Position numbers and translations under genes: made by a program
Part shown: one piece after another, positions 1 through 62,563 of the stretch
How positions within the stretch are numbered: the first letter of the stretch is position 1
How the letters are laid out: every line of letters begins with the position of its first letter
Source of the DNA: Candidatus Levybacteria bacterium RIFCSPLOWO2_02_FULL_37_18
GTDB lineage: Bacteria > Patescibacteriota > Microgenomatia > Levybacterales > UBA12049
DNA length: 62,563 nt
NCBI GenBank assembly: GCA_001784115.1
Contig: MFPD01000002.1
Coordinates: 1-62,563, forward strand
Direction: 5' to 3'
Notes under the pieces: generated by a model
The model's database searches: none
Told to the model about the DNA's origin: nothing
What the model saw: the letters and a program-made list of their open reading frames with translations, nothing else

Positions 1-91
1 CTCCTTTCCGGAAAGTGATTAAGATTATGTAACAATTGAAACTTCGTTTACATGTAACAATTCAAATGTCGTGTAACAATCATAAACCCTC

Positions 92-120
92 TTGACACGG
101 AAAGAATTATTTAGTAATAT
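92..120 (+). promoter_or_regulatory. sigma70-type promoter of the his leader
   Basis: TTGACA (92-97), 17 nt spacer, TAATAT (115-120), just upstream of the T-box leader. Confidence 0.6.
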
Positions 121-320
121 ACTATAAGATTAAAAGAAAAAGCGTCATGAGTGGAGTCACGATCCACGATCAGAAATGAACGTTGAGAGCCAAAATACTC
201 TACGGAAGTCAACCGTAAAATTCAACAGACGATGTCACCGCGAGGTAGAGTCGCCACCAAGAGGTTCAAGAAGCAATTTTTGAACAAAAAGGATGGGACC
301 GCGGGAGGTCCTTTTTTGTT

Positions 321-448
321 ACCTCTCGTTCCTTACACATTTCTGTCATTGCGAGGTCGCCTGAGGTGACCGAAGCAATCTCACAAGATTACTTCGTCGC
401 TTCGCTCCTCGTAATGACGGTAAATAGTAACGAACGGGAGGTTTTTTG
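321..448 (+). terminator. T-box intrinsic terminator with enlarged loop
   Basis: ACCTCTCGTTC (321-331) pairs with GAACGGGAGGT (432-442, one G-U pair), followed by a T run; mutually exclusive with the antiterminator. Confidence 0.75.
345..418. repeat. GTCAT...ATGAC palindromic element
   Basis: GTCATTGCGAGG..GAAGCAATC..GATTACTTCG..CTCGTAATGAC; same family as 6868-6966 and 31965-32053. Confidence 0.85.
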
Positions 449-462
449 TTGAGCGAAGAAGG

Positions 463-1347
463 ATGTATATGGCTAATTTAAACAAAAACAGTATAAAACT
501 TGCAATACAAAAAGAGGGACGTTTAACAAATGAAACGCTGGATTTTTTGCGTAAATCCGGCCTGGAATTTGAGAGCTACAAACAAAAGCTCTTTGTCAGC
601 GCGCGCAATTTTCCTTTGGAAATTTTGTATGTCAGAGATGATGATATACCGGATTATGTCGAAAGCGGAGTTGTAGATCTGGGAATTTTAGGACAAAATA
701 TTTTAAATGAAGAACGGCCGAAAGTAAAAAAACTGCTTAATTTACGCTTCGGATTTTGCTCACTGGTAATTGCAGTTCCGAAAGAATCAAACATTACAAA
801 CGTCAAAGATTTAAAAAATAAAAAAATTGCAACTACGTATCCTTCTTCAACAAAATACTTTTTTAAAAAACAAAATATTCCCGTAGAAATTGTGACAATT
901 AGCGGATCTGTAGAAATTACTCCTTTCTTGGGAATTGCAGATGCAATCGTTGACATGACATCAACAGGATCCACTCTTGCTTTAAATGATTTACGATTTT
1001 TGGAAAAACTATATGACTCCGAAGCGGTCTTAATTGCTAACCAAAATGCAACAGCTAGTGTGTATCAAAAAAATCTTATTGGAAAACTCATCATTCGCTT
1101 TAAAGGAGTCTTGTCAGCAAAAAACTATAAATATGTTCTGATGAACGCTCCGGAAGATGTGTTACCGAAGCTCAAAAAAATCACTCCTGGTCTAAAATCT
1201 CCGACAATTTCTCCTCTAACAAAAGAAGGCTGGGTCTCTGTTGGGACAGTAATTAAAGAAGAAGTTTTCTGGGAAACAGTTGAAAAATTAAAAGATCTTG
1301 GAGCAACAGGGATTATTGTTTTACCAATAGAAAAAATGATTACCTAA
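463..1347 (+). CDS. hisG: ATP phosphoribosyltransferase, long form
   Basis: LAIQKEGRL, VRDDDIP, GSVE, DAIVD motifs plus C-terminal regulatory domain; start may be 469. Confidence 0.95.
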   Translation: MYMANLNKNSIKLAIQKEGRLTNETLDFLRKSGLEFESYKQKLFVSARNFPLEILYVRDDDIPDYVESGVVDLGILGQNILNEERPKVKKLLNLRFGFCSLVIAVPKESNITNVKDLKNKKIATTYPSSTKYFFKKQNIPVEIVTISGSVEITPFLGIADAIVDMTSTGSTLALNDLRFLEKLYDSEAVLIANQNATASVYQKNLIGKLIIRFKGVLSAKNYKYVLMNAPEDVLPKLKKITPGLKSPTISPLTKEGWVSVGTVIKEEVFWETVEKLKDLGATGIIVLPIEKMIT

Positions 1348-1353
1348 ACACCT

Positions 1354-2697
1354 ATGTTGCGAATTTACAACTGGAAAAAAACAGATCAAAAGACAAAACA
1401 AAAAATCCTGCAAAGATCAATGATAGATATTTCCTCTGTCAAGGAGTATGCAGAAAGATGGATTGAGATTATTAAAAAAGAAGGCGATAAGGGAATTTTA
1501 AAATATACCAGAGAGTTCGATAATAAAAATTTTGATCTTAAAAACTTAACAGTTGGAAAAAGTGAGATAGAACAAGCTTACAAAAAGGTAAATCCAAAAG
1601 CAGTTGAGGTAATTAAAAGACAAATTAGTATTTCCCGCCAAAATGCGATGTCAAAAGCCAAACAGGAAACTATTTTAAAATCATTTATCCCTGGTGTTAT
1701 GGTTGGTTATAAAATAACTCCAATTGAGTCTGTCGGTTTAGCTGTTCCTGCGGGACAAGTTCCCCTCCCAACAGTAATGCAAATATTAGCTGTTACTGCT
1801 AAGGCTGCCGGTGTATCAAGAGTTATTGCATGTTTCTCTCCTACTGGTGATTATCCGGAAATGCTTATTGCCGCAGATTTGGCCGGAGTAGATGAAATAT
1901 ACAGAGTTGGTGGAATTGCCGGAGTTGCGGCCATGGCGTATGGAACAGAAACTATTCACCCCGTGTTAAAAATTGTAGGTCCGGGAAGTATTTATACACA
2001 AGCCGCGAAAATGTTGGTCTTTGGTAAAGTAACAATTGATATGGTGGCCGGACCATCTGAAGCAGTTATCTTAGCTGATGAGAGTGCTAATCCCGTTTTC
2101 TGTGCTGCGGATATTTTAGCAAGAGCCGAACACGCTCCCGATGCTACAGGTGTTCTTGTCACCTATTCCAAAGAATTAGCAAAAGCAACCCAAAAGGAAG
2201 TTGCAAGACAAATAAAATACTTAAAAAGAAAAGCGGTAATTGAAAAATCTCTACATAATTATTCTTGTGCAATTGTGGTCAAGAATTGGCAGGAAGCTAT
2301 TGATGTAACAAATGACTATAGTCCCGAGCATTTGGAAATTTTAACAGATGATCCTTTTGCAGTTTTGCCAAAAATTAAAAACGCCGGCTCTATATTCTTA
2401 GGAAAGTACGCGCCGGTTGCCATAGGCGATTATGCAAGCGGAACAAATCATATCTTACCAACAGGTTATTGGTCAAAAATGGTTTCCGCGGTAAGTGTTG
2501 AAACATTTCAAAAATCTTCCGAAGTTCAGTATGTAACAAAAGAGGGACTATTAAATCTCGAAGAAATTGTAGATGTTGTCTCGGGGATAGAAAAATTAGA
2601 TGCTCACTGGAATAGCGTTAATATACGCATAAATAAGAAAAGGAGACTCTGGGATATGCTCAAAAATTCGAAATCCGAAGCACGAAATCCGAAATAA
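1354..2697 (+). CDS. hisD: histidinol dehydrogenase; C-terminus runs into a repeat element
   Basis: [26 protein letters not shown] motifs; tail [10 protein letters not shown] is encoded by a 7-mer repeat arm. Confidence 0.92.
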
Positions 2698-2760
2698 ATT
2701 CTAATTTAGATTATTCGAATTTTGGTATTGTTTCGAATTTCGATATTTGATATTCGAGTT
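2664..2760. repeat. 7-mer-periodic imperfect hairpin element
   Basis: AAATTCG AAATCCG AAGCACG AAATCCG ... TTTCGAA TTTCGAT ATTTGAT ATTCGAG. Confidence 0.75.
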
Positions 2761-2778
2761 TACGAAATATGCATACTT

Positions 2779-4050
2779 ATGAACTTAATAGATATCCAGA
2801 AATTAGCAAAAACAGATAAAAAAAGCGCAGAAGAAAAACTGCTTGTATTAACTCGGGAAATTTTTCCACAGCTTTCCATTCAGAAAATTTTAATAGATCA
2901 AAAATCATACTCACTTAATTCTGTTTTTGGTTTTATTACTATTGAGAGAAAAGAATACTTTTTTAAATTCCACAGCGAAGAAGGTGAGGAAAAAACCCTT
3001 AAAGAATATTACAACTCAGAGCTTTTATCAAAAAATGGCTTCCCTACTCTATTGCCTGTTTATAAATCAACAAAACCGGGAAAGCAATTTTTAATCTATA
3101 AAAAAATTTCTGACCCAAATGTTTTTGACGTATTAGATAGATTAGAAAAAACATATCTTAAAAATAAAACCTATGATCAAAAACTCAAAACAAAACTAAT
3201 AAAAACAGAAGAATCATTTGATAAACAAATAATCAAAAAATCTTTGCAAACATTAAAAACAGTTCCAGCGAAAAAAGTTGCAAAAGAAGAAATCAATCAG
3301 CTTTTCTATAACAGATTGGTTTCAGATATTACTACTCCCCGACTTGATTTGTTTTATAAAAACAAGAGCATGGGGCTTCCAAATGGAACAATACTTTCTT
3401 TTGAGGATTTGAAAAGATTACATTGGAATATAGATGGTGTATTATATAAAAAAACTATAGATGAACTTATTATAGAAGCAAAACGTCTTCTTAATCCCCT
3501 ACGGCTTACAAGATATCCTGTTATTACCGGTCATGGTGATGACCACAACGGAAATAAATTTTTCACAAAAAAAGGCTTTGTGTATTTTGATCATGCATTT
3601 GCCGGAGAAAATCAATATGCTCTTTTAACATTTATAAAGACAACATTTCACGATTGCCTGGCACATCCCCTATGGCTTTATGATCCAAAAGATTTTAATA
3701 TTGAGTTGTATAATACAATTAAAAAAAATGTGATTGAAATTGAAACAAATTTTAATTGGATTTCATGGGCTCCAGTTAGGGAAGAATTATTATGGATAAA
3801 AATAAAACAACTCTGGGTTCCGTTAATTAAAAAATTAAAATCGAAAAATCTGTTAGAAAAAGAGTGGGAAATATTCATAAGAAGCGCTCTTTTTACCTGT
3901 CCGTTTCTTGTATATAATCTTATTGATGAAAAAAGAATTTCTCCTCTGCATTCATTGTTTGCATTATCACAATGTGTGGTTGTCGGATCAAAATCAAAAA
4001 ACGGACCAATGGAAAAATATTTTGAGTATATGAAAGAGATGCTGAACTAA
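2779..4050 (+). CDS. APH/choline-kinase-like phosphotransferase-fold protein
   Basis: YFFKF Lys strand, HGDDHNGN Brenner-like motif, FDHAFAG Mg-binding motif; start moved to ATG 2779 because the upstream part of the ORF is repeat. Confidence 0.65.
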   Translation: MNLIDIQKLAKTDKKSAEEKLLVLTREIFPQLSIQKILIDQKSYSLNSVFGFITIERKEYFFKFHSEEGEEKTLKEYYNSELLSKNGFPTLLPVYKSTKPGKQFLIYKKISDPNVFDVLDRLEKTYLKNKTYDQKLKTKLIKTEESFDKQIIKKSLQTLKTVPAKKVAKEEINQLFYNRLVSDITTPRLDLFYKNKSMGLPNGTILSFEDLKRLHWNIDGVLYKKTIDELIIEAKRLLNPLRLTRYPVITGHGDDHNGNKFFTKKGFVYFDHAFAGENQYALLTFIKTTFHDCLAHPLWLYDPKDFNIELYNTIKKNVIEIETNFNWISWAPVREELLWIKIKQLWVPLIKKLKSKNLLEKEWEIFIRSALFTCPFLVYNLIDEKRISPLHSLFALSQCVVVGSKSKNGPMEKYFEYMKEMLN

Positions 4051-4073
4051 ATTCAGCATGACAAAGAAAAACT

Positions 4074-4805
4074 ATGATTACAATAATCGACTACGGTCTG
4101 GGAAACCTTACCAGCGTTAAAAATGCCTTGGATAAACTTGGAATTAATAATCAGATTTCCGCAGACTTATCTATTCTAGAAAAATCAGATGCTCTTATTT
4201 TACCAGGTGTCGGTGCAGCTAAAGCAGGAATGCAAAATTTAAAAAAGAAAAAAATCGATCAGGAAATTATTGCACATGTAAAAAAGGGGAAACCATTTCT
4301 AGGGGTATGTCTTGGTATGCAGTTGTTAATGAGTTTTTCGAAAGAAGGAAACGTAGAATGTCTTAATATAATTCCGGGAAGAGTCGTCATTCTGGGGATG
4401 ACTCAGGGCGAAGCGTGGAGGAGGACTCCAGAATCAAAAATAAGCGATTCTGGGCAGAAAACTCAGCTCTCACAAGCCCCGCTGAACGGGGCAAGCCAGA
4501 ATGTGACGGATTACGATTTTAAGGTACCACAAATTGGTTGGAACAACGTAGAAATTCAGAATTCAGAATTCAGAATTCAGAATTCTCTTTTTAAGAATAT
4601 CCCTGATAAGAGTTTTTTTTATTTTGTGCACTCATACTACTGTGAACCGGAGGATAAATCTGTAATTGCAGGAATAACAGAATATGGTATTGAGTTTTGT
4701 TCTGTATTGCAAAAAGAGAATGTTTGGGGAGCGCAATTCCATCCTGAAAAAAGCTCTGATGCCGGCTTACAGATGTTAAAGAACTTCTCAAAAATATGTA
4801 CTTAA
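4074..4805 (+). CDS. hisH: imidazole glycerol phosphate synthase glutaminase subunit, with two in-frame inserts
   Basis: PGVG, GVCLGMQ (catalytic Cys), YFVHSY, QFHPE. Confidence 0.95.
   Translation: MITIIDYGLGNLTSVKNALDKLGINNQISADLSILEKSDALILPGVGAAKAGMQNLKKKKIDQEIIAHVKKGKPFLGVCLGMQLLMSFSKEGNVECLNIIPGRVVILGMTQGEAWRRTPESKISDSGQKTQLSQAPLNGASQNVTDYDFKVPQIGWNNVEIQNSEFRIQNSLFKNIPDKSFFYFVHSYYCEPEDKSVIAGITEYGIEFCSVLQKENVWGAQFHPEKSSDAGLQMLKNFSKICT
4386..4507. repeat. palindromic element inserted in frame in hisH
   Basis: GTCATTCTGG..CCAGAATC..GATTCTGG..CCAGAATGTGAC; encodes about 40 extra aa (ILGMTQGEAW...SQNVT). Confidence 0.85.
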
Positions 4806-4837
4806 GTTTTGAGATTTGAGTTTTGAGTTGTAAATAT

Positions 4838-5644
4838 ATGTTAGTTATTCCCGCCATCGATATTAAAAACGGACAGTGCGTCAGACTTACTCAGGGAGAT
4901 TTTACAAAAGAAAAAATCTACGAGCAAGATCCTGTTGCCATGGCAAAAAAGTTTGAACAGAATGGGCCAGATTTGATTCATATTGTAGACCTGGACGGAG
5001 CAAAAGATGGACTTATGAAAAATAAAAAGGTGATTGAACAAATATCAAAGACTATTCAAGTCCCCATTGAGTTAGGAGGCGGAATCCGTGACAAAAAAAC
5101 AATTGATGGACTTTTATCCTTTGTAGATAGAATTATTTTAGGAACAGCAGCAATTGAAAACAAAGAATTCTTAAAAGAAGCAATAACCAAATATGGAGAT
5201 AGAATCGCTGTTTCTCTTGACGCAAAAGATGGGAAACTCACAACAAGAGGATGGGTTGAGACAACAGATCAAGATGTATTTGATTACGCCAAAGAACTGG
5301 AATCAATTGGGATTCAAACCATAATCTATACAGACATTGCAAGAGACGGTACACTCACCTCCCCTAATTTTAGTTCTATAGAACGATTAAGAAGTTATAT
5401 TTCGTGTTTCCTAATTGCAAGCGGCGGTGTTTCTTCTTTAGAAGATATTAAAAAACTAAAAGAACTTGGAGTTGACGGAGTTATTATCGGAAAAGCTCTC
5501 TATGAAGGAAAAGTAGATTTAAAAGAAACGATTGCGATTTGTCATCCTGAACTTGTTTTCACCGAGTCAGACTCGGTTTCAGGATCTGTTATGAAAGGAG
5601 ATGCTGAACTGAGAATTCAGCATGACACAGTGTATGCTGGCTAA
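4838..5644 (+). CDS. hisA: ProFAR isomerase; C-terminus extended by a palindromic element (5541-5626)
   Basis: [30 protein letters not shown] motifs; tail CHPELV...IQHD. Confidence 0.93.
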
Positions 5645-6389
5645 AAGAATTATACCCTGTCTGGATGTAGATTGTGGACGAGTAACAAAAGGGGTTCAAT
5701 TTTTAAAACACAAGGATGCAGGAGATCCTGTTGAACTGGGAAAATTTTACAGCAATCAAGGCGCGGACGAACTCGTTTTTTTGGATATTACTGCTTCTTA
5801 TCAAGGAAGGAAAACTATAATTGACGTTGTAGGAAAAGTTGCCAAGGAAGTTTTTATTCCGTTTACTGTTGGAGGTGGCATTTCTTCAATTGATGATATT
5901 AAAACAATTCTTCGCGCCGGCGCTGACAAAGTGTCTGTAAACACTGCTGCTGTAAAAAATCCCAGGTTTATTTCCATTGGTGCAAACGCATTTGGTAATC
6001 AATGCATTGTATTGGCAATCGATGCAAAGAAAAAAAACGATTCTTGGGAAATATATATTCACGGGGGACGAACACCAACAGGAATAGATGCAGTTGAATG
6101 GGCAAAAGAAGGAGTTACAAAAGGAGCGGGAGAAATTTTACTAACCAGTATGGATGCTGACGGAACAAAACAAGGATATGATATTGAGTTGACAAAAACA
6201 ATTTCCGAACAGGTTTCGGTTCCGGTAATTGCGTCAGGAGGAGCAGGAAAAGTAGAAGATTTTAGAGATGTGTTTGAACAAGGCAAAGCAGACGCAACAC
6301 TTGCCGCTTCCCTTTTTCACTTCAAAGAGATTACAATAAAAGAGGTAAAAGAATACTTACAAGATAAGAAAATTCCTGTAAGAATATAA
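5634..6389 (+). CDS. hisF: imidazole glycerol phosphate synthase cyclase subunit
   Basis: [35 protein letters not shown]. Confidence 0.96.
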
Positions 6390-6522
6390 ATCCGAATACC
6401 AAAATTCGAAATCCGAAACAAATACAAATGTTCAAAATACAAAAATACAAAACGTTTTTAACATTATTAAATTAGAATTTTGAAAATTGTTTCGAGTTTC
6501 GATATTCGAATTTCGAATTTTT
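6390..6522. repeat. 7-mer-periodic imperfect hairpin element
   Basis: Left arm AAATTCG AAATCCG AAACAAA TACAAAT; right arm TTGTTTCG AGTTTCG ATATTCG AATTTCG. Confidence 0.8.
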
Positions 6523-6528
6523 AAACAT

Positions 6529-6858
6529 ATGAATGTTGACTTTAAAAAAGGAAAAGGACTTATTCCGGCAGTAATCCAAGAATACGGTTCGGATAAAATT
6601 TTAATGCTCGGATTTATGAACGAAGAGGCTTTTAAAAAAACAAAAGAAACAGGCTTTGTGCATTTTTATTCCAGAACAAGAAAAAAACTCTGGAAAAAAG
6701 GAGAAGAATCCGGAAACACCTTAGAGGTTGAAGAAATGTATGCAGACTGCGATAATGATTCAATTCTCATTAAGGCAGTTTTGCATGGAGATGCCTGCTG
6801 TCATACAGGCGAAAAGAGTTGCTTTTTCACAAAGATGTATGATCAAAAGTTATCCTAA
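6529..6858 (+). CDS. hisI: phosphoribosyl-AMP cyclohydrolase
   Basis: YSRTR..LWKKGEESG, DCDND, CHTGEKSCF. Confidence 0.95.
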   Translation: MNVDFKKGKGLIPAVIQEYGSDKILMLGFMNEEAFKKTKETGFVHFYSRTRKKLWKKGEESGNTLEVEEMYADCDNDSILIKAVLHGDACCHTGEKSCFFTKMYDQKLS

Positions 6859-6867
6859 ACATCCGTC

Positions 6868-6966
6868 GTCATTGCGAGTATAGCGAAGCCAGGTACCATA
6901 CGGTACTTGGCGAAGCAATCTATTTTGCTTATGAGATTGCTTCGTCATTACATTCCTCGCAATGAC
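6868..6966. repeat. GTCAT...ATGAC palindromic element
   Basis: GTCATTGCGAG..CGAAGCAATC..GAGATTGCTTCG..CTCGCAATGAC with an inner hairpin. Confidence 0.85.
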
Positions 6967-6978
6967 AAATTTATAACT

Positions 6979-7254
6979 ATGACTACAGAAGAACTCTACC
7001 AAATTATTCTTAATAGAAAACAAAACCCAAAAGAAGGTTCGTATGTATCTTCATTGTTTAAACTTGGAATGGACAGAATTTCTCAAAAAGTAGGAGAAGA
7101 AGCAGTTGAAGTAGTCGTTGCATCGGCTCAAGAAACCAAACAAAGAGTTATCGAAGAAACAGCTGACCTTTGGTTTCATACTCTTGTATTATTAGCCCAA
7201 CTAAACATAGAGCCCAAAGAAATTTTTGAAGAACTCGAAAAAAGACATAAATGA
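6979..7254 (+). CDS. hisE: phosphoribosyl-ATP pyrophosphohydrolase
   Basis: GSYVSSL, QKVGEEAVE, ETADLWFH. Confidence 0.95.
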   Translation: MTTEELYQIILNRKQNPKEGSYVSSLFKLGMDRISQKVGEEAVEVVVASAQETKQRVIEETADLWFHTLVLLAQLNIEPKEIFEELEKRHK

Positions 7255-7266
7255 TATAATCAGTTT

Positions 7267-8490
7267 ATGAAACTGCAGACATTAAAAGGTTTCCGGGATT
7301 TTTTGCCAAAAGAGGCCAAAAAAAGGCAATTTGTTATTAACACTATAAAACAGGTGTTTGAGTCCTTTGGTTTTGAACCCTTAGAAACTCCTGCTCTAGA
7401 ATACGAAGAAGTTCTTTTGGGAAAATATGGGCAAGAAGGAGACAAGCTCATGTACCGTTTTGTTGACAACGGAGGAAGAAAAGTCGCTATGCGCTATGAT
7501 CAAACAGTGCCGACTGCTCGCGTTGTTGCTCAATATCAAGAGCTTGCCTTCCCTTTTAAGCGCTATCAAATACAACCGGTATGGCGGGCAGAAAACACGC
7601 AAAAAGGCAGATTTAGGGAATTCCTGCAATGTGATGCTGATACTTTTGGAACCACTTCCCCACTTACCGACGCAGAGGTAATCGCTGTTGCGATACAAGC
7701 TCTTAATACTCTCGGGTTTTCTCAGTTTAAAGTTTTGATAAATGACCGAACTGTGTTTGAGAATTTACCAAAAGAAGCAATTATTGTAATTGACAAACTT
7801 AAAAAAATTGGCGTTGACGGAGTAGCAAGAGAATTAGTTGAAAAAGGAATTGCAAAAACTATTAACGATGCTACTTCGATGATTCGAATCATCGAAGTAA
7901 AAACACTAACAGAAACTGTTACAAAAATCTTTTCTTATTTAAGTTCATTGGGTATTAACTCGAAATATTTTGAGTTCTCTCCGACACTTGCCCGCGGACT
8001 TGATTATTACACTTCAACTATTTTTGAGATAGAAATAGAAGGATATTCTGCCGGCTCTGTATGCGGAGGAGGAAGATACGACAATTTAATTGGACAACTT
8101 GGCGGAAAAGATACACCTGCTGTTGGATTCGCTTTTGGCTTTGATCGGCTCATGGAAGCGCTTGAAGAGTTTAAACTTTTTCCCCAAGAACTTAATCCTG
8201 TTAAAGCATTGGTAACTATTTTCTCAAAAGAATTAGTTGAACAATCAATTTCAATATGTTCTCAACTTCGTTCGAACAATATTTCAACAGAACTTTTCCC
8301 TGATGAAAATACTGCTTTAGAAAAACAATTAAAATACGCGGATAAAAAAGGAATTATGTATGTGGTTATTATTGGCCCGGAAGAAATAAAAGAAAATAAA
8401 GTAACTCTTAAGAATCTGAAAACCAGAGAACAAAAAACCTCTTCACAAAATGACATACTAGAGATTCTTCGTTCTTCGAACTCAGAATGA
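7267..8490 (+). CDS. hisS: histidyl-tRNA synthetase
   Basis: KGFRDFLP, RYDQTVP, GRFREFLQCD, RGLDYY, GGGRYD, C-terminal anticodon-binding domain; TATAAT 6 nt upstream of the ATG. Confidence 0.95.
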   Translation: MKLQTLKGFRDFLPKEAKKRQFVINTIKQVFESFGFEPLETPALEYEEVLLGKYGQEGDKLMYRFVDNGGRKVAMRYDQTVPTARVVAQYQELAFPFKRYQIQPVWRAENTQKGRFREFLQCDADTFGTTSPLTDAEVIAVAIQALNTLGFSQFKVLINDRTVFENLPKEAIIVIDKLKKIGVDGVARELVEKGIAKTINDATSMIRIIEVKTLTETVTKIFSYLSSLGINSKYFEFSPTLARGLDYYTSTIFEIEIEGYSAGSVCGGGRYDNLIGQLGGKDTPAVGFAFGFDRLMEALEEFKLFPQELNPVKALVTIFSKELVEQSISICSQLRSNNISTELFPDENTALEKQLKYADKKGIMYVVIIGPEEIKENKVTLKNLKTREQKTSSQNDILEILRSSNSE

Positions 8491-9386
8491 CAAACCATAA
8501 ACGCTCCCTTGCCTATCTTTCTTTAACCATTGCCTCTGTTATCTGGGGAGCAAACGGCCCGATTATGAAATTTGTTTTAGCCTCAATTCCACCTTTTACC
8601 CTGGCTTTTTTAAGATTTGGAGGAGCGTCACTGATACTCTTTCCATTTGTTTTTAAAAAGCTTTCTATCGCCAAAAAAGATAGAAAAAACGTGATATTAA
8701 GTGCAATTTTTGGCGTAAGTTTAAACATCGGATTTTTCTTTTTAGGACTTAACGCCACAACAGCGTTAAACGCGGGAATTATTGTTGCCTCCCTTCCTAT
8801 TTTTACTCTTATTTTTGCAGGCATATTTTTAAAAGAAAAAGTGGGGAAAAATTTTGTGTTAGGATCACTATTGGGATTATTGGGAATTTTAGTCATAATA
8901 GGAAAAGGTTTTTTTTCAGCTTCAATTTCTCCTTTGGGAGATATTTTAATTCTTCTGGCAACGCTATCGTATGTAATCTACGAAATAATAAGCAAACACT
9001 TAAAAAATTATTCCCCTCTTACCATTATCTTTTATATGTGTCTTATCGGCGCTTTATCATTTTTTCCCTTTGCTTTTTTGGAATACCAAACCAATCCGCT
9101 TTGGATTTACAGACTTTCTCCCGGAATAATTATGGGAATTGTATACGGCATTTTCTTTTCTTCGTTAGCAGCGTATGTATTGTGGCAATGGGCGCTGTGG
9201 CAATTACAAGCATCAAGAGTTGGATTTTTCTTTTATTTAGACCCCATCGTGTCAACAATCACGGCAGTTTTATTTTTATCCGAGCACATTACTCCTTCCT
9301 TTATTTTAGGTTCGTTATTAATTTTTTTAGGTCTTTTTGTTGCCGAAGGCCACTTCCGCCATTACCATGTGATTAATTGTATTTAA
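8487..9386 (+). CDS. EamA/DMT family transporter
   Basis: About 10 hydrophobic segments in two repeats, IWG motif. Confidence 0.85.
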   Translation: MTNHKRSLAYLSLTIASVIWGANGPIMKFVLASIPPFTLAFLRFGGASLILFPFVFKKLSIAKKDRKNVILSAIFGVSLNIGFFFLGLNATTALNAGIIVASLPIFTLIFAGIFLKEKVGKNFVLGSLLGLLGILVIIGKGFFSASISPLGDILILLATLSYVIYEIISKHLKNYSPLTIIFYMCLIGALSFFPFAFLEYQTNPLWIYRLSPGIIMGIVYGIFFSSLAAYVLWQWALWQLQASRVGFFFYLDPIVSTITAVLFLSEHITPSFILGSLLIFLGLFVAEGHFRHYHVINCI

Positions 9387-9415
9387 ATCATCCGCCCGCC
9401 AGAATAATAACCTTC

Positions 9416-11101
9416 CTAAGACGGAACTGATATGATTTTTTGCTCATTGTTTCCTTTCTTACTTTCTAAATGCACCTTTCTTCCCCAAACCATTGCAACA
9501 GCTTTCAATGCTTTACGAGTTGCTTCCTCATCTAATTCCCTTCCATCAAATGTATGTACTAAATATAGTTCTCTATTGCTATTCCAATCTCCTCCATTTT
9601 CGGCAACCTGAATAAGGGGCAATCCGTTATTTTCAACTGAATCTACCAAAGCTTTTTTTACCGTATTATAATCTCGATTTGTTGTTGAACCGGAAATTGC
9701 GGCAATTCCCAATTCTTCAACTATTTTTGGGGTAAGATAAGAATTCAAAAATCCCCAATCACTGCTAACATTTTCTCTGACATAGAGCGGATCATACTCT
9801 ATTTTCCCAATAAAACTTTTTGGATCTATAAACCGCCCTCTATAATCTTTTTCGCGTATTTCTCTTCTTATTACATCTTCTGACTCTGGGTCAAACTTTC
9901 CAAGTATGTCATCAAATAGAGCAATGCCCAGTTTGTTTGCCAATAATTCATATTCTTTTTCCCACTCTCCATTTGGTTTAATTTTTCCGCTTCTTTCTAA
10001 ATTTCTCATAATATTTCTTGCCACAAATGTTTTCCATCCCTCTAAAAGAATAGCTGTTTGCATTATTGGGTAAAAATACAGCGCCTCGGCTCTTACCATA
10101 GTAAGAACATCTCTTTGCCAGTCTTTTAAAACCGGTGAAAATGCAGCAATAAACCACAATATATCCTGTTCTGGTTTTGAAGGAAAAGGCGGAGGATTTT
10201 TTTCTTTGGGTTTTACGGGAGGACTTAGCAGTGCTCTTTTTTTAGCTTCGAGTTCTTGAAGAAAAACTGTCGCAAGTTGTTTTGCTTCTGGATCCTCCAG
10301 ATACGGTTTTACCTCTGCGATTTGGGAATCTATTTCTCTTAGTTTTTGGACTGATTCAGGAATTTTTGGCAGATCATCGTAGGGTGTTTTTTTCTCGGGT
10401 TTTAAACGTATAGAATCTCTGTGCTTTTGATCGCTTGCTTTTTTATAATCGCCGGGTGAAGATTTATTCGGATCAGATGGATCTATAAACCATTGAATTG
10501 AATACGCCCCGTCCAAAACCGCTTGCACTTCTTTAGCACCAAAATTTACTCCGTATTCTCTGATGCGGCTTGCATATTCTTGAAATATCAGACCCGTATT
10601 TCTGTCTGTTTTTGCAAATGCTTTATTATGTTTATAAAAATCAGCTTGCGCTAAAGCTCGAGCGTATCTCCAGGCGCTCACTGTTATTTTTTCACCTTCG
10701 GGAATATATACATAAGAAGGGTCTGTGTTGGTTACGTGTTCTAAGTGTGATTCCTTCAAACGCGCGTATCGAAGTTGTTGTATCCAATGAAAATATCTTC
10801 CTGGCGCACCGGAAGCGTTATACCGATGAATAAGCTCAACAGGCACTTTTTTACACAACGTATCAAAAGGATCAAGTCCTAATTCATAAGCTGCATCCCT
10901 AACATTTCCTAAAGAAGTCTCAAGATCGTCGGGCTTGGGTATATCTTCTTGCAACGGCACTTCCTGTAAAGACACAAAAGAAACTCTTTCTTTTCTCATT
11001 AAAACCACGTGGTTTGCTGCTCCATTTTTACCAACTCCATTAATACCGAATAAATCTTTTAAACCTCTTAATCTGTTACCTAATCTTTCTGCAATACCCA
11101 T
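9416..11101 (-). CDS. divergent SpoVR family protein
   Basis: ELGLDPF, GAPGRYFHW, NTDPSY, DFYKHN, PEQDILWFI, WQRDVLTMVRAEALYF, LEGW, VHLES; start is coupled (TAATG) to the upstream gene. Confidence 0.75.
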   Translation of the reverse strand: MGIAERLGNRLRGLKDLFGINGVGKNGAANHVVLMRKERVSFVSLQEVPLQEDIPKPDDLETSLGNVRDAAYELGLDPFDTLCKKVPVELIHRYNASGAPGRYFHWIQQLRYARLKESHLEHVTNTDPSYVYIPEGEKITVSAWRYARALAQADFYKHNKAFAKTDRNTGLIFQEYASRIREYGVNFGAKEVQAVLDGAYSIQWFIDPSDPNKSSPGDYKKASDQKHRDSIRLKPEKKTPYDDLPKIPESVQKLREIDSQIAEVKPYLEDPEAKQLATVFLQELEAKKRALLSPPVKPKEKNPPPFPSKPEQDILWFIAAFSPVLKDWQRDVLTMVRAEALYFYPIMQTAILLEGWKTFVARNIMRNLERSGKIKPNGEWEKEYELLANKLGIALFDDILGKFDPESEDVIRREIREKDYRGRFIDPKSFIGKIEYDPLYVRENVSSDWGFLNSYLTPKIVEELGIAAISGSTTNRDYNTVKKALVDSVENNGLPLIQVAENGGDWNSNRELYLVHTFDGRELDEEATRKALKAVAMVWGRKVHLESKKGNNEQKIISVPS

Positions 11102-12243
11102 TATTTTTTTGCCTCCTTCCATCCTGCCTTGGTTAATACAGCTTTTAAAACTTTTGGAACATCCCATTTTTCTGCGATAGTTGCTGTGGTAAAAGTGTTA
11201 TTTTTGACTTGCGCCCATCTTCCAAAGGCAGAATCAAGCTCTCCGGACGCATTTCCGATTCGCACTACCCCTGCCATGCGACACCGAGAAGCAAGATCAA
11301 CAAAACCGGGAAGTGATTTTTCGGTGTCTGCACGACTAATGCTACCGTCGGAAGAAAGCTGAAATACGTAAGCATCCCAACTATCTTTTGGATAATAACG
11401 ACCTACTCTAAAATCCGCGTCTTCATAGCTTGGTCTTTGAGTGCTTATGTTCCCGCCACCTTGAGGAGAAAAAAGAAAAGCTTCAGAAACCACCTCAGGA
11501 GTTTTGGTCTGGTTTATAAGAATTAGTTCTGTATGTCCATACTGCTGTTGGAAAAAAGCCAAAAGCCCAAGATAAAAAAGTTTGGCTAAGTAAATATTCT
11601 TTTCACTTCCCCGTCTTGGCGGAACACCCAAACCAATGACAACTGCGCTGGCACTTTGTTTGGGTTCATCATACGTTGGCATACCCCAAAAATCAGATAT
11701 GCCGGAAACTACCGGACCTTTTTTACCTGCTGCATTCCGTTTGATGTTTTCAAATACTGTTTTTCTTCGTGCAAGGTTGGTAAAAGGAATTGTGGATTTT
11801 CTCGGCGCGTGAAACACTGGAGTTTGAAGACCAAACCCTTCCCCTCGTACAAGTTCTGACGGCACAATACCGATATCTTCCAAAACTATCTGCCTTATTC
11901 TTTCTAACCGCATTGAGGTTTGATCTTCTTGAGAAGCAGATATAATTGAACTTGTTGAAGAAGAATTTGGCGGGGAATCAGGTACATTTGTATCAACTTT
12001 TTTGTATTGTCCCATTACTATTTGAGTATGAGGTAGAGCATAAAAAATACCCGGAACAACAATTCTTGGCAAGCTTACTAAAACCTTAGATTCCAGATCC
12101 GAAGTCAGAATGCTTGTATTCACAACTGCTCTTTGTAAAAAAATCGGGCTGCTTCTTAAAACCTGTTCTTCTATCTCCTCCAATCCATTATGTGGAGGAT
12201 CATCCATTGCCATGTCCAAATACTCATCAATTTCTTTTGCCAT
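11101..12243 (-). CDS. divergent YhbH/YeaH (DUF444) protein
   Basis: RKTVFENIKRN, SAVVI, LAKLFY..QQQYGHTELI, YPKDSWDAYVFQLSSDG; adjacent to a SpoVR-like gene. Confidence 0.65.
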   Translation of the reverse strand: MAKEIDEYLDMAMDDPPHNGLEEIEEQVLRSSPIFLQRAVVNTSILTSDLESKVLVSLPRIVVPGIFYALPHTQIVMGQYKKVDTNVPDSPPNSSSTSSIISASQEDQTSMRLERIRQIVLEDIGIVPSELVRGEGFGLQTPVFHAPRKSTIPFTNLARRKTVFENIKRNAAGKKGPVVSGISDFWGMPTYDEPKQSASAVVIGLGVPPRRGSEKNIYLAKLFYLGLLAFFQQQYGHTELILINQTKTPEVVSEAFLFSPQGGGNISTQRPSYEDADFRVGRYYPKDSWDAYVFQLSSDGSISRADTEKSLPGFVDLASRCRMAGVVRIGNASGELDSAFGRWAQVKNNTFTTATIAEKWDVPKVLKAVLTKAGWKEAKK

Positions 12244-12318
12244 AGTTTTAAAACCAAGCTATTGCGTAAAGAGAATAGTACCCAAGGCGTAGAAAATTGT
12301 CAAGAAGACCCGGATTTA

Positions 12319-12347
12319 TTGCTTTAAAGCTTCCAAAACCGTATAAT
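12319..12347 (+). promoter_or_regulatory. sigma70-type promoter
   Basis: TTGCTT-17-TATAAT upstream of the sigma factor gene. Confidence 0.65.
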
Positions 12348-12360
12348 TCTCTAACCTTAT

Positions 12361-13734
12361 ATGCCTAAAGAAACTTTACCTAACGCTTTTACGGTAAACG
12401 CAGTAGACGCAACCGGCTTTGCTATTGCTCCTCCTGTAACAAACGGGGTTGCTAAGCAAACAGAAATAACTTTATTTCCGCCTGCTCCAAAGTCTGATAA
12501 CAATGCGCCCTTAGACGAAAGTGTACATTTATACATGAAAGAAATTTCCAAGATTCCCGTCTTGACGCACCAACGAGAAATTGCCCTTTGCGAAAGAATT
12601 GCAAAAGCAACCGCAAGCGCGTTTCTGCTGCAAGCTTTCCAGGATGATAAAGAGGTTCAACCGATAAACGAACTTTCTCCACCAAGACTTACTCAAAACA
12701 TTCTAGAACCGATACCTATGTATAATTCATTTGCAGCTCTTCCGTTTGAATTTATTGTAAGAAAACCAAAAAAACCAAATAAAAAAATCAATACAAAAAA
12801 CAAAGACGGCTCGGATATGGTAAGAGAGGGAATTGTCACAAGCATTAAGCTCCTACCTGACCATGACCCAAAAACTCTTTTTAATTCAAACAGTGAGTAT
12901 GATGATTTTATTCAACAACTCTACGCTAATCTTAAAAATGGCCAAGAAGCAAAACAAGAGTTAATTATTCATAATCTTCGTTTGGTAGCAAATATTGCAA
13001 AAGAATATGCATCCAAAATGCATCTCTTGTCAGACTTAATTCAGGAAGGAAATTTAGGGCTTTACAAAGCGGTTGAAAAATTTGACGAAACCAGGGGTTA
13101 TAAATTTTCCTCATACGCGACCTGGTGGATAATACAAGCTATTACAAAAGCAAGGTCAAACACGGGAAATGTAATCCGTATTCCAATACATATAAAAGAT
13201 GCGCTATCCAGTCTGGATAAAACAGAACGTGAATTCTATCTTGAATATCACAGACATCCAATTCCTTTAGAAGCAGCCGTATATGAATTTCAACAAACTT
13301 TTCTTAAAACCAATAACCGCCTGCCAAACCCGGAAGAATTTACCGACGAACAAATTCAAAACGTATGTAAGAGGGCAAAATATATTGTAGGATTAAAAAG
13401 AGCGCGCGCGATTCAGCCGAAAAGCTTGGAATCTCCCCTCTTAATTGAAAACAGAGAGGAATCTGACCAAGGATTAGGCTCTTTTATAGAAGCAGATTCT
13501 GATGTTGCCAAATATGTGTTAAACAGAGTATTCATAAAAGATGCTATTGATCAAGTAGGGTTATCCAAACGAGAATTATATATTCTTTACATGGTTTATG
13601 TCCTTGAATTCAAGCTAAAAGACGTTGGGGACAAACTACCAAGACCAGTAACCAAAGAACGGGTCCGTCAGATTCATGCCCAAGCTTTAAAAAAACTGAG
13701 AAGCTCTCTCAATGTAACGGATTCAGAAACCTAA
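12361..13734 (+). CDS. RpoD-like sigma70 family factor (divergent; probably a non-primary paralog)
   Basis: Region 1.2 VHLYMKEI; regions 2.1-2.4 HNLRLV, DLIQEGNLGL..AVEKFD..RGYKFSSYATWWI; region 4 VTKERVRQI. Confidence 0.85.
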   Translation: MPKETLPNAFTVNAVDATGFAIAPPVTNGVAKQTEITLFPPAPKSDNNAPLDESVHLYMKEISKIPVLTHQREIALCERIAKATASAFLLQAFQDDKEVQPINELSPPRLTQNILEPIPMYNSFAALPFEFIVRKPKKPNKKINTKNKDGSDMVREGIVTSIKLLPDHDPKTLFNSNSEYDDFIQQLYANLKNGQEAKQELIIHNLRLVANIAKEYASKMHLLSDLIQEGNLGLYKAVEKFDETRGYKFSSYATWWIIQAITKARSNTGNVIRIPIHIKDALSSLDKTEREFYLEYHRHPIPLEAAVYEFQQTFLKTNNRLPNPEEFTDEQIQNVCKRAKYIVGLKRARAIQPKSLESPLLIENREESDQGLGSFIEADSDVAKYVLNRVFIKDAIDQVGLSKRELYILYMVYVLEFKLKDVGDKLPRPVTKERVRQIHAQALKKLRSSLNVTDSET

Positions 13735-14864
13735 ATTCGCTCCTTACCTTCTTTTTCCATGGCTGCGATTTGCTCGTGTCTCCAGTTGAAAATCCTAGAT
13801 TTAACCGTACCTAATGGCTGTCCGGTTATTTGAGCAATCTCTCTGTCTGTATTACTTCCAAACACTCTTAATTTTACCTCGACCGGAATAGTCGGATCTT
13901 CTATAATTCTTCTATACTCTTCGTCGTCTGATTCTTCAATTGATATCTCCATTTCTCCCCGATCAATTGCAGCAACTACTTTTCTATATCGTTTTAGCTT
14001 TCTTACTTCACCTCTTATACAATTAATAACTAAGGTAAAAATAAATCCCATCTGTCCTGATGAATTAAAAGGAAAACGCATTATATTTCGAGGTGATAAC
14101 AATTTTTTAGAAACTTCTTGCACGACATCTTGAGGATCTAAAGGTGGTCTTGCACGCCAGGACGCAACCGTATTCATCCATTGCTGAACTTCTCTTCTTG
14201 CTATTGCATTTATTCTGTCTCCTCCATCAAGGGTATAGGCAATACGCTTTTCCTCTTCTTGTAAAGAAGTATTAAACCATTCTTTGTCAACGGATCTGCC
14301 AATTTTTCCGTATTTGTTTAATAAACTCGTATCTTCTGCTCCAGCATCTACACACGCTTTATAAAATACCTCAAGTCTTAAAAGATTCGCGAAGGATTCC
14401 TCAATTGTACTTCTTCCCTTTTGTTCCCAAAGCGTACCTAGTCTATTCCAATAGGTAAGATCAAAGGTAAAAAACCCTTCCTTAAACAGTCTGTGCGCAA
14501 ACTCAAATTCCATAGTTTGTTCTTTTGTATATCCCCCTCTTTTTTCAACTTCCCATTTATTTTTAATTGCTTTACTTATTTTTTGCCGCTTTTTATCTTG
14601 AGAAAGAGAAGATAAATCTCCTCCCTGTCTTAAATTATTTCCCAAAATATCTATCTTTTTTCTATCGGCACGGGCAATTTGAGCAATTTCTTCATTTGTT
14701 CCTACCAGTCTTAGAAAAAACGGATATACCAACTCCCTTATTCCTTTATGGGCTTGGCTCATATGATTTCTCGATGCTTCTGTATGAACTGTTCCCCGAA
14801 GTTTATCTCCTATTCTTCTCCGTGTCTCAAAAGAAAGACTGCGTGTTGCTTGGGTTTCTTTCAC
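13731..14864 (-). CDS. protein with NUMOD3-like N-terminus and C-terminal ECF-type sigma domains
   Basis: HTEASRNHMSQAHKG; QDVVQEV..FTLVINCIRGEVRK; DREIAQITGQPLGTVKSRI; GTG start chosen to avoid overlap with rpmE. Confidence 0.6.
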   Translation of the reverse strand: MKETQATRSLSFETRRRIGDKLRGTVHTEASRNHMSQAHKGIRELVYPFFLRLVGTNEEIAQIARADRKKIDILGNNLRQGGDLSSLSQDKKRQKISKAIKNKWEVEKRGGYTKEQTMEFEFAHRLFKEGFFTFDLTYWNRLGTLWEQKGRSTIEESFANLLRLEVFYKACVDAGAEDTSLLNKYGKIGRSVDKEWFNTSLQEEEKRIAYTLDGGDRINAIARREVQQWMNTVASWRARPPLDPQDVVQEVSKKLLSPRNIMRFPFNSSGQMGFIFTLVINCIRGEVRKLKRYRKVVAAIDRGEMEISIEESDDEEYRRIIEDPTIPVEVKLRVFGSNTDREIAQITGQPLGTVKSRIFNWRHEQIAAMEKEGKERI

Positions 14865-14902
14865 ATTGCGGATTATACCTAAATAGTGTATGATATAGCA
14901 AT

Positions 14903-15211
14903 ATGAAAGCCAATATTCACCCGCAATATTTTGATAACGCAACCGTGATTTGCTCATGCGGAAATAAGTTTACCACCGGCTCAACAGTCGAACTCATTCA
15001 TATTGAACTCTGCAGCAAGTGTCACCCGTTTTATACAGGAGAACAGCGCTTTGTAGACAGTGCTTCCCGAATTCAAAAATTCCAGCAAAAACAACAAACT
15101 GCTACTCAAAAACCATATGTCAGCAAAAAAGCAAAGCTCGCTAAAAAACAACAAAAATCTAATTCTGCCCCAAAGACTCTACGGGAAATGCTGCTTGAGG
15201 TTTCAAAATAG
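14903..15211 (+). CDS. rpmE: 50S ribosomal protein L31 (Zn-binding type, C-terminal extension)
   Basis: [23 protein letters not shown]. Confidence 0.95.
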
Positions 15212-15218
15212 CCCCATT

Positions 15219-15276
15219 GTCATTCCGAATTTGTTTCGGAATCCCATGTGGGATACTGAAATGAATTCAGGATGAC
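15219..15276. repeat. GTCAT...ATGAC palindromic element
   Basis: GTCATTCCGAATTTGTTTCGGAATC..GATACTGAAATGAATTCAGGATGAC. Confidence 0.85.
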
Positions 15277-15282
15277 AAAAAC

Positions 15283-16194
15283 ATGAACGATTATAGAACA
15301 ATTCAAATTGCCGAGCTTGATAAAAAAATTGAAGAAACAAAACTTCTTCTTTCTGATCCTGCTATGGCCGAACTTGCACAATCAGAAATAAATGCTTTAA
15401 AACAACAAAAAAAAGAGCTTGAACTATCTCTTAAAGGTTCGGAAGAACAAGCCTCAAAAGACGATCTAGACCAAAGAAACGCGATCTTGGAGTTAAGCGG
15501 AGCTGCGGGCGGAGAAGAAGCAAGATTATGGGGCGAAGAACTTTTGCGCATGTATAATAGATTTGCGCAAAAAAAAGGATTTAAAGTCGAACAACCTGAT
15601 GAAGATGTCATAAAAATTACAGGTCCGAATGCTTTTGGAACATTTAAATTCGAAGCAGGCGTACATCGGGTCCAAAGAATTCCCCAAACAGAAAAGCGGG
15701 GAAGAATTCATACTTCAACAGCAACTGTTTCTGTATTGCCAGAACTTGAAGATTTAGATTTGCATATAAATCCCGATGACATAGAATTTGAAGCATTTCG
15801 AAGCGGAGGCCACGGGGGTCAGAATGTTAATAAAGTTTCAACAGCTGTCAGACTGAAACACAAACCAACTGGAATTGTCGTCACGTGTTCGATGGAGCGC
15901 TCCCAAGGCCAAAACCGAGATCTGGCCATGGAAATGATTCGGGCAAAACTTTGGGAAATCGAAGTGGAAAAACGCCATGGTGAACTTTCTTCTTTAAAAT
16001 CAACTCAAGTGGGTAGAGGCATGCGGGCTGAAAAAATTAGAACGTATAACTTCCCTCAAGACAGACTCACGGATCACAGAATCAATAAATCCTGGAGAAA
16101 TTTGGAAGTAATTTTAGACGGCAACCTTCTGGAAATCCTGGAAGAATTAAAAACCCAAAGTGCTAGCGGAGAAAAGCCAAATCCTTTACCTTAA
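15283..16194 (+). CDS. prfA: peptide chain release factor 1
   Basis: GVHRVQRIPQTE (PxT), GGQNVNK, IRTYNFPQDR. Confidence 0.93.
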   Translation: MNDYRTIQIAELDKKIEETKLLLSDPAMAELAQSEINALKQQKKELELSLKGSEEQASKDDLDQRNAILELSGAAGGEEARLWGEELLRMYNRFAQKKGFKVEQPDEDVIKITGPNAFGTFKFEAGVHRVQRIPQTEKRGRIHTSTATVSVLPELEDLDLHINPDDIEFEAFRSGGHGGQNVNKVSTAVRLKHKPTGIVVTCSMERSQGQNRDLAMEMIRAKLWEIEVEKRHGELSSLKSTQVGRGMRAEKIRTYNFPQDRLTDHRINKSWRNLEVILDGNLLEILEELKTQSASGEKPNPLP

Positions 16195-17833
16195 ACCTCT
16201 CTAAATGACCTAAGTGATTTTCTTTAATCAGTTTGGCAATATATCTTCCTCCGGCTAAATGAGGCAATACTACATAATCAGCTCCCGCTTTATACAAGGC
16301 CTCCGCTTCGTTTGTTTCATACGCCATAACCACAATTTTAGCTTTTTTATTTTCGTGATTAAGCCGCCTGATTAATTCTAAGTTATCTTCTAAATCCGGA
16401 ATTGTAGAAATAACCATTTTAGCTTTATCCAATTTGATCTGCTCTTGAATATCAATGTCTTCAATGTCTCCAAAAACAAAATTTATTCCTTTAGCTTTTA
16501 ATTTTTTGACAATATCCGGATCAAAATCAACCACCACAACTTTCTCTCCGTCTTCCAAAGCATCCAAAACACTTTGTCCCATTTGATGTCCTCCGATAAT
16601 TACCACATGATCATCTAATTCCCCTTCTAATTCAATCTCTTCTTTTCTTTTTGTACCGTCAAATACATAGATATATTTCTCAAATGATTTATATACTTTT
16701 TTACTTTTTATTATTAAAGTTGTTGAAAATGCGAATGTAATTATTGCTACAAGTGTAAGAATAGAGCTTACTTCGGAACCAATGTGTCCAAGCTTTGTTC
16801 CTAAAAACACGAGTATCAGAGAAAATTCAGATATTTGAGCCAGATTTATACCGGTTAGAAACGAGGTTCTTTTCTTATATCCAAACGCTGCCAGTGTCTG
16901 CATGACGAGAAATGGTTTACCAACGAGTACAATTCCCGAAAAAACAAGAACCGGGATTAAAATCGTATCAATATGTTTAAACGTAGATTCAACTCCCAAA
17001 AGCACAAAAAAAATAGTAATAAAAAAGTCCCGAAGGGGTCTTACTCGTGCGCTAATTTGAAAATGTTCCGAATAACTTGCCAAAGCAAGTCCTGCTAAAA
17101 ATCCGCCGATTTCAATTGAAAAACCCAAAAACGGCATGCTTATCAAAGCAGCAATAGAAAAAACCCACGCGAGACTGAATAAGAATAACATTTCCGTAGA
17201 TTTTGAACTAATCCTAATTAAAAATGGCAAAACGGTTTTAGAAACAATATAAAGCCAAATCCCAAACCATGCTCCTTTAATGCCTACCCATACAAAATCA
17301 AACGGGGTGAGAACTCCTTTGTTTTGAGAAAACGCAGATAAAACAATTAATGCAATAACTGCAAAAAAATCCTGAATAAGTAAAATACCAATTGAAATCT
17401 TAGAAGAAAGGCTTGCCAGATCTCTTTTATCGGAGAGGATTTTGACTATGATAATTGTGCTTGAAAATGTCAAAGCAATAGCGATATACAAGGAAGAAAC
17501 GTAAGAAAATCCAAGTAATATTGCAATGAATAAACCACCAAGAAATGTCGCTATGATCTGGATTACTCCGGCTAAAATTGCCACGACTCCAATTGATTTA
17601 AGATCTTTAATTTTTAGCTCAAGGCCCAGCATGAATAAAACCAATGTGACTCCAACTTGAGCTAACATATGCAAAGAATCAGTGCTTTTTAGAGTAAAAA
17701 GTCCTAAGGGGCCAAGTAAGATTCCGGCTGTAATGTATGCCAGAATTTGAGGCTGTTTGAATAATCGAAACGCAATCGATAAAACAGAAGCAGCTAAAAT
17801 AATAATAGTGATATCAAAAAAAACCCGCTCCAT
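16163..17833 (-). CDS. CPA2/Kef-type cation:proton antiporter with TrkA-N domain
   Basis: About 13 TM helices, FMLGLE, FSSTII, QISEF, then GGHQMG Rossmann domain. Confidence 0.9.
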   Translation of the reverse strand: MERVFFDITIIILAASVLSIAFRLFKQPQILAYITAGILLGPLGLFTLKSTDSLHMLAQVGVTLVLFMLGLELKIKDLKSIGVVAILAGVIQIIATFLGGLFIAILLGFSYVSSLYIAIALTFSSTIIIVKILSDKRDLASLSSKISIGILLIQDFFAVIALIVLSAFSQNKGVLTPFDFVWVGIKGAWFGIWLYIVSKTVLPFLIRISSKSTEMLFLFSLAWVFSIAALISMPFLGFSIEIGGFLAGLALASYSEHFQISARVRPLRDFFITIFFVLLGVESTFKHIDTILIPVLVFSGIVLVGKPFLVMQTLAAFGYKKRTSFLTGINLAQISEFSLILVFLGTKLGHIGSEVSSILTLVAIITFAFSTTLIIKSKKVYKSFEKYIYVFDGTKRKEEIELEGELDDHVVIIGGHQMGQSVLDALEDGEKVVVVDFDPDIVKKLKAKGINFVFGDIEDIDIQEQIKLDKAKMVISTIPDLEDNLELIRRLNHENKKAKIVVMAYETNEAEALYKAGADYVVLPHLAGGRYIAKLIKENHLGHLERFKVKDLAFLR

Positions 17834-17879
17834 TATTGTATTGTAGCAAATATTTATTGGTGAAAATCAAGAGGATGAT

Positions 17880-19037
17880 TTATTGGTTGGGGGTGGAAGT
17901 AAGAGCAGCTTTGAGTTCGACTTCTTTTCCCTGATCTTTTCCTTCGCTTCTCCATACTGTTATAGATATACTGTTCCCTGCTTTCTGTTTTGAAATTACC
18001 GCGCCCAAATCAGAATCTTTCCCGGAGATTCTTTTTCCATCAATTTTTGTGATAATATCTCCTTTTTTAATCCCGGCTTTGTCAGCAGGTGACCCCTCAA
18101 CAACTCTTTGGACGTATGCTCCTTCCGGAAGATTATTTAAAACAGACAGGTCTCTTGAAATCATTTTGTACGCAACTCCTAAATATGCACGGTTAAACTG
18201 CCCTGTTGTGTTAAAGTTATTAAGCGATTCTTTTACAACATTTATAGGCAGAGCAAATCCAATATTTTGCCCGCCTGAGGCAACAGCCGTATTAATACCA
18301 ATAACTTGCCCTGAAGAATTAACCAATGGTCCTCCGCTGTTGCCCGGATTTATTGCTGCATCTGTTTGGATTACATTATCAAGCTGTTCGACATACCCTT
18401 GAAACCTGCTTCCGGCAGAAATTCCCCGTCCAAGACCGGAAACAATTCCCGATGTTACAGAATTGTTAAACTCCCCCAAAGGCGTGCCTATCGCAACCAC
18501 TAACTGCCCTACTTCTAATTTTGACGAGTCACCTAATTTTACTCCGGCTAATCCCGAGGCATCTATTTTTAAAATCGCGACATCATTTAACGGATCTCGA
18601 TAAATTTTTTCGACAGTATATTTTTTATCGTCACTTGTTATGACTTGGTATTTTGCTTCTAAATCCGAAACCACGTGTTTGTTGGTTACGATAAGCCCAT
18701 CTGAAGTGACTACAAATCCGGATCCGATATTTTGCGGACCTTGTGGTTGATCTTCTTCCGGTAGTCCAAATATACCAAACGGACCAAAATCAAACGGAGA
18801 CAAACTCCTTTGAGGTAATTCTTCTGCCACAGTCACAACCGAAGGTTTTACTTTTTTAACAACGTCAATAATGACCGATTCTTCGGAGACTATTTTTACG
18901 TGTTGTGAACCTGACGCGGGTAAACTCAGCGGACTTTTTTTAAAATACTGGCCAAAATTTGGAAGGACTTTTGAGGTTCCATTCCAAACAAACAAAAAGG
19001 CAATTAATAAAGCAACTAAAACTATTAACTTACGCAT
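17880..19037 (-). CDS. HtrA/DegP serine protease with PDZ domain
   Basis: TNKHV, DVAILKI, QTDAAINPGNSGGPL. Confidence 0.93.
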   Translation of the reverse strand: MRKLIVLVALLIAFLFVWNGTSKVLPNFGQYFKKSPLSLPASGSQHVKIVSEESVIIDVVKKVKPSVVTVAEELPQRSLSPFDFGPFGIFGLPEEDQPQGPQNIGSGFVVTSDGLIVTNKHVVSDLEAKYQVITSDDKKYTVEKIYRDPLNDVAILKIDASGLAGVKLGDSSKLEVGQLVVAIGTPLGEFNNSVTSGIVSGLGRGISAGSRFQGYVEQLDNVIQTDAAINPGNSGGPLVNSSGQVIGINTAVASGGQNIGFALPINVVKESLNNFNTTGQFNRAYLGVAYKMISRDLSVLNNLPEGAYVQRVVEGSPADKAGIKKGDIITKIDGKRISGKDSDLGAVISKQKAGNSISITVWRSEGKDQGKEVELKAALTSTPNQ

Positions 19038-19050
19038 ACTTTGTTAATTG

Positions 19051-20316
19051 TCATTTTACCAATTCTTCCACTGCTTTTTCAAGCTGAACGTCTTTGGATA
19101 CGTCGTTTTTATCAGGCTCGACTTTAATATCCGGCTCAAGTCCTTTTCCGTTTACCCATATTTCATTGGGAGTAAGCCACTTGGCAACCGTTATGTGAAT
19201 GCCAGAACCGCTTCCTAAATCCTCTGCCTGCTGAATAGTACCCTTGCCAAAAGAAGTTTCTCCGACTAATTTTGCCCGTTTGTGATCACGCAGCGCGCCG
19301 GCCACGATTTCCGACGCCGAAGCCGAACCTTTATTAATCAAAACAACAATCGGATAAGAAAGAAACAAACCTTTTCTTGACACAGTATGGGGAATTTTCT
19401 CGCCATTTCCTTTCTCTTGAATTACAACTGTCCCACCGGAAATAAACTCGGAGGCGATAAATGTCGCGTCCTGCAAATAACCGCCCGGATTATTGCGAAG
19501 ATCAAGCACAATCCCTTTAAATGTATTGTCTTTTGGAATTTCCAAAGCGAGTTTATTAACTGTCGACAGCCATTCTTTATTGGTGTTATCGCCAAACTGT
19601 GAAAGCCGAACATACAAAATGCTTGGGCATTTTTCACATGCTTTTTCTTCCATTTGGAAATAATCATTTTTCAATCTCCATTTTTCAATCTTCCCCTCCA
19701 CACTCTTTACCTGTATTGTATCCCTTATAATTTTAATTTCAACAGGACTCGGTTCATTTTTGTGTGTGACGGTCAAAACCACCTCTGTCCTTTTGGGACC
19801 TCTGATTTTCTCAACCGCCTGGCTAATATTCCAGCCTTTTGTCGATTCGCTGTTAACTTTTACAATTACGTCTCCTGCTTTTACTCCTGCTTTTTGCGCG
19901 GGACTTCCGTCAAGAGGTGCTATTACTACAATCTGCTCTCCTTTTACTCCAAGCTGGGCTCCGATGCCTTCAAACTGGCCTGACAACCCTTGCTTAAATT
20001 CGGTATTTTGCACAGGCGGAAGATACACCGTATACGGGTCGCCAAGCGTGAAAAGCATGCCGTTAATTGCTCCTGTAACAAATTTTTGCGGGTCAATTGC
20101 TTTTTTGTCGTAATAATTTTCCTCAACTTTATCAAGCACTGTCCAAAAAGGAGAGAAATCGATTATTTTTAACTTTGCGGACGGTTCTTTGGAGATTATT
20201 TTAATTTGGGGTTTATAGTTTTTCCAATCAGCAGTAATTTTATTGACGCCAACGTAATACCCGGTTAAAAGAGAAATAGCAACGATTAATAATACATGTA
20301 AGCGTTTTCTTTGCAT
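19051..20316 (-). CDS. ctpA: S41 carboxyl-terminal processing protease
   Basis: PDZ domain, DLRNNPGG, SASASEI, GKGTIQ. Confidence 0.9.
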   Translation of the reverse strand: MQRKRLHVLLIVAISLLTGYYVGVNKITADWKNYKPQIKIISKEPSAKLKIIDFSPFWTVLDKVEENYYDKKAIDPQKFVTGAINGMLFTLGDPYTVYLPPVQNTEFKQGLSGQFEGIGAQLGVKGEQIVVIAPLDGSPAQKAGVKAGDVIVKVNSESTKGWNISQAVEKIRGPKRTEVVLTVTHKNEPSPVEIKIIRDTIQVKSVEGKIEKWRLKNDYFQMEEKACEKCPSILYVRLSQFGDNTNKEWLSTVNKLALEIPKDNTFKGIVLDLRNNPGGYLQDATFIASEFISGGTVVIQEKGNGEKIPHTVSRKGLFLSYPIVVLINKGSASASEIVAGALRDHKRAKLVGETSFGKGTIQQAEDLGSGSGIHITVAKWLTPNEIWVNGKGLEPDIKVEPDKNDVSKDVQLEKAVEELVK

Positions 20317-20338
20317 GGACAGATAAATTTGTGAGATT

Positions 20339-20587
20339 TTATCGTACGATAAATGGCAAAAGGGCCAAGTGTCTCGCGTGCTTTATGGTAATTGTCAAAT
20401 CTCTGTGATGCTTTGCGCAGAGTCCATTCCTGCTTCTGCCAATAATTTTACCCCGCTCGGTTAAAAAACGCCATAAAACTTCTGTATTAGAAAAATGCGG
20501 CTCTTTTCTTTCGGTGCAAAAATAGCATTTTTTTGGCACTTCTATTCGTCTTCTAACTCTTCTTTTTTGTGTTGCTTTCTTTTTCAT
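20339..20587 (-). CDS. rpsR: 30S ribosomal protein S18
   Basis: CYFC, FLTERGKI, ARHLALLPF. Confidence 0.95.
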   Translation of the reverse strand: MKKKATQKRRVRRRIEVPKKCYFCTERKEPHFSNTEVLWRFLTERGKIIGRSRNGLCAKHHRDLTITIKHARHLALLPFIVR

Positions 20588-20589
20588 AT

Positions 20590-21063
20590 TTAGAACGGTA
20601 TATCATCAGGAACAACTTCATCATCTGTTGATTCTGCAATTTCTTCAACTGCAGGTTGGGGTTTTTTAGGCGTCGGCTTTTCTTCTACTTTTTCTACCTT
20701 ATCTTGGGTTTGAACTACTCCTTCGGGTCGTTTTGAATCTAACAGGATCATGTCGTCAATCACAATTTCTGTGGTGGTTTTTTGAGTGCCATCCTGAGCT
20801 GTCCAACTTCTGGTAGATAGCCTTCCTTCAACGTATACTTTTCTGCCTTTGACCAAAAACTGAGAACACAATTCTGCCAGCTTATTCCACGATACAATCC
20901 TGTGGAATTCTGTTTCTTCGCGTTTTTCTCCCGCGTCTGTTGTCCAGCTTCTATTTGTCGCCAAACCAAACGTACAAACCGCTGTACCGCTTGGAGTATA
21001 TCTCAATTCCGGATCTCTGGTTAAATTTCCTATTAACTGAACTCTGTTTAAACTCCTAGCCAT
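20590..21063 (-). CDS. ssb: single-stranded DNA-binding protein
   Basis: LNRVQLIGNLTRDPELRYT, C-terminal DDIPF. Confidence 0.97.
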   Translation of the reverse strand: MARSLNRVQLIGNLTRDPELRYTPSGTAVCTFGLATNRSWTTDAGEKREETEFHRIVSWNKLAELCSQFLVKGRKVYVEGRLSTRSWTAQDGTQKTTTEIVIDDMILLDSKRPEGVVQTQDKVEKVEEKPTPKKPQPAVEEIAESTDDEVVPDDIPF

Positions 21064-21092
21064 ATATATACTTAATACTTGATATCTAATAC

Positions 21093-21368
21093 TTATTTTG
21101 TTCTAATCACCAAATGTCTTAACACGTGCTCGTTTGCGAGTATTTTTTTTTCCAAATCAGATGGAATAGTTTCTCCTTCTATAGCAAGAAAATAATATAC
21201 TCCTGTTTTTTCTTTTTTAATTGGGTAAGCCAGAGTCTTTTCTCCCCACTCGTCCTCTTTGCTAATTTTTACGTCTTTTAATAAATCTTTGACCGTCTTT
21301 ACTGCTTTTTTCTGCTCGGTTTCAGATATTGAACCCCGTACCACAAAAACCACATCATATACTCGCAT
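21093..21368 (-). CDS. rpsF: 30S ribosomal protein S6
   Basis: WGEKTLAYPIKK, VLRHLVIR; rpsF-ssb-rpsR order; start may be 21380. Confidence 0.93.
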   Translation of the reverse strand: MRVYDVVFVVRGSISETEQKKAVKTVKDLLKDVKISKEDEWGEKTLAYPIKKEKTGVYYFLAIEGETIPSDLEKKILANEHVLRHLVIRTK

Positions 21369-21556
21369 AATTTGAACCATATTATCATAACTGATCTTTT
21401 AAAAACAAGTAGGAAATTATAGATTCCTCTTCGTCTATCTTGTACGATACGGTATCGTAATAGCTAGACAATTTAGTTACACACTACACGCCACTGAAAG
21501 AGATTCCTTAACTTACCTTAACTTATCGGAGGTGTTGTAAGGCTAGCACCTCGGGA

Positions 21557-22828
21557 TTACGAACCGATTTTGAATTCAATCACGTCGCCGTCTTTGACAA
21601 TATAATCCCGTCCTTCAAGCCTTGCTCTCCCCGCTTCCCGCGAACCTTTCCAGCCTTTATTCTGAACAAAATCATCAAAACTTACTACTTCTGCTTTGAT
21701 AAATTTTTTTTCAAAGTCTGTGTGAATAACGCCCGCTGCATCAACTGCTTTTATTCCCTTTGGAACAGTCCAGGCACGCACTTCGTATTTTCCCCCTTGC
21801 CTCGCCGAAGCATCAGCGGAGGCGGGTGCTGTGAGAAATGAAATTAATCCTAATGTCTCGTATGCTTTCTTTATCAACCGCTCCAGTCCGGACTCTTCAA
21901 GACCCAAGTCTCCAAGGTATTCTTTTTGTTCATCTTCCGACAACACAGCAAGTTCCGATTCAATCTTGGCACAGATCACCACCATATTGTCATTCCCGCC
22001 CCGTGTCGTAGCACGGGGGGTAAACCTTGGCATCGTGAAAACGGGGCTCCAACGGGAGTCCATGGATCCCCGATCGGGGTCGGGGATGACAGAAAAAAGG
22101 AGTTGATTATATTCTTCAATTACTTTGGGGATATTTTCTTGTGTATATTGGTCTTCTGCAACATTAAGTACAATAATTTCAGGTTTTGAGGAAAGTAAAA
22201 AAAGATCCTTGACAACCTCCTGTTCTCCATCAATTAACCCAACATCTCTTGCAGGAATTCCCTTATTAAGTAATTCCTCAATTTTATCCAGTATATTTTG
22301 ACTTTTAACTTGAACTTTTGCCTTTTGCCTTTTGCCTTTTGCCTTTTCTAAAGTTTCTAAATCCGCAAGTATTAGTTCTGTTTGAATAACTTTATAGTCA
22401 GACATCGGATCAACCGAACCTTCTTTGATTACATTCGCATCTTCAAAAACTCGAACCACATGAGCAATAATGGAAACTTCCCGGATGTGGGACAAAAACT
22501 TATTACCAAGACCAGAACCTTCACTTGCTCCTTTTACCAATCCCGCAATATCTACAAATTCAACCGTTGCCGGTTTAATCGGCGGCCTCTTTCCAAACAA
22601 CACCTCGGGGGTGGCGCTTGACGACTCCCCCGAGGTTGAGGAACCACTTGCAACAATATCCGCCAAAGCTTCAAGTCTCTCATCCGGCACCGGAATTATT
22701 CCAACATTCGGTTCTATTGTTGCAAATGGGTAATTCGCAGCCAGCGCCTGCTGCTTTTTTAAGAGTGCATTGAACAAGGTACTCTTCCCCACATTTGGTA
22801 AACCAACAATCCCTATTGATAAATTCAT
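21557..22828 (-). CDS. ychF: ribosome-binding ATPase YchF with four in-frame inserts
   Basis: GLPNVGKST, NYPFATIEPN, DIAGLV, GVIHTDFEK, TGS domain. Confidence 0.95.
   Translation of the reverse strand: MNLSIGIVGLPNVGKSTLFNALLKKQQALAANYPFATIEPNVGIIPVPDERLEALADIVASGSSTSGESSSATPEVLFGKRPPIKPATVEFVDIAGLVKGASEGSGLGNKFLSHIREVSIIAHVVRVFEDANVIKEGSVDPMSDYKVIQTELILADLETLEKAKGKRQKAKVQVKSQNILDKIEELLNKGIPARDVGLIDGEQEVVKDLFLLSSKPEIIVLNVAEDQYTQENIPKVIEEYNQLLFSVIPDPDRGSMDSRWSPVFTMPRFTPRATTRGGNDNMVVICAKIESELAVLSEDEQKEYLGDLGLEESGLERLIKKAYETLGLISFLTAPASADASARQGGKYEVRAWTVPKGIKAVDAAGVIHTDFEKKFIKAEVVSFDDFVQNKGWKGSREAGRARLEGRDYIVKDGDVIEFKIGS
21989..22090. repeat. 102-nt palindromic element in frame in ychF
   Basis: GTCATTCCCG..CGGGAGTCC..GGATCCCCG..CGGGGATGAC. 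Confidence 0.85.
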
Positions 22829-22891
22829 ATGTTTTATTTCCCCAGATTTGTTTGCTGCATTTTTAAAAGCGCATTAAACAGCTTTGATTTT

Positions 22892-23293
22892 CTAATTTTT
22901 TATTCTTTCTTTCCCATCAAGCGCTGCAATTTGTTTGATTGAGACGTCAAGCGTCATAAACCATTTTCTCAGCAATTTCCAGAGCGGATCGTATGAATGT
23001 AAAAACGAAGGCACAAGTTCTGCCTGCAAAAGTCCCATGACAACTTCTTTTTCCTCCTGAGGATTGTCATTCTTAATAGTTTCAAATTGTAAGTCAAATA
23101 ATCCTAAAACAGATACTTCAAGCTCATTAAAAATTCTATCCTGCTCAACCTGGGGAATATTGGCAAACTCTATATAAAGTCTAAAATCTTTCCGGGACCA
23201 AAGATCAAAAGAAGAACTCGCGGCAACGTGAGCTAAATTTTTAGCAGCACTGCTCATCATCTCAGAAATTTCGGCAGCTAGATTTTTCTTCAC
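22892..23293 (-). CDS. hypothetical protein
   Basis: ORF with TACAAT 6 nt upstream of a GTG start. Confidence 0.55.
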   Translation of the reverse strand: MKKNLAAEISEMMSSAAKNLAHVAASSSFDLWSRKDFRLYIEFANIPQVEQDRIFNELEVSVLGLFDLQFETIKNDNPQEEKEVVMGLLQAELVPSFLHSYDPLWKLLRKWFMTLDVSIKQIAALDGKERIKN

Positions 23294-23373
23294 TACATAA
23301 TTGTACCAAAAACACGAAAGCGCTTTCCGTTTGATTTTGTTTTTTCGGACAGAACTATTATTGTAACTATTTG

Positions 23374-24591
23374 ATGTATAATAGATATCGTGTGAGGATT
23401 GTTAAGATTCTTTTTGCTATCTTTATTCTTGTTATTGTTTTTGTTGGAATAAAATTCTCTCAAAAACCAAAGACTATACCAATCCCCTCTTCTGAAAAAC
23501 CTGTTAAATCCTTAATTTCCTCCGGAGGAATACCAAATATTCCCTTTAAACTTGCCTCAGAATTTACAATCCACATATATGCAGAAGGTCTTGGAAACCC
23601 GCGGGATTTAGTATTTTCTCCTGGTGGAACCTTACTCGCCTCAAATCCTATCGGTAACCAAATCGTAGCTTTGCCTGACAAAGACCACAATGGTGTTTCT
23701 GATATAGAAAAAATTGTTATAGACGAAGGCAATCACGTCCATGGCCTTGCGTTTTATAACAAGCTCTTTGTCGCAGAGGAAAAACGCGTTGTCAGATATA
23801 CCTGGGATGAAGAAAATCTTAAGGCAACTTTTGATAAAGTTCTGTTTTCACTGCCTGAAAATAACAATCATAATAACAGGACGCTTGTGTTTGATACGGA
23901 TGGAACACTCTATATATCTGTTGGCTCAACCTGCAATGCATGTTTGGAAACTTCTGAATTTTCAGCAACAGTGCTTATTTCTGATTACAACGGAACAACT
24001 CCGAGAGTTTTTGCCAAAGGCCTTCGCAACGCTCCCTTTCTTGCGTTTAATCCTTTGACCAATGAACTTTGGGCAACAGAAATGGGACGAGACTGGCTGG
24101 GAGATAATACTCCTCCCGACGAAATAAATATTGTCCGTGGAAAAAGGGATTATGGTTGGCCGTATTGCTATGGCAATCGCGTTCATGACAACAATTTTGA
24201 CCCTTCAAACTTTCATTTTTGTAACAAAACCGAACTACCTGTCCACGAAATTCCCGCGCATTCCGCTCCGCTTGGTTTAGTTTTTGTTCAATCCAAACAA
24301 TTCCCTAGCGATTGGCAACATGATTTGCTGGTTTCGTACCATGGATCGTGGAACAGAAGTATTCCAACCGGATACAAAGTGGTTCGTATGAAAGTCAAGG
24401 ATAATACGATTACAAAAGTAGAAGATTTTCTGACTGGATTTATGGAAGGAGAAACAGTGTATGCCCGCCCGGTTGATCTAATTTTTGACGACGCTGGTAG
24501 TCTCTACGTCTCAGACGACAAAGCCGGAAATATCTACATTATTCAAAAAAAAATAAAACTATCTATGCTCGACATATCCTCTCGACCATAA
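23374..24591 (+). CDS. PQQ-dependent glucose/sorbosone dehydrogenase family beta-propeller
   Basis: N-terminal TM, LYISVGSTCN, GLRNA, MGRDWLG, YGWPYCY, HSAPLG, HGSWNR. Confidence 0.88.
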   Translation: MYNRYRVRIVKILFAIFILVIVFVGIKFSQKPKTIPIPSSEKPVKSLISSGGIPNIPFKLASEFTIHIYAEGLGNPRDLVFSPGGTLLASNPIGNQIVALPDKDHNGVSDIEKIVIDEGNHVHGLAFYNKLFVAEEKRVVRYTWDEENLKATFDKVLFSLPENNNHNNRTLVFDTDGTLYISVGSTCNACLETSEFSATVLISDYNGTTPRVFAKGLRNAPFLAFNPLTNELWATEMGRDWLGDNTPPDEINIVRGKRDYGWPYCYGNRVHDNNFDPSNFHFCNKTELPVHEIPAHSAPLGLVFVQSKQFPSDWQHDLLVSYHGSWNRSIPTGYKVVRMKVKDNTITKVEDFLTGFMEGETVYARPVDLIFDDAGSLYVSDDKAGNIYIIQKKIKLSMLDISSRP

Positions 24592-24996
24592 TGAAACTTC
24601 TTTATACGCTTCCCAAAGTGCATCTTCGAGCCTTCCTTCATCTTGCGAAAAACGTAAGGTATCCATTATTTGCCTTCGATCCGTTATGGTGGGTTGACCA
24701 CCTGAAGAGTGTGTTACGCTTGATGCATACACGTCCATCGGAATAGAAAACACGCCGTCAGACCACGATTCGTCCCGCGCAATAACACTTTTTTTAACTC
24801 CATCGTCATCCCAAGAAAAACATATTTGAGGATCACCCAAAACCACTACTCTTTTCAGAACAACCTCATCCAGTTTTAAAGCTATCTGTCTCTTGCCAAG
24901 CATTGTATAAAATACCTGCTCTATTCTATTCAAAACGGGATTCGCAACAAGCTCTGCTTCTGTTGGACATGGAAAACGATTTTCTTTTAAACCCAT
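24559..24996 (-). CDS. hypothetical protein
   Basis: ORF only. Confidence 0.55.
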   Translation of the reverse strand: MGLKENRFPCPTEAELVANPVLNRIEQVFYTMLGKRQIALKLDEVVLKRVVVLGDPQICFSWDDDGVKKSVIARDESWSDGVFSIPMDVYASSVTHSSGGQPTITDRRQIMDTLRFSQDEGRLEDALWEAYKEVSLWSRGYVEHR

Positions 24997-25088
24997 ATAA
25001 ATTTTGCCTATAATAGCTCTTTCTTACAGAGAAATCAGGCGTTATGTAAAAGTAAGAATCGTGTTACACATTTGCTATAATTGACAAA

Positions 25089-25736
25089 ATGGAAAGTATT
25101 ATCGAGGAAAAAGTTGCTTCGTTTTTTAAAAAACACAAACACGTACGGCTTAAAAAAGGAGAACTCATTCTCAAACCGTCTGAATCTATTCCGTACATTT
25201 TCTATGTTTGGAAAGGACTAATCAGACAGTATGGATTTTCTGAAGATGGACAGGAGTTTACGCTGCATTTTTTTAAACCCGGTACATACTTCCCTTTAAT
25301 GCTGGTTTTAAGTAACGAAAAAGGAACGTATTTTTTTGAAGCTTCTTCCGAGACGCACGTTTTTAAAGCCCCTGTAGACGAGGTATTGGAATTCTTAAAA
25401 CACGAGCCGGAAATAGTATTTGATTTAGCGTGCAGATTTTCCATAGCCCTTTCAAAAATGTCTGTAAGACTTGAGAATGCTTTAAGCATGAACTCGTTTT
25501 CCAAAGTTGCGTCAATACTTCTCTATCTGGCTTCCCGATTTGGACAACAAATTAATAATAAACTTGTAATCAAACAACCGTTTACCCATCATGATATTTC
25601 AACCTGGACAGGAATAACACGCGAAACAGCCAGCAGAAGCATGGAAAAATTAAAAAAAATGGGAATAATTAATTATAAAAATCGCAATATTGTCATAAAA
25701 GACATACAAAAACTCCAAGGTCTCGTTGCTTCGTAA
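25089..25736 (+). CDS. Crp/Fnr family transcriptional regulator
   Basis: cNMP-binding-like domain plus HTH FTHHDISTWTGITRETASR. Confidence 0.92.
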   Translation: MESIIEEKVASFFKKHKHVRLKKGELILKPSESIPYIFYVWKGLIRQYGFSEDGQEFTLHFFKPGTYFPLMLVLSNEKGTYFFEASSETHVFKAPVDEVLEFLKHEPEIVFDLACRFSIALSKMSVRLENALSMNSFSKVASILLYLASRFGQQINNKLVIKQPFTHHDISTWTGITRETASRSMEKLKKMGIINYKNRNIVIKDIQKLQGLVAS

Positions 25737-25773
25737 CATTTATCACATACGATTTTGAAATTTATGTTATTCT
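25732..25773 (+). promoter_or_regulatory. putative Crp-box plus extended -10 promoter
   Basis: CGTAA-N6-TCACA (25732-25747); TGnTATTCT (25765-25773), 6 nt before the GTG. Confidence 0.55.
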
Positions 25774-25779
25774 GTTTGT

Positions 25780-26241
25780 GTGTATTCAAAAAGTTTTTTA
25801 TTATTACTTTTGCCTCTTGGACTGGTATGGCTAAAAAGCAGCGTAACTAAAATCGGAGGAGGGAAATTTATCCCTTTTTTTGCTCAAACCATGGCAAAAC
25901 TAGCCAGTAATAACCCGCACTCTTGGTTTAAATCTTTAGTTGAGACCATAGTAATCCCGAATGCAAAAGTATTTGGCCCCTTAATTATGTGGGGAGAATT
26001 TATTACGGCTCTTTGTATTGTTGGTGGTATCGTAGCTTTGATATTTGCTTTTGAACAGAAATTAGCTTTGTGGGTTTTACTTGCAGGTCTTTTGGGAGGA
26101 TTTGTATTAAATACGCTATTTTATTTCGGAGCCGGCTGGACAGGAGTTTCTACCGAAACCTTAAATCTCTTGATGCTCTTAACCGAAGGAATCGCAATCT
26201 ACTTCGTTATAAAATCCCTCATTTCTATTGGAACAATCTAA
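25780..26241 (+). CDS. DoxX/TQO small-subunit-like membrane protein
   Basis: LGLVWLKSSVTKI, WGEF, four hydrophobic segments. Confidence 0.7.
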   Translation: MYSKSFLLLLLPLGLVWLKSSVTKIGGGKFIPFFAQTMAKLASNNPHSWFKSLVETIVIPNAKVFGPLIMWGEFITALCIVGGIVALIFAFEQKLALWVLLAGLLGGFVLNTLFYFGAGWTGVSTETLNLLMLLTEGIAIYFVIKSLISIGTI

Positions 26242-26931
26242 TCTATGCTCCCCAATTCCAAGACAGAAAACGCAGAATTTCTTCGCCTCTCCTTTTGCCT
26301 TAATAACAATTTTTCCATTTTCATGGGTTTCTATGATTGTTATCTCTCCATCTTCGAATTCAACAGGTTCAAACGTAGCAACTTGGGCAATAACCGGTTC
26401 CATAATGCCGTAAGCCTCTAGAGTCACTTCCAAATCAGCTCTTTGCAATATCAAAGGAAGCATACTTCCCGTGACATTTTTTAAGTACGCAATCATTTCC
26501 GCAGCTTTTCTTCGCACTTCAACTGAATATTTGGTAATTGCGCTTTTTGCTCTTTCTAATATATCTGTTGTCGAAGATCGGCCTTGCGGGTGACCTAACA
26601 CTTCTTGAATGTCAGACCCATATCCGAATGCATTACCGTCATGGGTTGCAATCGAACCACCAGCAGCAATTGCTCTAAAGGTGTCAGAGAAAACATCACC
26701 AACAACACTTGTGCTTCCCAATACATTTCCCCGTCTTACCACCGTAATTCCAGCTACAGTTACCCCATTATCCATAGCAACTAGGGCATGGTTAAGTTCA
26801 TGCCCTGCAGTATGAACTAATCTTTCAGATATATGCTTTCGCCTGCCTTCTGGTCCAGGAATAAAAGGTAATAGAAATTGAGCCGGCCTCTCGGCAACCG
26901 GTACAGCAATAAGTGCTTCTTTTGATCTCAT
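26179..26931 (-). CDS. stand-alone M41 (FtsH protease domain)-like metallopeptidase
   Basis: TAGHELNHALVA (HExxH), VRRGNVLGST, GSD; C-terminal CxxC-H-C cluster. Confidence 0.6.
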   Translation of the reverse strand: MRSKEALIAVPVAERPAQFLLPFIPGPEGRRKHISERLVHTAGHELNHALVAMDNGVTVAGITVVRRGNVLGSTSVVGDVFSDTFRAIAAGGSIATHDGNAFGYGSDIQEVLGHPQGRSSTTDILERAKSAITKYSVEVRRKAAEMIAYLKNVTGSMLPLILQRADLEVTLEAYGIMEPVIAQVATFEPVEFEDGEITIIETHENGKIVIKAKGEAKKFCVFCLGIGEHRLDCSNRNEGFYNEVDCDSFG

Positions 26932-26962
26932 AACTACCTGCAATTATACCATATAGGCTTTT

Positions 26963-27002
26963 GTTTCCACCCTTGGGGTGGAAACAAAGCTCCACCTGCG
27001 GA
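26963..27002. repeat. CACC-n-GGTG palindromic repeat
   Basis: GTTTCCACCCTTGGGGTGGAAAC..GCTCCACCTGCGGA; near-copies at 51213 and 52735. Confidence 0.8.
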
Positions 27003-27004
27003 AT

Positions 27005-28555
27005 TTAGCGATTTATAAGCAGGACGCGGTTTTTTTTGAATCCGTAAACCTGTTCTACCTGAGAAAAAAAAGAACTGCACAGAGCTCTAAATTCTTCGAA
27101 TTCCTCTGGTTTTTTTTCTTGATATTGACTGTTGTATAAGATTATGCCGTTTTTATTAAGAATCTCTCTAAGTTTTTTTAGAAAGTCCCCTTGGCGAGAT
27201 GACGGTGGATTCAAGGCACCTATGAAAAGATCAACTATAATTAAATCATACTTTCTATTAGCTGGTTTTTTATTCACCCACAAAACCGCATCCGAAATCA
27301 CCACTTTTGATGCTAATTTTGGATCAAGATTAAAGTGTTCTTTGGCAATTTGTACCATTATAGGATCTATCTCAACCGCTGTAATCTTTACATCAGGGAA
27401 GTATTTTTTTAAAAATTCAATAACCGTCCCCCCACCAACTCCAAGTATTAAACAATTTTTAACTTTTAATTTTGAACTTTTAACTTGGCTTATAAGCCTT
27501 CTCCACATCCACACAAACTCTCCTCCGCTTTGAGGGCCTCCTGAAAAAACCGTTTTTGATCCATACGATTTATCTATTAAAATGTGTCCATTTATATTGG
27601 AATGGAATACAGCTTTGGGCTTTTTGGCAAAAAGAGTACTAAATGTATACATTAATTTAAATATAGGGCTGTAAAATTTAATATATGCCGGCGGATATTC
27701 AAGATATTCTCCATGAAACCTGGTTTTAAATTCGGTATAGTTTTTCCATCGCTTATTAACATTTGGATACCGAGGATCATAGACGGATTCGAAATCAAAC
27801 ACTTTCATGCCCAATTTTTTGCCAAGCAAAATCCCCTCCCAAACCAATAAATAATTTGCCAGTAAATCATATCCTCTATTATTAATTCCTGTTTGGAAAT
27901 ACGATATAACAGGCTTATAAAAGCCATACCATACTACAGCGACCGGCTTTTTATCTTTAGGATCCAACCCAAACAATAAAAAAGAGTTATCTTTAAAAGA
28001 AACCCATTTTTTATGAAATTCATCATACGAGGGTACATAAAACTTTTTCATTTTTGAAAGATTTTTAAGAAGTTTATAAAACATTCGAAACTCACTGTCA
28101 TCCTTTTCATCTTTAAAAAATACCGGCTTAACAATTACTCCCATCTCTTTTGCTTTTTTAATATTTCGTCTGGCATTTTCGGAAAATGACTTAAAAATTT
28201 CTGTCTCAAAAGAAGCGATATTTATTCTTCTTGTCGCTGTATGGGCAAATCGAAAAAATGACTCTTGATATCCATTTTTTAGATAGTCTTGCTTGTTGAA
28301 TTTGTAAGCATGAGGTTCAATAACAATATATACACAGTTGTATTTTTTAGCTATTTTGTCGATTTTGGCAAACGGCATTGGGCCGACAGCATGCTGGATT
28401 TTAATAACAGAGTGATTTAATAATGGAACTCTCCTAATATAAATCTGTCTGCCGTCTATGACTTCCACATCCCATCCAAGTTTTTTAAGAAATTCGCCCC
28501 ACTGAAGAAATTGCCTGCCGTCCAATGCGGAAAGTAATACGTTATTTTTAGCCAT
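27005..28555 (-). CDS. FemABX/GNAT peptidyltransferase fused to a spermidine-synthase-like SAM methyltransferase
   Basis: FLQWGEF, FSENARRNIKKA, LLVWEGI..FDF (Fem); CLILGVGGG, VEIDP, YDLIIVD (MTase). Confidence 0.75.
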   Translation of the reverse strand: MAKNNVLLSALDGRQFLQWGEFLKKLGWDVEVIDGRQIYIRRVPLLNHSVIKIQHAVGPMPFAKIDKIAKKYNCVYIVIEPHAYKFNKQDYLKNGYQESFFRFAHTATRRINIASFETEIFKSFSENARRNIKKAKEMGVIVKPVFFKDEKDDSEFRMFYKLLKNLSKMKKFYVPSYDEFHKKWVSFKDNSFLLFGLDPKDKKPVAVVWYGFYKPVISYFQTGINNRGYDLLANYLLVWEGILLGKKLGMKVFDFESVYDPRYPNVNKRWKNYTEFKTRFHGEYLEYPPAYIKFYSPIFKLMYTFSTLFAKKPKAVFHSNINGHILIDKSYGSKTVFSGGPQSGGEFVWMWRRLISQVKSSKLKVKNCLILGVGGGTVIEFLKKYFPDVKITAVEIDPIMVQIAKEHFNLDPKLASKVVISDAVLWVNKKPANRKYDLIIVDLFIGALNPPSSRQGDFLKKLREILNKNGIILYNSQYQEKKPEEFEEFRALCSSFFSQVEQVYGFKKNRVLLINR

Positions 28556-28590
28556 AAATATATTGTATCATCTTCTTAACTGAGCTGAGT

Positions 28591-28619
28591 TTGACTTTCT
28601 ATAGGATATTTTGTATACT
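28591..28619 (+). promoter_or_regulatory. sigma70-type promoter giving a leaderless mRNA
   Basis: TTGACT-17-TATACT, 7 nt before ATG 28627. Confidence 0.7.
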
Positions 28620-28626
28620 ATAAGCT

Positions 28627-29835
28627 ATGGAACGACGTTTTCGACGAATGAGAGATCTCTTGCCTGTACCTGCCTATTCTCAAGCAGATTCGCATGTGTT
28701 ACTTATAGCTCAACATTCTACTCTAAATCCCAATGCGCCAGTTCGATTAAGAAAAAGAGATGTTGGTATTCTCACGATCTCTGCTGCGATAGTTACAGCC
28801 ACAATTGCAGCAGCATCAAAGTGTAACTTTGGGTTTTCGGTTACTACTGATTCTATTCCAACTTCGAATTCGCAGCCAACTTCCCAACCTTTACTTAATC
28901 ACGTTTCTGAACCCATTCCTGTTCCGACTGCAACTGCCACTCCCCAACCAACTGCTACTCCTTCTCCCGAACTACTTCCTACTCCTCAAAAAGACAGATT
29001 AAAAAATATTATGAACATGATGCTAAGAGCAGGAAGCATAGCAGGAGAAAAATCAATCTTTTTTGACCCAATACTTACTGATTCGGAAAGAAGAGCTGCT
29101 TTTTCTGTAATGCAAAACAAAACTGCAAGAATTGAGGCGCGAGAACGATTATGGAAAGACCGAATTGCTCAAGAAAAAAAATTAGGATTTATCTTTAATC
29201 CTGCACTGCAGGAAACATGTAAGCAATTTGGCATCCATGAAGAAGTATTAACCACAGCATGGAAGGTGCATGAAGAACTCGCAAAAACAGGTACCGACAG
29301 TAAACAATCTGTCTATAGACAACTTCCCATCCACTTGAGAGTCCCACCGTTATTTTTAGCCATGATTGTTCAAAGAGAAACAACCGGAGGGATTGATTTT
29401 GGCAACAGATTCTATAAAGACGTGTTTTCCCCGGATCAGATAACCAAGCTCGCTAAATATTTAGCACATGTAAAACCCTTTGGGCTTACAATACAATGGA
29501 ATATAAACTCTTTATTTGCTTCTGCTAATGGATTTTTAGGAATTCCCCAGGTAGCTGTTAACACGCTTCCCTTACTCATGCCTGATACTGATAGAAAAAG
29601 TGAAAACAAAGTCCATAAAGAAGACGGATCGTACTTAAATATATACGACTTATTTGAAGGAATACTGGCTGTCAATTGGATTTTAGTTCACCCGGACAAA
29701 GGCTGGAACAACAACAGTAAGGATTCGTGTTTGAAAGCATCGAACGGGTATGGAAGAAATAATAATTTTGAACAGTTGTGGAATAAAAGTTTTGAAGTAA
29801 ATCAAATGCCTCTTTTTATCCCCAATACAAAATAA
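28627..29835 (+). CDS. membrane-anchored protein with Pro/Thr linker and lysozyme/SLT-like domain
   Basis: Hydrophobic segment, PTATATPQPTATP, AMIVQRET, GIPQ. Confidence 0.55.
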   Translation: MERRFRRMRDLLPVPAYSQADSHVLLIAQHSTLNPNAPVRLRKRDVGILTISAAIVTATIAAASKCNFGFSVTTDSIPTSNSQPTSQPLLNHVSEPIPVPTATATPQPTATPSPELLPTPQKDRLKNIMNMMLRAGSIAGEKSIFFDPILTDSERRAAFSVMQNKTARIEARERLWKDRIAQEKKLGFIFNPALQETCKQFGIHEEVLTTAWKVHEELAKTGTDSKQSVYRQLPIHLRVPPLFLAMIVQRETTGGIDFGNRFYKDVFSPDQITKLAKYLAHVKPFGLTIQWNINSLFASANGFLGIPQVAVNTLPLLMPDTDRKSENKVHKEDGSYLNIYDLFEGILAVNWILVHPDKGWNNNSKDSCLKASNGYGRNNNFEQLWNKSFEVNQMPLFIPNTK

Positions 29836-29863
29836 GTGTGTCATACTGAACTTGATTCAGCAT

Positions 29864-31234
29864 CTAGATTCTAACAATTTTTGTTTTTTCGCCTTTTTCG
29901 TCTATTACATCATACCCTGATTTTCTAATTTTATGCCTGATTTGATCTGACAAATGAAACCGTTTTTGTTTTCTAAGTCCCTCACGTTCATCTATTAGTT
30001 TTTGAACATCCTCCGGCACTTTTATTTCTTCATGCCTGTTTAACTGAAGTCCTAAAATCTTGTCCATTTTATACAAAGACTCTGCTTTGGCTTTTGACGG
30101 GTAATCAGACTTAACCAATTCCCACGCAATAGCCAATGCCTCCGGCATATTTACGTCATCATTTACCGCGTTTACAAACCTTCCCTCGAATTCTGCACAT
30201 CCAATTTTTGGCTCGTCCCATTCTGAAATAATTGATCTCAAATGTTTTAATGCATTTTGCGCTCCATCTAACGACTTGAAAGTAAAATTCATTTCTTGCC
30301 TGTAGTGCGTTTGGAGATATAAGTACCGAAGAGCCAACGGATCAAATCCTTTTTTTTGAATGTCTTCAACCGTATAAAAATTGCCAAGACTCTTACTCAT
30401 TTTTTGCCCATTTACTTGTAAAAAATTATGATGCACCCAATACTTCACAAATTGCTTGTTACTTGCTGCTTGACTTTGCGCAATTTCATTGGTGTGATGG
30501 ATAGTAATGTGATCAATTCCTCCTGTATGGATATCAAATGTAGGGCCTAAGTTTTTCATACTCATAGCACTGCATTCTATATGCCATCCGGGAAACCCAA
30601 TTCCCCACGGACTGTCCCATTCCATTTGACGTTTTTCACCTTTGGACGAAAACTTCCACAAGGCAAAATCTGTTATATTTTTTTTGCCTTCTATCATGTC
30701 TACCCTTGCACCTGCTTTTAATTCATCTGGATTTTGATGAGACAGCTCAAAATAACGGGGAAATTTTGACGTATCAAAATAAATGCCATCTGAAGTCTTG
30801 TAGGTAAATCCTTTTTCTTCCAATATTTGAATTAGGTCAACTTGGTCTTGTATTGCATCTGTTGCATGAATGACAACATTCGGCCGTTTGATATTTAGTA
30901 AGTCGCTAGAATCGAAAAATTGCTTTTCAAATTTTTTGGCAATATCCCACACAGACATGCCAAATTTCTTTGCACCCTTTTCCATTTTATCCTCTCCCGT
31001 ATCGCTGTCAGATGTCAAATGCCCCACATCGGTTATGTTCATGACGTGCTTCACATCAAAACCATTTGCTCTTATGACACGAACCAAAATATCATCTCCA
31101 ACATACCTCCGCATGTGTCCTATGTGCTGATAGTCATAGACAGTCGGCCCGCAGGAATAGATACTAACGTGAAGTGGGTTGATAGGTTTAAATTCTTCTA
31201 CCGAACGTGAAAGTGTATTGTATATTTGTAACAT
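29864..31234 (-). CDS. cysS: cysteinyl-tRNA synthetase
   Basis: CGPTVYDYQHIGH, PGWHIECSAM, KMSKSLGN. Confidence 0.97.
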   Translation of the reverse strand: MLQIYNTLSRSVEEFKPINPLHVSIYSCGPTVYDYQHIGHMRRYVGDDILVRVIRANGFDVKHVMNITDVGHLTSDSDTGEDKMEKGAKKFGMSVWDIAKKFEKQFFDSSDLLNIKRPNVVIHATDAIQDQVDLIQILEEKGFTYKTSDGIYFDTSKFPRYFELSHQNPDELKAGARVDMIEGKKNITDFALWKFSSKGEKRQMEWDSPWGIGFPGWHIECSAMSMKNLGPTFDIHTGGIDHITIHHTNEIAQSQAASNKQFVKYWVHHNFLQVNGQKMSKSLGNFYTVEDIQKKGFDPLALRYLYLQTHYRQEMNFTFKSLDGAQNALKHLRSIISEWDEPKIGCAEFEGRFVNAVNDDVNMPEALAIAWELVKSDYPSKAKAESLYKMDKILGLQLNRHEEIKVPEDVQKLIDEREGLRKQKRFHLSDQIRHKIRKSGYDVIDEKGEKTKIVRI

Positions 31235-31249
31235 AATACTAATAATTAC

Positions 31250-31330
31250 CAATCAACTAATCAACCAATAAATACCAATTTCCAATTATTAGTTGATTTG
31301 TTGATTTGAATATTGGTTGATTAGTTGATT
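31250..31330. repeat. CAAT/ATTG periodic imperfect hairpin
   Basis: CAACTAAT CAACCAAT ... ATTAGTTG ATTTGTTG; similar at 39030-39130 and 49880-49990. Confidence 0.65.
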
Positions 31331-31332
31331 TT

Positions 31333-31905
31333 TTATCCTGCTCCTGGTCTTTTTTCTGTTTTTGTTCTCTCTCTTTCCAAAGAAATATCTTCACTTGCTC
31401 TCTTTTTCTTTTCTTCTTCTTTCTTTTGCAAGTCTTCCGTTTCTAACCTTTCTATCCGCTCTTTGGGTTTTTCCACTTCTTCTTGTTTTTTGGGTCTGGT
31501 AATCAAATGCTGGTAATACGTTTCTTGATGCAGTTTATTTCTCAGTTGTTGTAATTTTGCTTGCTCGTCGGGCGACAATTCTGCCTTTTGTTGAGTTTGT
31601 TGTTGATCTTTAACTCGACCTGGCTTTTGATCTTGATTTGGATCAGTTGGGACGATTTGTTCGGGTTTGTCCGCAGGCGTATCTGCTCCATATAACCCAT
31701 TTACAAAATCTTCCGTATCCTTGCTGCGATCAACCTTGGATGTTATCTTTTCTTTCCTTTCCGGTTTTTCCGGCCTTTCAAATCCAGCTTGAGATAAAAC
31801 ACTTTTTGCCATATCTTTTGGCAATTTTGTAGCATCTTTGACAGTTTGCTTACCCAGATTTCCAATTTGTTTTAAGCTACTCCCTAGTATTGAATCATCG
31901 TTCAT
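31333..31905 (-). CDS. hypothetical charged, low-complexity protein
   Basis: ORF only. Confidence 0.65.
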   Translation of the reverse strand: MNDDSILGSSLKQIGNLGKQTVKDATKLPKDMAKSVLSQAGFERPEKPERKEKITSKVDRSKDTEDFVNGLYGADTPADKPEQIVPTDPNQDQKPGRVKDQQQTQQKAELSPDEQAKLQQLRNKLHQETYYQHLITRPKKQEEVEKPKERIERLETEDLQKKEEEKKKRASEDISLERERTKTEKRPGAG

Positions 31906-31920
31906 TGTAGATAAATAATG

Positions 31921-32125
31921 CTAATCAACTAATCTACAAGTTTCGCAGTTCAACTCATCCAGATGTCATTGCGAGGAATGGTGAACGAAGTCGAGCCAAA
32001 CGAAGCAATCCCAAAAAGAGATTGCCACGCTTCCTCTGGTCACTCGCAATGACAGAGAACGCGAAACTCGTGTAATTATCCAATTATTAGTTGATTTGTT
32101 GATTTGATATTTGTTGATTCGTTAA
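31921..32125. repeat. nested repeat: GTCAT element (31965-32053) inside a CAAT/ATTG hairpin
   Basis: Outer CAACTAATC / ATTAGTTG arms, AGTTTCGC/GCGAAACT stem, inner GTCATTGCGAG..CTCGCAATGAC. Confidence 0.75.
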
Positions 32126-32127
32126 TT

Positions 32128-32436
32128 CTATTGTATTATTCCCAATTCTTCCTTTGCCTCCTCACTTATTTTATCAGGATTCCAGGCAGGTTCCCAGACC
32201 AAGTTTATCCGCGCGTTTTGAACTCCGGGGACGCGTTTTACCGCAGCCGGCACCCAATCTTCAAAAACCATAGATAACGGACACCCGGGAGAAGTCAATG
32301 TCATGATAATCTCTACTTCTCCTGTATTTTGAACTATACCCACGTCATAAATAAGCCCCAAATCCACAATATTTATCCCAAGCTCCGGATCTATTATTGT
32401 CCGCAATTCTTCCCGAATTCTCTCTTCATTTATCAT
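32128..32436 (-). CDS. DUF59/SufT-like metal-sulfur cluster assembly factor
   Basis: IIDPELGINIVDLGLIY, MTLTSPGCP, WEPAW. Confidence 0.92.
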   Translation of the reverse strand: MINEERIREELRTIIDPELGINIVDLGLIYDVGIVQNTGEVEIIMTLTSPGCPLSMVFEDWVPAAVKRVPGVQNARINLVWEPAWNPDKISEEAKEELGIIQ

Positions 32437-32550
32437 GTTCCTAATCCTAACACAGCTTGGAATCTATGACAACTAAGAAAAACCACACCGAAAACAAGAA
32501 TAGAGTAACTCATTTTAAAGAAAGAAGTTATTGAAATCTATCACTCGGTA

Positions 32551-33378
32551 TGTTTCCGTAAATATCCGGCACTACTCTCTTCTTAACAGCGTTTTCATAC
32601 CAAGACCAAGATGCGGTCTATGATAATGATTGTTCATTTTTCTTGTAGGGAGCAGATACTCTGTAACGGTTGGTGTATTGGTATACTTTTTGTTTGAACT
32701 TGTCTTTAAACTCTGGTCCTCCGTCTGATTGAATCAGCTCAGTATGACCATTAAACCTTCTTTGCATACATGTATCCAGGAATGCTGCCCCATCAGAGCT
32801 GGTGAGCGAGGGACGAAGAATAACATCTGCCTCTTTTGAGAAGATATCAACGGCTGTAAATGCAAACACAGCTCCAAAGTCAATGGTATCCATCTGAATT
32901 ACTTCTCTGGGCTTTTCTGCTTTGGGCACAGGACATCTTTTTTGATTCTTTTTCCATTTACTTTTGATTACATACTTTTCTGCAAGGACTTCATAGATTT
33001 TAGGAACTGAGAGTTTTGTACCAAACTCAGTTTCAAGGAAATATTGAATCTTTTGTCCGCAGCAATCCATCTCTCTGTCTCGAAGCATCCATACCCGTCT
33101 TTTGAGTATTGCATCAACCTGACGTTTAAGACGGGGACCTTTCTTTGCTTTACTATATGAATCAAGAAATGAGGTTAAACCCATCGCAGCAATTGCCTGA
33201 ACCCAAAGCCTCACCGTATCTCTGTTAATCCGCAGTCTTTCTGCAATATGAGTTTTTGGCAATCCCTGCTCAAACAGTTCCCAGGCAAGAATAATCTTTG
33301 TTGTTTGTATCACTTCCATCATTATACCTTTACCAGCTACAGAAGATGCAGACGATATCTCCCGATTATTTATTGGCA
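32551..33378 (-). mobile_element. defective IS (HTH plus rve/DDE transposase, IS481-like)
   Basis: QMDT and QSDGGPEF present; the segment carrying the catalytic Glu is missing, and YHRPHLGLGMKT resumes in another frame; imperfect terminal IRs TGTTTCCGTAAATATCCGG / TGCCAATAAATAATCGGG. Confidence 0.75.
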
Positions 33379-33563
33379 GCCTCTATCAACAAACGAATGG
33401 AAAACCAATACATTTTTCTGATGTCCGCGCAACAATTGCAACAACAACAAATAACGGAAGAAGAACTGTAGATATCTTTGGAATAGATAAAACCAAACAA
33501 CCAGGTGGTTACCGCTATGTTCCAGAAATAAATGTGTGGGAAGTAATTTCTTCCATGGATTGA

Positions 33564-34172
33564 TTAATACTCGCTTCTTCCCTCCATTGCCCTTTGCAGA
33601 GTAACGTCATCTGCGTATTCAATATCCGCCCCAACCGGCAAACCCCGCCCAATACGCGTAATTCGTAATTCGTAATTCGTAATTCGTAATTGTTTTACTA
33701 TAAACATTGCTGTAGCTTCTCCCTCCATGGTCGGATTCGTCGCGAGTATCACTTCTATAAACTGTGAACCATTAACTGTGAACCTATCAAGCAATTGCTT
33801 TATATAAATTTCGTCGGGGCCAATATTATTTAAAGGATCAATTCTGCCATGAAGCACATGATACAATCCTTTGTAGGTTTTGCCTTTTTCCAAAGCCAAA
33901 ACATCTAAGGGCTGTTCTACAACACACATTATCGACGTATCCCGATTAGAATCGCTGCAAATACTACATGGGTCTGTTTCGCCGATCATATAGCAATTAC
34001 TGCAAATTACTGTCCCTTTTTTTAAATTTTCAACCGCAGCCGAAAACGTATCTAATTCGTGTTGTGGAACGTGTAATAAGTAAAACGTCAAACGCTGGGC
34101 TGTTTTTGGCCCGATACCTGGCAGTCTCTCAAAAGATTCTATAAGTTGCTGTATTGCTTTTGGTACTTTCAT
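33564..34172 (-). CDS. recR: recombination mediator RecR (two 7-mer inserts)
   Basis: LPGIGPKTAQRL, C4 zinc finger, EVILATNPTMEGEATA. Confidence 0.97.
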   Translation of the reverse strand: MKVPKAIQQLIESFERLPGIGPKTAQRLTFYLLHVPQHELDTFSAAVENLKKGTVICSNCYMIGETDPCSICSDSNRDTSIMCVVEQPLDVLALEKGKTYKGLYHVLHGRIDPLNNIGPDEIYIKQLLDRFTVNGSQFIEVILATNPTMEGEATAMFIVKQLRITNYELRITRIGRGLPVGADIEYADDVTLQRAMEGRSEY

Positions 34173-35074
34173 CGTAGTTCATCCGCTACCATCTCTGCAG
34201 TAGATAATATCTCAAGTTTTTCGAGCTGTTTTTCCTTCCCAACATAAATAGTGTTTGTTACGTATACCTTCTCAACGTCTGACTCCTCAAGCGTTTTAAC
34301 AGCGTCATCGGAAAAAACCGCGTGTGTTGCAAATACAATAACTTCTGAAAGACCATGTTGTTTTAAAAGTTTAGACGCTACTTGGATTGTCCCTCCGCTT
34401 GAAATCATGTCATCAACAATCAGAGCACGTTTACATGAATTACGTAAAGAACCAGAAATTGTATCTGCGGTTACAGTTCCAGAAACCAAATCTCGGTTTT
34501 TTTCTATTGCTACAAACTGCATAGTATTCAATAATGCAGATAATTGTTTTATTCTTCTAATCCCGCCCATATCCGGAGAAACGAGAACCGAATCAGAATC
34601 ATTCCACTTGTTTTTTATAATCTCCCCGGCAAATAGAGGCAAAGCTGACAAATGAGAAACCGGGACATTAAACAGCTCTGGTATGCGAATAGAATGAAGG
34701 TCAAACACAATTACTTTACTCACTCCCCTATTCTCTAAAATGTGAATAATTACATCCAAGGATACTGCTTCTCCGCTTCGAAATATATGATCTTGTCGCC
34801 CGTACCCAAGATATGGAATTACTGCGGTAATTGACTTTGCCCCGCTTCTTTTTAATCCATCAATAATAAAAAATAACTCCATATAATGTGAATCAGCAGG
34901 AATTGACGTGGACTGAACCACTACGCAATCCTTATCAACAACCGAATCAATAATTCTGACCCGTTTTTCTAAATCAGGAAATACGTGAATATCCAAAGGA
35001 GAAAGTTCTATTCCAAGATGAGATGATATTTTTTTTGCAAGATCGGGATTAGATGAACCAGAAAAGATTAACAT
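34169..35074 (-). CDS. prs: ribose-phosphate pyrophosphokinase, paralog 1
   Basis: PYLGYGRQD, VSPDMGG, VDDMISSGGT. Confidence 0.9.
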   Translation of the reverse strand: MLIFSGSSNPDLAKKISSHLGIELSPLDIHVFPDLEKRVRIIDSVVDKDCVVVQSTSIPADSHYMELFFIIDGLKRSGAKSITAVIPYLGYGRQDHIFRSGEAVSLDVIIHILENRGVSKVIVFDLHSIRIPELFNVPVSHLSALPLFAGEIIKNKWNDSDSVLVSPDMGGIRRIKQLSALLNTMQFVAIEKNRDLVSGTVTADTISGSLRNSCKRALIVDDMISSGGTIQVASKLLKQHGLSEVIVFATHAVFSDDAVKTLEESDVEKVYVTNTIYVGKEKQLEKLEILSTAEMVADELR

Positions 35075-35084
35075 TAATATATTA

Positions 35085-35170
35085 TAGAATTTATAATTTC
35101 AAATTTCCAATTTGTAATTTCCAATGGTTCATTTGAAATTTGATATTTGAAATTGGTAATTATTTGAAAT
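35085..35170. repeat. 7-mer-periodic AT-rich hairpin
   Basis: AATTTCA AATTTCC AATTTGT ... TGAAATT TGATATT TGAAATT. Confidence 0.65.
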
Positions 35171-35172
35171 AA

Positions 35173-36126
35173 TTAAAGGATAAGGTCTTTACTCATGGAC
35201 TCTCCGGTTTGGATTCGGCGGATTGCTTCCGCTAACAGATTTGCAACGGAAATAACAGTAATTTTTTTATTTTGTAATACTCCAGGTTTTGACGGGATGG
35301 TATCGGTGATAAGTACTTCATCAATGGCAGACTGTGAAATTTTTTCCAAAGCACCTCCTGTGAATAACCCATGCGTTGTAGAGGCTAAAATTCTGCGAGC
35401 CCCTCTTTTTTTAATAAGATTTGCAGCATTCACAAGCGTTGTTGCTGTATCAAGCATGTCGTCAACTAATAGCACGTCTTTACCATTAACATTTCCTATT
35501 ATCTCCAAAGCCTCTGATTTATTGTTTACTGCCATATCTCGCTCTTTATAAACGATTGCTATTCCTTCCGCGTTTAAAAGACGGGCATATCCTGTTGCTC
35601 GCTTTACTCCCCCTTTATCAGGCGAAGCAACTACCAGGTGCTTTAGTCTTTTCGACTTAATTACTGGAATAAGGGAATAACTCGCGTAGAGGTTATCCCA
35701 TGGACCAGTAATAAATCCTTGTTGTTGTTCTGAATGAATATCAACAGTTACAATCGTGTCTGCTCCGGCATTTTCAATAAGCCTTGCGACAACGGAAGAA
35801 GATATTGGCACTCGTGGCATTTCTTTCCTGTCTTGCCTGGAATAACCACAATATGGCAAAACCGCTATTATTTCCGATGCTGACGCTCGCTTGGCAGCGT
35901 CAATCATAAATATAAGCTCCATAAGATTATCATTGACAGGGGTACACGTTGATTGAATAACAAAAACATGTCGTCTTCGTAAATTGTGGGCAATTTTTAC
36001 TCGAATTTCACCGTCTGAAAATATAGTTACTGGTTCGAAAACTTCTTTTTTGAGGATTTTACCAATAAATTTTGCCAGCTTTGGGTTTGATCGACCGGTT
36101 AAAAGAATAAAATCATTAAAACCCAT
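35173..36126 (-). CDS. prs: ribose-phosphate pyrophosphokinase, paralog 2
   Basis: FSDGE, YSRQDRK, ASPDKGG, VDDMLDTATT. Confidence 0.92.
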   Translation of the reverse strand: MGFNDFILLTGRSNPKLAKFIGKILKKEVFEPVTIFSDGEIRVKIAHNLRRRHVFVIQSTCTPVNDNLMELIFMIDAAKRASASEIIAVLPYCGYSRQDRKEMPRVPISSSVVARLIENAGADTIVTVDIHSEQQQGFITGPWDNLYASYSLIPVIKSKRLKHLVVASPDKGGVKRATGYARLLNAEGIAIVYKERDMAVNNKSEALEIIGNVNGKDVLLVDDMLDTATTLVNAANLIKKRGARRILASTTHGLFTGGALEKISQSAIDEVLITDTIPSKPGVLQNKKITVISVANLLAEAIRRIQTGESMSKDLIL

Positions 36127-36176
36127 AGACGTAGTGCGTATTGTATCACGAGATCTTCCGGCAAGCAAGAAAATTA

Positions 36177-36455
36177 TTACTTTCCCAACAATCCGCTTAA
36201 GCCTCCACTCATTGATTGCAATTTTTTTGCAGCGACTTCTTGAGACTTTTTAATTGCTTCATTAACAGCTTCTTTTATGTCGTTATCTGATTTACCATTG
36301 GTCAGAAGCGTTTTAATTTTTTGATCTCCTGTTATAAGCACATGGACTCCGTTTTTGTCCACGCTTACCTCTTCTGCCTGTAATTGTCTTTGAATTTGCA
36401 TCGCCTGATCCCGCATTTTTTTAATATCGCTTATTTGTTGAAATGGATTAAACAT
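36177..36455 (-). CDS. YbaB/EbfC nucleoid-associated protein
   Basis: KKMRDQAMQIQRQL, VLITGDQKI; downstream of dnaX. Confidence 0.85.
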   Translation of the reverse strand: MFNPFQQISDIKKMRDQAMQIQRQLQAEEVSVDKNGVHVLITGDQKIKTLLTNGKSDNDIKEAVNEAIKKSQEVAAKKLQSMSGGLSGLLGK

Positions 36456-36469
36456 AAAGCACCTCCTCT

Positions 36470-37915
36470 CTACTTCCCTTTTAATTCTATCAGAACTTTA
36501 ACTGGATTTCCTGTTATTTCCGAGGCGACTTGTTCTAAAACCCTTACTGCTTTTTCTTCGGAAAGTTTTTCTTTATGGAATTGAAACGAAGTCTCTATGA
36601 CAAGCTCACTATCACTGAAGCTTTTTAATGAACATCCCCTGAGAACTCCGGCTAAGGAATGGTTGTGAGTTTTGACCTTATCAATTAATTGCCCCCAGAT
36701 TCTGTTATCGGTTTTCGGTTTACCGGTTAACTGATTAACTGATTGACTATTATCTGACAACTGAGAACTGAGAACCGATAACTGATTATTTTTTTCGATT
36801 CCCCATTCTATAATTGCTAATTCCAAAGGCAACTGCGGCAATACTGCATATCTCAATTCCTGATGCGCTTTTGAAAACAGTTCTACTAATCTTTTTATAT
36901 CCTCGATACTCATTTCTTGTTTCTTATTTCTTGTTTCTGTTTCTACTCCAACCTGCATTAAAAGATCAACGTGAAGTTTGGAAATTAACTGTTCGAGAAA
37001 GTATTTAATATCTGTTCCTTTCTCTATTACATCCTCAACTGTTGAAAGTGCGAACTTTGTATCTTTATTTTTTAGATGACTTACTATATTTTCTACGTAG
37101 TACTTTATACTTGCTACTTGATACTTTTCCTCGAGAAGCTCTTTGGTGATTTTTTCTCCACCAGATACTAAAACAAGCTCTTCTAAAATTTTTGCTCCTT
37201 CTCGAAAACTTCCATCTGACAATTTTGCAACTTCACCAAAAACCTCTTCGTCTATAGACAATTTTTCACCCTTTCCTATTCGATGAAAAGAACTAATAAG
37301 TTCTTCGTCTGTTGCGATATGGAATTGCACATGAAAACAACGAGAAACAATAGTTCCCGGCACTTTATGAGCTTCGGTTGTACAAAAGATAAACATGGCA
37401 TGAACAGGAGGCTCTTCCAAAGTCTTAAGTAGCGCATTAAAAGCATCTGTGGTAAGCATGTGTACTTCGTCAATTATGTATACTTTTTTCTTTGCGGACA
37501 CAGGCAACAGCTTAATTTTTTCCCGCAGATCTCTTATTTCTTCTATTCCCCTATTCGACGCTCCGTCAATTTCCAAGACATCAAGACTCGAACCATTCGT
37601 TATGGAAATACACTGCGCACACTCATTACAAGGCTCAATGTCTTCGACACTCTTAACTTTTAACTCAGAACCAAGAATTTTCCCTTTTTGTTCTTTGTTC
37701 TTAGTTTTTTGTTCTTTGTTAATTGCAAAACGTTTTTCGCAATTAACCGCTTTTGCCACAATCCGCGCAGTTGAGGTTTTTCCCAACCCCTTTGGACCTG
37801 TAAATAAAAATGCATGGGCAACGGAAGAAGAAAGAACAGGATATAACCTTTCTCTCAAATCTTTACTGTCAAGTTCTTCTATTTTTTGAGGCCGATACTT
37901 TCGATAATAAACCAT
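36470..37915 (-). CDS. dnaX: DNA polymerase III gamma/tau (four 7-mer-type inserts)
   Basis: YRKYRPQ, GPKGLGKTS, EIDGASNRG, IIDEVHML, NALLKTLEEPP. Confidence 0.97.
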   Translation of the reverse strand: MVYYRKYRPQKIEELDSKDLRERLYPVLSSSVAHAFLFTGPKGLGKTSTARIVAKAVNCEKRFAINKEQKTKNKEQKGKILGSELKVKSVEDIEPCNECAQCISITNGSSLDVLEIDGASNRGIEEIRDLREKIKLLPVSAKKKVYIIDEVHMLTTDAFNALLKTLEEPPVHAMFIFCTTEAHKVPGTIVSRCFHVQFHIATDEELISSFHRIGKGEKLSIDEEVFGEVAKLSDGSFREGAKILEELVLVSGGEKITKELLEEKYQVASIKYYVENIVSHLKNKDTKFALSTVEDVIEKGTDIKYFLEQLISKLHVDLLMQVGVETETRNKKQEMSIEDIKRLVELFSKAHQELRYAVLPQLPLELAIIEWGIEKNNQLSVLSSQLSDNSQSVNQLTGKPKTDNRIWGQLIDKVKTHNHSLAGVLRGCSLKSFSDSELVIETSFQFHKEKLSEEKAVRVLEQVASEITGNPVKVLIELKGK

Positions 37916-37918
37916 AGA

Positions 37919-38323
37919 CTAGTGGTGAATTCCTAACAAATGGGACAAACCATGGACGAGCAGTTCGTCGATTTTATCATCAACCAGCATTTCATCTTCG
38001 GCTGCTTCTTTAATCAGCTCAGGATACGACAATACGATATCTCCCAATCGAAGGATTTTTAATCCTCCTTCTCTATGAGGAGGAAGTACTACCGGCTCTC
38101 CCTCTGTTAAAGAAAACGATAAAATATTAGTCGTTTTATCAATGTCGCGATATTTTTTATTAATCTGACGCATTTTTCTGTTTCCTACAAAAGCAACAGA
38201 TACCTCAGACTGGTCAGATAACCCATGCTTTTTAAGCTCCGAAACAACAGTTGTGCGGATTCGCTTTCGATTTACTTTGTACCTGCTTTCAACAAATATA
38301 AAAACCGAAATTTCTTCACTCAT
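37919..38323 (-). CDS. ybeY: rRNA maturation endoribonuclease YbeY
   Basis: NKKYR..TNILSF, LGDI, HGLSHLLG. Confidence 0.93.
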   Translation of the reverse strand: MSEEISVFIFVESRYKVNRKRIRTTVVSELKKHGLSDQSEVSVAFVGNRKMRQINKKYRDIDKTTNILSFSLTEGEPVVLPPHREGGLKILRLGDIVLSYPELIKEAAEDEMLVDDKIDELLVHGLSHLLGIHH

Positions 38324-38511
38324 GCGGCAATCCTTTGCATTTTTCGCACTCTTCTGGCTTCTTCCTGTTTCTGTTTCTTTGCCAAAGAAGGCTTAAGATA
38401 AAACTGGCGGCGCTTTGCCTCAGCTAAAATATTTTCATTAATTACTTTTCGGGTAAACTTTCTTATTACAGAATCATCGCTGTCACCCGGCATCTTTTTT
38501 ACAACTACCAT
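38320..38511 (-). CDS. rpsU: 30S ribosomal protein S21
   Basis: IRKFTRKV, RRQFYLKPS. Confidence 0.88.
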   Translation of the reverse strand: MVVVKKMPGDSDDSVIRKFTRKVINENILAEAKRRQFYLKPSLAKKQKQEEARRVRKMQRIAA

Positions 38512-38529
38512 AAAACACCACCTATCATT

Positions 38530-38655
38530 AAAAATTCCAATATCTAAATACTAAATAAATTCAAATGTCTAATGCCAATTCTTAAACAGTTTTTAACTTT
38601 GGTAATTTGTATTTTGATATTATTTAGAATTTACGATTTGTAATTTAGGATTTAG
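38530..38655. repeat. 7-mer-periodic hairpin element, close copy of 47785-47915
   Basis: Shared right arm TTTGG(T/A)ATTTGTATTTT(G/A)ATATTATTTAGAATTTA(C/T)GATTTGT(A/G)ATTTAGGATTTA. Confidence 0.8.
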
Positions 38656-38693
38656 TCTATTCTACTCCAAATCGTAAGGGGTGTAAAGACGAA

Positions 38694-39023
38694 CTACATG
38701 GCTGCTGCTTTCCCCATGGGACCCATGAGGTGAATGTGCACATGGTCAATCGCCTGAGCTCCTCCACCATTTATACCAACTCTAAATCCCCTTTTATTAA
38801 GCTTAGTTTCTTTAACCATTTTTTGAATTGTTTTTCTGACTGCAACAAGAATTGAATCGTCAGAAAGCTCCAAAAGATCAGGAACATGTTTTTTTGGAAC
38901 AATAAGAAGATGAATAGGCTTAACAGGATGAATGTCCGGAAAGACAATTACATCGCTATCTTCATACACGACTTTTGCCGGAATTTCTTTGTTTACTATT
39001 TTACAAAAAACACAGTCTGCCAT
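38694..39023 (-). CDS. HIT family nucleotide-binding protein
   Basis: DCVFCKI, HLLIVPKKH, HVHIHL. Confidence 0.93.
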   Translation of the reverse strand: MADCVFCKIVNKEIPAKVVYEDSDVIVFPDIHPVKPIHLLIVPKKHVPDLLELSDDSILVAVRKTIQKMVKETKLNKRGFRVGINGGGAQAIDHVHIHLMGPMGKAAAM

Positions 39024-39126
39024 AATACTACCAATACTACCAATAACCCAATCAATATGTAAATGCATACTAGAATTTTTAATTGGGTTATTGATTGGAT
39101 TATTTGAATATTGGATTATTGGGTTA

Positions 39127-40029
39127 TTAAACTTTTTCTAATACCGCAATTATTTCTTTAAGCGTTAGTTTGGTTGGTACCATCTTTGGATTCTTCGGCG
39201 TTCCGTTTAAAAGCATTTTTTTGGAAACATGAAGATACCACGTAGCCTCCGGATCAATTTTCTTTAACTTTTCATATGCTAGAGTTAGATCTATTTCGTT
39301 TTGAGTTTGTGAAGGCCTCGCCTTTATCCTAACGTATCCTTTTCTCGGATCTTTTCGTACTGCTAATACATATCCCATTTTTTGAGCAAGTTTTACCACC
39401 GAGTCATTTATTGTTTCAAATCCAATACCTTTTCCATATCTGGTGCTAAATTCTATTCCTTTTTCCTTTATTTCTATCTCTGCCCAAATTCTGTTTTTGA
39501 AATTATGGACTAACGCGTCGAGTACTTGCATTCCAAACTCTACATAATACTCATCGTCATCCGGCTTTTGCAGTTTTAATCCTTCCAAAACTCCCAAAAG
39601 AGAAAACTCATGATAATCAGCAGTCGGATTGTCCCAAAATACTTCCTTAAAATGATCAATATCTACGACAATTCTTACAATTCTATCAATCGCTTCTAGT
39701 TTGTCCTCTAAATGTTCTTTCCCTTCGTAGTTTTGAGTTTTAATAAGATTTGAGTTTTGAGTTCGCTTGACAAAGTCAAGCGTTCTGCTGGCAGCACACA
39801 CATTCTGGTCATTCGTCTCGTGATGATCAAGCGGCCCCATTCCCGTATCCACATGAATAACCTCATCTCCGTCTATCTTCTCTATCGGAGCTTTGAGTTT
39901 TCCAATTCGTTCCCCCGCAGGAACGAATTGGATATTTGCCGTATTCCATCCCGGAAAAAATCGCTTTAATAGCCACACTGAAGTAATCGCATCCCAATCA
40001 GGTGACGAGTGAGTAACTATAATTTTCAT
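39127..40029 (-). CDS. DHH/MYG1-like phosphoesterase
   Basis: IVTHSSPDWDA, VDTG, DHH. Confidence 0.6.
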   Translation of the reverse strand: MKIIVTHSSPDWDAITSVWLLKRFFPGWNTANIQFVPAGERIGKLKAPIEKIDGDEVIHVDTGMGPLDHHETNDQNVCAASRTLDFVKRTQNSNLIKTQNYEGKEHLEDKLEAIDRIVRIVVDIDHFKEVFWDNPTADYHEFSLLGVLEGLKLQKPDDDEYYVEFGMQVLDALVHNFKNRIWAEIEIKEKGIEFSTRYGKGIGFETINDSVVKLAQKMGYVLAVRKDPRKGYVRIKARPSQTQNEIDLTLAYEKLKKIDPEATWYLHVSKKMLLNGTPKNPKMVPTKLTLKEIIAVLEKV

Positions 40030-40108
40030 CTTTGTAAGTATACACTGTTTGTCCTCACTTGACAAAAAATTGTAATTGAGCCATCATACATACGGATATT
40101 ATACTGTC

Positions 40109-40429
40109 ATGGACAAAAAACAAACTGAATTAAACCCAAAGCTCAAAGAAATTTATGAGCGGGTGATGAGCACAAAAATTTCTTCTCCTGCTCAAAAACC
40201 ATCTGCACCAACCCAACCTCAACCAGCTTCGAATGAAGTTCATACTCCTCAGCTTACTTCAATTGCAGTTAACCCTTTTTCTTCACCCATAAAATCCCCA
40301 ATAAAAAGGCAGGTAAAAAACCCGCCGCAGTTTGTACTGATAATAACCGGCGTTATTTTTTTTCTCGCTTATGCCTTTTTTTGGGTTCGATTTTTTAACC
40401 TCAAGCTTCCTTTTAATCTTCCGTTCTAG
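40109..40429 (+). CDS. small protein with C-terminal TM helix
   Basis: ORF with a Pro-rich middle and a hydrophobic C-terminus. Confidence 0.65.
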   Translation: MDKKQTELNPKLKEIYERVMSTKISSPAQKPSAPTQPQPASNEVHTPQLTSIAVNPFSSPIKSPIKRQVKNPPQFVLIITGVIFFLAYAFFWVRFFNLKLPFNLPF

Positions 40430-42176
40430 AAGAAAGTCTTTGAAGGACTTGTAAGGGAGTTAATAATTCAGATTCACTCTTTGTACGTTCTTTCCATTCT
40501 ATTTTTTCTTCTGTTTTTGAACTTATGACTAACCGTATTGGAATTCCAATCAAGTCAGCATCCGCAAACTTTTCTCCTGCCGACACATTCCCCCGATCAT
40601 CCCAAAGAACTTCAACTCCTTCCTCCTGCAATTTCTTATAAACTTCCTCCGCAATCTCCCTCACCTCGGAGGTGGCCCGCTTCGCCGAAGCTCCAGCGAG
40701 GCGAGCCGAATGGACTCCTCCGAGGTGGATTAGATGAACCTGAAAAGGCGCCACCGCTTCCGGCCACACAATTCCTTTATCATCATGGTAAACTTCTACA
40801 ATTGTGGCCATAGTTCTTGCTAAACCAATTCCATAACATCCCATGTAGTAAGGCTTGGCTTTGCCTTTTTCATCCACAAAATTCGCATCATGCATTTTGG
40901 CAGAATAATGAAATCCCAGTTGGAAAATATTACCCACTTCAATTCCTTTTTTAGCAAAAAAAGGCTTTCCCTCTAACGAAAGATATCCTTCTTTAGCAAG
41001 AGCAATATCTCCTTCCAAATCTGAGGCATAATCCCGGTCAATATTCATATTAAGACGATCCTTGTGCTTTTTATTGGCTCCGCCATAGGCATTTTTAATG
41101 GTACGAAGAGACGTATCTGCCACTACCACCAGTTTGACGTCTTTTTCGATAATTTCTTTAATACCGACCGGAGAAATAAAACCAGGTTCGCTGTTGATTT
41201 TTTGGCGAATTTCTTCGTCTGTCCCGTGACGTAGTTGATAAGCTTTTACCAAATGCATTAGCTTAATTTCGTTTACCTCATAATCGCCCCTGATAATAGC
41301 CAAGATAAATCGTCCTTTTTCATCTACAAATAACACATCTTTAATCTGCTGCCATAACGGCAACCCATGAAGCTTAACTCCGTCTTCCATGGTAGTTCCC
41401 CGAACGGCCTCTACTTCCTGCACTGGTTTTTCTGCTTCACCCACATTTTTTTGGTCTCTTTGAAATTTAGCTACTTCTTCGTGCGCGGCATATGAACCAT
41501 CTTTTGTGGTGAAGAACTTGGACTCTCCTGCTTCGGACTCTACCACAAACTCATGACAATATTCTCCTCCAATATAGCCATTATCTGATTCAACAACGAT
41601 CGTTTTGAGTCCTAATCGATCAAAGATCCTGGTGTATATCTCCCACATACTCTGGTATTCCTTTTTAAATTCTTCCTCTGTTGCGTGAAAGGAATACGCG
41701 TCTTTCATGACAAATTCCCGAAGCCTTAAAAGTCCTCCGCGAGTTCGCATTTCGTCTCGAAACTTTGATGAGAATTGATAAAGATTAAACGGCAAGTCTT
41801 TATAACTTATCTGGAATTTGCGAACCAAATCAACCAGCATTTCTTCTGCGGTACCGCCTAAAACAAATTCAAACTTATTCCTGTCTTTGATTGTCATAAG
41901 TTCAAATCCTACCGAACTTGTCCTGTTGGTTTCTTCCCACAAATATTTCGGATGCAAAATAGGAGTCACAACTTCCTGAGCACCCGCTTTATCCATTCCT
42001 TCTTTGGTGATTTTTTTGATTTTGTCGTGCACCCGAATTCCCAGAGGCAAAAGATAATACCGTCCGGCTGTACTTTCCCGAATAAACCCGGCCCGATACA
42101 ACAACGTATGAGAGACAAGTATTGCATCTTTTGGAGTATCTTTTATAGTCTTACCAAATAATTTTGAATAACGCAT
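40413..42176 (-). CDS. proS: prolyl-tRNA synthetase (bacterial type, with editing domain)
   Basis: RDEMRTRGGLLRLREFVMKDAYSF, IEVGNIFQLG, GCYGIG, FADADLIGIP. Confidence 0.96.
   Translation of the reverse strand: MRYSKLFGKTIKDTPKDAILVSHTLLYRAGFIRESTAGRYYLLPLGIRVHDKIKKITKEGMDKAGAQEVVTPILHPKYLWEETNRTSSVGFELMTIKDRNKFEFVLGGTAEEMLVDLVRKFQISYKDLPFNLYQFSSKFRDEMRTRGGLLRLREFVMKDAYSFHATEEEFKKEYQSMWEIYTRIFDRLGLKTIVVESDNGYIGGEYCHEFVVESEAGESKFFTTKDGSYAAHEEVAKFQRDQKNVGEAEKPVQEVEAVRGTTMEDGVKLHGLPLWQQIKDVLFVDEKGRFILAIIRGDYEVNEIKLMHLVKAYQLRHGTDEEIRQKINSEPGFISPVGIKEIIEKDVKLVVVADTSLRTIKNAYGGANKKHKDRLNMNIDRDYASDLEGDIALAKEGYLSLEGKPFFAKKGIEVGNIFQLGFHYSAKMHDANFVDEKGKAKPYYMGCYGIGLARTMATIVEVYHDDKGIVWPEAVAPFQVHLIHLGGVHSARLAGASAKRATSEVREIAEEVYKKLQEEGVEVLWDDRGNVSAGEKFADADLIGIPIRLVISSKTEEKIEWKERTKSESELLTPLQVLQRLSSRTED
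40662..40728. repeat. composite palindromic element in frame in proS
   Basis: CACCTCGGAGGTG-[GCTTCGCCGAAGCTCCAGCGAGGCGAGC]-GACTCCTCCGAGGTG; encodes HSARLAGASAKRATSEV. Confidence 0.8.
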
Positions 42177-42222
42177 AATTCTTCCTCTCATCCTGAACTT
42201 GTTTCAAGATGATATTGTCATG

Positions 42223-43248
42223 TTAGTATAGCACACATGAAATCAAGTCTTTTGGGTCTTGAGTAACAGGTGTAAGATTTAACTCCTTGCCGATATCGTA
42301 TTCTTCCGCAAGTTCGTAAGTGAGCCTAAGTGCTGAATAATCTTCAAGCGCAATACCAACCGAATCAAAAATAGTTATTTCATTTTTATTCTCTCTGCCT
42401 TTTTTTACCTCTCTAACTAGCTCATGCAGCTCCGCATGAACGAATTTTTTGGCGTCTTTTCTGGTGAGTCTTTGGATTTCTCCTTCAATAAAAGATTGAT
42501 CAAAATATTCAACAGTTATTCGACTGCGTGACAGAATACTAAGCTCCAGTTCGGTTTTTCCTACTGTATCTCCTCCAAGAGCGTTAATATGAACCCCAGA
42601 AGCAATCCAATCATTTTTAATGACAACAACTTGAGCTTTGTTTGCCGTGCAAACGGTAATAATATCTGCTCCTTCAAAAGCTTCCTCAGCATTTTTACAA
42701 CGAACAAGTTTGAACTGGTGATTGGACAAATTCTTTTCAAATTTATCCATAGCGTGAGTATCAATATCAAAAAAGCGAACTTCTTTAATATCCCGAATAA
42801 GTTGTAAAGCCAGCACCTGAAACTCACTTTGGCTACCTGTGCCAATAATTACAAGAGTTCGTGAATCTTTCCGCGCCATAAAATCTGTTGCTAAAGCGCT
42901 CGTTGCAGCAGTTCGAAGTGCAGTAAGTATGGTCATTTCAGAAAACAGCAAAGGATACCCCGTATCAATTCTCGATAACTGTCCAGTAGCTACAACTGTC
43001 GATAAACCAATGAGTGGATTTTTTGGATGGCAATTTACATATTTAAACGAATAATATTGTTTGTTATCACAAATCGGCATAAGTTCCAAAACACCACCAT
43101 CAACATGTATCGCTGGCCTGGGCATTTTGGTAAATGAATCCCAACGAATAAAATCTTGTTTAAGAACTTCTATTAAATCTCTCATGAAATTTTCAAATCC
43201 ATGACGATTTATTATTTCTGATAATGCTTCAACAGTTATTATTTTCAT
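42223..43248 (-). CDS. ocd: ornithine cyclodeaminase
   Basis: ELMP, FKYVNCHPKNP, LTALRTAATSA, GTGSQ, GGDTVGKTEL, DSVGIALED. Confidence 0.88.
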   Translation of the reverse strand: MKIITVEALSEIINRHGFENFMRDLIEVLKQDFIRWDSFTKMPRPAIHVDGGVLELMPICDNKQYYSFKYVNCHPKNPLIGLSTVVATGQLSRIDTGYPLLFSEMTILTALRTAATSALATDFMARKDSRTLVIIGTGSQSEFQVLALQLIRDIKEVRFFDIDTHAMDKFEKNLSNHQFKLVRCKNAEEAFEGADIITVCTANKAQVVVIKNDWIASGVHINALGGDTVGKTELELSILSRSRITVEYFDQSFIEGEIQRLTRKDAKKFVHAELHELVREVKKGRENKNEITIFDSVGIALEDYSALRLTYELAEEYDIGKELNLTPVTQDPKDLISCVLY

Positions 43249-43291
43249 AAATTTAGCCTTACATTCCAAGGGTGTAAACGTAAGAGTTTAC

Positions 43292-43566
43292 AAAAAAACC
43301 CTTGCAAACCACCAAGCCATTATGTGACTTAGAAATTTACAAGGGCGAAATTCTGAATTCTAGATTCTCGCTGTACCACCTTGCTTTTATTCTCTTTTCT
43401 ATAAAAAATGCTCGCCTTCGCGAGCACAATCAACAAAAGAGAACCTCTTTCTTGACGTGCTCTATTTTTTCAAACGATTCACGCTACTGTCTTTTACGGT
43501 TTCGTCTCCGTACTACTCATCGTAGTCTGCAACTCGTTTGGCGGGAAACCAAACTAATAACGCTTT
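43292..43566 (-). ncRNA. T-box riboswitch, Pro-specific, ultrashort Stem I, transcriptional
   Basis: Minus strand: AAGCGTTATTA-GTTTGG-TTTCCCG-CCAAAC-GA (CCC at 43545-43543); TACGG..ACCGTAAAA; CAAGG-TGGTACA-GCGAGA..TTTCGC-CCTTG antiterminator; terminator CCCTTGTAAA/TTTGCAAGGG plus T7; upstream of ocd-proS. Confidence 0.88.
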
Positions 43567-43654
43567 ATTATTCTAATATAGCATACAAACATTTCTCTAA
43601 TACTACATATAACACGCAGCAGTCTGTCTACAATTGGTATTGCCATATGTAGGA

Positions 43655-44557
43655 TTAATACGGCCTATTCCAAAGTTCTCGCACGTATGCACCTGCTTTT
43701 TTACTAGGAAGGTCAAGCCTGAGAAATGCTTCAACTGCCTCTACAAGTGTTTTCTCTTTCAACCCATCTTTTTTATTTGTTGAAGCTGTTTCTGGCGACA
43801 CAGAAGTGGTTGCTTCTTTTTCTGCTCTTTCTTCTTTATCGGCAGCTTGCGCAGCAGGTTGGTTTGTTTGATTTAGCATTTCTGTATGTTTTACTTCAAA
43901 ATCAGTAAAGCGTTGTCTTTGATGATCAAAAATAATACGCTCCGCTTCTGCCACCACTGCTTCTTCTTGTAATATTGTTCTCGCGTTTTCCTGTTCTGCC
44001 AACTCTTTTGTTAATGGTTCCTTTGCCAGCTCGTCAGCATAAAAAGAAGCGGCAACATGCTTGAGCTTTCTCAAAGCTTCAGCTGTTATATCTATATTAA
44101 ATATTTCAACCTTCCCCTCTTCCTCGTGGTAGGTAGAGGAATAATGAGGCGTTATTCCCTGCTGTATTTTTCTCTCACAATTATCAATAAACTTAATAAG
44201 TTTTCCGTATTGCCATGCGCGTTGCATACCTCGATTAACCTGTCTCATGTTTTGCACAACATTTGTTGGATCACTAAAGGGAACAAGAATAAGAGTAACC
44301 GTTGGCTTTACTGCTGGTTGATTTTCTTCAATTTTAGGAGATGGTAACTCTATTGCAGGAACATTAAAAATTGCATATGGTCTTCCATCGCTCCTTGGTA
44401 AAGCATCTAAAAGATAAGGAACGGTGGTAAAATTTTTGGCGTGGACTAGTTTGTTACTGCTTGGCCTCTCCGGAAGAACTATCTGCGACTGGACATCTGT
44501 GCCATATATTAGTAAATTACGTATTTGCCCTCCAGGATTTACTTCATTTTTCCGCAT
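43655..44557 (-). CDS. hypothetical protein
   Basis: Long ORF; coiled-coil-like C-terminal half. Confidence 0.65.
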   Translation of the reverse strand: MRKNEVNPGGQIRNLLIYGTDVQSQIVLPERPSSNKLVHAKNFTTVPYLLDALPRSDGRPYAIFNVPAIELPSPKIEENQPAVKPTVTLILVPFSDPTNVVQNMRQVNRGMQRAWQYGKLIKFIDNCERKIQQGITPHYSSTYHEEEGKVEIFNIDITAEALRKLKHVAASFYADELAKEPLTKELAEQENARTILQEEAVVAEAERIIFDHQRQRFTDFEVKHTEMLNQTNQPAAQAADKEERAEKEATTSVSPETASTNKKDGLKEKTLVEAVEAFLRLDLPSKKAGAYVRELWNRPY

Positions 44558-44665
44558 ATGCTTCTTTACTAACGTTCACAACTCATAGTATAACAAAAAA
44601 TTGCTTGTAATGTACAATACCTTACCTTTTTATTGTTAAGACAAGCTGTCGTTGTGCAGTGTGGT

Positions 44666-45655
44666 TTATTTTTCTTTTACCCCGTGGCCGCCGAATGCTT
44701 GGCGAAGATCTGCAACAAGTTTGGCAGCAAAGGAATTTTGAACTTCTGGATTAGTCTGTGATTGTCTTCTAAATTCAAGTGAGCCTTTTATTATAGGAAC
44801 AGGGACTCTTTCGTTTTCCGCTTCTTCTACAGTCCATTTCGCTTCTCCGGATTCTTCAATTACTCCAAGTACTTGCTCCAAACTCTTATCCTGATCAAAA
44901 ACTTCAACTGTTCTGTCCAGCATAAATCCGGATACCAATGTTCCTTTTTGATATAACCGAGCTACTTTGAGAAGGTCGAATTTGTATTCTGCTTTTTGCA
45001 GTACTCCAAATCCTTCCCCCAAACTCTGCATAAATCCATACTCAATACCATTATGTATCATTTTTACAAAATGCCCTGCGCCACCACTGCCAAAATATTC
45101 GTGCCCGCCATGTGGTTTTGCCAACGAATCTAAAATTGGCTTTATGAATTCATATCCGCACTCATCCCCACCCGCCATCAGCGGATATCCATGGTGAGCG
45201 GCTATCACACCGCCGCTCACTCCAATTCCCAAAAACCGAATACCTTTATTTTTAAACTGTTTAAATCGCTCTTCTGTATCCCGAAAGTGCGCATTTCCGC
45301 CATCTATTGCAATATCATCTTTCGAACAAAGAGTAAGAAGTTCATCCAAAACCGCTCTCGTTGCTTCCCCAGCCGTCACCATACACCACACTATACGTGG
45401 AGATTGTAATTGCCGAACAAGCTCTTCTATCGTTCCTGCAATTATTAGTTTTTCTGAGAAAGTATTTAGTATTTTGTATTTAGTATTTTGTATTTGCTTT
45501 GAATTTCTATATTCGGATTTCGGATTTAATTGAGATATGAGTTCTTCTACTGGCTGAGGTGATCTATTCCACACAACAACTTCATGTCCTTCTTTGAGGA
45601 GCTTAAAAACCATTCTCGAACCCATCTTGCCAAGTCCAATAAATCCAATTTTCAT
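44666..45655 (-). CDS. gnd: 6-phosphogluconate dehydrogenase (decarboxylating, short type) with 7-mer insert
   Basis: GLGKMG, IDGGN, GVSGG, GHFVKMIHNGIEYG. Confidence 0.95.
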   Translation of the reverse strand: MKIGFIGLGKMGSRMVFKLLKEGHEVVVWNRSPQPVEELISQLNPKSEYRNSKQIQNTKYKILNTFSEKLIIAGTIEELVRQLQSPRIVWCMVTAGEATRAVLDELLTLCSKDDIAIDGGNAHFRDTEERFKQFKNKGIRFLGIGVSGGVIAAHHGYPLMAGGDECGYEFIKPILDSLAKPHGGHEYFGSGGAGHFVKMIHNGIEYGFMQSLGEGFGVLQKAEYKFDLLKVARLYQKGTLVSGFMLDRTVEVFDQDKSLEQVLGVIEESGEAKWTVEEAENERVPVPIIKGSLEFRRQSQTNPEVQNSFAAKLVADLRQAFGGHGVKEK

Positions 45656-45781
45656 AATTATTTTCTCTTATTTTTCTTCTGCCATACACTCTTTTTGTAC
45701 AGTATAACACAATAGTTTTAGCAAACTGTTACCCAAAATGCCAGTTGACTTCTGGAAAAAATGTGATAGTATTCTCTTACC

Positions 45782-46318
45782 ATGACAGTTCAATCTCCAG
45801 ACAGTACACCTAATTACGAACAATTTGCGAAATTCGGCATTATTCTCAATAGGGTGTTACAACCACTGTCAGAGCGTAAAAGAGATGGCGCGCTGACGGC
45901 AATAGAACAAATGCGAACATATGTGAGGGATGTAAGTGATGTTTTTGGGAAACAATGCCCACAGGTACTTGTCATTGCTCTCCATGAGATTTTTTTAGAC
46001 AATGGTTTTCGAGAAAAACCTATTGTACATTTTAAATACGAAGACACGGAAGGAAACGGCGATTCTTCGGAAGGAAGATATTCGACTTCGTGGGAAGATA
46101 CAGCCCGCGATGCACTAAGAGATCAAAATGATTTTGGGAGGGCGAAGAGTGCTGTTGACGCATTACATGGAGCTGTAAACACTCTTAGGAGAGTAGACGG
46201 AATAAGTATTCAAGGTGCCGCAGACATTACAGTTGCCGTGTTGGGTAAAGAGCTAAATCCCCGACCCGCTCCTCTTTATAGTTTTAGCGCAAGAGTCGAA
46301 CCACCCTCTCTGGCATAG
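45782..46318 (+). CDS. hypothetical protein
   Basis: ORF preceded by TTGACT-16-TAGTAT. Confidence 0.6.
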   Translation: MTVQSPDSTPNYEQFAKFGIILNRVLQPLSERKRDGALTAIEQMRTYVRDVSDVFGKQCPQVLVIALHEIFLDNGFREKPIVHFKYEDTEGNGDSSEGRYSTSWEDTARDALRDQNDFGRAKSAVDALHGAVNTLRRVDGISIQGAADITVAVLGKELNPRPAPLYSFSARVEPPSLA

Positions 46319-46329
46319 TGCTGATTACT

Positions 46330-47775
46330 CTACAACCATTTTTTCCCGTCACGTTCTATAAGGTCAAGTGCTTCCTTAGGTCCCCACGTACCCGGCTCAT
46401 ATATAAGAGGCTTTTGTGAACTTTTATGCCACCCAAGCAAAATCTGATTTATAAATTCCCAAGAGCTTTCCAGCTCATCCGAGCGATTGAAAAGCATTTG
46501 ATCCCCGTGTAGAATGTCTTGCAAAATCTTTTCGTACGCATCACTTCCTTTTGTCCCAAATTCCGAAGCATACGTAAATTTCATGTCAACTGTTTTTAAA
46601 GATAAAGTTGAACCCGGAACCTTAGCCACAACCCGCATGCCGATTCCCTCATCGGGTTGAATATGAATAGTTAGGACATTCCCTTCTTCCGGACACCCGT
46701 ATTCTTTAAATAAAATGTGGCACGTTTGTTTAAATACAATTGAAATTTTTACTTCATTTTTGTCTACATTTTTTCCTGCCCGAAGATAAAACGGTACTCC
46801 TTCAAACCTGGGGGTATCCACACAAAGTTTTAAAGCCACAAATGTCTCTGTAACAAAATTGGGGTCAACGTCTTTTTCTTCCAAATATCCCTTATATTGA
46901 GCCCTTACCACCAGTTTCCCAACTTCCTCCGGCTTGATGCATCGGATAGCTTCTATGGCATTAAACCGCTCGTCTCGAATTGCTTCTTTTTCAAAACTTC
47001 TGGGCTGCTCCATGGCAACTGCGGCAACGAGCTGCATTAAATGGTTTTGGGCAACATCCCGCAAAAGTCCTACTCCGTCAAAAAATTTTCCCCTTCCAGA
47101 AATTCCTTTTTTCTCACCCCAGATAATTTGTACGTGATCAATATGCTCTTTATTCCACACAGGCTCGAAAATACCATTGGCAAAACGAAATGCAATCATA
47201 TTCTGGACTGTTTCTTTTCCCAAATAGTGGTCTACTCGAAAAATCTGTTTTTCTTCAAAAATTTCGGCCAATTTTTTATCAAGATTTCGTGCGGTTTCCA
47301 AATCTTTTCCAAACGGCTTTTCAATTGCCAACCGCGTCCATTTTGCAGATCCTTGACTACAGCCTTCTGAAAGTTTTGTTGAACTTAAATAATTAAGGAT
47401 TGTTTCGTAATTATCAGGCGGAGTTGCTAAATAAAAAACTCTGGTAATACACGCGCCGACTTTTGCGTCAAAGGTATGTAACTTTTGGATTAACTGTTGG
47501 TACCCCTGTTGCTCATCGAATAAACCTCGTTGGTAATAAAGATTTTGAGAAAACTTCTTCCACTCACTCTGATAATACGTATTATTAGAGTGAATAGACT
47601 TCCTCATCAATTCTCGAAATGCTTCGTTGGTAAAGTCCCGTCTGGCAAAACCGACAATATAAAATTCTTGCCCGAGTTGATTTTGTCGATATAACGAAAA
47701 CAAAGCGGGAGTTAATTTATTTTTTGCAAGATCCCCAGTTGCTCCAAAGATGATAATTACGAAAGAACTATTCAT
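46330..47775 (-). CDS. zwf: glucose-6-phosphate 1-dehydrogenase
   Basis: GATGDLA, EKPFG, RVDHYLGKE, RDVAQNHLMQ. Confidence 0.97.
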   Translation of the reverse strand: MNSSFVIIIFGATGDLAKNKLTPALFSLYRQNQLGQEFYIVGFARRDFTNEAFRELMRKSIHSNNTYYQSEWKKFSQNLYYQRGLFDEQQGYQQLIQKLHTFDAKVGACITRVFYLATPPDNYETILNYLSSTKLSEGCSQGSAKWTRLAIEKPFGKDLETARNLDKKLAEIFEEKQIFRVDHYLGKETVQNMIAFRFANGIFEPVWNKEHIDHVQIIWGEKKGISGRGKFFDGVGLLRDVAQNHLMQLVAAVAMEQPRSFEKEAIRDERFNAIEAIRCIKPEEVGKLVVRAQYKGYLEEKDVDPNFVTETFVALKLCVDTPRFEGVPFYLRAGKNVDKNEVKISIVFKQTCHILFKEYGCPEEGNVLTIHIQPDEGIGMRVVAKVPGSTLSLKTVDMKFTYASEFGTKGSDAYEKILQDILHGDQMLFNRSDELESSWEFINQILLGWHKSSQKPLIYEPGTWGPKEALDLIERDGKKWL

Positions 47776-47784
47776 TATTTTCTA

Positions 47785-47915
47785 GAATTTCTAATCTCTA
47801 ATATCTAAATCCTAAACAAATTACAAATTTTCAAAATCTAAAATCCTAAACAGTTTTGTGTTTTGGTTATTTGTATTTTAATATTATTTAGAATTTATGA
47901 TTTGTGATTTAGGAT
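47785..47915. repeat. 7-mer-periodic hairpin element
   Basis: AATCTCT AATATCT AAATCCT AAACAAA ... TTATTTAG AATTTATG ATTTGTG ATTTAGG. Confidence 0.8.
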
Positions 47916-48637
47916 TTAATTAATACTGCTCGTACTGGTGAACCATCGGACGAAACTCTCAAAGGCAGGCATATCAACTTGTATTCTCCTTCTGGAACTT
48001 CTGATAGATCAAGTCCTTCCGCAATTACAATCCCTGCTTTTAAAAGAGCTGTGTGAACCGGATGTCCTGGATTTTTTTCTTTCTCAATTCCCAGAAAGTC
48101 TGTCCCTACTAAAACAGCTCCTTTTTTAAGGAGGTATTCTGCTCCTTTTAAAGAAAGTGATATATAGCTATCAGGAAATGTTGGTTGTTTAAGGAGTTTA
48201 TAATTTCCTGTTTTAAAAAGTATCCGATCTCCTTTTTTAATACTGAATTGAACGAGATCTTCTGGAAGAATTTCTAGATCATACGTCATTCTGGCAAGGT
48301 CGCCCAGGCGACCGCGTCCAGAATCTCTCTTTTTTTGATTCTGGAGTCCTCTGGATAAACCAGAGTCCCCAGAATGACGACTAAACATGTCTGCTAAATC
48401 CAAAACTCGGCACGGGCCAATTAGTTTTTCTAAATCTATCATATCAATATTTGATCCTTTTTCAACAAAATGTGAAGGAGCATCAATGTGAGTTCCTGTG
48501 TGGCTTGAAAAGGATAACTGGGAAAACCCAACGCCGTGACTTTTTACAGTAGTTTTTACTTCGATATGAGGTTTCGGATCACCCCACCACACAAGCATGT
48601 TGTCGTGAATTGGAAGGGTTATGTCATAAATCTTCAT
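47909..48637 (-). CDS. cyclase family (kynurenine formamidase-like) metallohydrolase with in-frame palindromic insert (48285-48378)
   Basis: HTGTHIDAPSHF, GTDFLGIE, HTALL, DGSPVRAV. Confidence 0.9.
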   Translation of the reverse strand: MKIYDITLPIHDNMLVWWGDPKPHIEVKTTVKSHGVGFSQLSFSSHTGTHIDAPSHFVEKGSNIDMIDLEKLIGPCRVLDLADMFSRHSGDSGLSRGLQNQKKRDSGRGRLGDLARMTYDLEILPEDLVQFSIKKGDRILFKTGNYKLLKQPTFPDSYISLSLKGAEYLLKKGAVLVGTDFLGIEKEKNPGHPVHTALLKAGIVIAEGLDLSEVPEGEYKLICLPLRVSSDGSPVRAVLIKS

Positions 48638-49860
48638 GGCCGAAATAGTTTTGAAACGTCTTTAAATGTAATGAGCAAAATAAGAGTAAGCAGCACAATC
48701 ATGCCAATTTGATGAATAAACCCCTCTATTCTTTGATTTACTTTTTTGCCAGTTATTCCTTCGATTGCAATAAAAAACAACCGCCCGCCGTCCAAAGCCG
48801 GAATGGGTAGAATATTAAATACAGCCAAAGACATGGACAAAACTCCGGCTAAATTCAAAACTCCTAATATTCTTTCTTTTACATCCGGAATTTGCACAAT
48901 CGTGCCAACCAACGAATAGATTCCAACCGGCCCTGCAACTCCTTCGGAAACCGGTGCCACTGTTTTTCTTTGTAAAGATACGGCAATGAGCCGCTTTAAG
49001 ATTTGAAAATTATATCCCATTAGATTTATCGGATGGACAATCCCGCTTAACAATTTTTGGCCTGGAGTTTTGTAATCTAAAACAGCTGTGATAGCGCCAA
49101 AAAACCCAATTCCCATTGCTCCTTCACCTTTTGGCGGATTGACCCGGGGGACTAACGCTTCCCGAGTTTCTTTTTGGGTTTTTATATCTTCAAATACAAT
49201 TGTAATTTCCTTGCCTTTGTTTTTATTGACAATAGCAACAAACTGCTTTAAATCAGTTACCTGTATTTCGTTGATTTTTTTAATTTTTGAAAGCGGAGCT
49301 AAACCTGCTTTTTGAGCCGGAGAATTTTTGGAAACACTGCTTACGACCAGTTCTGTCTTGTTAGTTTGAATAACACCTAAAAACGTATAATCTCCAAGTA
49401 ATGGAATTTCTGTTTTAAAATTTGAAATAAATAAAAATACATAGAATATCACTGCTGCTAATACCGCGTTCATAATAACTCCGGCCACAACAACCGCTAA
49501 TTTCTGAGGAGCAGACCGCGCATAAAACGCCCTCCTAACATCAGTATTAGGTATAGAGTATTGAGTATTAAGTATTTTTTTCTTTTTGCCTGATACTTTA
49601 TACTTGCTACTTGATACTGGCAGGCGGAGCCTGCCGGCTCCTGCTTCGTCTTCGCCGTATAACTTTACAAATCCTCCAATTGGGAGCCAATTTATGGAAT
49701 ATTCCGTCTCGCCTTTTTTTATAGAAAATGCTTTCGGTGGAAACCCAAATCCAAATTCTTCAACTTTAATTCCTAATTTTTTGGCAACCAAAAAATGCCC
49801 TAACTCATGGATGAGAACTAATACTGAAAGTATGAGTAGGAAAAGTAAAGCTGTTAACAT
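48634..49860 (-). CDS. rseP: RseP-like M50 intramembrane protease with PDZ domain and repeat-derived insert
   Basis: HELGH, GFGFPP, LPIGGFV, NILPIPALDGG. Confidence 0.92.
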   Translation of the reverse strand: MLTALLFLLILSVLVLIHELGHFLVAKKLGIKVEEFGFGFPPKAFSIKKGETEYSINWLPIGGFVKLYGEDEAGAGRLRLPVSSSKYKVSGKKKKILNTQYSIPNTDVRRAFYARSAPQKLAVVVAGVIMNAVLAAVIFYVFLFISNFKTEIPLLGDYTFLGVIQTNKTELVVSSVSKNSPAQKAGLAPLSKIKKINEIQVTDLKQFVAIVNKNKGKEITIVFEDIKTQKETREALVPRVNPPKGEGAMGIGFFGAITAVLDYKTPGQKLLSGIVHPINLMGYNFQILKRLIAVSLQRKTVAPVSEGVAGPVGIYSLVGTIVQIPDVKERILGVLNLAGVLSMSLAVFNILPIPALDGGRLFFIAIEGITGKKVNQRIEGFIHQIGMIVLLTLILLITFKDVSKLFRP

Positions 49861-49998
49861 AGACTATATTATATCAAATAAACAAATCAGTAGTGAATCA
49901 ACAAATAAATACCAATAATCCAATCAACTAATCAACAAATATTGGATAATTAGTTGATTTGACATTAGTTGATTAGATGATTTCTATTGGTAGTATTC

Positions 49999-50559
49999 TT
50001 ATATCTGTAGCAGCTCTTCCTCTTTTTTCTTCCCAAGCGTTTCAATTTCTGAGGTAACTTCATCAACTACCCTTTGCACTTCTTTTTCAAGCCGAAGCAT
50101 TATGTCTTCCGAAATATCTTTATTTGCATAATCTTTTTTAATCGCTGTCATGGCTTCTTGTCTGACGTGTCTTGTCATAATTTTCCCATTCTCTAGCTTT
50201 TGCCTCATAAGATGAATTAACTGTTGCCGTCTTTCTTCTGACAATTGCGGGATAGAAATGCGAATATTCTGCCCGTCAATAACCGGAGTAAGTCCTATAT
50301 TTGCTTCCATAATTCCCTTTTGAATTTCTCCGATTATTGATTGGTCAAAGGGTGTAATAAGAATTGTCTGATTATCTTGCACACCAATTGTTGCAAGCTC
50401 CATGATTTTCATTCGAGTTGAACCACCATATACCGATACAACTACATGATCTACTAATCCAGGTGTTGCCCGTCCGGTCCTGACAGTAGAAATATCTGTT
50501 TTTAACACTTCCAAAACCTTCGCCAGTTTTGCCTTTACTTCTTCGTCAAGCGGATCCAT
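49999..50559 (-). CDS. frr: ribosome recycling factor
   Basis: VRTGRATP, IPQLSEERR. Confidence 0.96.
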   Translation of the reverse strand: MDPLDEEVKAKLAKVLEVLKTDISTVRTGRATPGLVDHVVVSVYGGSTRMKIMELATIGVQDNQTILITPFDQSIIGEIQKGIMEANIGLTPVIDGQNIRISIPQLSEERRQQLIHLMRQKLENGKIMTRHVRQEAMTAIKKDYANKDISEDIMLRLEKEVQRVVDEVTSEIETLGKKKEEELLQI

Positions 50560-50622
50560 AGTTGCTAGTGTAGCAGAAAATAATTATCTTGAAAAGTGAA
50601 AGGAATTTTACACTCCCTCTTG

Positions 50623-51186
50623 TCATGTTTTTGAAGAAGCAACCTTAATACTTTCGAATCCACCAAATTCTTCCTGTCCTCCATCGTTAATTCTCATGTC
50701 CAAAGCCTCCCAATGTGCATCCTCTGCATGAGCAAGTGCTTCTTGTACTCTTTCCTCAAGAGATGGCACTTCTCTTCTTTGTCCTCTTCGGAATGCTTTT
50801 ATTAAATACCATGGCTGCCTTTCCAACTGAACCCAACCTGAAGATTTTGTATATTCTACATGCACTTTTCCATTTGAAGATGCTACAATACTTATACCTT
50901 TATATGTTTCTTCCACTCCAACGCCGGCAGCATATTTTTGTCTTCCCCACAATAAAATAAGTCTATTTTCATTTGGATTAACGCTTCGGTGCTGCTCAAA
51001 AAGAAATGGCATTTCAAATTCCTCACTTTTAAATCTTTCTCCTAAGGTTATAAAAATTTCTCCTCCCCCAACTTGTCTCATACGCTCCTGTGCCCTTTCA
51101 AACGCAGCAAATTGCGAAGAACTTTCTCCGGTAAGACGAAGCCTAATTTCTTGTGCTTTTCTTCCTAATGCCTCAAGTCTTTGCAT
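50623..51186 (-). CDS. hypothetical protein between tsf and frr
   Basis: ORF; the first 26 codons of the track ORF are repeat and were removed. Confidence 0.55.
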   Translation of the reverse strand: MQRLEALGRKAQEIRLRLTGESSSQFAAFERAQERMRQVGGGEIFITLGERFKSEEFEMPFLFEQHRSVNPNENRLILLWGRQKYAAGVGVEETYKGISIVASSNGKVHVEYTKSSGWVQLERQPWYLIKAFRRGQRREVPSLEERVQEALAHAEDAHWEALDMRINDGGQEEFGGFESIKVASSKT

Positions 51187-51212
51187 ATTTCTCCAAGTTC
51201 TAATCTTGTATG

Positions 51213-51249
51213 TACACCCTTGGGGTGGAAACGAGACTCCACCCGCGGA
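51213..51249. repeat. CACC-n-GGTG repeat (35/37 identical to 52735-52771)
   Basis: TACACCCTTGGGGTGGAAACGAGACTCCACCCGCGGA. Confidence 0.85.
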
Positions 51250-51267
51250 TTTTTTAAGATTCAATCT

Positions 51268-51726
51268 CTAGTATTCAATCTCCAGTCTTGAAAATCGTTT
51301 TAAAACAATATTTTCCCCTAATTTCGCGATTGTTTCCTTTATTAAGTCTTGAGCTGTTTTTGAACTGTCACGGATGTATTCTTGTTTAAGTAAAGTTTTA
51401 ACGTCTTTTGGGTTCATTGCAGACACTTGCAGCGCAATTTCATGAGCCAAATGTTTGAACTCATCTGTCCTTGCAACAAAATCAGTCTCGCACAATAGTT
51501 CCACAAGAACTCCGATGCGGCCATTTGCGTGAATATAAGACTCTATAATCCCCTGTAAGGTAGTTCTATCTGATTTCTTCTCCGCCTTTTCAATCCCATG
51601 CTTTGCCAGCCACTTGACAGCTCTTTCATAGTCATTATCTGTCTCTTCCAATGCCTTCCGACAATCTGCAATAGAGATTCCTGTTTCTGTCCGAAGCTGT
51701 TTTAGAAGTATTAAATCTGCTGCCAT
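51268..51726 (-). CDS. tsf: elongation factor Ts (short form)
   Basis: LRTETGISIADCRKAL, VELLCETDFVART, LGENI. Confidence 0.95.
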   Translation of the reverse strand: MAADLILLKQLRTETGISIADCRKALEETDNDYERAVKWLAKHGIEKAEKKSDRTTLQGIIESYIHANGRIGVLVELLCETDFVARTDEFKHLAHEIALQVSAMNPKDVKTLLKQEYIRDSSKTAQDLIKETIAKLGENIVLKRFSRLEIEY

Positions 51727-51739
51727 AATCCTCCCCTTG

Positions 51740-52621
51740 TCATGTTGAGCTCGATTCAGCATCCTTCTTTGGTTTTGCCTTTGTTTTCTTTTGGGTTGTC
51801 TTTTTCTTTTCTTCCTTTGCCTCAGCCGCGTTTGACGCTGTCTCCTCTTTAGCTTTTTGTTCTTTTGGTGCTCCATTTGATACCTTTGATACTTCTGGTA
51901 CTTTTGATACTTCTTTCGCTTGCTTTCTTCCCTCAATCCAAGCATCTACAATATGAACAACGATAAGCTTGAGACTTCCGACGGCATCATCATTTGCAGG
52001 TATGGGATAATCAATTACCAAAGGATCTGCATTGGTATCAACAATTCCAACCGTAGTAACTCCCATTTTTTGCGCCTCTCTTACCGCTAAGTCTTCCAAA
52101 TGAGTATCAATAATAAACAACGCGTCGGGGATTGCTTGTATAGTTGATACTCCGCCGTATAATCTTTCTAATTTTACTTTTTCTTTTTCCCAAAGTCCGA
52201 CTTCTCTTTTTGTATATTTGGCTTTTTCTTCATCATTCCTAATTTTTACTTCTAAATCTTTTAGTTTTTTGTAATTTTTTGCAACTTCTGAGAAATTAGT
52301 TAATGTCCCGCCGATCCATCTCTCGGTTGCGTAAAACAAACCGTCTGCACCTGTTTCATAAGCTCGCTTTATATTTTCGAGAACAAGAGGTTGAGCTTGC
52401 CTTTTGGTGCCGACAATAAGAAGGGTCCCTCCCCGCTGTGCAAGCAAACGAACGTACTGGGCAGCTTCGTCTAATCCTTTCTTGGTTTTGACAAGATCAA
52501 TAATGTGGATGTTATCCCTGGCTTCAAAAATAAAATCCCGGGCTTTGGGGTTTTGGCGGGTAACCTGGTGGCCAAAATGACAACCGGCTTCCAATAATTC
52601 TTCTAAAATTATTTCTCTCAT
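51740..52621 (-). CDS. rpsB: 30S ribosomal protein S2
   Basis: LLEAGCHFGH, RWIGGTLTN, PANDDA. Confidence 0.97.
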   Translation of the reverse strand: MREIILEELLEAGCHFGHQVTRQNPKARDFIFEARDNIHIIDLVKTKKGLDEAAQYVRLLAQRGGTLLIVGTKRQAQPLVLENIKRAYETGADGLFYATERWIGGTLTNFSEVAKNYKKLKDLEVKIRNDEEKAKYTKREVGLWEKEKVKLERLYGGVSTIQAIPDALFIIDTHLEDLAVREAQKMGVTTVGIVDTNADPLVIDYPIPANDDAVGSLKLIVVHIVDAWIEGRKQAKEVSKVPEVSKVSNGAPKEQKAKEETASNAAEAKEEKKKTTQKKTKAKPKKDAESSST

Positions 52622-52682
52622 AATCCTATAAACCTCCGTTCGATTCGTTCCGATTTTGGAATAGGATTACCATCGAACGTGT
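52621..52682 (-). promoter_or_regulatory. putative S2 (rpsB) autoregulatory leader
   Basis: Minus strand ACACGTTCGAT...ATCGAACGGAGG, plus TAATCCTAT/ATAGGATTA pairing onto the AUG. Confidence 0.6.
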
Positions 52683-52734
52683 TAAGATAGATACATCTTA
52701 TCAAAGTTTAAACAAGAATACAAGTGATTCGATT

Positions 52735-52771
52735 TACACCCTTGGGGTGGAAATGAGGCTCCACCCGCGGA
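52735..52771. repeat. CACC-n-GGTG repeat
   Basis: TACACCCTTGGGGTGGAAATGAGGCTCCACCCGCGGA. Confidence 0.85.
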
Positions 52772-52824
52772 AAACACCTCTTTCTTGCTTTTTAGAAGCA
52801 TTTGGCATACAATGGCTTTCTTGT

Positions 52825-53676
52825 ATGACAGCAGTACGCGAACTTCAGCCATCAATAATTGTTCCCGAAGAACCAATACCAGCGGTTTTCCAAAGACATC
52901 CGGAGCTTTTGGCAATCCCTCCGCATAAATTCCCAAACTCTGTACTTATTATTCCGGACGGCAATGGCAGGTTTGCCCAGACGCATGGCTTGCCCATTAT
53001 AGAGGGACACAAAGCAGGTGCAAAAGCTTTAAAAAAAGCAGTTGAATTTTTTGTTGAAATTCCTGAGATAAAACGGCTTGTTGTCTGGGGATTTTCTCAT
53101 GATAACTGGAAACGAGACGAAACAAGTCCCGGAGAAGTTGATGGAATTATGGCAGTAACTGAGGCAACTATTTTAGGAAGTTTGGAAATGTTTCATAAAC
53201 ATAAAATTAGATTTAGAAGGATCGGAAGGCCGGAAAGAATTCAAGAAGAATATAAGTCGCTTTGGCACACAATAATACAGGCAGAACAAGAAACTGCAGG
53301 CTATATAAATAAAGAGCTTGTTTTGGCACTGGATTTTAGCGGAAAAGACCAGGTAGAAAGAATGCTTGCAGAATTTGGCCGAATTTGTATGACTGGAATA
53401 AGTATTATGGATCCCAAAGAATCAGCAGCAATCATGGTTGATCTATTACGCGATGGAGGAGGCACGATAACTCCTGTTGATTTAGTAGCGCGAACCTCTG
53501 GAGAAAATAGAACATCTGACATTGGTTGGATTGGAGAAAACTCTGAATTTTTCCCTATAGAAAAATTGCTTCCCGATGTTACTGAAAAAGACTTTGCAGA
53601 TGTGTTAATTGATTATTCAAAAAGAGAAAGAAGATTCGGCGCCCGCCCCACACCGTCTACAAATAATACCGCTTAG
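52825..53676 (+). CDS. uppS: cis-prenyltransferase (undecaprenyl diphosphate synthase family)
   Basis: IIPDGNGRF, GHKAG, FSHDNWKR, ARTSGENRTSD; TTGCTT-17-TACAAT promoter. Confidence 0.85.
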   Translation: MTAVRELQPSIIVPEEPIPAVFQRHPELLAIPPHKFPNSVLIIPDGNGRFAQTHGLPIIEGHKAGAKALKKAVEFFVEIPEIKRLVVWGFSHDNWKRDETSPGEVDGIMAVTEATILGSLEMFHKHKIRFRRIGRPERIQEEYKSLWHTIIQAEQETAGYINKELVLALDFSGKDQVERMLAEFGRICMTGISIMDPKESAAIMVDLLRDGGGTITPVDLVARTSGENRTSDIGWIGENSEFFPIEKLLPDVTEKDFADVLIDYSKRERRFGARPTPSTNNTA

Positions 53677-53678
53677 TT

Positions 53679-53969
53679 TTATGCAGCTTCTGCAAACCTC
53701 TGAGGTAAAATTCCCGCTCTTTCAAAAACTGGGACAAGAGTAGGAACAGAATATGGCCGAGGTGCTATCCATACTACCCGTGGTTCTTGGTAAACTATAG
53801 GAAGCGGTTTACGATCATGTGTTCCATTTAAAGAAACAAGAGGAATATCGTTTGTCCTAACTTGTAACGCAAGACGAGTGTTGGAAGTATGACGATCTAC
53901 AAACCCTCTTCTATGTACCAAGAAATTGGTAAACGCCTTCTCGCTGTATCTACGCCGACATAGTTCCAT
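53679..53969 (-). CDS. hypothetical small protein
   Basis: ORF that fills the gap exactly; no motif. Confidence 0.35.
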   Translation of the reverse strand: MELCRRRYSEKAFTNFLVHRRGFVDRHTSNTRLALQVRTNDIPLVSLNGTHDRKPLPIVYQEPRVVWIAPRPYSVPTLVPVFERAGILPQRFAEAA

Positions 53970-54032
53970 AGTATCATTGATAGTATATCTCTGTTTTTTG
54001 AAAATGCAATAGGTATGCTATAATCCCCAGAT

Positions 54033-55119
54033 ATGACAACTGTAGAAACACACCCAGGAAGAAGAGAAGTCGAACCTTTTCCTTTTTCTCTTCCCATTGT
54101 TACCAGACTTGGAGACACTCCTATATCAAACGCAGATATAGAAGCATATGCTAAAAAAAAAGGCGTAACAACTGCAAGCGGAACACTTCTTACCGCAGAA
54201 AAAATATTCGCAAATACGGGAGTTTCCACACGTTTTGAATCTGGTCCTTTACAAACCCAGGAAAGCATGGCACGAAGTATAGCTGCAGAACTTGCAGAAG
54301 CTTATGGCGGCCCCCCGAATGCTATTGTTGTTTCAAGTAACCCACCCCCAGAGAAAAAATTTGGCGTTCGCAGGATGGAACGAGTTGCATCAAAGAGGAA
54401 TACTGGATGAACCTCCCACGGAAAGTAATAGGGTTCCTGGTCAGTACTTTGAAGTAAATGCCGCTTGTTCCGGTCTAGTGGTTGCGCTTGCTCACTTGTA
54501 CACACATGCTTCTTATTATCATGGAAAACTGGTCTATCTCATTGCTACCGAAGGAGGATATCGAAAAACGCTTCCGCCTCTTGAGGAGGATGATGGAGAA
54601 ACCGGCTCACTACAGAGAACTCTTTTTACAGATGGAGCTGCTGGGATACGAGGAAGATATGGAATTGATTTTACGATAGTAAAAAAACCGCTAATAAAGC
54701 TATTCTGTGATGCGGAAAAAACGCTTTGTATTCCTATGGCTCCTGCTTCCCCACCATCTTTTACTTTAGAAATTCCTCCGCCAAACGGAATTTTTCAACG
54801 AATGAAAGGAAATCCTGTATTCAAATGGACGAACAGAGAACTTCCTGCAGCGATCCGAGAAACTATTAAAGGTACTAACGCAAAAAAAGTAATTCTCCAC
54901 CAGGCAAACGGAAGAATTATCGAAATGCAACAAAGACTATTCCCTCATCTTGATTTTCCTAATCACATAAAAGATACCGGAAACACTTCCTCTGCGTCTA
55001 TTTTGTTTGCACTTTCCGAAGAGATAAAAAGAGGAACTATTTCAAAAGGAGAAGAAGTAGGACTTATTGGATTCGGCGGCGGGCTTATGATTGCGGGAGC
55101 AGTAGTAAAGTTTGGATAA
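54033..55119 (+). pseudogene. FabH/KAS III-like ketosynthase, one frameshift near 54340-54349
   Basis: Two overlapping ORFs; VNAACSG, ILHQAN, GNTSSAS (Cys-His-Asn triad), GFGGG. Confidence 0.8.
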
Positions 55120-55143
55120 ACTTTATTTTCTTATCGCTTCTTT

Positions 55144-55557
55144 TTAACCGAAACTTTTCAACGCCTGTACAAAGGAAAATTTTGTTTTTTCTTTAAATCG
55201 CCCGTCTGCGGTAATGAGTTTGGCTTTCCTTCTTTTGGCAATGACTGCATACAGCATGTCATACACTGAAGTTTTATACTTTTTAGCAAGCTTTCCTTAC
55301 TCAATAAGATCAACTTTTTCTTCTGTAGAAGTACCAAACTGAAGACTATAAAGAAATTCAAGGCTTTTTGTAATTGTCCTACTTGTGGTATCTGATTTTG
55401 TTGCCAAAGCGTTTGCAATTTCAATAAAGGCAAATTTTGGAACAACTATCTGCTCTTCTCCACGTTTAAACTTTTCGAACAAAAATAATGCAGGCTCACT
55501 TTCTTCTTCATCCGGTTTGACCCATTTAAAAATGACCGATGCATCAACTACAATCAT
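55144..55557 (-). pseudogene. PIN/VapC toxin with in-frame TAA at 55297-55299
   Basis: IVVDASV..E..NAL; the frame continues past the stop as GKLAKKYKTSVYDMLYAVIA..LITAD. Confidence 0.85.
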
Positions 55558-55799
55558 TATTCGTAGCGCATTTCAATAAGTGCTTTAGTGAGATTGCGTC
55601 CTTTGTTCTCTTTTATCATTGCCTTTTGAATTTCCAAAAGATCTTTATCAAGCTTTACCTCTTTATTTTTATACTTTTTTTTAGGTAAAACTCTTTCACG
55701 AATAATAGCGGCAACACTTTTTCTTTTTTTTGCTGCTTCCATTTTTAATTCCATATATTCTTCTTCGGGAAACCGAATGTTGGTAGTAATCCAATTCAT
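55557..55799 (-). CDS. ribbon-helix-helix antitoxin
   Basis: TTNIRFPEEEY..KSVAAIIRE; TAATG coupling to the toxin; TACAAT 6 nt upstream. Confidence 0.8.
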   Translation of the reverse strand: MNWITTNIRFPEEEYMELKMEAAKKRKSVAAIIRERVLPKKKYKNKEVKLDKDLLEIQKAMIKENKGRNLTKALIEMRYE

Positions 55800-55918
55800 A
55801 GTATGATTGTACAATGATACTAAAAACCTGTCAAAATGGAAAGAGGTTCTGTTTACTATAAGTTATTGACATTGGAATACCCCGGTGATATTCTTCCCGT
55901 TATCACTGTCCAAACGAT

Positions 55919-56866
55919 ATGGCAGCACCAGAAACACCAACAGTTAAACCGGACAATTTTCCAGCTACGTATCCTCCTCTTATTCCTACAGAACCCCAAC
56001 TTCTTGCCGATGATTCCTATGAACAATTTGTAAGCGCACCAAAAATTGTTGCAGTTGATACCGAACTTGCAAGAAGAATTCCAACAGTAACAAAGAAAAC
56101 ACTCCTTGATAATGGAACAGGAACCGGTGCAATGATTATCCATGCACATGAGCAAGGTAAGCTAGTACATCCTTTTAAAGTAGTTGGGGTTGATCCGGAC
56201 ACGAAGGCTCTTGATAAAGCAAAAGCAAAATTAGCTTTTTTGGGTGATGCTGTAGAGTTAATAGAAGGTAAATCAGAAGACCTTCCGGTTCCTTCGGAAT
56301 CTGTTGATGTAATTATACATGCAAATTCTTCACATCTTGCAAAACCCATTCAGAAAGCTTTTAGTGAAAGTTTTCGTGTTTTGAAACCTGGTGGAGAGTA
56401 TCATATGATTATGGCATATGAAAAAAAAAGGTCATACGCAGAAGGTATGGAAGGAAGAGCCTGGGGATTATGGATTTCTCTTGTCCGAGAATACTTAATG
56501 GAAAGAAAAGGTTACAAAAAAGAACAATTCCAAAGCCCAGTTGATTTAAGACAACATACAGAAGAAGAGATGGTTCAAATGTTAAAAGATGAAGGGTTTG
56601 TTGAATTAGAAACAGAATTTGTTGACGTAGATATGGGTCCTGAAGAATTTGTTGGAATTGGAAATTACCATGATTTTGCCGAAGGCGCTTTACCTGGTAT
56701 TCCAGTAGAGGATGCTCGTGAAGCATTAGTTAAAACTGTTCCTGCTTTATTTAGGAGACTAAATAGAGACCATGAAAAAGATCCAGCAAAACCAGCAGTA
56801 GTAAAATCAACAAGAAGGTGGTTCTTTGTAAAAGCAAAAACCCGCTGCAGTGGCAACATAAAGTAA
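55919..56866 (+). CDS. class I SAM-dependent methyltransferase
   Basis: LLDNGTGTG, GVDPD, VLKPGG; TTGACA-17-TATTCT promoter (55866-55894). Confidence 0.85.
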   Translation: MAAPETPTVKPDNFPATYPPLIPTEPQLLADDSYEQFVSAPKIVAVDTELARRIPTVTKKTLLDNGTGTGAMIIHAHEQGKLVHPFKVVGVDPDTKALDKAKAKLAFLGDAVELIEGKSEDLPVPSESVDVIIHANSSHLAKPIQKAFSESFRVLKPGGEYHMIMAYEKKRSYAEGMEGRAWGLWISLVREYLMERKGYKKEQFQSPVDLRQHTEEEMVQMLKDEGFVELETEFVDVDMGPEEFVGIGNYHDFAEGALPGIPVEDAREALVKTVPALFRRLNRDHEKDPAKPAVVKSTRRWFFVKAKTRCSGNIK

Positions 56867-56874
56867 ATACAAAT

Positions 56875-57806
56875 ATGACAGAAACACGATTAGCCCGACA
56901 AATGGGAGCAGTAGACGTTCAAGGAACAGGATAACCTGATGCTAGGATTGGATTTACTCCCCAAGGCCTTATAGAAGCTCGGGAAAGAAAAATAATGCAA
57001 GGACAAGTTGCTATTGTAATTGGCGCAAGTCCTGACGGAATCGGCGGAGCAAGTGCCAGGCAACTATCCCTTCTTGGAGCAACTGTTGTGACCAGTTCTC
57101 GAAATAAAGGAGAAGAGTCACAACAAGCAGCTAATGCATTTGCCGCCAAACTAAAAGAAGAAACAGGATCTGAAGTTAACTGGATCCCGACAGATGTAAC
57201 AGATGAAAATTCGGTAAAAGCTCTGATTGATGAAACTATACAAAGATTTGGTCGGATTGATACTGTAAGTTATAAGTCCAGGTGTAAAGGAAGATACTGT
57301 ATTTTGGAGAATGTCAGAAGCACAAATGCCACAAATGCATAGAGTTTTTGAAACAAATTTCTTTGGTCCAATGAGAGTTGTAAAAGCTGTGACAAGCAAA
57401 TTGGTAAGACAAAAAGACGCCGCCTCCTGTGAAGTTTGTTGCTGTCTCAAGTGAATCTTCAATTGGAGCTCCGGGACAGGCAAATTACAGTGGATCAAAA
57501 GCAGCTTTAAATGCTGCTTTCCAATCCTGCATTCATGATATTGAATGGACTAGGCAAATGTTCCCTCATGTAAATGCAAGATTCAACATTGTTTCTCCGG
57601 GACTTACTAATACACCAATGGTTAAATCAGAAATAGAAGATGATGCAAAAAGGTAAATGATACTTGATTGGTCTCATGCGGATAGAGTTATGCCTCCATA
57701 CGAAGCAGGACAAGTGGTTGCATACCTTGCCTCCCCTGCGTCTGGTGATATTAATGGTCAAGTTGTTTCAGTAATAGGAAAAGGCGAAAACCCACCTGCT
57801 GATTAA
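56875..57806 (+). pseudogene. FabG-like SDR oxidoreductase with two in-frame stops and two frameshifts
   Basis: VIGASPDGIG, FGRIDT, NFFG, NYSGSK (YxxxK), VSPG, GQV; TAA at 56932 and 57654; extra base near 57268 and near 57420. Confidence 0.8.
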
Positions 57807-57826
57807 TCTCCTGCCTAATAGTATGG

Positions 57827-58702
57827 ATGATGAAGATTTTTGTTTTTAAATGAGTCGTCAAATTAGGATATCTCCAGGAAGTGTTAGATACTTTTGGTCC
57901 AGATAATCTTAATGCGAATGTTTGGCAAGATGTGCCAAATCCAGATTCTCCATTTTTTACCAACACTGCCTTTGTGCAGCCGCTGGTGTATACTCTTTCC
58001 GACCTGGCCGCTGAACTAACAACAGAGACTTTGCAAAGAAGAAATATCACTCCTATTTTTGTGGCCGGGCATAGCCTTGGCGAATACGAAGCGGCAACAA
58101 AAGCAGGATGTGTAACCCGCCTTCAAGGCTTAGAAATTGTTGCGTTTCGAGGAAGAATCATGCAGGAAGCTTCAGTCGAAAATCCGAGTAAATTAGTGAG
58201 CATTTTGGGTATGTCTGAAGATGAAGTAAGACGGACAATCTGCACAAGAATTGAAAGTGAAATTGCTTTAGTAAAAGCTCCTACATGTATTGTTATAGGA
58301 ACTTCAAAGGATACACCTACTTAAGACATCGAAGTTATTGCCAAAGAAAATGGAAACAGACGAGTAACTGAATTAGATACTGCGGGAGCTTTTCACACGT
58401 CTTTTATGAACAAAGCAGCTTGGAGGTTGGAAGAATTTTTAAGACGCTACCCTTTTGCAGACGCAGGCCTACCTTTTGTTGGCAATTTCAGCGGAACTTC
58501 TACTACCAAAGGCAACCAGATAAAAAAGCAACTAATAGGTGTTATGACACAAACAGCCCTGTGATCTGATGTATTACAAACAATAAAACAAGAAGATGCA
58601 AAGTTATTTGTAGAACTTGGCCCTGGCAATTCTTTTGCGTCTTTAAACAAAATAAATGGCATAGACCCAAGTACAACAATAGCAACTGCAGATTTATTCT
58701 AA
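57827..58702 (+). pseudogene. FabD-like malonyl/acyltransferase with in-frame stops
   Basis: VQP, GHSLGE, RGRIMQ, GAFH, VELGPG; stops at 57851, 58322 and 58561. Confidence 0.8.
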
Positions 58703-58799
58703 ATCCATTTCGTTTTCCCCAGTTACCCAGTTACTCTGCCTGCAATTTCCCTGGCTTTTTGCAGAAACCCGAAACTCCACCACAAAATTCAGTACATCA

Positions 58800-58824
58800 A
58801 TACGCTATAGCAGACTATTGTAAT
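58800..58824. repeat. direct repeat, left copy
   Basis: ATACGCTATAGCAGACTATTGTAAT (22/25 identical to 59457-59481). Confidence 0.8.
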
Positions 58825-58834
58825 TTTTAAAATT

Positions 58835-58894
58835 ATGAATTACTATTCTTACGGTATTACTACTACTAATAATAATAATAATAATAATTTCTAG
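58835..58894 (+). other. poly-Asn uORF / AAT microsatellite
   Basis: ATG..(ACT)3(AAT)7 TTC TAG, in frame with the downstream ATG at 58898. Confidence 0.45.
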
Positions 58895-58897
58895 AAA

Positions 58898-59467
58898 ATG
58901 AGTGCGGAAAAGACTAAGATCAGAACCCAAGATATCCTTAAAGTACTTGCAGCTTCGGGAATAATTTCTCTTACTCTCATTGCCCCCAGCATACCATTTG
59001 CACTTATGCAATTCTACAAATCTTGGAAGAAAGCGAACTCTGCGGATATTGGAAGAATTATAAAGCGTCTCCAAAAACAAGAAATGATTTCTATCCAGGA
59101 AAATAAGGATAGTATAACTATAGAAATTACAGAAAAAGGCAAACACAGAGTTTTGGAATATGATTTTGAGAATATTAAGCGTAAGGCTAAAAAACGTGAC
59201 GGAAAATGGAGACTTATTATTTTTGATATTCCAGAAGGGAAAAAACGAAATAGAGATGCTTTCAGGAAAAAATTGCTGCAACTGGGATGTATTTGGTTAC
59301 AAGATAGTGTCTTTGTGAGTGCTTTTCCATGCAAAGATGAGGTTGATTTCTTAAGCAATTATCTTGAAATATCAGATTATGTAACCGTAGCAGTTGTTGA
59401 AAAAATTGAACGAGGCGAAGAATTACTTTTTAAAAACTTACGTAACTTTGACATTGATACGCTATAG
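58898..59467 (+). CDS. PaaX-like protein (winged helix plus Cas2/VapD-like C-terminal domain)
   Basis: IKRLQKQEMI..ITEKG; WRLIIFDIPE..RDAFRKKL..G..LQDSVF. Confidence 0.8.
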   Translation: MSAEKTKIRTQDILKVLAASGIISLTLIAPSIPFALMQFYKSWKKANSADIGRIIKRLQKQEMISIQENKDSITIEITEKGKHRVLEYDFENIKRKAKKRDGKWRLIIFDIPEGKKRNRDAFRKKLLQLGCIWLQDSVFVSAFPCKDEVDFLSNYLEISDYVTVAVVEKIERGEELLFKNLRNFDIDTL

Positions 59468-59481
59468 CGTAATATTGTAAT
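59457..59481. repeat. direct repeat, right copy (contains the stop codon; palindromic core TACGCTATAGCGTA)
   Basis: ATACGCTATAGCGTAATATTGTAAT. Confidence 0.8.
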
Positions 59482-59525
59482 AAATGCGACGAGAAATATA
59501 ACTTTATCCTAACTTTAATTTACAA

Positions 59526-60872
59526 CTATGGCAGAGGGTATTTGCAAGCAAGTGAAATTACTTCCCGGTTAATTCGAAGAAGGGTTTTGTTTTTCCAGAC
59601 TTTTGTCCTGAAATCCTTCCAAAATGCGCTTCTTGCTTCTTTTATGGTGAGCTTGTCGAATCCATTTTTCTCAGGAAACTTTTCTGTGCTAACCGCTTCG
59701 ATTGTCTGATGAATCCACTTGGCCACTTTTTTCATTTCCCTTTCTTTGAGTCCACGGGTTGTAATAGCCGGAGTTCCCAAACGGATTCCCGATGGATAAA
59801 ATGGCGGCATTGGGTCATTTGGCACTGCGTTCTTGTTTAGAACTATTCCTGAAACTTCCAAAGCCAAAGCTGCAACAGCGCCGTTTACTCCTTTATTTTG
59901 TAAATCAATCAAAAGCAAATGATTATCTGTACCTCCTGAAGAAAGATTGAAGCCGTATTTAATGAGTTCGTCAGCCAAAACTCTTGCATTCTTTACTATT
60001 TGTTTTCCATAAACTCTAAACTTTAGGGTAGCAGCTTCCTTTAAAGCAACTGCTATGGCTGCTGTCTGATTATCATGCGGACCTCCTTGCAAACCTGGAA
60101 AGACTGCCTTATCAACTTTATCTGCTAATTCCGGGTCTTTTTTTAGTCCTTTTTGGGTTACCATTATCATAGCTCCTCTTGGGCCACGAAGTGTTTTATG
60201 GGTTGTGGTCATAATAATATGAGCGTATGGAACAGGACTTGGATGCACTCCGGCAATGATTAAACCAGTTATATGAGAAATATCTGCAAGTAAGTATGCT
60301 CCGACTTTGTCTGCAATCTGGCCAAATTTTTTAAAATCAATAATTCTTGGATATGCTGTTGCACCGCAGACAATTATTTTTGGCTTATGAAATTTAGCTA
60401 AACGTTCAATTTCTGCAAAATCCAAATACCCTTTCTTATCAAGAGTATAAGAAACAATGGGAAAATATTTTCCTGAAAAAGATACGGGCGAACCATGAGT
60501 AAGATGTCCGCCAAAAGCCAAAGATAATCCCATAATTTTGTCTTTGAATGGTTCTAAAAGAGCAAAATACACAGCGGTGTTTGCAGGACTACCTGAATAT
60601 GGCTGAACATTGACATGCACAACACCGAACAATTTTTTTGCTCGTTCTTCTGCTAAAAGCTCTATGTCATCGATTACCCTATTTCCCTGGTAATACCGTT
60701 TCTTCGCGTACCCTTCTGAATATTTGTTTGTTAACTCATTTCCTAAAGCTTCCATAACAGCGCCCGAGGCATAATTTTCCGAGGGAATCATTTCCAAGAC
60801 TTCCCTTTGTCTTTTTTGTTCTTCTAAAACGAGTTTATGAACCTGCGGATCTGTCTGTTTTAACTGCTTCAT
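59526..60872 (-). CDS. glyA: serine hydroxymethyltransferase
   Basis: IPSENYAS, NKYSEGY, GGHLTHG, TTTHKTLRGPRG, GIRLGTPA. Confidence 0.97.
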   Translation of the reverse strand: MKQLKQTDPQVHKLVLEEQKRQREVLEMIPSENYASGAVMEALGNELTNKYSEGYAKKRYYQGNRVIDDIELLAEERAKKLFGVVHVNVQPYSGSPANTAVYFALLEPFKDKIMGLSLAFGGHLTHGSPVSFSGKYFPIVSYTLDKKGYLDFAEIERLAKFHKPKIIVCGATAYPRIIDFKKFGQIADKVGAYLLADISHITGLIIAGVHPSPVPYAHIIMTTTHKTLRGPRGAMIMVTQKGLKKDPELADKVDKAVFPGLQGGPHDNQTAAIAVALKEAATLKFRVYGKQIVKNARVLADELIKYGFNLSSGGTDNHLLLIDLQNKGVNGAVAALALEVSGIVLNKNAVPNDPMPPFYPSGIRLGTPAITTRGLKEREMKKVAKWIHQTIEAVSTEKFPEKNGFDKLTIKEARSAFWKDFRTKVWKNKTLLRINREVISLACKYPLP

Positions 60873-61003
60873 AGACAAAGCGATGCTAATATTAAAAGTT
60901 CATGCAAATGATGCTAATAGTTAATTCTTATAATTCGCATGCAATTGGGCAACATTCGTATCGCTCACTATAAAATATTTCTCCCCCATTTGCAACGGGT
61001 AAA

Positions 61004-62563
61004 TTATTTTCCATTCCTATGCTCAGCTGCAATAAAAGCAGCATCACTGGTTACAATTCTATGATTATGCCCATTTACTGAAATATTCTCCCGAAGCCCT
61101 CCTATACTTTGAACATCCTGATCAGCCAGAGCTCTTCCCACAAACATCCTTCTGTCGGCAAAATCCTCAACAACAGAATTTACCGATGCAGGTTTAAATG
61201 TATAATTTGGCTTTCCCTCAACATCTTCTAATCTCCCGGCATTATTAAACCGAGATCTTGCAACATATGGGTTAAAAACCGCTTCTTTCCATATAGTTAT
61301 CGCACTCGCGCTACCGTGATAGGGCTGGGCTACTTTTCCATTTGTGTGCTCAACAAAAAGTCCGCCTGTCTCAATCCCACCCGCAATTCCACGTCTATTT
61401 AAAGAAATTACATCAAGCATTCCAAGCAATGCGCCTATCTCATCTCCTGTTCCGCCTTCTAGTCCGATAGCAGTATTATTAAAATCAGGATCTAAATACA
61501 TTGAGTACAAAAGCTCCAAAGAATTTGCTGTTCCCCCTCCGGCAAGAGATGTACAATTTTCTCCTCCTCCATGCCCAGCCAGCAAAATGTTTACGCCAAT
61601 ATTTGGATACACAAGTTGCTTAGCCTGATATAAATCAACAATTGGCCCAACACAAATGGTAAAATCTTCTCCAACTACCTCCCTTATCCTTCTGGCTGTT
61701 TCAACTGTCCTGTAATCTGTGTTTGTGGTATAGATTCGTACAGATGAACACCCTGCCTTTTTGAATTTTAAAACATCTTTGGCAATTTGTTTCGGGTCTT
61801 CGCATCCAACCGAAATTCCAATTTGGGCAATAACAATTTTTTCTATATCTTTTGGAAGACCATATGATTCTATTGCCTCTTTTGCTTGCTGAAACAGTTT
61901 AATCTGAAGATCCGGATTTTTTACAAATATACTATTTCTTGGAATATCAGACCTCATAAAAGACATGGCAGCTGTAACAAGCACGTCTCGAAAACCGCTA
62001 ACTGGCGGCATCCCGCCAATTGCAAATAAAGAGGATGGCACACCAACACTATTTAAAATAAGTCCTTTTGTTCGCGGTTTTTTTCTGCTCATTTCCCGAT
62101 CGGAAAATATTCTGGTATACCCTAGTTCCTGGGTTGCTGCTGTTTTATGAAAAATCATATTTCCTTCTTTATCTCTTATTACATCAAGCAATTTTTCAAT
62201 TACCAAAGACTGTGTATTGGATCGTTTTGAAATTTGCAAATCTCCACTTACTAAACTTCTTAAATATTCATATACCGCTTCGTTATGAAATTGTAAAAAC
62301 TCCTGTGCTCTGGAAGCCAAAGCAAGCCGAACTGCCTCTTTTCCCATCTGCCAAAAAATTACGTCTCCTTCTTTTGTAAGTTGAAGTCTTCTCGGGTTTC
62401 CATATAAATCAACAGCTTTATCCCATGGAGTAATAATAAGTCCAATGCTTGCAGAGTCTAAGTTAGAAACATATCTTTTAATATGGCCATCTGCATATTG
62501 TATTTCGTAATATGGAGGCATTTTTTCCACTCTAAACTCTGGATTTGGGGTAACTCCGGCAAG
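61004..62563 (-). CDS. highly divergent IMPDH/GMP-reductase-family protein (probably 5'-partial)
   Basis: GHGGGENCTS (compare GIGPGSICTT), LEGG, YHGSAS, VEG; the frame is open to the window edge. Confidence 0.6.
   Translation of the reverse strand, partial: LAGVTPNPEFRVEKMPPYYEIQYADGHIKRYVSNLDSASIGLIITPWDKAVDLYGNPRRLQLTKEGDVIFWQMGKEAVRLALASRAQEFLQFHNEAVYEYLRSLVSGDLQISKRSNTQSLVIEKLLDVIRDKEGNMIFHKTAATQELGYTRIFSDREMSRKKPRTKGLILNSVGVPSSLFAIGGMPPVSGFRDVLVTAAMSFMRSDIPRNSIFVKNPDLQIKLFQQAKEAIESYGLPKDIEKIVIAQIGISVGCEDPKQIAKDVLKFKKAGCSSVRIYTTNTDYRTVETARRIREVVGEDFTICVGPIVDLYQAKQLVYPNIGVNILLAGHGGGENCTSLAGGGTANSLELLYSMYLDPDFNNTAIGLEGGTGDEIGALLGMLDVISLNRRGIAGGIETGGLFVEHTNGKVAQPYHGSASAITIWKEAVFNPYVARSRFNNAGRLEDVEGKPNYTFKPASVNSVVEDFADRRMFVGRALADQDVQSIGGLRENISVNGHNHRIVTSDAAFIAAEHRNGK

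Follow-up and report, generated by a model that had tools for sequence, protein, structure and literature searches.

The DNA analysed here, a stretch of 62,563 nt (hereafter the window) from a groundwater bacterium with a tiny genome, raises the question of how tandem arrays of 7-nt units came to lie in frame in housekeeping genes. The initial annotation took the arrays for inserts and proposed that a mechanism with a 7-nt register writes new sequence into genes. Arrays were called with TRF, and their numbers were compared with those in order-3 Markov shuffles and, for coding sequences (CDS), in codon shuffles. Nearly all of the arrays listed by the initial annotation were recovered, and the period-7 signal was well above background, with 26 arrays in the window versus 2.0 expected and 278 versus 31.6 in 80 loci (858 kb) of related Levybacteria. 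Within CDS alone, 149 period-7 arrays were found versus 21 in the codon shuffles, a null over which periods 6, 9 and 12 were raised just 1.6–2.7-fold. Periods 14 and 21 in the 80 related loci were likewise approximately 10–14 times above the shuffles. Among tandem repeats period 7 dominates, CDS included, and no period-7 arrays were found in the 50 kb of E. coli K-12 that was scanned. The arrays characterise the whole lineage of Levybacteria and their Microgenomates (CPR) relatives, and are not copies of a single sequence that was inserted.

Chance arising from AT-rich composition, or an assembly artefact, would fit the low GC content of the genome (38%) and the fact that the repeat units are themselves AT-rich. 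This reading is refuted by the 7–13-fold excess over Markov-3 and codon shuffles, by the recovery of identical arrays in independent assemblies from at least nine samples, and by the in-frame position of the arrays at sites that are kept in 80 other genomes; its probability is close to nil.

The coding arrays of the window are located as follows.
4553–4585, plus strand: hisH-like amidotransferase (GATase), (AATTCAG)x4.7 at 100% (TRF)
22315–22347, minus strand: ychF, perfect (CTTTTGC)x4.7 (TRF)
27457–27486, minus strand: GNAT/methyltransferase gene, TTTTAAC x4.3 (TRF)
33657–33691, minus strand: recR, main array, period 7, 5.0 copies at 100% (TRF), sense (ATTACGA)x5
33757–33784, minus strand: recR, second site, 14-nt direct repeat read directly, sense GGTTCACAGTTAAT / GGTTCACAGTTTAT
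36700–36785, minus strand: dnaX linker, inverted pair of TTCGGTT x3.1 and CTGAGAA x4.6
36913–36944, minus strand: dnaX, TTTCTTG x4.7 on the plus strand, encoding ...TETRNKKQEMS (TRF)
37101–37126, minus strand: dnaX, AAGTATC-type units on the sense strand (TRF)
37640–37750, minus strand: dnaX, insert in the loop of the Zn module, approximately 28 aa in comparison with E. coli gamma
39749–39782, minus strand: conserved hypothetical gene, TTTGAGT x2.1 (39749–39763) adjoining a perfect 8-bp hairpin
45461–45527, minus strand: gnd, AGTATTT x5 (45461–45495) and TTCGGAT x2.3 (45512–45527) (TRF)
49543–49635, minus strand: rseP, inverted pair of AGTATTA-type (49543–49576) and TGATACT-type (49591–49618) arrays
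51876–51912, minus strand: rpsB C-terminal tail, period 9, x4.1 (TRF)

The peptides LRITNYELRIT and NSEFRIQNS were encoded as claimed by the initial annotation, and its gene identities agreed with Pfam or PDB, except that the match of its 'DHH' gene (the gene with the 39749–39782 array) scored 21 bits, below the cutoff of 28. The hairpin at this site, CGCTTGAC-AAA-GTCAAGCG, is kept in L005, L016 and L047. The main recR array was confirmed with five copies instead of the four reported, whereas the second site, under the TRF threshold, held by eye approximately 1.8 copies of the 14-nt repeat. The perfect ychF array had not been listed previously.

The peptide of the recR main array is QLRITNYELRIT, overlapping with the conserved L-K/R-I-T-R-I-G strand. 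Conserved codons at the site form the basis of the units: the array ends in the I-T codons of ITRIG, an invariant motif, and its units vary by lineage. Alignment with a solved RecR structure in the PDB showed an addition of 2 aa only, and the best period at this site was 7 or 14 in 42 of 81 orthologues. A 57-nt form is common to 59 species, of which 16 were above the 99th percentile of a concerted-evolution null based on independent sampling of alignment columns (0.6 expected). Tree neighbours of equal length carried different units, (ATTACGA)x5 in the window and (GTTCAAA)x4.6 in L004, and the CAAATCC units of L060 differed from the CAACTCC units of L049 by one A>C change repeated in four successive units. 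The occurrence across species of differing, internally uniform units at the same protein sites represents concerted evolution at constant length. At the second recR site, L008, L030 and L045 carry period-7 arrays and the length is not exceeded.

The dnaX segment at 37101–37126 is 18 aa long in every orthologue (66 of 66 ungapped), and six of the 66 were above the 99th percentile of the independent-column null. The region aligned with 36913–36944 also contains arrays in L019 and L039. The ychF array lies in a helical segment whose length does not exceed that of its counterpart in H. influenzae YchF. Non-periodic orthologues thus have segments of equal length at the main recR site, at one dnaX site and in ychF, and by the criterion that the initial annotation itself set for refutation the term 'inserts' does not apply there. 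It does apply to the hisH-like gene (5 aa longer than solved HisH), to gnd (arrays inside an insert of 24–34 aa that two Microgenomates orthologues lack), to rseP (a segment with the GC hairpin GGCAGGC-GGA-GCCTGCC, in total 18 aa longer than in three orthologues) and to the dnaX Zn loop. Among strong CDS arrays, 17 of 57 showed no added length compared to array-less orthologues. Only 17 of 258 lineage-specific inserts had period 7, and the lengths of insertions did not bear the 21-nt signature expected if three units were added to keep the frame. A systematic search for inverted copies of the flanks in lineage-specific inserts was negative, with 13 cases versus 18 in the control. The dominance of period 7 and the uniform, species-specific units support the proposal of a DNA-level process with a 7-nt register acting on genes, whereas the description of the arrays as inserts is right only in part. 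Since site and length are kept through repeated re-homogenisation, local copying seems to rewrite more than it inserts.

Two dnaX regions combine direct and inverted repeats. In the Zn loop, a hairpin at 37718–37747, one arm of which consists of the conserved V-N-C codons, is followed by (AACAAAG)x4.9 (TRF array 37687–37720), then by a short copy in inverted orientation and another small array; with a fold z-score of -5.3 versus shuffles, this insert contains inverted copies of local sequence. The linker holds TRF arrays at 36700–36721 and 36754–36785, and its arms at 36701–36720 and 36766–36785 form a 20-nt inverted pair that is 85% complementary. This pair is the hairpin described by the initial annotation, and its fold exceeds those of shuffles by a modest margin only (z -1.9).

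Arrays between genes are 6–9 times denser than those within (10.6–16.4 per 10 kb in non-coding DNA, 1.8 in CDS), and many are inverted, hairpin-capable pairs. The intergenic elements of the window, listed without strand, are the following.
2664–2754: AAATCCG / TTTCGAA inverted arrays that extend over the stop of hisD and the spacer behind it; related pair at 6388–6520
31248–31331: period-8 inverted arrays of the ATTTGTTG family (TRF); further copies at 32086–32127, 39094–39128 and 49922–49982
35095–35154: inverted pair AATTTCC / ATTTGAA between two prs genes, fold z -2.75
38539–38655: element of approximately 130 nt with heptamer-periodic inverted arms; second copy at 47786–47918

An inverted partner was found for 33 of 158 intergenic and edge arrays as compared to 1 of 146 CDS arrays, and 16 GC hairpins were observed near arrays versus 2.9 expected. 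Arrays occur in 1 of 36 convergent spacers, in 21% of co-directional and in 13% of divergent ones; the avoidance of convergent spacers points to promoter or leader positions rather than terminators. No orientation bias was found for the spacer arrays. The 298 arrays contain 122 distinct 7-mer units. The statement that each locus uses a different 7-mer thus holds for the most part, exceptions being AAATCCG-type units, which recur at 2664, 6388 and 45512, and a 25-mer of the dnaX array at 37101–37126 that is identical to rseP 49594–49618 in a different reading frame. Units were shared at 2.3% within and 1.5% between genomes, a difference that is not significant.

Selection filters are visible in the lower density of arrays in CDS, in the A-rich sense strand (51% A in CDS arrays), in the avoidance of stop codons and in array length. 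The unit includes a stop triplet in 70% of intergenic arrays; for CDS arrays the figures are 66% when the antisense strand is read and 26% for the sense strand. Array length peaks at 31–35 nt irrespective of coding status, with approximately five or fewer copies per array.

At the strain level the arrays are stable. Near-identical strains showed no change in copy number or unit, the strain variants (2–7 per protein) were all of the same length, and no array indels were found in contigs from four samples. In one rseP strain variant, the GC hairpin is shorter by 3 aa.

We consider, with moderate confidence, that the arrays are heptanucleotide simple-sequence repeats which local misalignment of the template, working in a 7-nt register, both creates and keeps uniform, and which selection then filters. 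The misalignment, of a replication type, would act on local sequence, and we infer both this mechanism and a 7-nt step that is a property of the replisome, as in the hypothesis of Mrazek. Same-strand misalignment would duplicate a neighbouring heptamer or, more often in genes, copy one heptamer over its neighbour with the length unchanged, while strand-switching would create inverted copies and thereby hairpin-capable pairs. Between genes, arrays would be common and paired. Within genes, only frame-keeping arrays that are stop-free in all three cycled frames would survive, probably in permissive segments and at approximately 4.5–5 units (31–35 nt), encoding hydrophilic 7-residue periodic peptides with the A-rich strand as sense. 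Because slippage by a single unit shifts the frame, slippage is a doubtful route to a five-unit array in an essential gene unless conversion dominates. No slippage event was caught and near-identical strains were unchanged, observations that count against this reading, as do the negative search for inverted flank copies, the small share of period-7 inserts and the identical imperfect arrays at unrelated loci.

A different origin, as arms or remnants of miniature mobile palindromes (RPE-, REP- or MITE-like) that inserted in frame and spread between loci, would account for the inverted array pairs in rseP, the dnaX linker and the dnaX Zn loop, several such pairs folding far better than shuffles, and for the GC-rich hairpins within the array of eight RecR orthologues. 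It would also explain the intergenic families, in which 38598–38654 and 47862–47918 are 93% identical over 57 nt and 31281–31322 matches 32079–32119 at 95%. A second Levybacteria-like genome has the 25-mer common to dnaX and rseP in its ArgS, and a T9SS sorting domain contains it too, but in so large a collection its three metagenome matches may be due to chance, and the ArgS arms in L081 surround native conserved sequence with no discrete insert. Moreover, CDS arrays are mostly solo, their diverse units merge into flanking conserved codons, 17 of 57 add no length, and units are not shared significantly more within than between genomes. No array in the window adjoins a transposase, RAYT or GIY-YIG gene, the sole mobile-gene candidate being an rve fragment at 32618–33322. 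We regard a mobile origin as unlikely for the arrays as a whole, although identical imperfect arrays at unrelated loci (the dnaX/rseP 25-mer and the two-copy 130-nt element) suggest some copying between loci.

Still less probable is a dedicated, functional system that acts on the arrays, with a protein that recognises or writes 7-nt periodic DNA or RNA and coding copies as spill-over; examples would be Avd-like 'IVS' four-helix-bundle proteins or a post-transcriptional regulator as proposed for TAACTGA repeats. The promoter or leader positions, the 31–35 nt length whatever the coding status and the sites kept over long divergence agree with this, as does the proposal of regulation by leader heptamers (MacGregor 2015, PMC4679880). 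On the other hand, the units offer no consensus to a sequence-specific reader, spacer arrays lack an orientation bias, and the 62.5-kb window contains neither RT, primase-polymerase, PF05635, RAYT nor GIY-YIG genes, nor any other foreign or enzyme gene tied to the arrays. Non-triplet repeats in reading frames are also the classic architecture of phase-variable genes, and H. influenzae switches genes by heptameric repeats (PMC8262952). Contingency repeats that switch genes as single units are gained or lost are nevertheless very improbable here, as the hosts are housekeeping genes (dnaX, recR, ychF, rseP, rpsB) that would be costly to switch off, copy numbers are low, strain variants keep a constant length and indels are absent from the contigs of four samples.

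The initial annotation knew of no description of such a mechanism, which is only partly correct, since over-representation of heptanucleotides in prokaryotes and its explanation by polymerase slippage over approximately 7 nt were published by Mrazek, Guo and Shah (2007, PNAS 104:8472). As summarised in PMC4679880 and PMC4692102, tandem 7-nt units were the most over-represented, were mostly intergenic and occurred chiefly in large-genome non-pathogens, with multiples of three dominating coding regions. Judged by these summaries, the repeat class is the same and already known, and the present case is set apart by a tiny genome, by translated arrays with period 7 dominant even in CDS, and by unit turnover at constant length at conserved housekeeping sites. 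In Xanthomonas (GGGAATC) and Nostoc (GGGGA(C/T)T), arrays with a mode of approximately four units and inverted pairs keep the same intergenic positions in related species while changing fast in length and sequence (Rehm et al. 2015, PMC4692102). Our arrays share the number of units and the inverted pairs, but those genera each have one G-rich, quadruplex-prone unit, mainly intergenic, whereas here more than 100 AT-rich units occur and many of the arrays are translated as part of housekeeping proteins. In marine Beggiatoaceae, cyanobacteria and Bacteroidetes, TAACTGA repeats form sets of 2–6 copies, mainly in spacers upstream of genes, a few being translated into 7-residue periodic peptides (MacGregor 2015, PMC4679880). 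The low copy number, the concentration in spacers upstream of genes and the translated periodicity are as in TAACTGA repeats and cyanobacterial STRR heptamers. Those repeats, however, have a fixed unit, and where they are coding the host is mostly a hypothetical protein or the site a protein terminus, whereas the present arrays also lie in the conserved cores of essential genes.

A further parallel is offered by Rickettsia palindromic elements (RPE), palindromic repeats that housekeeping genes accommodate in frame, as tolerated segments on the protein surface. They are copies of defined sequence families of 100–150 bp, unlike the locus-specific heptamer arms described here, many of which occupy pre-existing rather than added positions. 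Template-switch (quasi-palindrome) and misaligned-repeat mutagenesis, as in the Ripley model and studied in E. coli by the Lovett laboratory, explains templated multi-base changes that perfect imperfect direct or inverted repeats with no net change in length, and also accounts for hairpins derived from adjacent sequence. It is known as a rare event at single reporter sites, and we know of no case in which it acts genome-wide as a 7-nt-register force on essential genes. In Borg elements, direct repeats are reported to be pervasive and to evolve rapidly, giving rise to new disordered regions, with virtually none in the host (Schoelmerich et al. 2023, PMC9879509). Local origin, fast evolution and the creation of new protein segments are common to both cases. 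Repeat units within Borg genes typically have lengths divisible by three, in contrast to the short 7-nt, non-multiple-of-three arrays that here pervade a cellular genome.

Tandem Repeats Finder, run on the whole window and complemented by direct reading of 33500-37900, recovered almost all of the heptamer arrays listed in the initial annotation. The gene names given there were confirmed by PDB or Pfam matches, except for 'DHH', for which the match was sub-threshold only. Further arrays came to light as well, most notably a perfect run in ychF that had been absent from the earlier list.

Arrays within genes of the window
4553-4585: hisH array, 4.7 perfect copies
22315-22347: ychF array, (CTTTTGC)x4.7, perfect
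33657-33691: recR array, five perfect copies
36700-36721, 36754-36785, 36913-36944, 37101-37126 and 37687-37720: dnaX arrays
51876-51912: rpsB array, period 9

The claim that the period-7 signal exceeds background was borne out, with 26 rows in the window compared to 2.0 expected from 40 order-3 Markov shuffles. The same shuffles gave expectations of 2.25 for period 8 (11 observed) and 0.35 for period 14 (5 observed). The period-8 excess of the window is due to a family (ATTTGTTG / ATTAGTTG) found as inverted intergenic pairs at 31248-31331, 32086-32127, 39094-39128 and 49922-49982, and it is much weaker in related loci (2x). Across 80 syntenic loci (858 kb), collected by a RecR-based scan of species-representative genomes, 278 period-7 arrays were found versus 31.6 expected, which is an 8.8x enrichment, together with 72 versus 5.0 for period 14 and 16 versus 1.6 for period 21. 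Periods 6, 8, 9 and 12 were enriched by 2-3.3x only (2.5x, 2.0x and 2.9x for the first three). In called genes alone, 149 period-7 arrays were observed versus 21 expected from codon shuffles, making period 7 the most frequent class of tandem repeats in genes despite not being a multiple of three. The units are diverse: 298 arrays yielded 122 different canonical ones. No period-7 arrays were found in 50 kb of E. coli K-12. Loci labelled Roizmanbacteria and Shapirobacteria (~21 kb each) also contained such arrays, 12 and 3, respectively. One Roizmanbacteria-labelled locus (L085, 9873-9990) carries (GATAGAA)x8.4 followed by (TTCTATC)x8.0, a large near-perfect palindrome directly upstream of dnaX.

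Coding sequences account for 89.5% of the sequence but only 146 of 304 arrays, corresponding to 1.8 arrays per 10 kb as compared to 10.6-16.4 in non-coding DNA. Of the intergenic and gene-edge arrays, 33 of 158 have an inverted partner no more than 200 nt away (3 in the reversed-sequence control), as against only 1 of 146 arrays in coding sequences. Arrays were present in 21% of co-directional, 13% of divergent and 3% of convergent spacers, with no orientation bias within spacers. The single occurrence among 36 convergent spacers rules out that the intergenic pairs are terminators. The sense strand of coding arrays consists of 51% A. Some rotation of the consensus unit contains a stop triplet in only 26% of coding arrays when the sense strand is read; the antisense figure is 66%, and that for arrays between genes is 70%. 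Copy number is cut off sharply at approximately five (~5 copies in 57 arrays, 6 in one), and the modal length is 31-35 nt (43 of 73 arrays). Array edges are fuzzy, and length modulo 3 in coding versus non-coding DNA is uninformative.

The arrays had been described as in-frame inserts. This holds at some loci, namely the zinc-module loop of dnaX, rseP, gnd and hisH, but not at recR, the 37101-37126 site of dnaX (hereafter dnaX 37101) or ychF, where lengths are equal. At other loci, periodic DNA occupies positions that were already there. At dnaX 37640-37750, ~28 aa have truly been inserted into the zinc-module loop, the length of which ranges from 15 to 108 nt across orthologues; hisH is 5 aa longer than a solved HisH, and rseP and gnd are longer by 18 aa and 24-34 aa, respectively, relative to Microgenomates orthologues. 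The recR array region is only two residues longer than in a solved RecR (LK--PFGVKVTRI vs LRITNYELRITRI), and the conserved I-T codons are part of the last unit of the array. The ychF array is located in a helical segment that is not longer than in YchF of H. influenzae, and the 9-mer array of rpsB is located in the variable C-terminal tail. In total, 17 of 57 strong coding arrays, in nine orthologue families, add no length relative to array-less orthologues, and only 17 of 258 lineage-specific inserts are period-7. Arrays in these families concentrate at a small number of hot spots, of which RecR has two, DnaX three and the DHH-like protein two.

Neither the zinc-module loop nor inserts in general showed a 21-nt peak in length. 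Turnover by gain or loss of three units (21 nt) was rejected: the RecR segment measures 19 aa in 59 species, smaller classes fall at 23-25 aa and none at 12 aa, and the sole segment of 26 aa is a hairpin insert. A transposon generating 7-bp target-site duplications was also rejected, since its footprints cannot give unit replacement at constant length and the frame would shift with every insertion-excision cycle.

The comparison of orthologues showed that units are replaced while length is retained. At the recR site, the best period was 7 or 14 in 42 of 81 species, and the units differ between loci: ATTACGA in the window, and GTTCAAA, ATCTCAA, AACTCAA, CTCCCAA and ATCCCAA in the Levybacteria loci L004, L019, L038, L049 and L060, respectively. 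The segment length is an identical 57 nt in 59 species. Under a null in which column composition is preserved but linkage within species is broken, 0.6 of them would be expected above the 99th percentile; 16 were observed there. In the RecR+DnaX tree, the window sits next to L004, and both carry perfect arrays of equal length, with 4 of the 7 positions in the unit differing between them; L060 differs from L049 by the identical A>C change in four successive units. At dnaX 37101, all 66 of 66 orthologues aligned without gaps, and near-perfect AAGTATC-/AAATATC-type arrays were present in six (0.7 expected). In L019, one and the same perfect unit is found at two distinct places in dnaX. For arrays to be uniform, yet with units specific to the lineage and at fixed length across divergences at which silent sites are saturated, repeated homogenisation at the DNA level is required, and the wholesale replacement of units with length and frame fixed argues for templated conversion over a mere gain or loss of units.

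Within species, the arrays appear stable. Among same-species protein variants (clusters at >=90%, ~9-22 contigs each), the lengths of DnaX, HisH, Gnd, RpsB, HisD and the methyltransferase were identical, and the only indel was a loss of 3 aa in RseP, in a GC hairpin next to the array. No indels were observed in 33400-38000 in assembled contigs from four samples. Phase variation, in which the arrays would serve as contingency loci, is thus highly improbable, also because the hosts are dnaX, recR, ychF, rseP, rpsB, hisH and gnd and not loss-tolerant surface or accessory genes. The assembled contigs break at the perfect recR array. In runs X1, X3, X8 and X9, the summed contig depth in 33554-33707 was ~100-450x that of the flanks over (AATTCGT)5, because many other organisms carry the identical perfect heptamer run. 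Many contigs terminate at this array and the loose sequences beyond it are poorly concordant; perfect (AATTCGT) arrays are thus common across the groundwater and soil communities.

Hairpins are associated with several of the arrays. The zinc-module insert of dnaX begins with a 13-nt hairpin (37718-37747, 92% complementary), the left arm of which consists of the conserved V-N-C-E codons and which is directly followed by an (AACAAAG) array; the fold of the whole insert has a z of -5.3 in the window and -5.2 in L077, a related locus. In several RecR orthologues, a stem is formed from the conserved I-A-K codons just ahead of the array. There were 16 perfect hairpins with GC pairs lying at most 15 nt from an array versus 2.9 expected, several of them orthologous to one another. 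The broader suggestion that inserts are inverted copies of their flanks gave a negative result (13 versus 18 in the control).

The genes dnaX and rseP share one identical 25-mer, itself an imperfect array, which they read in different frames. The metagenome collection holds it in three unrelated contexts: ArgS of another Levybacteria-like genome, a T9SS sorting domain and one additional contig. This number could be due to chance given the size of the collection. In the second of these (L083, 25-49), it is translated as SIKYQVASIKY within a C-terminal sorting domain for type IX secretion (Por_Secre_tail, 36.6 bits), a domain typical of Bacteroidota; by eye, against the usual pattern of the domain, it appears to take up the normal strand-loop-strand length. 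The signal for genome-specific families of units was weak (sharing of 2.3% within a genome versus 1.5% between genomes, inside the null range).

We lean, by a little, towards local template misalignment in a 7-nt register as the process that makes the arrays. Misalignment on the same strand would yield duplication or same-length conversion, strand switching would yield inverted copies, and selection would afterwards retain arrays that keep the frame, avoid stops and encode peptides the protein can tolerate; conversion, and why the register is 7 nt, are what we infer. The concerted evolution of units may bear indirectly on an origin by replication slippage, and no polymorphism was seen among the variants or in the four-sample contigs. 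The main alternative, mobile palindromic mini-elements, would explain why the inserts in the dnaX loop, rseP and gnd are palindromic, in-frame and residue-adding, as in RPE, REP or MITE sequences, and also the dispersed copies, with intergenic elements forming small families of 2-4 copies in the window and one 25-mer common to dnaX and rseP. However, most coding arrays are unique rather than members of one sequence family, recR, dnaX 37101 and ychF lack the added segment that an RPE-type element would give, and no mobilising enzyme (RAYT or transposase) was found in the window except an rve fragment, so that we consider this origin unlikely. The fragment adjoins recR and lies in an ORF of 234 aa (32618-33322, minus strand) that also encodes an HTH_23 domain; the match to the rve integrase core is sub-threshold, at 31.2 bits where 32.6 are needed. 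The ORF probably represents an IS3/IS481-type transposase in decay.

Less plausible still is a dedicated or regulatory system, for which the window holds no candidate gene, and the chance that the arrays are an artefact is negligible. An ORF of 178 aa between gnd and zwf, in opposite orientation (45782-46318, plus strand), has a GC content of 0.44 versus 0.38 for the window, no Pfam match and no arrays flanking it as arms. Template misalignment could tentatively be extended to a replication-linked 'periodicity drive' in CPR bacteria, although we doubt it: template switching with a fixed step of 7 nt, direct and inverted, would continually rewrite permissive parts of essential genes without changing their length, making and re-homogenising micro-arrays of ~32 nt. 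Such a drive might hinge on how the replisome or repair machinery of the lineage is composed, or on a dedicated partner protein. If true, this would amount to a mutational force, so far unrecognised, by which protein sequence is written, and would offer a way into the old puzzle of the preference for 7 nt in bacterial repeats.

According to passages in PMC4679880 and PMC4692102, over-representation of heptanucleotide repeats and the idea of slippage go back to Mrazek et al. 2007. As in the LSSR of that study, head-to-tail 7-nt copies exceed compositional expectation and period 7 stands above neighbouring periods. The four-unit mode and inverted pairs resemble the repeats of Xanthomonas and Nostoc (PMC4692102), and the position upstream of genes those of TAACTGA (PMC4679880). 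Unlike the STRR, TAACTGA and GGGAATC families, each with a fixed unit, none of these units dominates here. In the literature searched, we found no description of such arrays in Patescibacteria. The dominance of period 7 within essential genes of a minimal genome is new, and so is the direct evidence, from the comparison of orthologues, that units turn over without a change in length. Bacterial heptamer repeats have been an oddity without explanation since 2007, and the Levybacteria provide an informative natural experiment, since arrays inside conserved, alignable proteins have a history that can be read against hundreds of orthologues. If this is general, a purely mutational process would be designing short stretches of essential proteins in minimal genomes. 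In practice, aligning CPR proteins, modelling them by homology and inferring phylogenies from their indels are all misled by the arrays.

Other features of the window were also recorded. A GC-rich element, (A)CACCCTTGGGGTGGAAAC..GACTCCACC(C/T)GCGGA, is present in three copies at gene ends (26968-27003, 51213-51249 and 52735-52772) and represents a repeat family distinct from the heptamer arrays. The fatty-acid synthesis genes in 54292-58324 appear fragmented and may be pseudogenes: a short-chain dehydrogenase is split into two ORFs (56995-57342 and 57429-57656), an acyl-transferase domain is truncated (57881-58324), and a C-terminal piece of KAS-III stands on its own. Finally, two paralogues of prs (ribose-phosphate pyrophosphokinase) are arranged in tandem on the minus strand (34169-35074 and 35173-36168), with a heptamer-array hairpin between them.

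Follow-up and report, generated by a model that had tools for sequence, protein, structure and literature searches.

A predicted proline-specific T-box leader with a short Stem I upstream of ornithine cyclodeaminase and proS in a Levybacteria genome

The DNA analysed (the window) comprises 62,563 nucleotides of contig MFPD01000002.1 from Candidatus Levybacteria bacterium RIFCSPLOWO2_02_FULL_37_18. On its minus strand, at positions 43566-43292, a proline (Pro) T-box leader precedes the genes for ornithine cyclodeaminase (OCD) and prolyl-tRNA synthetase (proS). This leader is most probably a tRNA-Pro T-box riboswitch that controls OCD-proS by transcription attenuation, a reading to which a probability of about 0.85 is assigned. 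Its anatomy is that of a T-box and is conserved with covariation among relatives; codon, discriminator and tRNA match one another, and the genes that follow the family of leaders form a proline regulon. A second leader in the window, the His leader, is found at 138-460 on the plus strand, ahead of hisG through hisS. The elements of the Pro locus are the following.

43583-43575, minus strand: extended -10-like element TGCTATATT, identified by reading
43566-43555, minus strand: 5' strand of the Stem I base, AAAGCGUUAUUA, whose AGC pairs with GUU at 43533-43531
43554-43536, minus strand: Stem I hairpin GUUUGG-UUUCCCG-CCAAAC, 6 bp with a 7-nt apical loop
43535-43531, minus strand: GAGUU, the conserved GA after Stem I and then the 3' strand of the basal helix
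43526-43512, minus strand: mini Stem II, ACUAC-GAUGA-GUAGU, 5 bp with a GAURA pentaloop, directly abutting Stem IIA
43511-43492, minus strand: Stem IIA hairpin ACGG-AGACGAAA-CCGU followed by AAAA, with the F-box-like CCGUAAAA
43484-43455, minus strand: extra helix of the GCUGU type, GCGUG ... GAG-CACGU, containing an internal loop, its inner helix capped by GAAA
43443-43390, minus strand: Stem III, UUCUCUUUUG ... AGAAAAGAGAA, from folding
43427-43402, minus strand: internal terminator-like hairpin GUGCUCGC-GAAG-GCGAGCAU with a U-run, from a terminator scan, inside Stem III
43384-43340, minus strand: antiterminator, with helix A1 (CAAGG/CCUUG), bulge UGGUACA, helix A2 (GCGA/UCGC) and a 19-nt loop
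43345-43292, minus strand: two-tier terminator hairpin CCCUUGUAAAUU...GGUUUGCAAGGG with U7, -25 kcal/mol
42223-43260, minus strand: OCD gene (NF005762), with the Shine-Dalgarno (SD) sequence AAGG at 43260-43257 and ATG at 43248
40413-42191, minus strand: proS, prolyl-tRNA synthetase, which follows OCD in the operon (NF006625, 587.9 bits, cut-off 558)

The OCD gene was assigned with 438.9 bits (NF005762, cut-off 350), and its nearest named relatives belong to Levybacteria, Gottesmanbacteria and Roizmanbacteria. The order OCD-proS was also found in three relatives (L003-L005). Immediately upstream of the leader, the extended -10 that had been proposed earlier is present, and a promoter scanner reported an overlapping alternative, TAGAGA-18-TAGAAT, at 43599-43570. 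At the equivalent spot, promoters of the TTGACA/TATAAT type (sigma-70-type) could be read in the relatives L015, L020 and L046. The transcript of the Pro leader should start a few bases before AAAGCG. Since the promoters lie only a few bases 5' of AAAGCG, the RNA would open at Stem I itself, with no space for a long Stem I.

The original prediction, made from the letters of the DNA, had described a 5' signature, a hairpin presenting CCC-G followed by GA, a TGGTACA bulge and a terminator with T7; each was found in its place on the minus strand. The 5' signature AAGCGTTATTAGT spans 43565-43553. In its degenerate form it has two matches in the window, the Pro and the His leaders, against 0.24 expected, and at least two matches occurred in 4 of 100 shuffles. 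The base of Stem I is interrupted by a K-turn-like internal loop flanked by the AGC/GUU pairing. Many relatives have AGC/GCU or AGCGU/ACGCU around this loop and GA opposite GA within it; the window has UA opposite GA, and a canonical K-turn is thus not assured there. The 3' side is kept as CGAGCUG or CGAGUUG in the compact members of the family. Stem I as a whole is a 19-nt hairpin, only about 50 nt separate the promoter from Stem II, and each of the six Stem I pairs is changed on both sides among family members. The distal double T-loop platform, that is, the AG bulge and distal loop that contact the tRNA elbow, is absent from the window leader.

The specifier CCC (43545-43543) occupies positions 4-6 of the apical loop and is followed by a purine, G at 43542. 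It is a perfect match for a GGG anticodon. In nearly all relatives the same loop positions hold CCC, CCU, CCG or CCA. A CCN triplet was found in about 35 leaders from genomes and 43 from metagenomes (about 78 in all), its first two bases being invariant and its third varying over all four Pro codons, and a purine comes next in nearly all of these leaders. A few members depart from the common form. L024 has CCG one base earlier, in the register of the His leaders (GU-CAC-GA), and in the two leaders from Dojkabacteria (L010, L045) the loop is smaller and reads CCCA. L027, from Woesebacteria, has an additional small hairpin on the 5' side of the codon; the loop thereby becomes a side bulge whose 3' side carries the codon, the arrangement of a canonical or class IV Stem I.

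A short stem capped by 7 nt is reminiscent of an anticodon arm, and most of the loops contain UCC. The hairpin could hence be viewed as a mimic of the anticodon stem-loop serving autoregulation by ProRS, or the leader could read another tRNA, UCC being a serine codon. Both versions are very improbable. ProRS recognises an NGG anticodon and bacterial tRNA-Ser has G73. The loop has the codon sense CCN rather than the anticodon sense NGG, and a ProRS-binding mimic was rejected for this reason. As for serine, UCC is missing from the loops UACCCCG and UUCCCAG, a pyrimidine would follow UCC, and G73 would call for UGGC where UGGU is invariant. Besides, the leader has a complete T-box discriminator, with UGGU, further downstream, and all the regulated genes are proline genes. 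A specifier read as UCC (Ser) or UUC (Phe) was also discarded, given that these triplets are not conserved, that UGGU fits A73 and that the regulon is one of proline.

The proline reading of the specifier agrees with the discriminator. UGGU was found in every Pro leader with a readable discriminator, and UGGG in both His leaders (that of the window and L008), where the specifier is CAC. The corresponding tRNA evidence comes from genes of relatives within the Candidate Phyla Radiation (CPR). The tRNA-Pro(GGG) beside OCD in L001/L002 and the tRNA-Pro(CGG) in L061 have A73, in line with the earlier statement that A73 of tRNA-Pro pairs with the U of UGGU, whereas tRNA-His(GUG) in L008 has G-1 and C73. 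Codon, discriminator base and regulated genes change in concert between the two kinds of leader (CCN, UGGU and A73 with proline genes; CAC, UGGG and C73 with histidine genes), as had been noted for the two leaders of the window.

Because the loci had first been chosen through a proline gene, a source of bias, metagenomes were scanned by the stem of Stem I with the loop left free (AGTTTGG-N7-CCAAACGAG-N(8-30)-ACGG). The scan returned 68 matches, 43 of them with an F-box, and CCN loops were found in all 43 (UUUCCCG, CAUCCUA, UUUCCUG and UACCCCG among them). UGGU was present in 37 of the 37 metagenome leaders with the core on the contig. The other matches, about 25 of the 68, were set aside as chance, having random loops, no F-box and no core. 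The first gene after the true metagenome leaders was proB-like (15), proC-like (4), an ornithine aminotransferase (4), an acetyltransferase-OCD pair (3) or OCD (2). The ornithine aminotransferase assignment is above its cut-off (TIGR01885, 503 bits), while proB-like and proC-like denote best matches that fall below the curated cut-offs. Judged by these gene assignments, the leaders mark a proline regulon.

The leader had been presented as the second example of an ultrashort architecture. It is indeed an example of it, although as one of a large family across Microgenomates-type CPR bacteria rather than one of two. An alignment-based scan of species-representative genomes gave 80 OCD loci, about 59 of them from CPR; a single-protein query of the species-representative contigs, unlike the alignment-based one, returned no matches. 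By regular expression and then by covariance model, the same leader was detected in about 35 of the roughly 59 CPR loci, just 5' of OCD or of the acetyltransferase-OCD pair, and in 0 of the 6 proteobacterial OCD loci searched. Altogether it was found in about 35 species-representative CPR genomes, mostly of the Microgenomates type, and on 37 metagenome contigs. The 5' decoding domain takes about 75 nt, and the shortest of the complete relatives measures about 170 nt.

A covariance model, the kind of check proposed with the original prediction, was built from nine compact leaders. It recovered both leaders of the window, the Pro leader with 78.7 bits (E about 1e-24) and the His leader with 28.2 bits. 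Matches of the family model are limited to CPR proline and histidine operons. A third match in the window (49717-49762, 11.4 bits, E = 0.52) was taken as noise, with no T-box core nearby. The fold of the Pro leader has z = -4.85 relative to shuffles.

When fixed-register pieces of 21 Pro leaders were compared, 99.7% of the pairs were standard and 10 of 15 pairs were changed on both sides; the extraction demanded pairing, so that the 99.7% is partly by construction, which does not apply to the diversity of pair types per position. These statistics were reached by no shuffle and collapsed in slid registers. In an alignment of 37 matches, fitted to the covariance model, 97% of the cells were paired and 14 of the 15 pairs of the 5' domain were changed on both sides, a level attained by 0 of 500 shuffles.

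The general T-box model of Rfam sees little of this family. At its gathering score (93) RF00230 leaves the window leader unmatched, and it finds none of the 20 relatives tested. Under permissive settings the window scored 23.2 bits, and the confident part of the alignment was the antiterminator core only.

Downstream of Stem I, all five pairs of the mini Stem II are changed on both sides (ACUAC/GUAGU, CAUAC/GUAUG, AUUGC/GCAAU, CGUGC/GCACG). No Stem II S-turn is found in the window leader. Longer relatives (L003, L012) carry a helix inserted between GA and GGUAA that is S-turn-like. Next comes the TACGG..CCGTAAAA element, described earlier as shared by the two leaders. It is present at 43512-43492 on the minus strand as TACGG AGACGAA ACCGTAAAA, following the motif ACGG-N8-CCGUAAAA, and its identity is now corrected to Stem IIA with the F-box of standard T-box anatomy. 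Stem IIA covaries as well, from ACGG/CCGU to ACAG/CUGU (L033) and ACAC/GUGU (L017).

The loop of Stem IIA was compared with the bases just 3' of CCGUAAAA. Pairing with the leader's own partner, as in GUCA/UGAC, GUUU/AAAC or GGAU/AUCC, beats that with mismatched partners, and only 18 of 5000 permutations reached the observed mean. The permutation test supports a predicted IIA/B pseudoknot across the family; the window's own IIB partner offers just 3 bp, ACG/CGU (43483-43481). The extra helix that follows corresponds to a 'UGU/GAG' element of the family, which in relatives takes the form GUG-UGU-CG..CG-GAG-CAC and covaries to GCG..CGC and AUG..CAU. The T-box consensus has purines on either side of Stem III (5'-RRRxG ... 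AA-3'). In the window a purine-rich string (43453-43444) runs up to Stem III and AAAA comes after it; by reading, helix A1 has AA directly on its 5' side in 24 of 26 leaders.

Stem III contains a further hairpin, at 43427-43402, which the scanner flags as terminator-like. By reading, a GC hairpin with U5-8 and a covarying stem is kept here in about 18 of some 35 relatives, and two leaders (L021 and L024) have lost the discriminator yet still carry the hairpin together with the 5' domain. These features raise the possibility of a two-stage attenuator, in which the hairpin and U-run would be a working terminator or a strong pause before the discriminator, either influenced by the tRNA-bound 5' domain or buying time for slow tRNA capture. 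The latter would suit a leader that lacks the elbow contact, which has been argued to be necessary for fast capture (PMC7583486). On the other hand, the hairpin lies within the longer Stem III helix and may be merely its apical part, it is missing in about half of the family and in both His leaders, and no alternative pairing conferring tRNA dependence was found. L021 and L024 are moreover single contigs of metagenome-assembled genomes, where a deletion or an assembly error is possible. A two-stage mechanism is considered unlikely, though by no means negligible.

The decision to read through is placed by the attenuation reading in the 3' part of the leader. The antiterminator segment, folded alone, adopted exactly the shape of A1, bulge and A2 as its minimum-energy fold (-11.0 kcal/mol), with the 7-nt bulge UGGUACA at 43378-43372 on the minus strand. 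Pairing in helices A1 and A2 extends to 99% of the cells, with covariation at three of the four A2 pairs. At the base of A2 the window has G-C; across the leaders, 16 have A-U there and 10 have G-C. The canonical G•U at this position is not found in the window's Pro leader, while it is present in the His leader L008 and, by reading, in the His leader of the window.

The A2 loop of the Pro leader holds, by reading, the three heptamers GAATCTA GAATTCA GAATTTC (43367-43347) that had been pointed out before, although Tandem Repeats Finder did not call them on the window. In L007 the same site has five copies of a period-7 repeat with the unit AATTAAG, which by reading is the heptamer unit of the window in another phase. 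The three heptamers of the window have the look of a period-7 microsatellite that entered the A2 loop, and are probably non-functional.

The description of the leader as terminator-type is well backed by the predicted structure. A hairpin at 43345-43299 is followed by U7 at 43298-43292, and its 5' arm (43345-43334) includes the 3' strand of A1, CCUUG. Since the antiterminator is estimated at -11 and the terminator at about -25 kcal/mol, the 'off' form would be the default state. Wherever the discriminator of a Pro leader is intact, such a hairpin is present, with energies from -16 to -39 kcal/mol (weaker in one leader), and U6-8 follows.

The short Stem I is a hallmark of T-boxes that act on translation (PMC7583486, PMC10482949), and the family could in principle work in the same way as the actinobacterial class III and IV leaders, the 3' hairpin being a sequestrator of the SD and the U-run a spacer. 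The start codon stands no more than 2 nt from the U-run in 18 of 34 relatives from metagenomes, and the 3' arm of the hairpin in such close-coupled relatives contains, by reading, an SD-like GAGG or AAGG (GGCGAGG, GACGAGG, CAAGGGC). In the window, however, ATG lies 43 nt past U7 and OCD has its own SD, AAGG, 8 nt 5' of ATG and outside the hairpin, so that the hairpin cannot act there by hiding the SD. A GC-rich hairpin with U6-8 in every intact member is, furthermore, the signature of an intrinsic terminator. Control at translation is accordingly judged improbable for the Pro leader; in the close-coupled relatives, to judge from these spacings and motifs, one hairpin could both terminate and sequester.

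Two classes of known T-boxes, I and II, have a long Stem I and act on transcription, and two others, III and IV, have a short or intermediate Stem I with the specifier in an apical loop or side bulge, require Stem II and control translation of actinobacterial ileS (PMC10482949). The Stem I platform is regarded as essential in transcriptional and dispensable in translational T-boxes, and a G•U wobble at the base of A2 as the steric sensor of the aminoacyl group (PMC7583486). Examples of class III, as cited in PMC7583486 and PMC10482949, are the ileS leaders of Nocardia farcinica, Mycobacterium tuberculosis and M. smegmatis (Sherwood et al. 2015; 6UFM, 6UFG).

The Pro leader resembles class III in its short Stem I without an elbow platform, its apical-loop specifier followed by a purine, a Stem II that leads directly into a Stem IIA/B-type hairpin with the F-box, and the discriminator in a UGGN bulge. 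It differs in several respects. The loop of class III has 5-6 nt (PMC10482949) and that of the window leader 7 nt, and the long class III Stem II, with an S-turn and a purine string that clamps the codon-anticodon duplex, is reduced to 5 bp and a pentaloop in the window. The SD sequestrator, isoleucine and Actinobacteria of class III are replaced by a U7 terminator with a separate SD, proline and CPR. In addition, the G•U sensor pair gives way to G-C or A-U in the window family, and the window leader bears the extra helix and the terminator-like hairpin between Stem IIA and the discriminator. As regards class IV, represented by ileS of Actinomyces odontolyticus (PMC10482949), L027 is alike in having its specifier in a side bulge between two helices, whereas the window leader has the apical-loop form and a terminator platform.

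With class I (RF00230) the Pro leader shares the competition of antiterminator and terminator, the T-box sequence, the F-box, Stem III, a proline codon and the control of proline biosynthesis. The Stem I of about 100 nt, the specifier internal loop with its S-turn, the AG bulge and the distal loop of that class are all missing. Proline-specific T-box leaders of proBA and proI in Bacillus subtilis were reportedly described by Brill and co-workers in 2011. Class II glyQS keeps the long Stem I and the elbow platform and has a linker in place of the Stem II domain with its pseudoknot; the window leader is the reverse. By analogy with the glycine case of class II, the CCC:GGG duplex may be equally strong, which may explain the stub of a Stem II seen here.

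The Pro leader has the core features of a T-box and fits no published class, combining the decoding of class III with the output of class I. In the literature searched, an apical-loop decoder with a short Stem I was described only for actinobacterial leaders that control translation, and no report of a T-box in CPR or Patescibacteria was found. The short-Stem-I model of TBDB (the class II model in that database) was run on Actinobacteria and on sequences detected with RF00230 only (PMC7778990).

From this anatomy we infer that the Pro leader binds tRNA, senses its charging and terminates transcription. CCC, displayed on the apical loop of the 6-bp hairpin, would be read by the tRNA-Pro anticodon, GGG being the perfect match, and the mini Stem II and the pseudoknot of Stem IIA and F-box would pack beside the Stem I hairpin. 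The UGGU of the bulge would then pair with the free A73-C-C-A end of uncharged tRNA-Pro, stabilising the weak antiterminator, and RNA polymerase would continue into OCD and proS. If the tRNA is charged or absent, the A1 strand CCUUG would join the stronger terminator with U7 and transcription would stop.

Several observations weigh against this attenuation mechanism. A platform deemed necessary for transcriptional T-boxes (PMC7583486) is missing, there is no S-turn, the A2 base is G-C, and the K-turn is imperfect. The upstream terminator-like hairpin, if efficient, would halt transcription ahead of any decision based on tRNA. Some of the pair statistics, finally, come from registers in which pairing was required or from a model-fitted alignment.

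A tentative and rather doubtful, yet possible, extension of the attenuation reading is that the proline regulon of Microgenomates-type CPR (OCD-proS, proB-like, proC-like, ornithine aminotransferase) is controlled by attenuation without elbow contact, S-turn or G•U sensor. This might be workable through the all-G:C duplex CCC:GGG, together with the Stem III hairpin and U-tract, which would stall or partly stop the polymerase until the tRNA is captured. If this were true, the platform thought to be essential for co-transcriptional T-boxes would be dispensable and replaced by a programmed pause.

T-boxes are the textbook case of RNA reading RNA. If the mechanism holds, the CPR leaders would offer a compact natural tRNA sensor for studying and engineering the minimal requirements of decoding, and RF00230 and the Actinobacteria-restricted model of TBDB would under-count T-boxes in uncultured bacteria. 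It would also mean that these reduced genomes regulate their proline supply, including the ornithine cyclodeaminase route, by the charging of tRNA.

The Pro leader of the window, a predicted tRNA-Pro T-box ahead of the ornithine cyclodeaminase (OCD) gene and proS, contains two elements that were compared with the loci of CPR relatives (L-numbers).

Window 43402-43427, minus strand: terminator-like hairpin GUGCUCGC-GAAG-GCGAGCAU followed by a U-run, within Stem III.
Window 43347-43367, minus strand: three degenerate heptamers in the loop of helix A2 of the antiterminator.
L007 2005-2039: five-copy period-7 array (Tandem Repeats Finder score 49) at the A2-loop site as in the window.

The Stem III hairpin is positioned upstream of the predicted tRNA-sensing core. 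By reading, about 18 of the ~35 Pro leaders from species-representative CPR genomes were judged to keep it together with its U-run, and its stem covaries among them. It could serve as a pause site or as a first terminator. Two leaders, L021 1238-1420 and L024 2341-2500, lack the T-box discriminator; they retain the Pro-type 5' decoding domain as well as this hairpin, whose U-run the OCD start codon almost abuts. Deletion, assembly error or a different mode of working could account for these leaders.

The consensus of the L007 array, AATTAAG, was recognised by reading as the heptamer unit of the window in another phase, and in L044 a 95-nt insertion occupies the same site. The helix A2 loop is tolerant of insertions. 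Many relatives (L003, L007, L008, L011, L012, L013, L027, L042 and L053) carry an extra hairpin between Stem I and Stem II, for example CCUUC-AAUAAAUUC-AGGAG or with loops of UUCGGCAAACUCAGGA, which an AGCGU/ACGCU helix encloses to give a multi-way junction; the Pro leader of the window is devoid of it.

The surroundings of the leaders were also inspected.

Window 43250-43278, minus strand: promoter-like TTTACA-17-TAAATT, 3' of the terminator and 5' of the OCD start codon.
L008 3529-3909: gene of a CsaA-like tRNA-binding protein after OCD, recognised by similarity.
L001 4144-4215 and L002 1730-1801, strand opposite to OCD: tRNA-Pro(GGG) gene.
L008 3977-4470: ultrashort T-box leader of the His type, with CAC in the loop, UGGG and a terminator that ends near 4230, through the hisG start.

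The promoter-like site showed no excess over chance, as 2 sites were found against 1.6 expected. The CsaA-like copy that was scored, that of L088, matched NF007495 with 161 bits and is the first ORF 3' of a Pro leader. In L001 and L002, the tRNA-Pro(GGG) gene lies directly 3' of the T-box-preceded OCD gene, in opposite orientation. In L008, the His-type leader is followed by a tRNA-His(GUG) gene (4354-4426) and by hisG from 4461. Since the tRNA gene is located between the leader terminator and hisG, the gene of the sensed tRNA itself appears to belong to the unit under putative T-box control.

What the first reader, a model, noticed from the sequence alone, without database searches (positions are those of the whole stretch)
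52825..58702. Decaying fabH-MTase-fabG-fabD cluster beside a cis-prenyltransferase
Seen: a KAS III-like gene (one frameshift, triad intact), an intact SAM methyltransferase, an SDR (2 stops, 2 frameshifts) and an acyltransferase (3 stops, including TGA at an expected Trp), all on the plus strand after uppS. No ACP is in view, and flanking housekeeping genes are lesion-free. Established: CPR genomes generally lack fatty-acid synthesis. Inference: a rare relic of a FAS II-like or small polyketide/prenyl-lipid pathway caught in the act of loss; a locally poor assembly is the alternative.
Basis: partly seen in the sequence, partly recalled or inferred. Interest (0 to 1): 0.7.

Follow-up and report, generated by a model that had tools for sequence, protein, structure and literature searches.

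The report
Dying fatty-acid-type operon in Levybacteria
A tiny-genome groundwater bacterium (Candidatus Levybacteria, CPR) carries the wreck of a fatty-acid-synthase-like gene cluster: two genes are dead in every strain sampled, one is broken only in this strain, and partner genes kept by relatives are missing, so this is real gene loss in progress and not an assembly error.

Summary
On the + strand after uppS lie four genes:
- a KAS III (FabH-like) gene
- an intact SAM methyltransferase
- a FabG-like SDR with 2 nonsense codons and 2 one-base insertions
- a FabD-like acyltransferase with 3 nonsense codons and, not noted before, loss of its first ~50 codons including the PGQG loop

The SDR and acyltransferase lesions recur in independent assemblies: Logan contigs of nine runs (two of them probably one data set) and eight contigs from JGI, GenBank, ENA and Logan. 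They are therefore real and population-wide. One SDR frameshift is still polymorphic in one sample.

The KAS III frameshift occurs only in the window's own sample. Everywhere else the gene is an intact 361-aa ORF with its Cys-His-Asn triad.

Relatives on short metagenome contigs keep intact orthologues next to a FabF-like ketosynthase and hot-dog dehydratases. These partners are absent here, and a toxin-antitoxin pair with a dead toxin sits where one relative has the ketosynthase. No ACP lies in the window.

The acyltransferase belongs to a distinct clade far from canonical FabD, with the same GC content as the genome, so it is an old resident rather than a fresh import. The uppS adjacency looks coincidental.

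The parts
52825..53676 (+). uppS-like cis-prenyltransferase. It is intact, a housekeeping neighbour, and probably not part of the cluster.
   Evidence: Pfam Prenyltransf 2e-39. TIGR00055 scores 115.8 against a cut-off of 109.55. Other assemblies call it as 283 aa, inside the rseP-frr-tsf-rpsB-uppS neighbourhood.
54033..55119 (+). KAS III (FabH-like) gene. In this strain it is frameshifted by an extra A at 54335/54336. In other strains it is an intact 361-aa ORF.
   Evidence: The three-frame view is. Pfam ACP_syn_III_C scores 6e-19. The Cys/His/Asn triad aligns to FabH structures. A one-base deletion at 54335 restores the frame in runs X3-X7 and X9 and in contigs L173-L180. The intact form P0137/P0138 is present in GenBank Levybacteria MAGs.
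55144..55557 (-). PIN-domain toxin pseudogene with an in-frame TAA at 55297-55299.
   Evidence: Read through the TAA it matches Pfam PIN at 2.8e-14. It is 61% identical to the intact 137-aa PIN of L007. The stop is present in all laid contigs.
55557..55814 (-). Intact antitoxin partner of the PIN gene (no Pfam match).
   Evidence: It is 81% identical to the L007 antitoxin, which lies beside the L007 KAS III remnant. A promoter-like site TTGACA-17-TACAAT lies at 55834-55806.
55852..55918 (+). Conserved promoter block of the methyltransferase-SDR-acyltransferase operon (TTGACA-17-TATTCT, with TG before the second hexamer).
   Evidence: The site is at 55866-55894. The block is conserved with L009 upstream of its methyltransferase orthologue. 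Homology ends about 70 nt upstream of the ATG.
55919..56866 (+). Intact class I SAM methyltransferase (315 aa) of unknown substrate.
   Evidence: Pfam Methyltransf_25/11 and UbiE-like. Among 5.8 billion cluster representatives it has only one relative outside its own species cluster at E<1e-10, P0266 at 71%. Five polymorphic bases in four codons, all nonsynonymous, fall in 0.95 kb, against 8 SNPs in 12.1 kb of flanks.
56875..57806 (+). FabG-like SDR pseudogene. Lesions: TAA 56932-34, +1 base at 57268, +1 base in A5 run 57411-15 (polymorphic), TAA 57654-56.
   Evidence: The pieces match adh_short/KR. The start and first stop are defined by L009. Intact relatives P0271 and P0272 are 47-51% identical, and their best family is FabG TIGR01830 at about 126 bits, below the cut-off of 297.75. 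The A4 allele in X9 removes frameshift 2.
57827..58702 (+). FabD-like acyltransferase pseudogene. It has a 5' deletion of about 50 codons (LFPGQG lost), plus TGA 57851-53, TAA 58322-24 and TGA 58562-64.
   Evidence: Pfam Acyl_transf_1 and TIGR00128 fabD. Alignment A1 with 27 intact relatives is. No N-terminal match exists in any frame. It differs at 8 of 42 family-invariant columns, against 0-1 for 26 of the 27 other members and 5 for the outlier P0181. In the tree it sits in a 4-member subclade with P0146-P0148 (100/99).
58898..59467 (+). PaaX_M/Cas2-like wHTH gene bracketed by 31-nt direct repeats. It is a neighbour; a role as regulator of the cluster is possible but untested.
   Evidence: Pfam PaaX_M 3.6e-21. 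The repeats lie at 58794-58824 and 59451-59481 and are 84% identical.

Best explanation
This is a genuine, population-wide decaying remnant of a type II fatty-acid-synthase-like (or small type II PKS-like) operon in a groundwater Candidatus Levybacteria (CPR/Microgenomates).

**Inferred ancestral pathway.**
- A FabD-like acyltransferase loaded malonyl units.
- A KAS III primed the chain.
- A FabF-like KS elongated it.
- A FabG-like SDR and a hot-dog dehydratase processed the beta-carbon.
- A SAM methyltransferase modified the primer or product.

**What is shown.**
- The KS and dehydratase that sit beside the orthologues in relatives are absent here. At the point where homology to one relative (L009) breaks, a toxin-antitoxin pair with a dead toxin lies.
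- The acyltransferase has lost its N-terminus, including the PGQG loop, has three nonsense codons, and carries substitutions at invariant positions.
- The SDR has two nonsense codons and two one-base insertions.
- These lesions are fixed across samples, except one SDR frameshift that still segregates.
- KAS III is intact in most strains and is newly frameshifted in the window's strain.
- The methyltransferase is intact but carries an excess of amino-acid polymorphism.

**Conclusion.** The locus cannot run a FAS/PKS cycle. It is being eroded gene by gene under relaxed selection. The inferred order of loss is KS and dehydratase first, then the acyltransferase, then the SDR, then KAS III, with the methyltransferase last.
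For: **Lesions are mapped and real.** They are mapped. They are reproduced in Logan assemblies of runs X1-X9 and in 8 contigs from JGI, GenBank, ENA and Logan that are 99.91-99.96% identical over 52700-59500.

**Polymorphism.**
- The deletion at 54335 that restores KAS III is present in all runs except X1 and X2.
- The A4/A5 bubble at 57411 in X9 has depths 2.7 and 2.3.

**Nonsense codons look like simple point changes.** They sit where relatives have Gln or Trp: CAA>TAA and TGG>TGA.

**Acyltransferase decay.**
- The N-terminus is absent in all frames.
- 8 of 42 invariant columns are altered, against 0-1 in 26 of the 27 relatives.

**The standard code is in use**.

**Relatives keep partner genes.**
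- L009 has a FabF-like KS divergent from a 71% methyltransferase orthologue, followed by an SDR gene whose first 55 codons (to the contig end) are open.
- L010 has a 64% acyltransferase followed by a 171-aa ORF with a hot-dog-like motif but no family hit.
- L007 has the same TA pair, a dead KAS III, a KS, an SDR-FabZ fusion, a FabG-like SDR, a methyltransferase and an intact 59% acyltransferase.

**No remnants here.** No KS or dehydratase remnant and no ACP were found in the window.

**Old resident.**
- The acyltransferase clade of 35 sequences is separated from canonical FabD with 100/100 support.
- GC is 0.393 in the cluster and 0.381 in the window.

**Background.** Most CPR bacteria lack FAS (PMC7242380; PMC4736985).
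Against: - ACP, AcpS, FabF, FabZ or FabI elsewhere in the genome, or a second functional acyltransferase or SDR paralogue, cannot be excluded.
- KAS III and the methyltransferase are intact in most strains, so part of the locus may still be functional.
- Logan contigs drop rare variants, so intact minor alleles of the SDR or acyltransferase could exist unseen.
- L007's KS, SDR and methyltransferase are not close orthologues of the window-type genes (27% or less, or no hit). The reconstruction of the ancestral cluster therefore rests on three short contigs (L007, L009, L010) of unknown taxonomy.
- The excess of methyltransferase polymorphism rests on only four codons.
Confidence: 0.85

Rival explanations
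1. Residual live module. KAS III and the methyltransferase, expressed from retained promoters, still work together or singly. For example, they could condense and methylate scavenged acyl-CoA and malonyl-CoA without ACP. Only the SDR and acyltransferase would then be dispensable wreckage. This is compatible with the main explanation for the dead genes.
For: - KAS III is an intact 361-aa ORF with its Cys-His-Asn triad on 19 contigs, and in all runs except X1/X2.
- The methyltransferase is intact everywhere.
- The methyltransferase promoter block is conserved with L009.
- Only one substitution, a synonymous one, was seen in KAS III.
Against: - The window's own strain tolerates a KAS III frameshift.
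- The methyltransferase shows about 8-fold higher SNP density than the flanks, and all changes are nonsynonymous.
- L007 shows that KAS III is the gene lost first in another lineage.
- No RNA run was available.
Confidence: 0.25
2. Assembly or sequencing artefact: the frames are really open, and the lesions come from a locally poor assembly.
For: - Two of the three frameshifts lie in or next to short homopolymers: AA at 54335 and A5 at 57411.
- The KAS III frameshift is confined to one data set, X1=X2.
Against: - Five in-frame stop codons and a ~150-nt deletion cannot be homopolymer errors.
- Every SDR and acyltransferase lesion is identical in independent assemblies of nine runs (X1 and X2 probably one data set) and in 8 contigs from four sources.
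- Contig word depth is even, about 9-14, across the region.
Confidence: 0.02
3. Recoding: the genes are expressed through an alternative genetic code (TGA as Trp or Gly), stop-codon readthrough and programmed frameshifts.
For: One TGA sits at a Trp that is invariant in the 27 aligned relatives. Some CPR lineages reassign TGA (own knowledge).
Against: - TAA, TAG and TGA all terminate long ORFs in this window, 30, 11 and 6 times.
- The lesions are a mix of TAA and TGA plus +1 insertions, with no shared slippery motif.
- The acyltransferase lacks its N-terminal catalytic loop.
- Invariant residues are substituted.
Confidence: 0.02
4. Failed import: the cluster is a recently acquired accessory island, carried with the TA module, that was never functional in Levybacteria and decayed on arrival.
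For: - The locus is linked to a TA pair that also flanks the related locus L007.
- Repeat-bracketed genes lie next door.
- L007 is a mosaic in which only the acyltransferase, KAS III and the TA pair are close to the window.
Against: - GC content equals that of the host.
- The acyltransferase falls in a clade containing a Candidatus Microgenomates protein, far from canonical FabD.
- Another Levybacteria species has a lone KAS III at 27% identity.
- The KAS III, methyltransferase and SDR families have no close relatives outside a handful of metagenome contigs.
Confidence: 0.1

Closest known systems
Bacterial type II fatty acid synthase genes fabH, fabD, fabG (with fabF and fabZ in relatives)
   Same: - The best family matches for the four enzyme types are FabH (NF006829, TIGR00747), FabD (TIGR00128), FabG (TIGR01830) and FabF (TIGR03150).
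- The catalytic motifs are recognisable: Cys-His-Asn in KAS III, GHSLGE plus R..MQ plus AFHT in the acyltransferase, and S...YxxxK in the SDR.
   Different: - Every score is far below the curated equivalog cut-offs, even for intact relatives. Examples: FabD 175 against 261, FabG 126 against 298, FabH 70-115 against 292.
- A methyltransferase is embedded in the operon.
- The SDR has a ~40-aa N-terminal extension.
- No ACP lies in the window or in the related loci.
- Here two of the genes are dead and the KS and DH are missing.
Reductive genome evolution with pseudogene trails, as in Mycobacterium leprae and insect endosymbionts (own knowledge); another decaying operon in this same genome
   Same: Mutations accumulate stepwise across all genes of a pathway once one step is lost. 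The lesions are a mix of nonsense changes, homopolymer indels and deletions. Some lesions are fixed and others are still polymorphic.
   Different: This occurs in a CPR bacterium whose genome is already minimal and gene-dense. In such genomes pseudogenes are thought to be purged quickly. Here the decay can be followed at population level.
Partial FAS-II sets in CPR (Nealsonbacteria, Probst et al. 2020, PMC7242380) and fabG-only Peribacteria (PMC4736985)
   Same: These are CPR genomes with FAS-II homologues but without ACP machinery.
   Different: Nealsonbacteria are reported to lack malonyl-CoA:ACP transacylase. Here a FabD-like gene is the hallmark, and the set is demonstrably decaying rather than arguably functional.

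Membership tests
KAS III / FabH (beta-ketoacyl-ACP synthase III) | Thiolase-fold KAS III C-terminal domain (PF08541) | tested here: met
   PF08541 scores 6.4e-19, 68 bits against a cut-off of 26.6.
KAS III / FabH (beta-ketoacyl-ACP synthase III) | Cys-His-Asn catalytic triad | tested here: met
   AACSG, HQAN and GNTS(S/A)AS align with the same motifs of FabH structures 2ebd, 5bqs and 6a9n.
KAS III / FabH (beta-ketoacyl-ACP synthase III) | Score above the NCBIfam FabH cut-offs (TIGR00747 292; NF006829 249) | tested here: not met
   Intact allele P0137 scores 70 and 90 bits. Relative P0002 scores 115 and 137 bits. It is a divergent subfamily, not an equivalog.
KAS III / FabH (beta-ketoacyl-ACP synthase III) | Open reading frame | tested here: not met
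   The gene is frameshifted in the window at 54335. It is open in 19 other contigs.
FabD (malonyl-CoA:ACP transacylase) | GHSLGE nucleophile elbow, Arg of R..MQ, His of AFHT/S | tested here: met
   VAGHSLGEYEA, FRGRIMQEA and GAFHTSFM are present in the translation.
FabD (malonyl-CoA:ACP transacylase) | N-terminal PGQG(S/L) oxyanion loop | tested here: not met
   The loop is deleted. No match to residues 1-50 of relatives exists in any frame.
FabD (malonyl-CoA:ACP transacylase) | Open reading frame and TIGR00128 cut-off (260.9) | tested here: not met
   There are three in-frame stops. Intact relatives score only 153-175 bits.
FabG (3-oxoacyl-ACP reductase, classical SDR) | Gly-rich NAD(P) motif and Ser...Tyr-x-x-x-Lys | tested here: met
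   GASPDGIGGA, VAVSSESS and YSGSKAAL are present in the read-through translation.
FabG (3-oxoacyl-ACP reductase, classical SDR) | Open reading frame; TIGR01830 cut-off (297.75) | tested here: not met
   There are two stops and two frameshifts. Intact relatives P0271 and P0272 score 126-127 bits.
Complete type II FAS / type II PKS system | ACP and its phosphopantetheinyl transferase | tested here: inconclusive
   tblastn with E. coli and B. subtilis ACP found nothing in the window or in L005-L010 (best E 0.55).
Complete type II FAS / type II PKS system | Elongating KS (FabF/B), dehydratase and enoyl reductase in the locus | tested here: not met
   tblastn with the KS and dehydratase genes of L007, L009 and L010 found no remnant in 53.5-59 kb. 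These genes are present in relatives.

The most novel reading that the evidence does not exclude
Microgenomates-type CPR bacteria may once have had their own, highly divergent lipid or polyketide pathway, possibly independent of ACP. It would have been built from lineage-specific FabD-like, KAS III-like and N-terminally extended SDR families plus a methyltransferase. Different lineages now keep different pieces. The FabD-like gene survives as a lone intact gene in several contigs and genomes, while KAS III and the methyltransferase survive here. These survivors may have been co-opted to process scavenged host acyl chains. The Levybacteria population would then record the last steps of that transition.
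Probability: 0.15. Interest if true: 0.65.

Novelty: new member of a known kind. Interest (0 to 1): 0.45.

Why it matters
CPR bacteria are thought to depend on other cells for their membrane lipids. How and when they lost fatty-acid synthesis is not documented gene by gene.

This locus gives a dated-by-damage series inside one population: partner genes deleted, acyltransferase long dead, SDR dead with one lesion still segregating, KAS III just starting to break, methyltransferase still whole. Sister contigs have decayed in the complementary pattern.

The work also turns up a FabD-like clade, well separated from canonical FabD and so far labelled only as Levybacteria or Microgenomates. It persists as a lone intact gene where longer contigs are available, and its role without a FAS is an open, testable question.

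Tried and rejected
- **Genome-contig scan with the acyltransferase alignment.** The patterns were too generic.
- **Metagenome-contig scan with UppS, meant to give synteny in sister species.** The best match was only 36% identical, so it gave no synteny information.
- **RNA runs.** None were listed, so expression is untested.
- **Alternative genetic code or recoding.** Rejected (plus the nature of the lesions).
- **A functional link to uppS.** Rejected as unsupported. uppS lies in the usual rpsB-tsf-frr-rseP neighbourhood, and none of the related loci (L007, L009, L010) has a prenyltransferase.
- **L007 as a simple intact orthologue of the whole cluster.** Rejected. Only its acyltransferase, KAS III remnant and TA pair are close to the window. 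Its KS is 27% identical to the L009 KS, and its methyltransferase and SDR do not match the window's.
- **Literature searches for FAS genes in Microgenomates or Levybacteria.** They found nothing specific.


Full report
**What is there.** Between uppS and glyA the + strand carries four genes:
- a KAS III-like gene (54033-55119)
- a class I SAM methyltransferase (55919-56866)
- a FabG-like SDR (56875-57806)
- a FabD-like acyltransferase (about 57827-58702)

Between KAS III and the methyltransferase lies a minus-strand PIN toxin/antitoxin pair (55144-55814). Its toxin has an in-frame TAA.

The organism is a Candidatus Levybacteria (CPR/Microgenomates) from groundwater and sediment metagenomes. 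The rpsB, methyltransferase and KAS III proteins fall in 90% clusters that hold GenBank entries named Candidatus Levybacteria bacterium. The sequence is held by groundwater and soil metagenome runs from 2015-16.

**Lesions.**
- KAS III has one extra A at 54335/54336. Its Cys-His-Asn triad is intact and aligns with the FabH motifs.
- The SDR's true start is ATG 56875. The orthologue in L009 begins MSEAKMAQQMGAVDAQTPGQPEVKIGFTPEALVEARERKIMQGQVAIVIGASPEG, and intact relatives P0271 and P0272 share this N-terminal extension.
- The SDR carries four lesions: TAA 56932-34 (Gln in L009), an inserted base at 57268, an inserted A in the run 57411-15, and TAA 57654-56.
- The acyltransferase has TGA 57851-53, TAA 58322-24 (Gln in the closest relatives) and TGA 58562-64 (a Trp invariant in the 27 aligned relatives).
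- The acyltransferase also lacks about 50 N-terminal codons, including the LFPGQG loop. No match exists in any frame.
- The acyltransferase is changed at 8 of 42 columns that are invariant in the 27 intact relatives. Of those relatives, 26 deviate at 0-1 and one outlier at 5.

**Real, not artefact, not recoding.**
- Logan's independent assemblies of nine runs (X1 and X2 are probably one data set), spanning several studies, reproduce all SDR and acyltransferase lesions.
- So do eight contigs from JGI, two GenBank MAGs, ENA and Logan. They are 99.91-99.96% identical over 52700-59500.
- All three stop codons terminate long ORFs in the window: TAA 30, TAG 11, TGA 6.
- The stops look like single-base changes from Gln or Trp codons. 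The TGA at Trp is therefore an ordinary nonsense mutation.

**Loss in progress.**
- The KAS III frameshift occurs only in runs X1 and X2, which appear to be one data set and probably the window's source.
- Six other runs and all eight contigs lack the extra A and encode an intact 361-aa protein, P0137, found on 19 contigs.
- In run X9 the SDR A-run is an assembly bubble. The A4 allele, which removes frameshift 2, has depth 2.7. The A5 allele has depth 2.3.
- The methyltransferase is intact everywhere but carries five polymorphic bases in four codons, all nonsynonymous, within 0.95 kb.
- The flanks carry 8 SNPs in 12.1 kb, of which 6 are nonsynonymous.
- This is weak evidence, but it is consistent with relaxed constraint on the methyltransferase.

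**Relatives and the ancestral cluster.**

| Gene | Closest relatives found |
|---|---|
| KAS III | P0002 40%, P0003 33%, and a lone KAS III at 27% in another Levybacteria |
| Methyltransferase | a single relative, P0266 at 71% |
| SDR | P0271 47% and P0272 51% |
| Acyltransferase | about 36 intact relatives at 35-67% |

In a tree the acyltransferase relatives form a clade separated from canonical FabD with 100/100 support. The window's copy nests with P0146-P0148 (100/99). One clade member is annotated Candidatus Microgenomates.

Where longer contigs were available, members of this clade are lone intact genes with no FAS neighbours.

Three short Logan contigs give context:
- **L009** has a FabF-like KS divergent from the methyltransferase orthologue, followed by an SDR gene whose first 55 codons are open up to the contig end.
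- **L010** has the acyltransferase followed by a 171-aa ORF. This ORF has a hot-dog-like motif by eye but no Pfam or NCBIfam hit.
- **L007** has the same TA pair (61% and 81%), a dead KAS III (frameshift plus a large deletion), a FabF-like KS, an SDR-FabZ fusion, a FabG-like SDR, a methyltransferase and an intact 59% acyltransferase.

Neither a KS or dehydratase remnant nor an ACP is detectable in the window.

Homology between the window and L009 starts at a conserved promoter block (TTGACA-17-TATTCT, 55866-55894) about 70 nt upstream of the methyltransferase. It is lost upstream of that point, where L009 has the KS and the window has the TA pair.

L007 is not a simple orthologue. Its KS is only 27% identical to the L009 KS, and its methyltransferase and SDR do not match the window's.

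**Interpretation.** The best family for each enzyme is FabH, FabG, FabD or FabF, but always far below the curated cut-offs. The cluster is therefore FAS-II-like in kind, but its genes are not equivalogs of the housekeeping genes.

GC content equals the genome's. The nearest relatives are a few unbinned metagenome contigs plus a Microgenomates entry. I read the cluster as an old resident rather than a recent import.

uppS lies in the classical rseP-frr-tsf-rpsB neighbourhood. No related locus has a prenyltransferase, so I see no evidence for a prenyl-lipid link.

The literature agrees that most CPR lack fatty-acid synthesis and that partial FAS-II sets without ACP machinery occur (PMC7242380; PMC4736985). 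Earlier notes of this scan report another decaying operon and a second, serine-less FabD-like gene in the same genome. I did not check either.

**Limits.**
ACP, FabZ, FabI and FabF elsewhere in the genome are therefore untested.
- The two large collection scans were uninformative.
- No RNA data could be found.
- Logan contigs hide rare alleles.

**Verdict.**
- The KAS III break is strain-specific.
- The acyltransferase is also 5'-truncated.
- A TA pair and missing KS and dehydratase genes are part of the picture.
- The uppS adjacency is coincidental.

This is a clean, population-resolved example of pathway erosion in a CPR genome. It is a new member of a known kind and of moderate interest.

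Noticed in passing
window 55144-55814 (minus strand); L007 227-882: The PIN toxin carries a fixed in-frame TAA (55297-99) while its antitoxin stays intact. The same TA pair (61% and 81% aa identity) lies next to a dead KAS III in the unrelated contig L007. The TA module and KAS III therefore travel together or share old synteny.
   Followed up: partly
window 58794-58824 and 59451-59481, around gene 58898-59467: 31-nt direct repeats (84% identical) bracket a PaaX_M/Cas2-like wHTH gene immediately downstream of the dead acyltransferase. PaaX-type regulators sense acyl-CoA ligands, so it could have been the cluster's regulator or a small mobile cassette.
   Followed up: partly
L008 10001-10912, L091 10001-10915, L092 10001-10978; proteins P0146-P0181: A clade of about 35 FabD-like acyltransferases is split 100/100 from canonical FabD. 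In the longer contigs examined its members are lone, intact genes with no FAS neighbours. What a malonyl-transferase-like enzyme does there is unexplained.
   Followed up: partly
window 52825-53676: The uppS-like cis-prenyltransferase is unusually divergent. Its best tblastn match in JGI metagenome contigs is 36%, and TIGR00055 scores 115.8 against a cut-off of 109.55. If the upstream GTG at 52747 is used, it gains a 26-aa N-terminal extension.
   Followed up: partly
window 55919-56866: The methyltransferase has three haplotypes in the population. They differ only by amino-acid changes: D110N, H162C (two bases), and M221V with D224N. SNP density is about 8 times that of the flanking genes.
   Followed up: partly
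L007 1393-2454 (minus) and 8928-9749 (plus): Two proteins of 353 and 273 aa have no Pfam or NCBIfam match and sit inside the FAS-like cluster of L007. They may be unknown pathway components.
   Followed up: no
window 47594-47934 and 51877-51912: Several runs show contig joints, skips and depth spikes (up to about 160) here. This suggests a short repeated element shared with other community members, or strain-variable repeat inserts.
   Followed up: no

Follow-up and report, generated by a model that had tools for sequence, protein, structure and literature searches.

A PaaX-like protein with a Cas2-like domain, encoded between two palindromic sites in Candidatus Levybacteria and other Patescibacteria

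Organisation of the locus and domains of the protein

The window (the whole stretch of 62,563 bp analysed here, from Candidatus Levybacteria bacterium RIFCSPLOWO2_02_FULL_37_18) contains a gene encoding a protein of 189 amino acids, which is enclosed between two palindromic sites. The features of the locus are the following.

58790..58825, no strand: upstream palindromic site, 36-nt segment, centre between 58807 and 58808
58794-58821, no strand: core of the upstream site, ACATCAATACGCTATAGCAGACTATTGT
58818..58846, + strand: predicted promoter, read from the sequence (-35 TTGTAA at 58818-58823, 17-nt spacer, -10 TACTAT at 58841-58846)
58836..58895, + strand: lineage-specific leader with a 19-codon upstream ORF (ATG...TAG) and (AAT)7 at 58868-58888
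58898..59467, + strand: mini-PaaX gene, ORF of 189 aa
59447..59482, no strand: downstream palindromic site, 36-nt segment, centre between 59464 and 59465
59451-59478, no strand: core of the downstream site, ACATTGATACGCTATAGCGTAATATTGT, with the stop codon TAG (59465-59467) at the centre of the palindrome
59526..60878, - strand: glyA (serine hydroxymethyltransferase), convergent neighbour, outside the module

The regions of the mini-PaaX protein are the following.

residues ~13-38: hydrophobic N-terminal segment
residues 48-60 and 64-77: recognition helix and wing of the winged helix
residues 101-172: Cas2-like PaaX_M domain
C-terminal tail: disordered; its codons lie in the left arm of the downstream site

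The repeats that had been described in an earlier note on this DNA, ATACGCTATAGCAGACTATTGTAAT at 58800-58824 and ATACGCTATAGCGTAATATTGTAAT at 59457-59481, were recovered with the sequences, positions and identity (22/25) given there, and the ungapped match extends to 31 nt (58794-58824 and 59451-59481, 26/31 identical). When up to three mismatches are allowed, these two copies are the sole matches in the window, no extra copy of the site is found in its 62.5 kb, and no equivalent repeat match was obtained in 100 shuffles. Gapped extension beyond ~31 nt is not significant (score of 23 for a shuffle maximum of 27) and a longer gapped repeat around the sites was rejected on this score. Both copies are imperfect palindromes of 28-36 bp with the core ACA-N22-TGT and the centre GCTATAGC. 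Over 36 nt, the identity between the copies is close in direct (26/36) and in inverted orientation (23/36), because each copy is itself an imperfect palindrome. The right copy includes, as had been noticed before, a perfect palindrome (TACGCTATAGCGTA, 59458-59471) in which the TAG stop codon of the gene is located. A promoter-like sequence, TTGACA-16-TAATAT, was called by the scan tool inside the downstream site (59448-59475, + strand). Elsewhere in the window, the ORF 45782-46318 was rejected as a paralog (hhalign probability of 0.3%, no Pfam match), and an ACA-N22-TGT match at 45999, whose centre is off-register, was attributed to chance, about 0.6 such matches being expected.

Concerning the protein, the Pfam search identified the Cas2-like middle domain of PaaX (PF20803, PaaX_M) in residues 98-172, with 75.5 bits for a cut-off of 24 (E-value 3.6e-21). 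The family Cas2 itself (PF09827) matches residues 104-141 only partially, with 29.9 bits for a cut-off of 23.8 (E-value 6.5e-07); the match with TIGR01573 over the same residues is partial and marginal (25.9 bits, cut-off 24.5), and the best of the PADLOC Cas2 models reaches 7e-08. The N-terminal winged helix of PaaX type (PF07848) gave no Pfam match at E<=1. No match was found with the ligand domain PaaX_C (PF08223), the protein stopping at residue 189, just past the middle domain. When the PDB was searched with the family profile, the E. coli PaaX structure 8A39 was retrieved, in an alignment spanning the recognition helix, the wing and the Cas2-like domain. The AlphaFold2 model (pLDDT 83) is made up of three helices, a wing of two strands, a linker helix and a domain of ferredoxin-like fold. 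In Foldseek it matches 8A39 best, over 181 columns, and next come Cas2 proteins and winged helices of the MarR/PadR type. The conserved tail ...DWDNDTL, which has a pLDDT below 50 in this model, is the in-frame translation of the left arm of the downstream palindrome. The 189-aa protein is thus a "mini-PaaX", composed of a winged helix and of the Cas2-like middle domain of PaaX, without PaaX_C. The earlier note had recognised in it the motif FDIPE..LQ.SV as a ferredoxin-like motif shared with Cas2, which is confirmed, and had assigned this motif to the C-terminus of PaaX, whereas it belongs to the middle domain (PF20803).

PaaX, the phenylacetyl-CoA-responsive repressor of the paa genes (structures 8A39 from E. 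coli W and 3L09 from Jannaschia; domains PF07848, PF20803 and PF08223), is the best match both in sequence and in fold. The two proteins share, to judge for the winged helix from the profile alignment and the fold match, the succession of an N-terminal winged helix and a Cas2-like middle domain, including the signature WDGKW. Mini-PaaX differs by its length (189 aa against ~305-316), by the missing PaaX_C ligand domain and by a hydrophobic N-terminal segment resembling a membrane anchor. Hydrophobicity is strong in residues 16-34 (Kyte-Doolittle value of 1.85), as it is in 50 of 64 relatives, and a membrane anchor at the N-terminus is therefore possible, as far as hydrophobicity can predict it. 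In addition, the score with the equivalog model TIGR02277 (25.7 bits) misses its threshold of 264.55, and there are no paa genes in the neighbourhood, which comprises the serine hydroxymethyltransferase gene, a methyltransferase gene, fabD/fabG fragments and a PIN toxin-antitoxin pair. With PaaX_C absent and the gene placed between glyA and a decaying fab cluster, the opinion expressed before that the gene is unrelated to phenylacetate catabolism is supported.

The likeness to Cas2 and VapD concerns the ferredoxin-like fold, the motif FDI...R..L...G...LQxSVF that follows a hydrophobic strand, and the aspartate kept at the catalytic position of Cas2 (D110), which is invariant in the family. The flanking repeats are also partly palindromic, and their size of 28-36 bp is in the range of CRISPR repeats. 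In contrast to the stand-alone Cas2 proteins of ~90-110 aa, mini-PaaX is a winged-helix fusion of 189 aa whose nuclease or integrase role is putative only, and its two repeats enclose a gene of 650 bp instead of a spacer. Neither a cas1 gene nor a CRISPR array adjoins the gene at the locus of the window or at 17 orthologue loci.

Distribution of the family and evolution of the sites

Close relatives of the protein (60-73% identity) are abundant in groundwater metagenomes, and those with a name come from Levybacteria, Daviesbacteria and other Patescibacteria. A profile search against 1.84 billion representatives recovered 1,419 clusters (50% identity, E<=1e-30). The family is therefore large, and it is widely mis-annotated, some relatives being annotated as Cas2 (PGAP 'CRISPR-associated endonuclease Cas2') and others as phenylacetate regulator. 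Contrary to PaaX, it is confined to the CPR, often with several paralogs per genome (some genomes contain 2-3). No relatives were found in IMG/VR or in phage records, and the plasmid records contain only distant Streptomyces PaaX. The literature was searched for PaaX-like proteins in CPR or Saccharibacteria and for PaaX together with Cas2-like, and no paper was found; the mini-PaaX family thus appears to be undescribed in the searchable literature. In the CPR/Patescibacteria, which are ultra-small bacteria, only a handful of regulators can be recognised, and knowledge of their gene control is scant.

The sites were compared in 80 homologue loci taken from species-representative genomes. A convincing pair of matching palindromes flanks the gene in 65 of them, at protein identities of 27-69% and across Microgenomates, Parcubacteria, Saccharibacteria, Berkelbacteria and Doudnabacteria. 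The upstream centre is located 17-119 nt before the ATG, the downstream centre between -3 and +116 nt from the end of the stop codon, and the two sites are separated by 548-787 bp. Among the orthologues L001-L018, a site occupies the position matching the upstream site of the window, and in 12 of 15 orthologues the downstream centre falls between -3 and +6 nt from the end of the stop codon. Long palindromes are concentrated at the family gene: in 628 kb of homologue loci there are 60, of which 46 lie at its flanks, and a locus's own site recurs only twice more in 535 kb.

The geometry is constant, and the centres are specific to the lineage (GCTATAGC, CGATCG, CCATGG, CAATTG, CTCGAG, CGGCCG or GCGGTCGC), as are the arms. 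Paralogs in the same genome have different palindromes (L022/L030/L039, L036/L048 and L011/L049), and the copies belonging to each gene agree with each other. The flanking copies are mostly in direct, not inverted, register. Many sites of the family are perfect palindromes of 36-48 bp with a 4-nt centre. Concerning deviations from this arrangement, the locus L035 contains a third site 110 nt past the second one, and in L061, L068, L075 and L047 the two copies have central tetranucleotides that are exact inversions of each other, which could be due to a hairpin-loop flip or be the trace of a recombination.

Two comparisons describe how the sites evolve. On one hand, in the closest species pairs (L016/L017, L010/L017 and L001/L003), the upstream sites resemble each other, and likewise the downstream sites (30-35/36), more than the upstream site resembles the downstream site of its own locus (24-30), which indicates that the two sites descend separately, each at an orthologous position of its own. 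On the other hand, over long distances the identity within a locus (26.1) exceeds the identity between species at the same position (~23), and the two sites thus track a common, drifting specificity. To judge from these alignments, the sites would behave as operators with a co-evolving binder and not as target-site duplications. Close orthologues have one type of palindrome in both the upstream and the stop-proximal position, and the stop codon does not keep its place with respect to the palindrome; what is conserved is thus the DNA site and not the coding sequence.

This shift bears also on the explanation of the two copies as a chance match, or as the functionless 3' remnant of a decayed tandem paralog. 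The upstream copy ends by ...ACGCTATAG, which resembles the last codons of the gene and would be a possible tail of a lost copy. The shuffles did not produce such a match, however, both positions are conserved across the phylum in spite of the moving stop codon, and an identical left-arm sequence exists at solo sites without a family gene (L150). The probability of a chance match or of a remnant is therefore negligible.

Predicted promoter, site recognition and the second site

The right arm of the upstream site is the -35 box (TTGTAA) of the predicted promoter, for which the predicted transcription start is near 58853. With 8/12 matches, this promoter is below the threshold of the scan tool (9/12), which made no call. 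The arrangement recurs in 12 of 15 close orthologues, where 16-18 nt separate the arm TTGT(A/C)(A/C) from a -10 box that agrees at 4/6 positions or more (19% of control positions), these -10 boxes being mostly TAnnnT. Over the whole family, TAnnnT is most frequent at -12/-13 relative to the ATG (26 of 65 loci), a position indicative of leaderless mRNAs, and most members look leaderless from their predicted promoters. The window is unusual by its predicted leader of ~45 nt, which most orthologues do not have. The distances from the site centre to the ATG form two clusters, of 27-33 nt (the arm covers the -10 box) and of 45-50 nt (the arm is the -35 box). Both would place the site 5' of the predicted transcription start, at classical positions of a repressor.

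PaaX binds TGATTC-N27-GAATCA and represses its own promoter by steric block of RNA polymerase (PMC9493321). The comparison with mini-PaaX is close in that both have a long spaced palindrome at their own promoter, the palindrome of 28-36 bp overlapping here the predicted promoter. The mini-PaaX site differs by an additional conserved central core and by the second site, which is always at the 3' end of the gene. The PaaX-like fold, the palindrome overlapping the promoter and the covariation of the sites together favour a DNA-binding protein. The sequences with their conservation and covariation, taken with the fold and the geometry of the promoter, lead us to infer that mini-PaaX is probably a self-repressing DNA binder with one operator at its own promoter and a second operator at the 3' end. 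That the product binds both ends had been one of the two possibilities raised in the earlier note; it is the favoured one, since the palindromes are conserved in position and change with the protein in 65/80 loci, differ between paralogs of one genome and, for the upstream copy, overlap the predicted core promoter.

The protein would be a dimer built like the first two thirds of PaaX, with a winged helix and a Cas2-like dimerisation domain, and the palindrome would be bound in three parts. The winged helices would contact the outer arms, with ACA/TGT at about +/-12-14 (arms that extend to GGTTACAA/TTGTAACC in relatives), and the Cas2-like dimer would be placed over the central (G)C-N4-G(C) core. 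As the upstream site overlaps the -35 box of the gene's own promoter, binding there would silence the gene. Each genome probably contains a few more solo sites.

The central part of the site shows an association with one residue of the Cas2-like domain. Residue 136 (x in LQxSVF) is Asp only with a TATA centre (18/18) and is Lys or Arg in 16/16 loci with GATC, CATG or AATT centres; among the close orthologues, the three with a non-TATA upstream centre (L009, L011 and L012) are also the sole three that lack Asp. For TATA-centred sites of an independent set, residue 136 is Asp at 10, Lys at 5, Arg at 1 and Glu at 1, so that Asp136-TATA is no strict code. The pattern suggests a Cas2-like dimer that would sit on the dyad, with the winged helices on the arms. 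Mutual information between protein columns and DNA positions was rejected as a route to the recognition code, because phylogeny dominates the signal and no enrichment appears in the recognition helix. The hundreds of natural protein-site pairs are material for such a code, with Asp136-TATA as candidate link. A Cas2-like domain that did read the central part of the palindrome would put the Cas2 fold to a new use, the reading of sequence.

The site is three-part and symmetric. Complementarity between its two halves is 84-98% for the four central pairs, ~55-65% in the spacers and 75-93% for pairs 11-17, and is at background beyond pair 20. The non-complementary positions consist of 101 G/T, 117 A/C and 348 others, without excess of wobble pairs. 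The symmetry and the mismatch statistics favour, by their pattern, a double-stranded DNA site over an RNA hairpin. Hairpins at the 5' and 3' ends of the mRNA could act as stability elements or terminators, or be the targets of an RRM-like Cas2 fold, and certain Cas2 and VapD proteins have been reported as ribonucleases. Every palindrome is foldable, the downstream copy is at the 3' end of the mRNA, and the perfect palindromes of many loci (36-48 nt, 4-nt centre) would fit as well. However, there is no G:U-type excess (101 G/T against 117 A/C), and the spacers are not complementary in the orthologues of the window, where a 3-bp outer stem would have to form across a 6x6 internal loop. Moreover, ACA/TGT and C-N4-G are kept as sequence, beyond mere pairing, the upstream site lies on the -35/-10 box and thus 5' of the predicted, mostly leaderless, transcription start, and no terminator-like T-run was found at the locus. 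We therefore consider RNA hairpins as a very unlikely explanation.

Other observations count against the self-repressing binder, besides the weak promoter match of the window (8/12), the mutual-information result and the loose Asp136-TATA link. The perfect palindromes of 36-48 bp would suit the recognition of a hairpin or of a cruciform too. D110 is invariant, and a mere dimerisation domain would not need such an aspartate. Finally, in the metagenome contigs described below, the solo sites outnumber the gene-flanking ones (41 against 21) and have no preference for gene starts. It is conceivable, but quite unlikely in our opinion, that the Cas2-fold protein is a sequence-specific enzyme or handling factor that works on the dyad of the palindromes around its gene, where it would nick, cut or transfer strands of duplex or extruded DNA. 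Should the protein process its palindromes, the unit would be a new kind of small mobile unit, of interest for how the CRISPR adaptation machinery arose.

For the self-repressing binder, the second site is the part that a pure repressor model leaves unexplained. In 32 loci the next gene downstream has the same orientation and in 31 it is convergent, and it has no constant function (rplL, trmD, tRNA_bind, GNAT, AbiTii/DpnII-like, PsbP-like). An operator of the next gene was rejected on these grounds: the orientations show that the 3' site is no promoter operator, and the varying orientation and function of the neighbour indicate that it belongs to the module. In the window, glyA being convergent, the downstream site precedes no co-oriented gene. 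The arrangement resembles lac O1/O2/O3, gal OE/OI and lambda OL/OR, where an operator at the promoter is accompanied by a second cognate site (here 548-787 bp away), and in lambda the operators flank the repressor gene itself. It differs from them in that the second site is pinned family-wide to the stop codon of the regulator's own gene and that helical phasing of the two sites gave no signal (Rayleigh p of 0.16-0.79), which as a test of looping brings no support. Our guesses for the role of the 3' site are, in this order, an auxiliary operator for looping, a roadblock to read-through or insulator in a tightly packed genome, and a boundary of the module or element. Textbooks offer no explanation for a second site that is always found at the stop codon.

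Solo sites, cargo genes and mobility

Metagenome contigs were scanned with the pattern ACAW-N5-CGCTATAGCG-N5-WTGT, which gave 126 sites. Twenty-one of these adjoin an ORF of the family and 41 are robustly solo, 31 of the latter being strongly palindromic. The solo sites are distributed between convergent (7), divergent (7) and co-oriented genes (6). Three loci contain sites together with other genes. In L094, a direct repeat of ~150 nt, composed of the palindrome and a second hairpin, surrounds an unrelated ORF of 189 aa next to tsf; this ORF was rejected as a divergent member of the family (hhalign probability of 1.6%). In L147, a single site and a gene with a NYN domain are inserted between tsf and frr, which in the window are 3 bp apart. 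In L097, it is a DUF6922-AbiEii toxin-antitoxin pair that lies between the sites.

These data bear on the explanation of the unit as a mobile or gain-and-loss element bounded by its palindromes, either a cassette or a REP/RAYT-like element, in which the palindromes would be nicked, cut or recombined by the Cas2-fold protein encoded between them. Such activity would move the unit out of or into a site, or disseminate the palindromes and pick up cargo genes. Solo palindromes common in every type of intergenic region and the cargo arrangements of L094, L147 and L097 are as expected from it. The same can be said of neighbourhoods that differ from one lineage of orthologues to another, of the 2-3 paralogs in some genomes, of the invariant D110 at the Cas2 catalytic position, of the exactly inverted centres in four loci (L061, L068, L075, L047) and of the third site in L035.

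Against mobility, the sites of close species pairs are separate orthologous positions that show no homogenisation, and the order rpsB-tsf-frr-rseP-[gene]-proS is stable, with the orientation of the mini-PaaX gene, across at least five Daviesbacteria genomes. Excision or inversion joints at the repeats were searched in the Logan contigs of four metagenome runs that contain this sequence and none was found, a weak negative as contigs drop rare variants. No empty allele of a family locus was found among 200 loci. The absence of homologues from IMG/VR and phages, with only distant Streptomyces PaaX on plasmids, points in the same direction. At the locus of the window, the repeat consists of the 31-nt site alone, in two copies per 62.5 kb, and no tyrosine or serine recombinase domain was detected in the unit, which is the mini-PaaX gene alone, or in the flanking ORFs. 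Taken as a whole, a mobile or gain-and-loss element is unlikely, and it is the main rival of the self-repressing binder.

The comparison with REP/RAYT (REPtron) systems leads to a mixed picture. As in these, a gene lies between palindromes that its product presumably recognises, and solo copies occur in intergenic regions. The protein, however, contains no HUH/Y1 (IS200-like) transposase, the Pfam, NCBIfam and fold searches giving only PaaX_M/Cas2 and winged helix; the site has two copies in the 62.5-kb window against hundreds for REP, with solo copies common in metagenome contigs; and the flanking copies are mostly in direct register.

The earlier note had proposed, as its other possibility, a single-gene cassette with ends of attL/attR type. 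For the present locus this proposal finds no support, the sites being orthologous position by position, the synteny stable in Daviesbacteria and no joints being found in the contigs of the four runs, a weak test. It had been put forward with the remark that homologues without flanking repeats would speak against it. On this point it was not refuted, 65 of 80 homologues having the repeats. At the level of the family, mobility is kept alive by the solo palindromes and by the cargo genes bracketed by palindromes. If it were true, the palindrome-gene-palindrome units found across the CPR would constitute a new class of autonomous elements, REP/RAYT-like and built on a relative of Cas2, that spread palindromes and capture cargo genes, and they would bear on the first association of Cas2 with palindromic repeats of ~30-36 bp.

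One of the solo sites, located upstream of smpB, is perfectly conserved in two relatives in which the flanks are 86% identical.

Paired sites with inverted centres or other genes between them

In the comparison loci L061, L068, L075 and L047, drawn like all L-numbered loci from related CPR genomes and metagenomes, the central four bases of the upstream site are the exact reverse complement of those of the downstream site (GCGACCGC versus GCGGTCGC; GCGCCCGC versus GCGGGCGC), and the arms of the site pairs remain in direct register despite these inverted centres. The inversion could be the flip of a hairpin loop or the footprint of a recombination event.

Copies of the site also accompany genes outside the mini-PaaX family. 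In L094 (positions 1-1000), direct repeats of about 150 nt, each containing the palindromic site and a second hairpin (TCCCACTTG..CAAGTGGGA), enclose an unrelated ORF of 189 aa adjoining tsf. In L147, tsf and frr are separated by one copy of the site and a gene with a NYN domain; in the window (51264-51268), the gap between tsf and frr is only 3 bp. This variation in the tsf region is a site-associated gain or loss of a gene. In L097 (1650-2950), two site copies 1201 bp apart, set in a direct repeat that is weaker and about 130 nt long, enclose a gene pair encoding DUF6922 and AbiEii (type IV toxin-antitoxin).

Solo sites and larger palindromic elements

Solo sites (palindromes of the site pattern with no adjoining family gene) with an identical core are localized 62-84 nt upstream of smpB in L102 (position 2574) and L158 (position 1259), with flanks that are 86% identical. 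This is a conserved site, and it flanks no family gene. In L103, the gene of an IS200-like Y1 transposase of RAYT type (10880-11581) starts 45 nt past a solo site. This proximity may be a coincidence; the pairing is notable in light of the analogy with REP/RAYT, a system in which the gene is bracketed by its own palindromes. In L120, L134, L162, L173 and L179, the GCTATAGC-centred palindrome forms the middle of an inverted element that is repeated and far larger. In both orientations, the flanks of 100-165 nt are 91-98% alike, and the element is probably a different one, present in multiple copies.

Leader, N-terminal segment and surroundings of the mini-PaaX gene

The following features of the window are localized 5' of the mini-PaaX gene:

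55297-55814 (-), PIN-domain ORF (85 aa) and overlapping upstream ORF (85 aa)
57881-58324, Acyl_transf_1 fragment, terminating at an in-frame TAA
within 58836-58895, upstream ORF of 19 codons, MNYYSYGITTTNNNNNNNF and stop, including (AAT)7

The 19-codon ORF is located in the predicted leader (about 45 nt), in the frame of the mini-PaaX gene and separated from it by TAG-AAA. This leader is missing from most orthologues, since those look leaderless.

In the protein, residues ~13-38 (58940-59010) form a strongly hydrophobic stretch, with a Kyte-Doolittle mean of 1.85 over 19 residues. Such a segment is also found in 50 of the 64 family members, and the family has a nearly invariant Pro at position 30. 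The segment may anchor this predicted DNA-binding protein in the membrane or form a re-entrant hairpin.

Inside the downstream site lies a promoter-like pair close to consensus, TTGACA-16-TAATAT (10/12; 59448-59475). It points toward the convergent glyA gene, at its 3' end, and shows no conservation in orthologues.

Between 56995 and 58702, stops and frame changes split the fabG-like and fabD-like genes into a number of short ORFs, one example being the Acyl_transf_1 fragment listed above; the region appears to be a fatty-acid synthesis cluster in decay. The 508-aa ORF at 61004-62530 (-) matches no Pfam family at E<=0.001. The ORF pair at 55297-55814 is small and toxin-antitoxin-like, and in the homologous locus L035 a PIN pair likewise occurs, directly upstream of the mini-PaaX gene.
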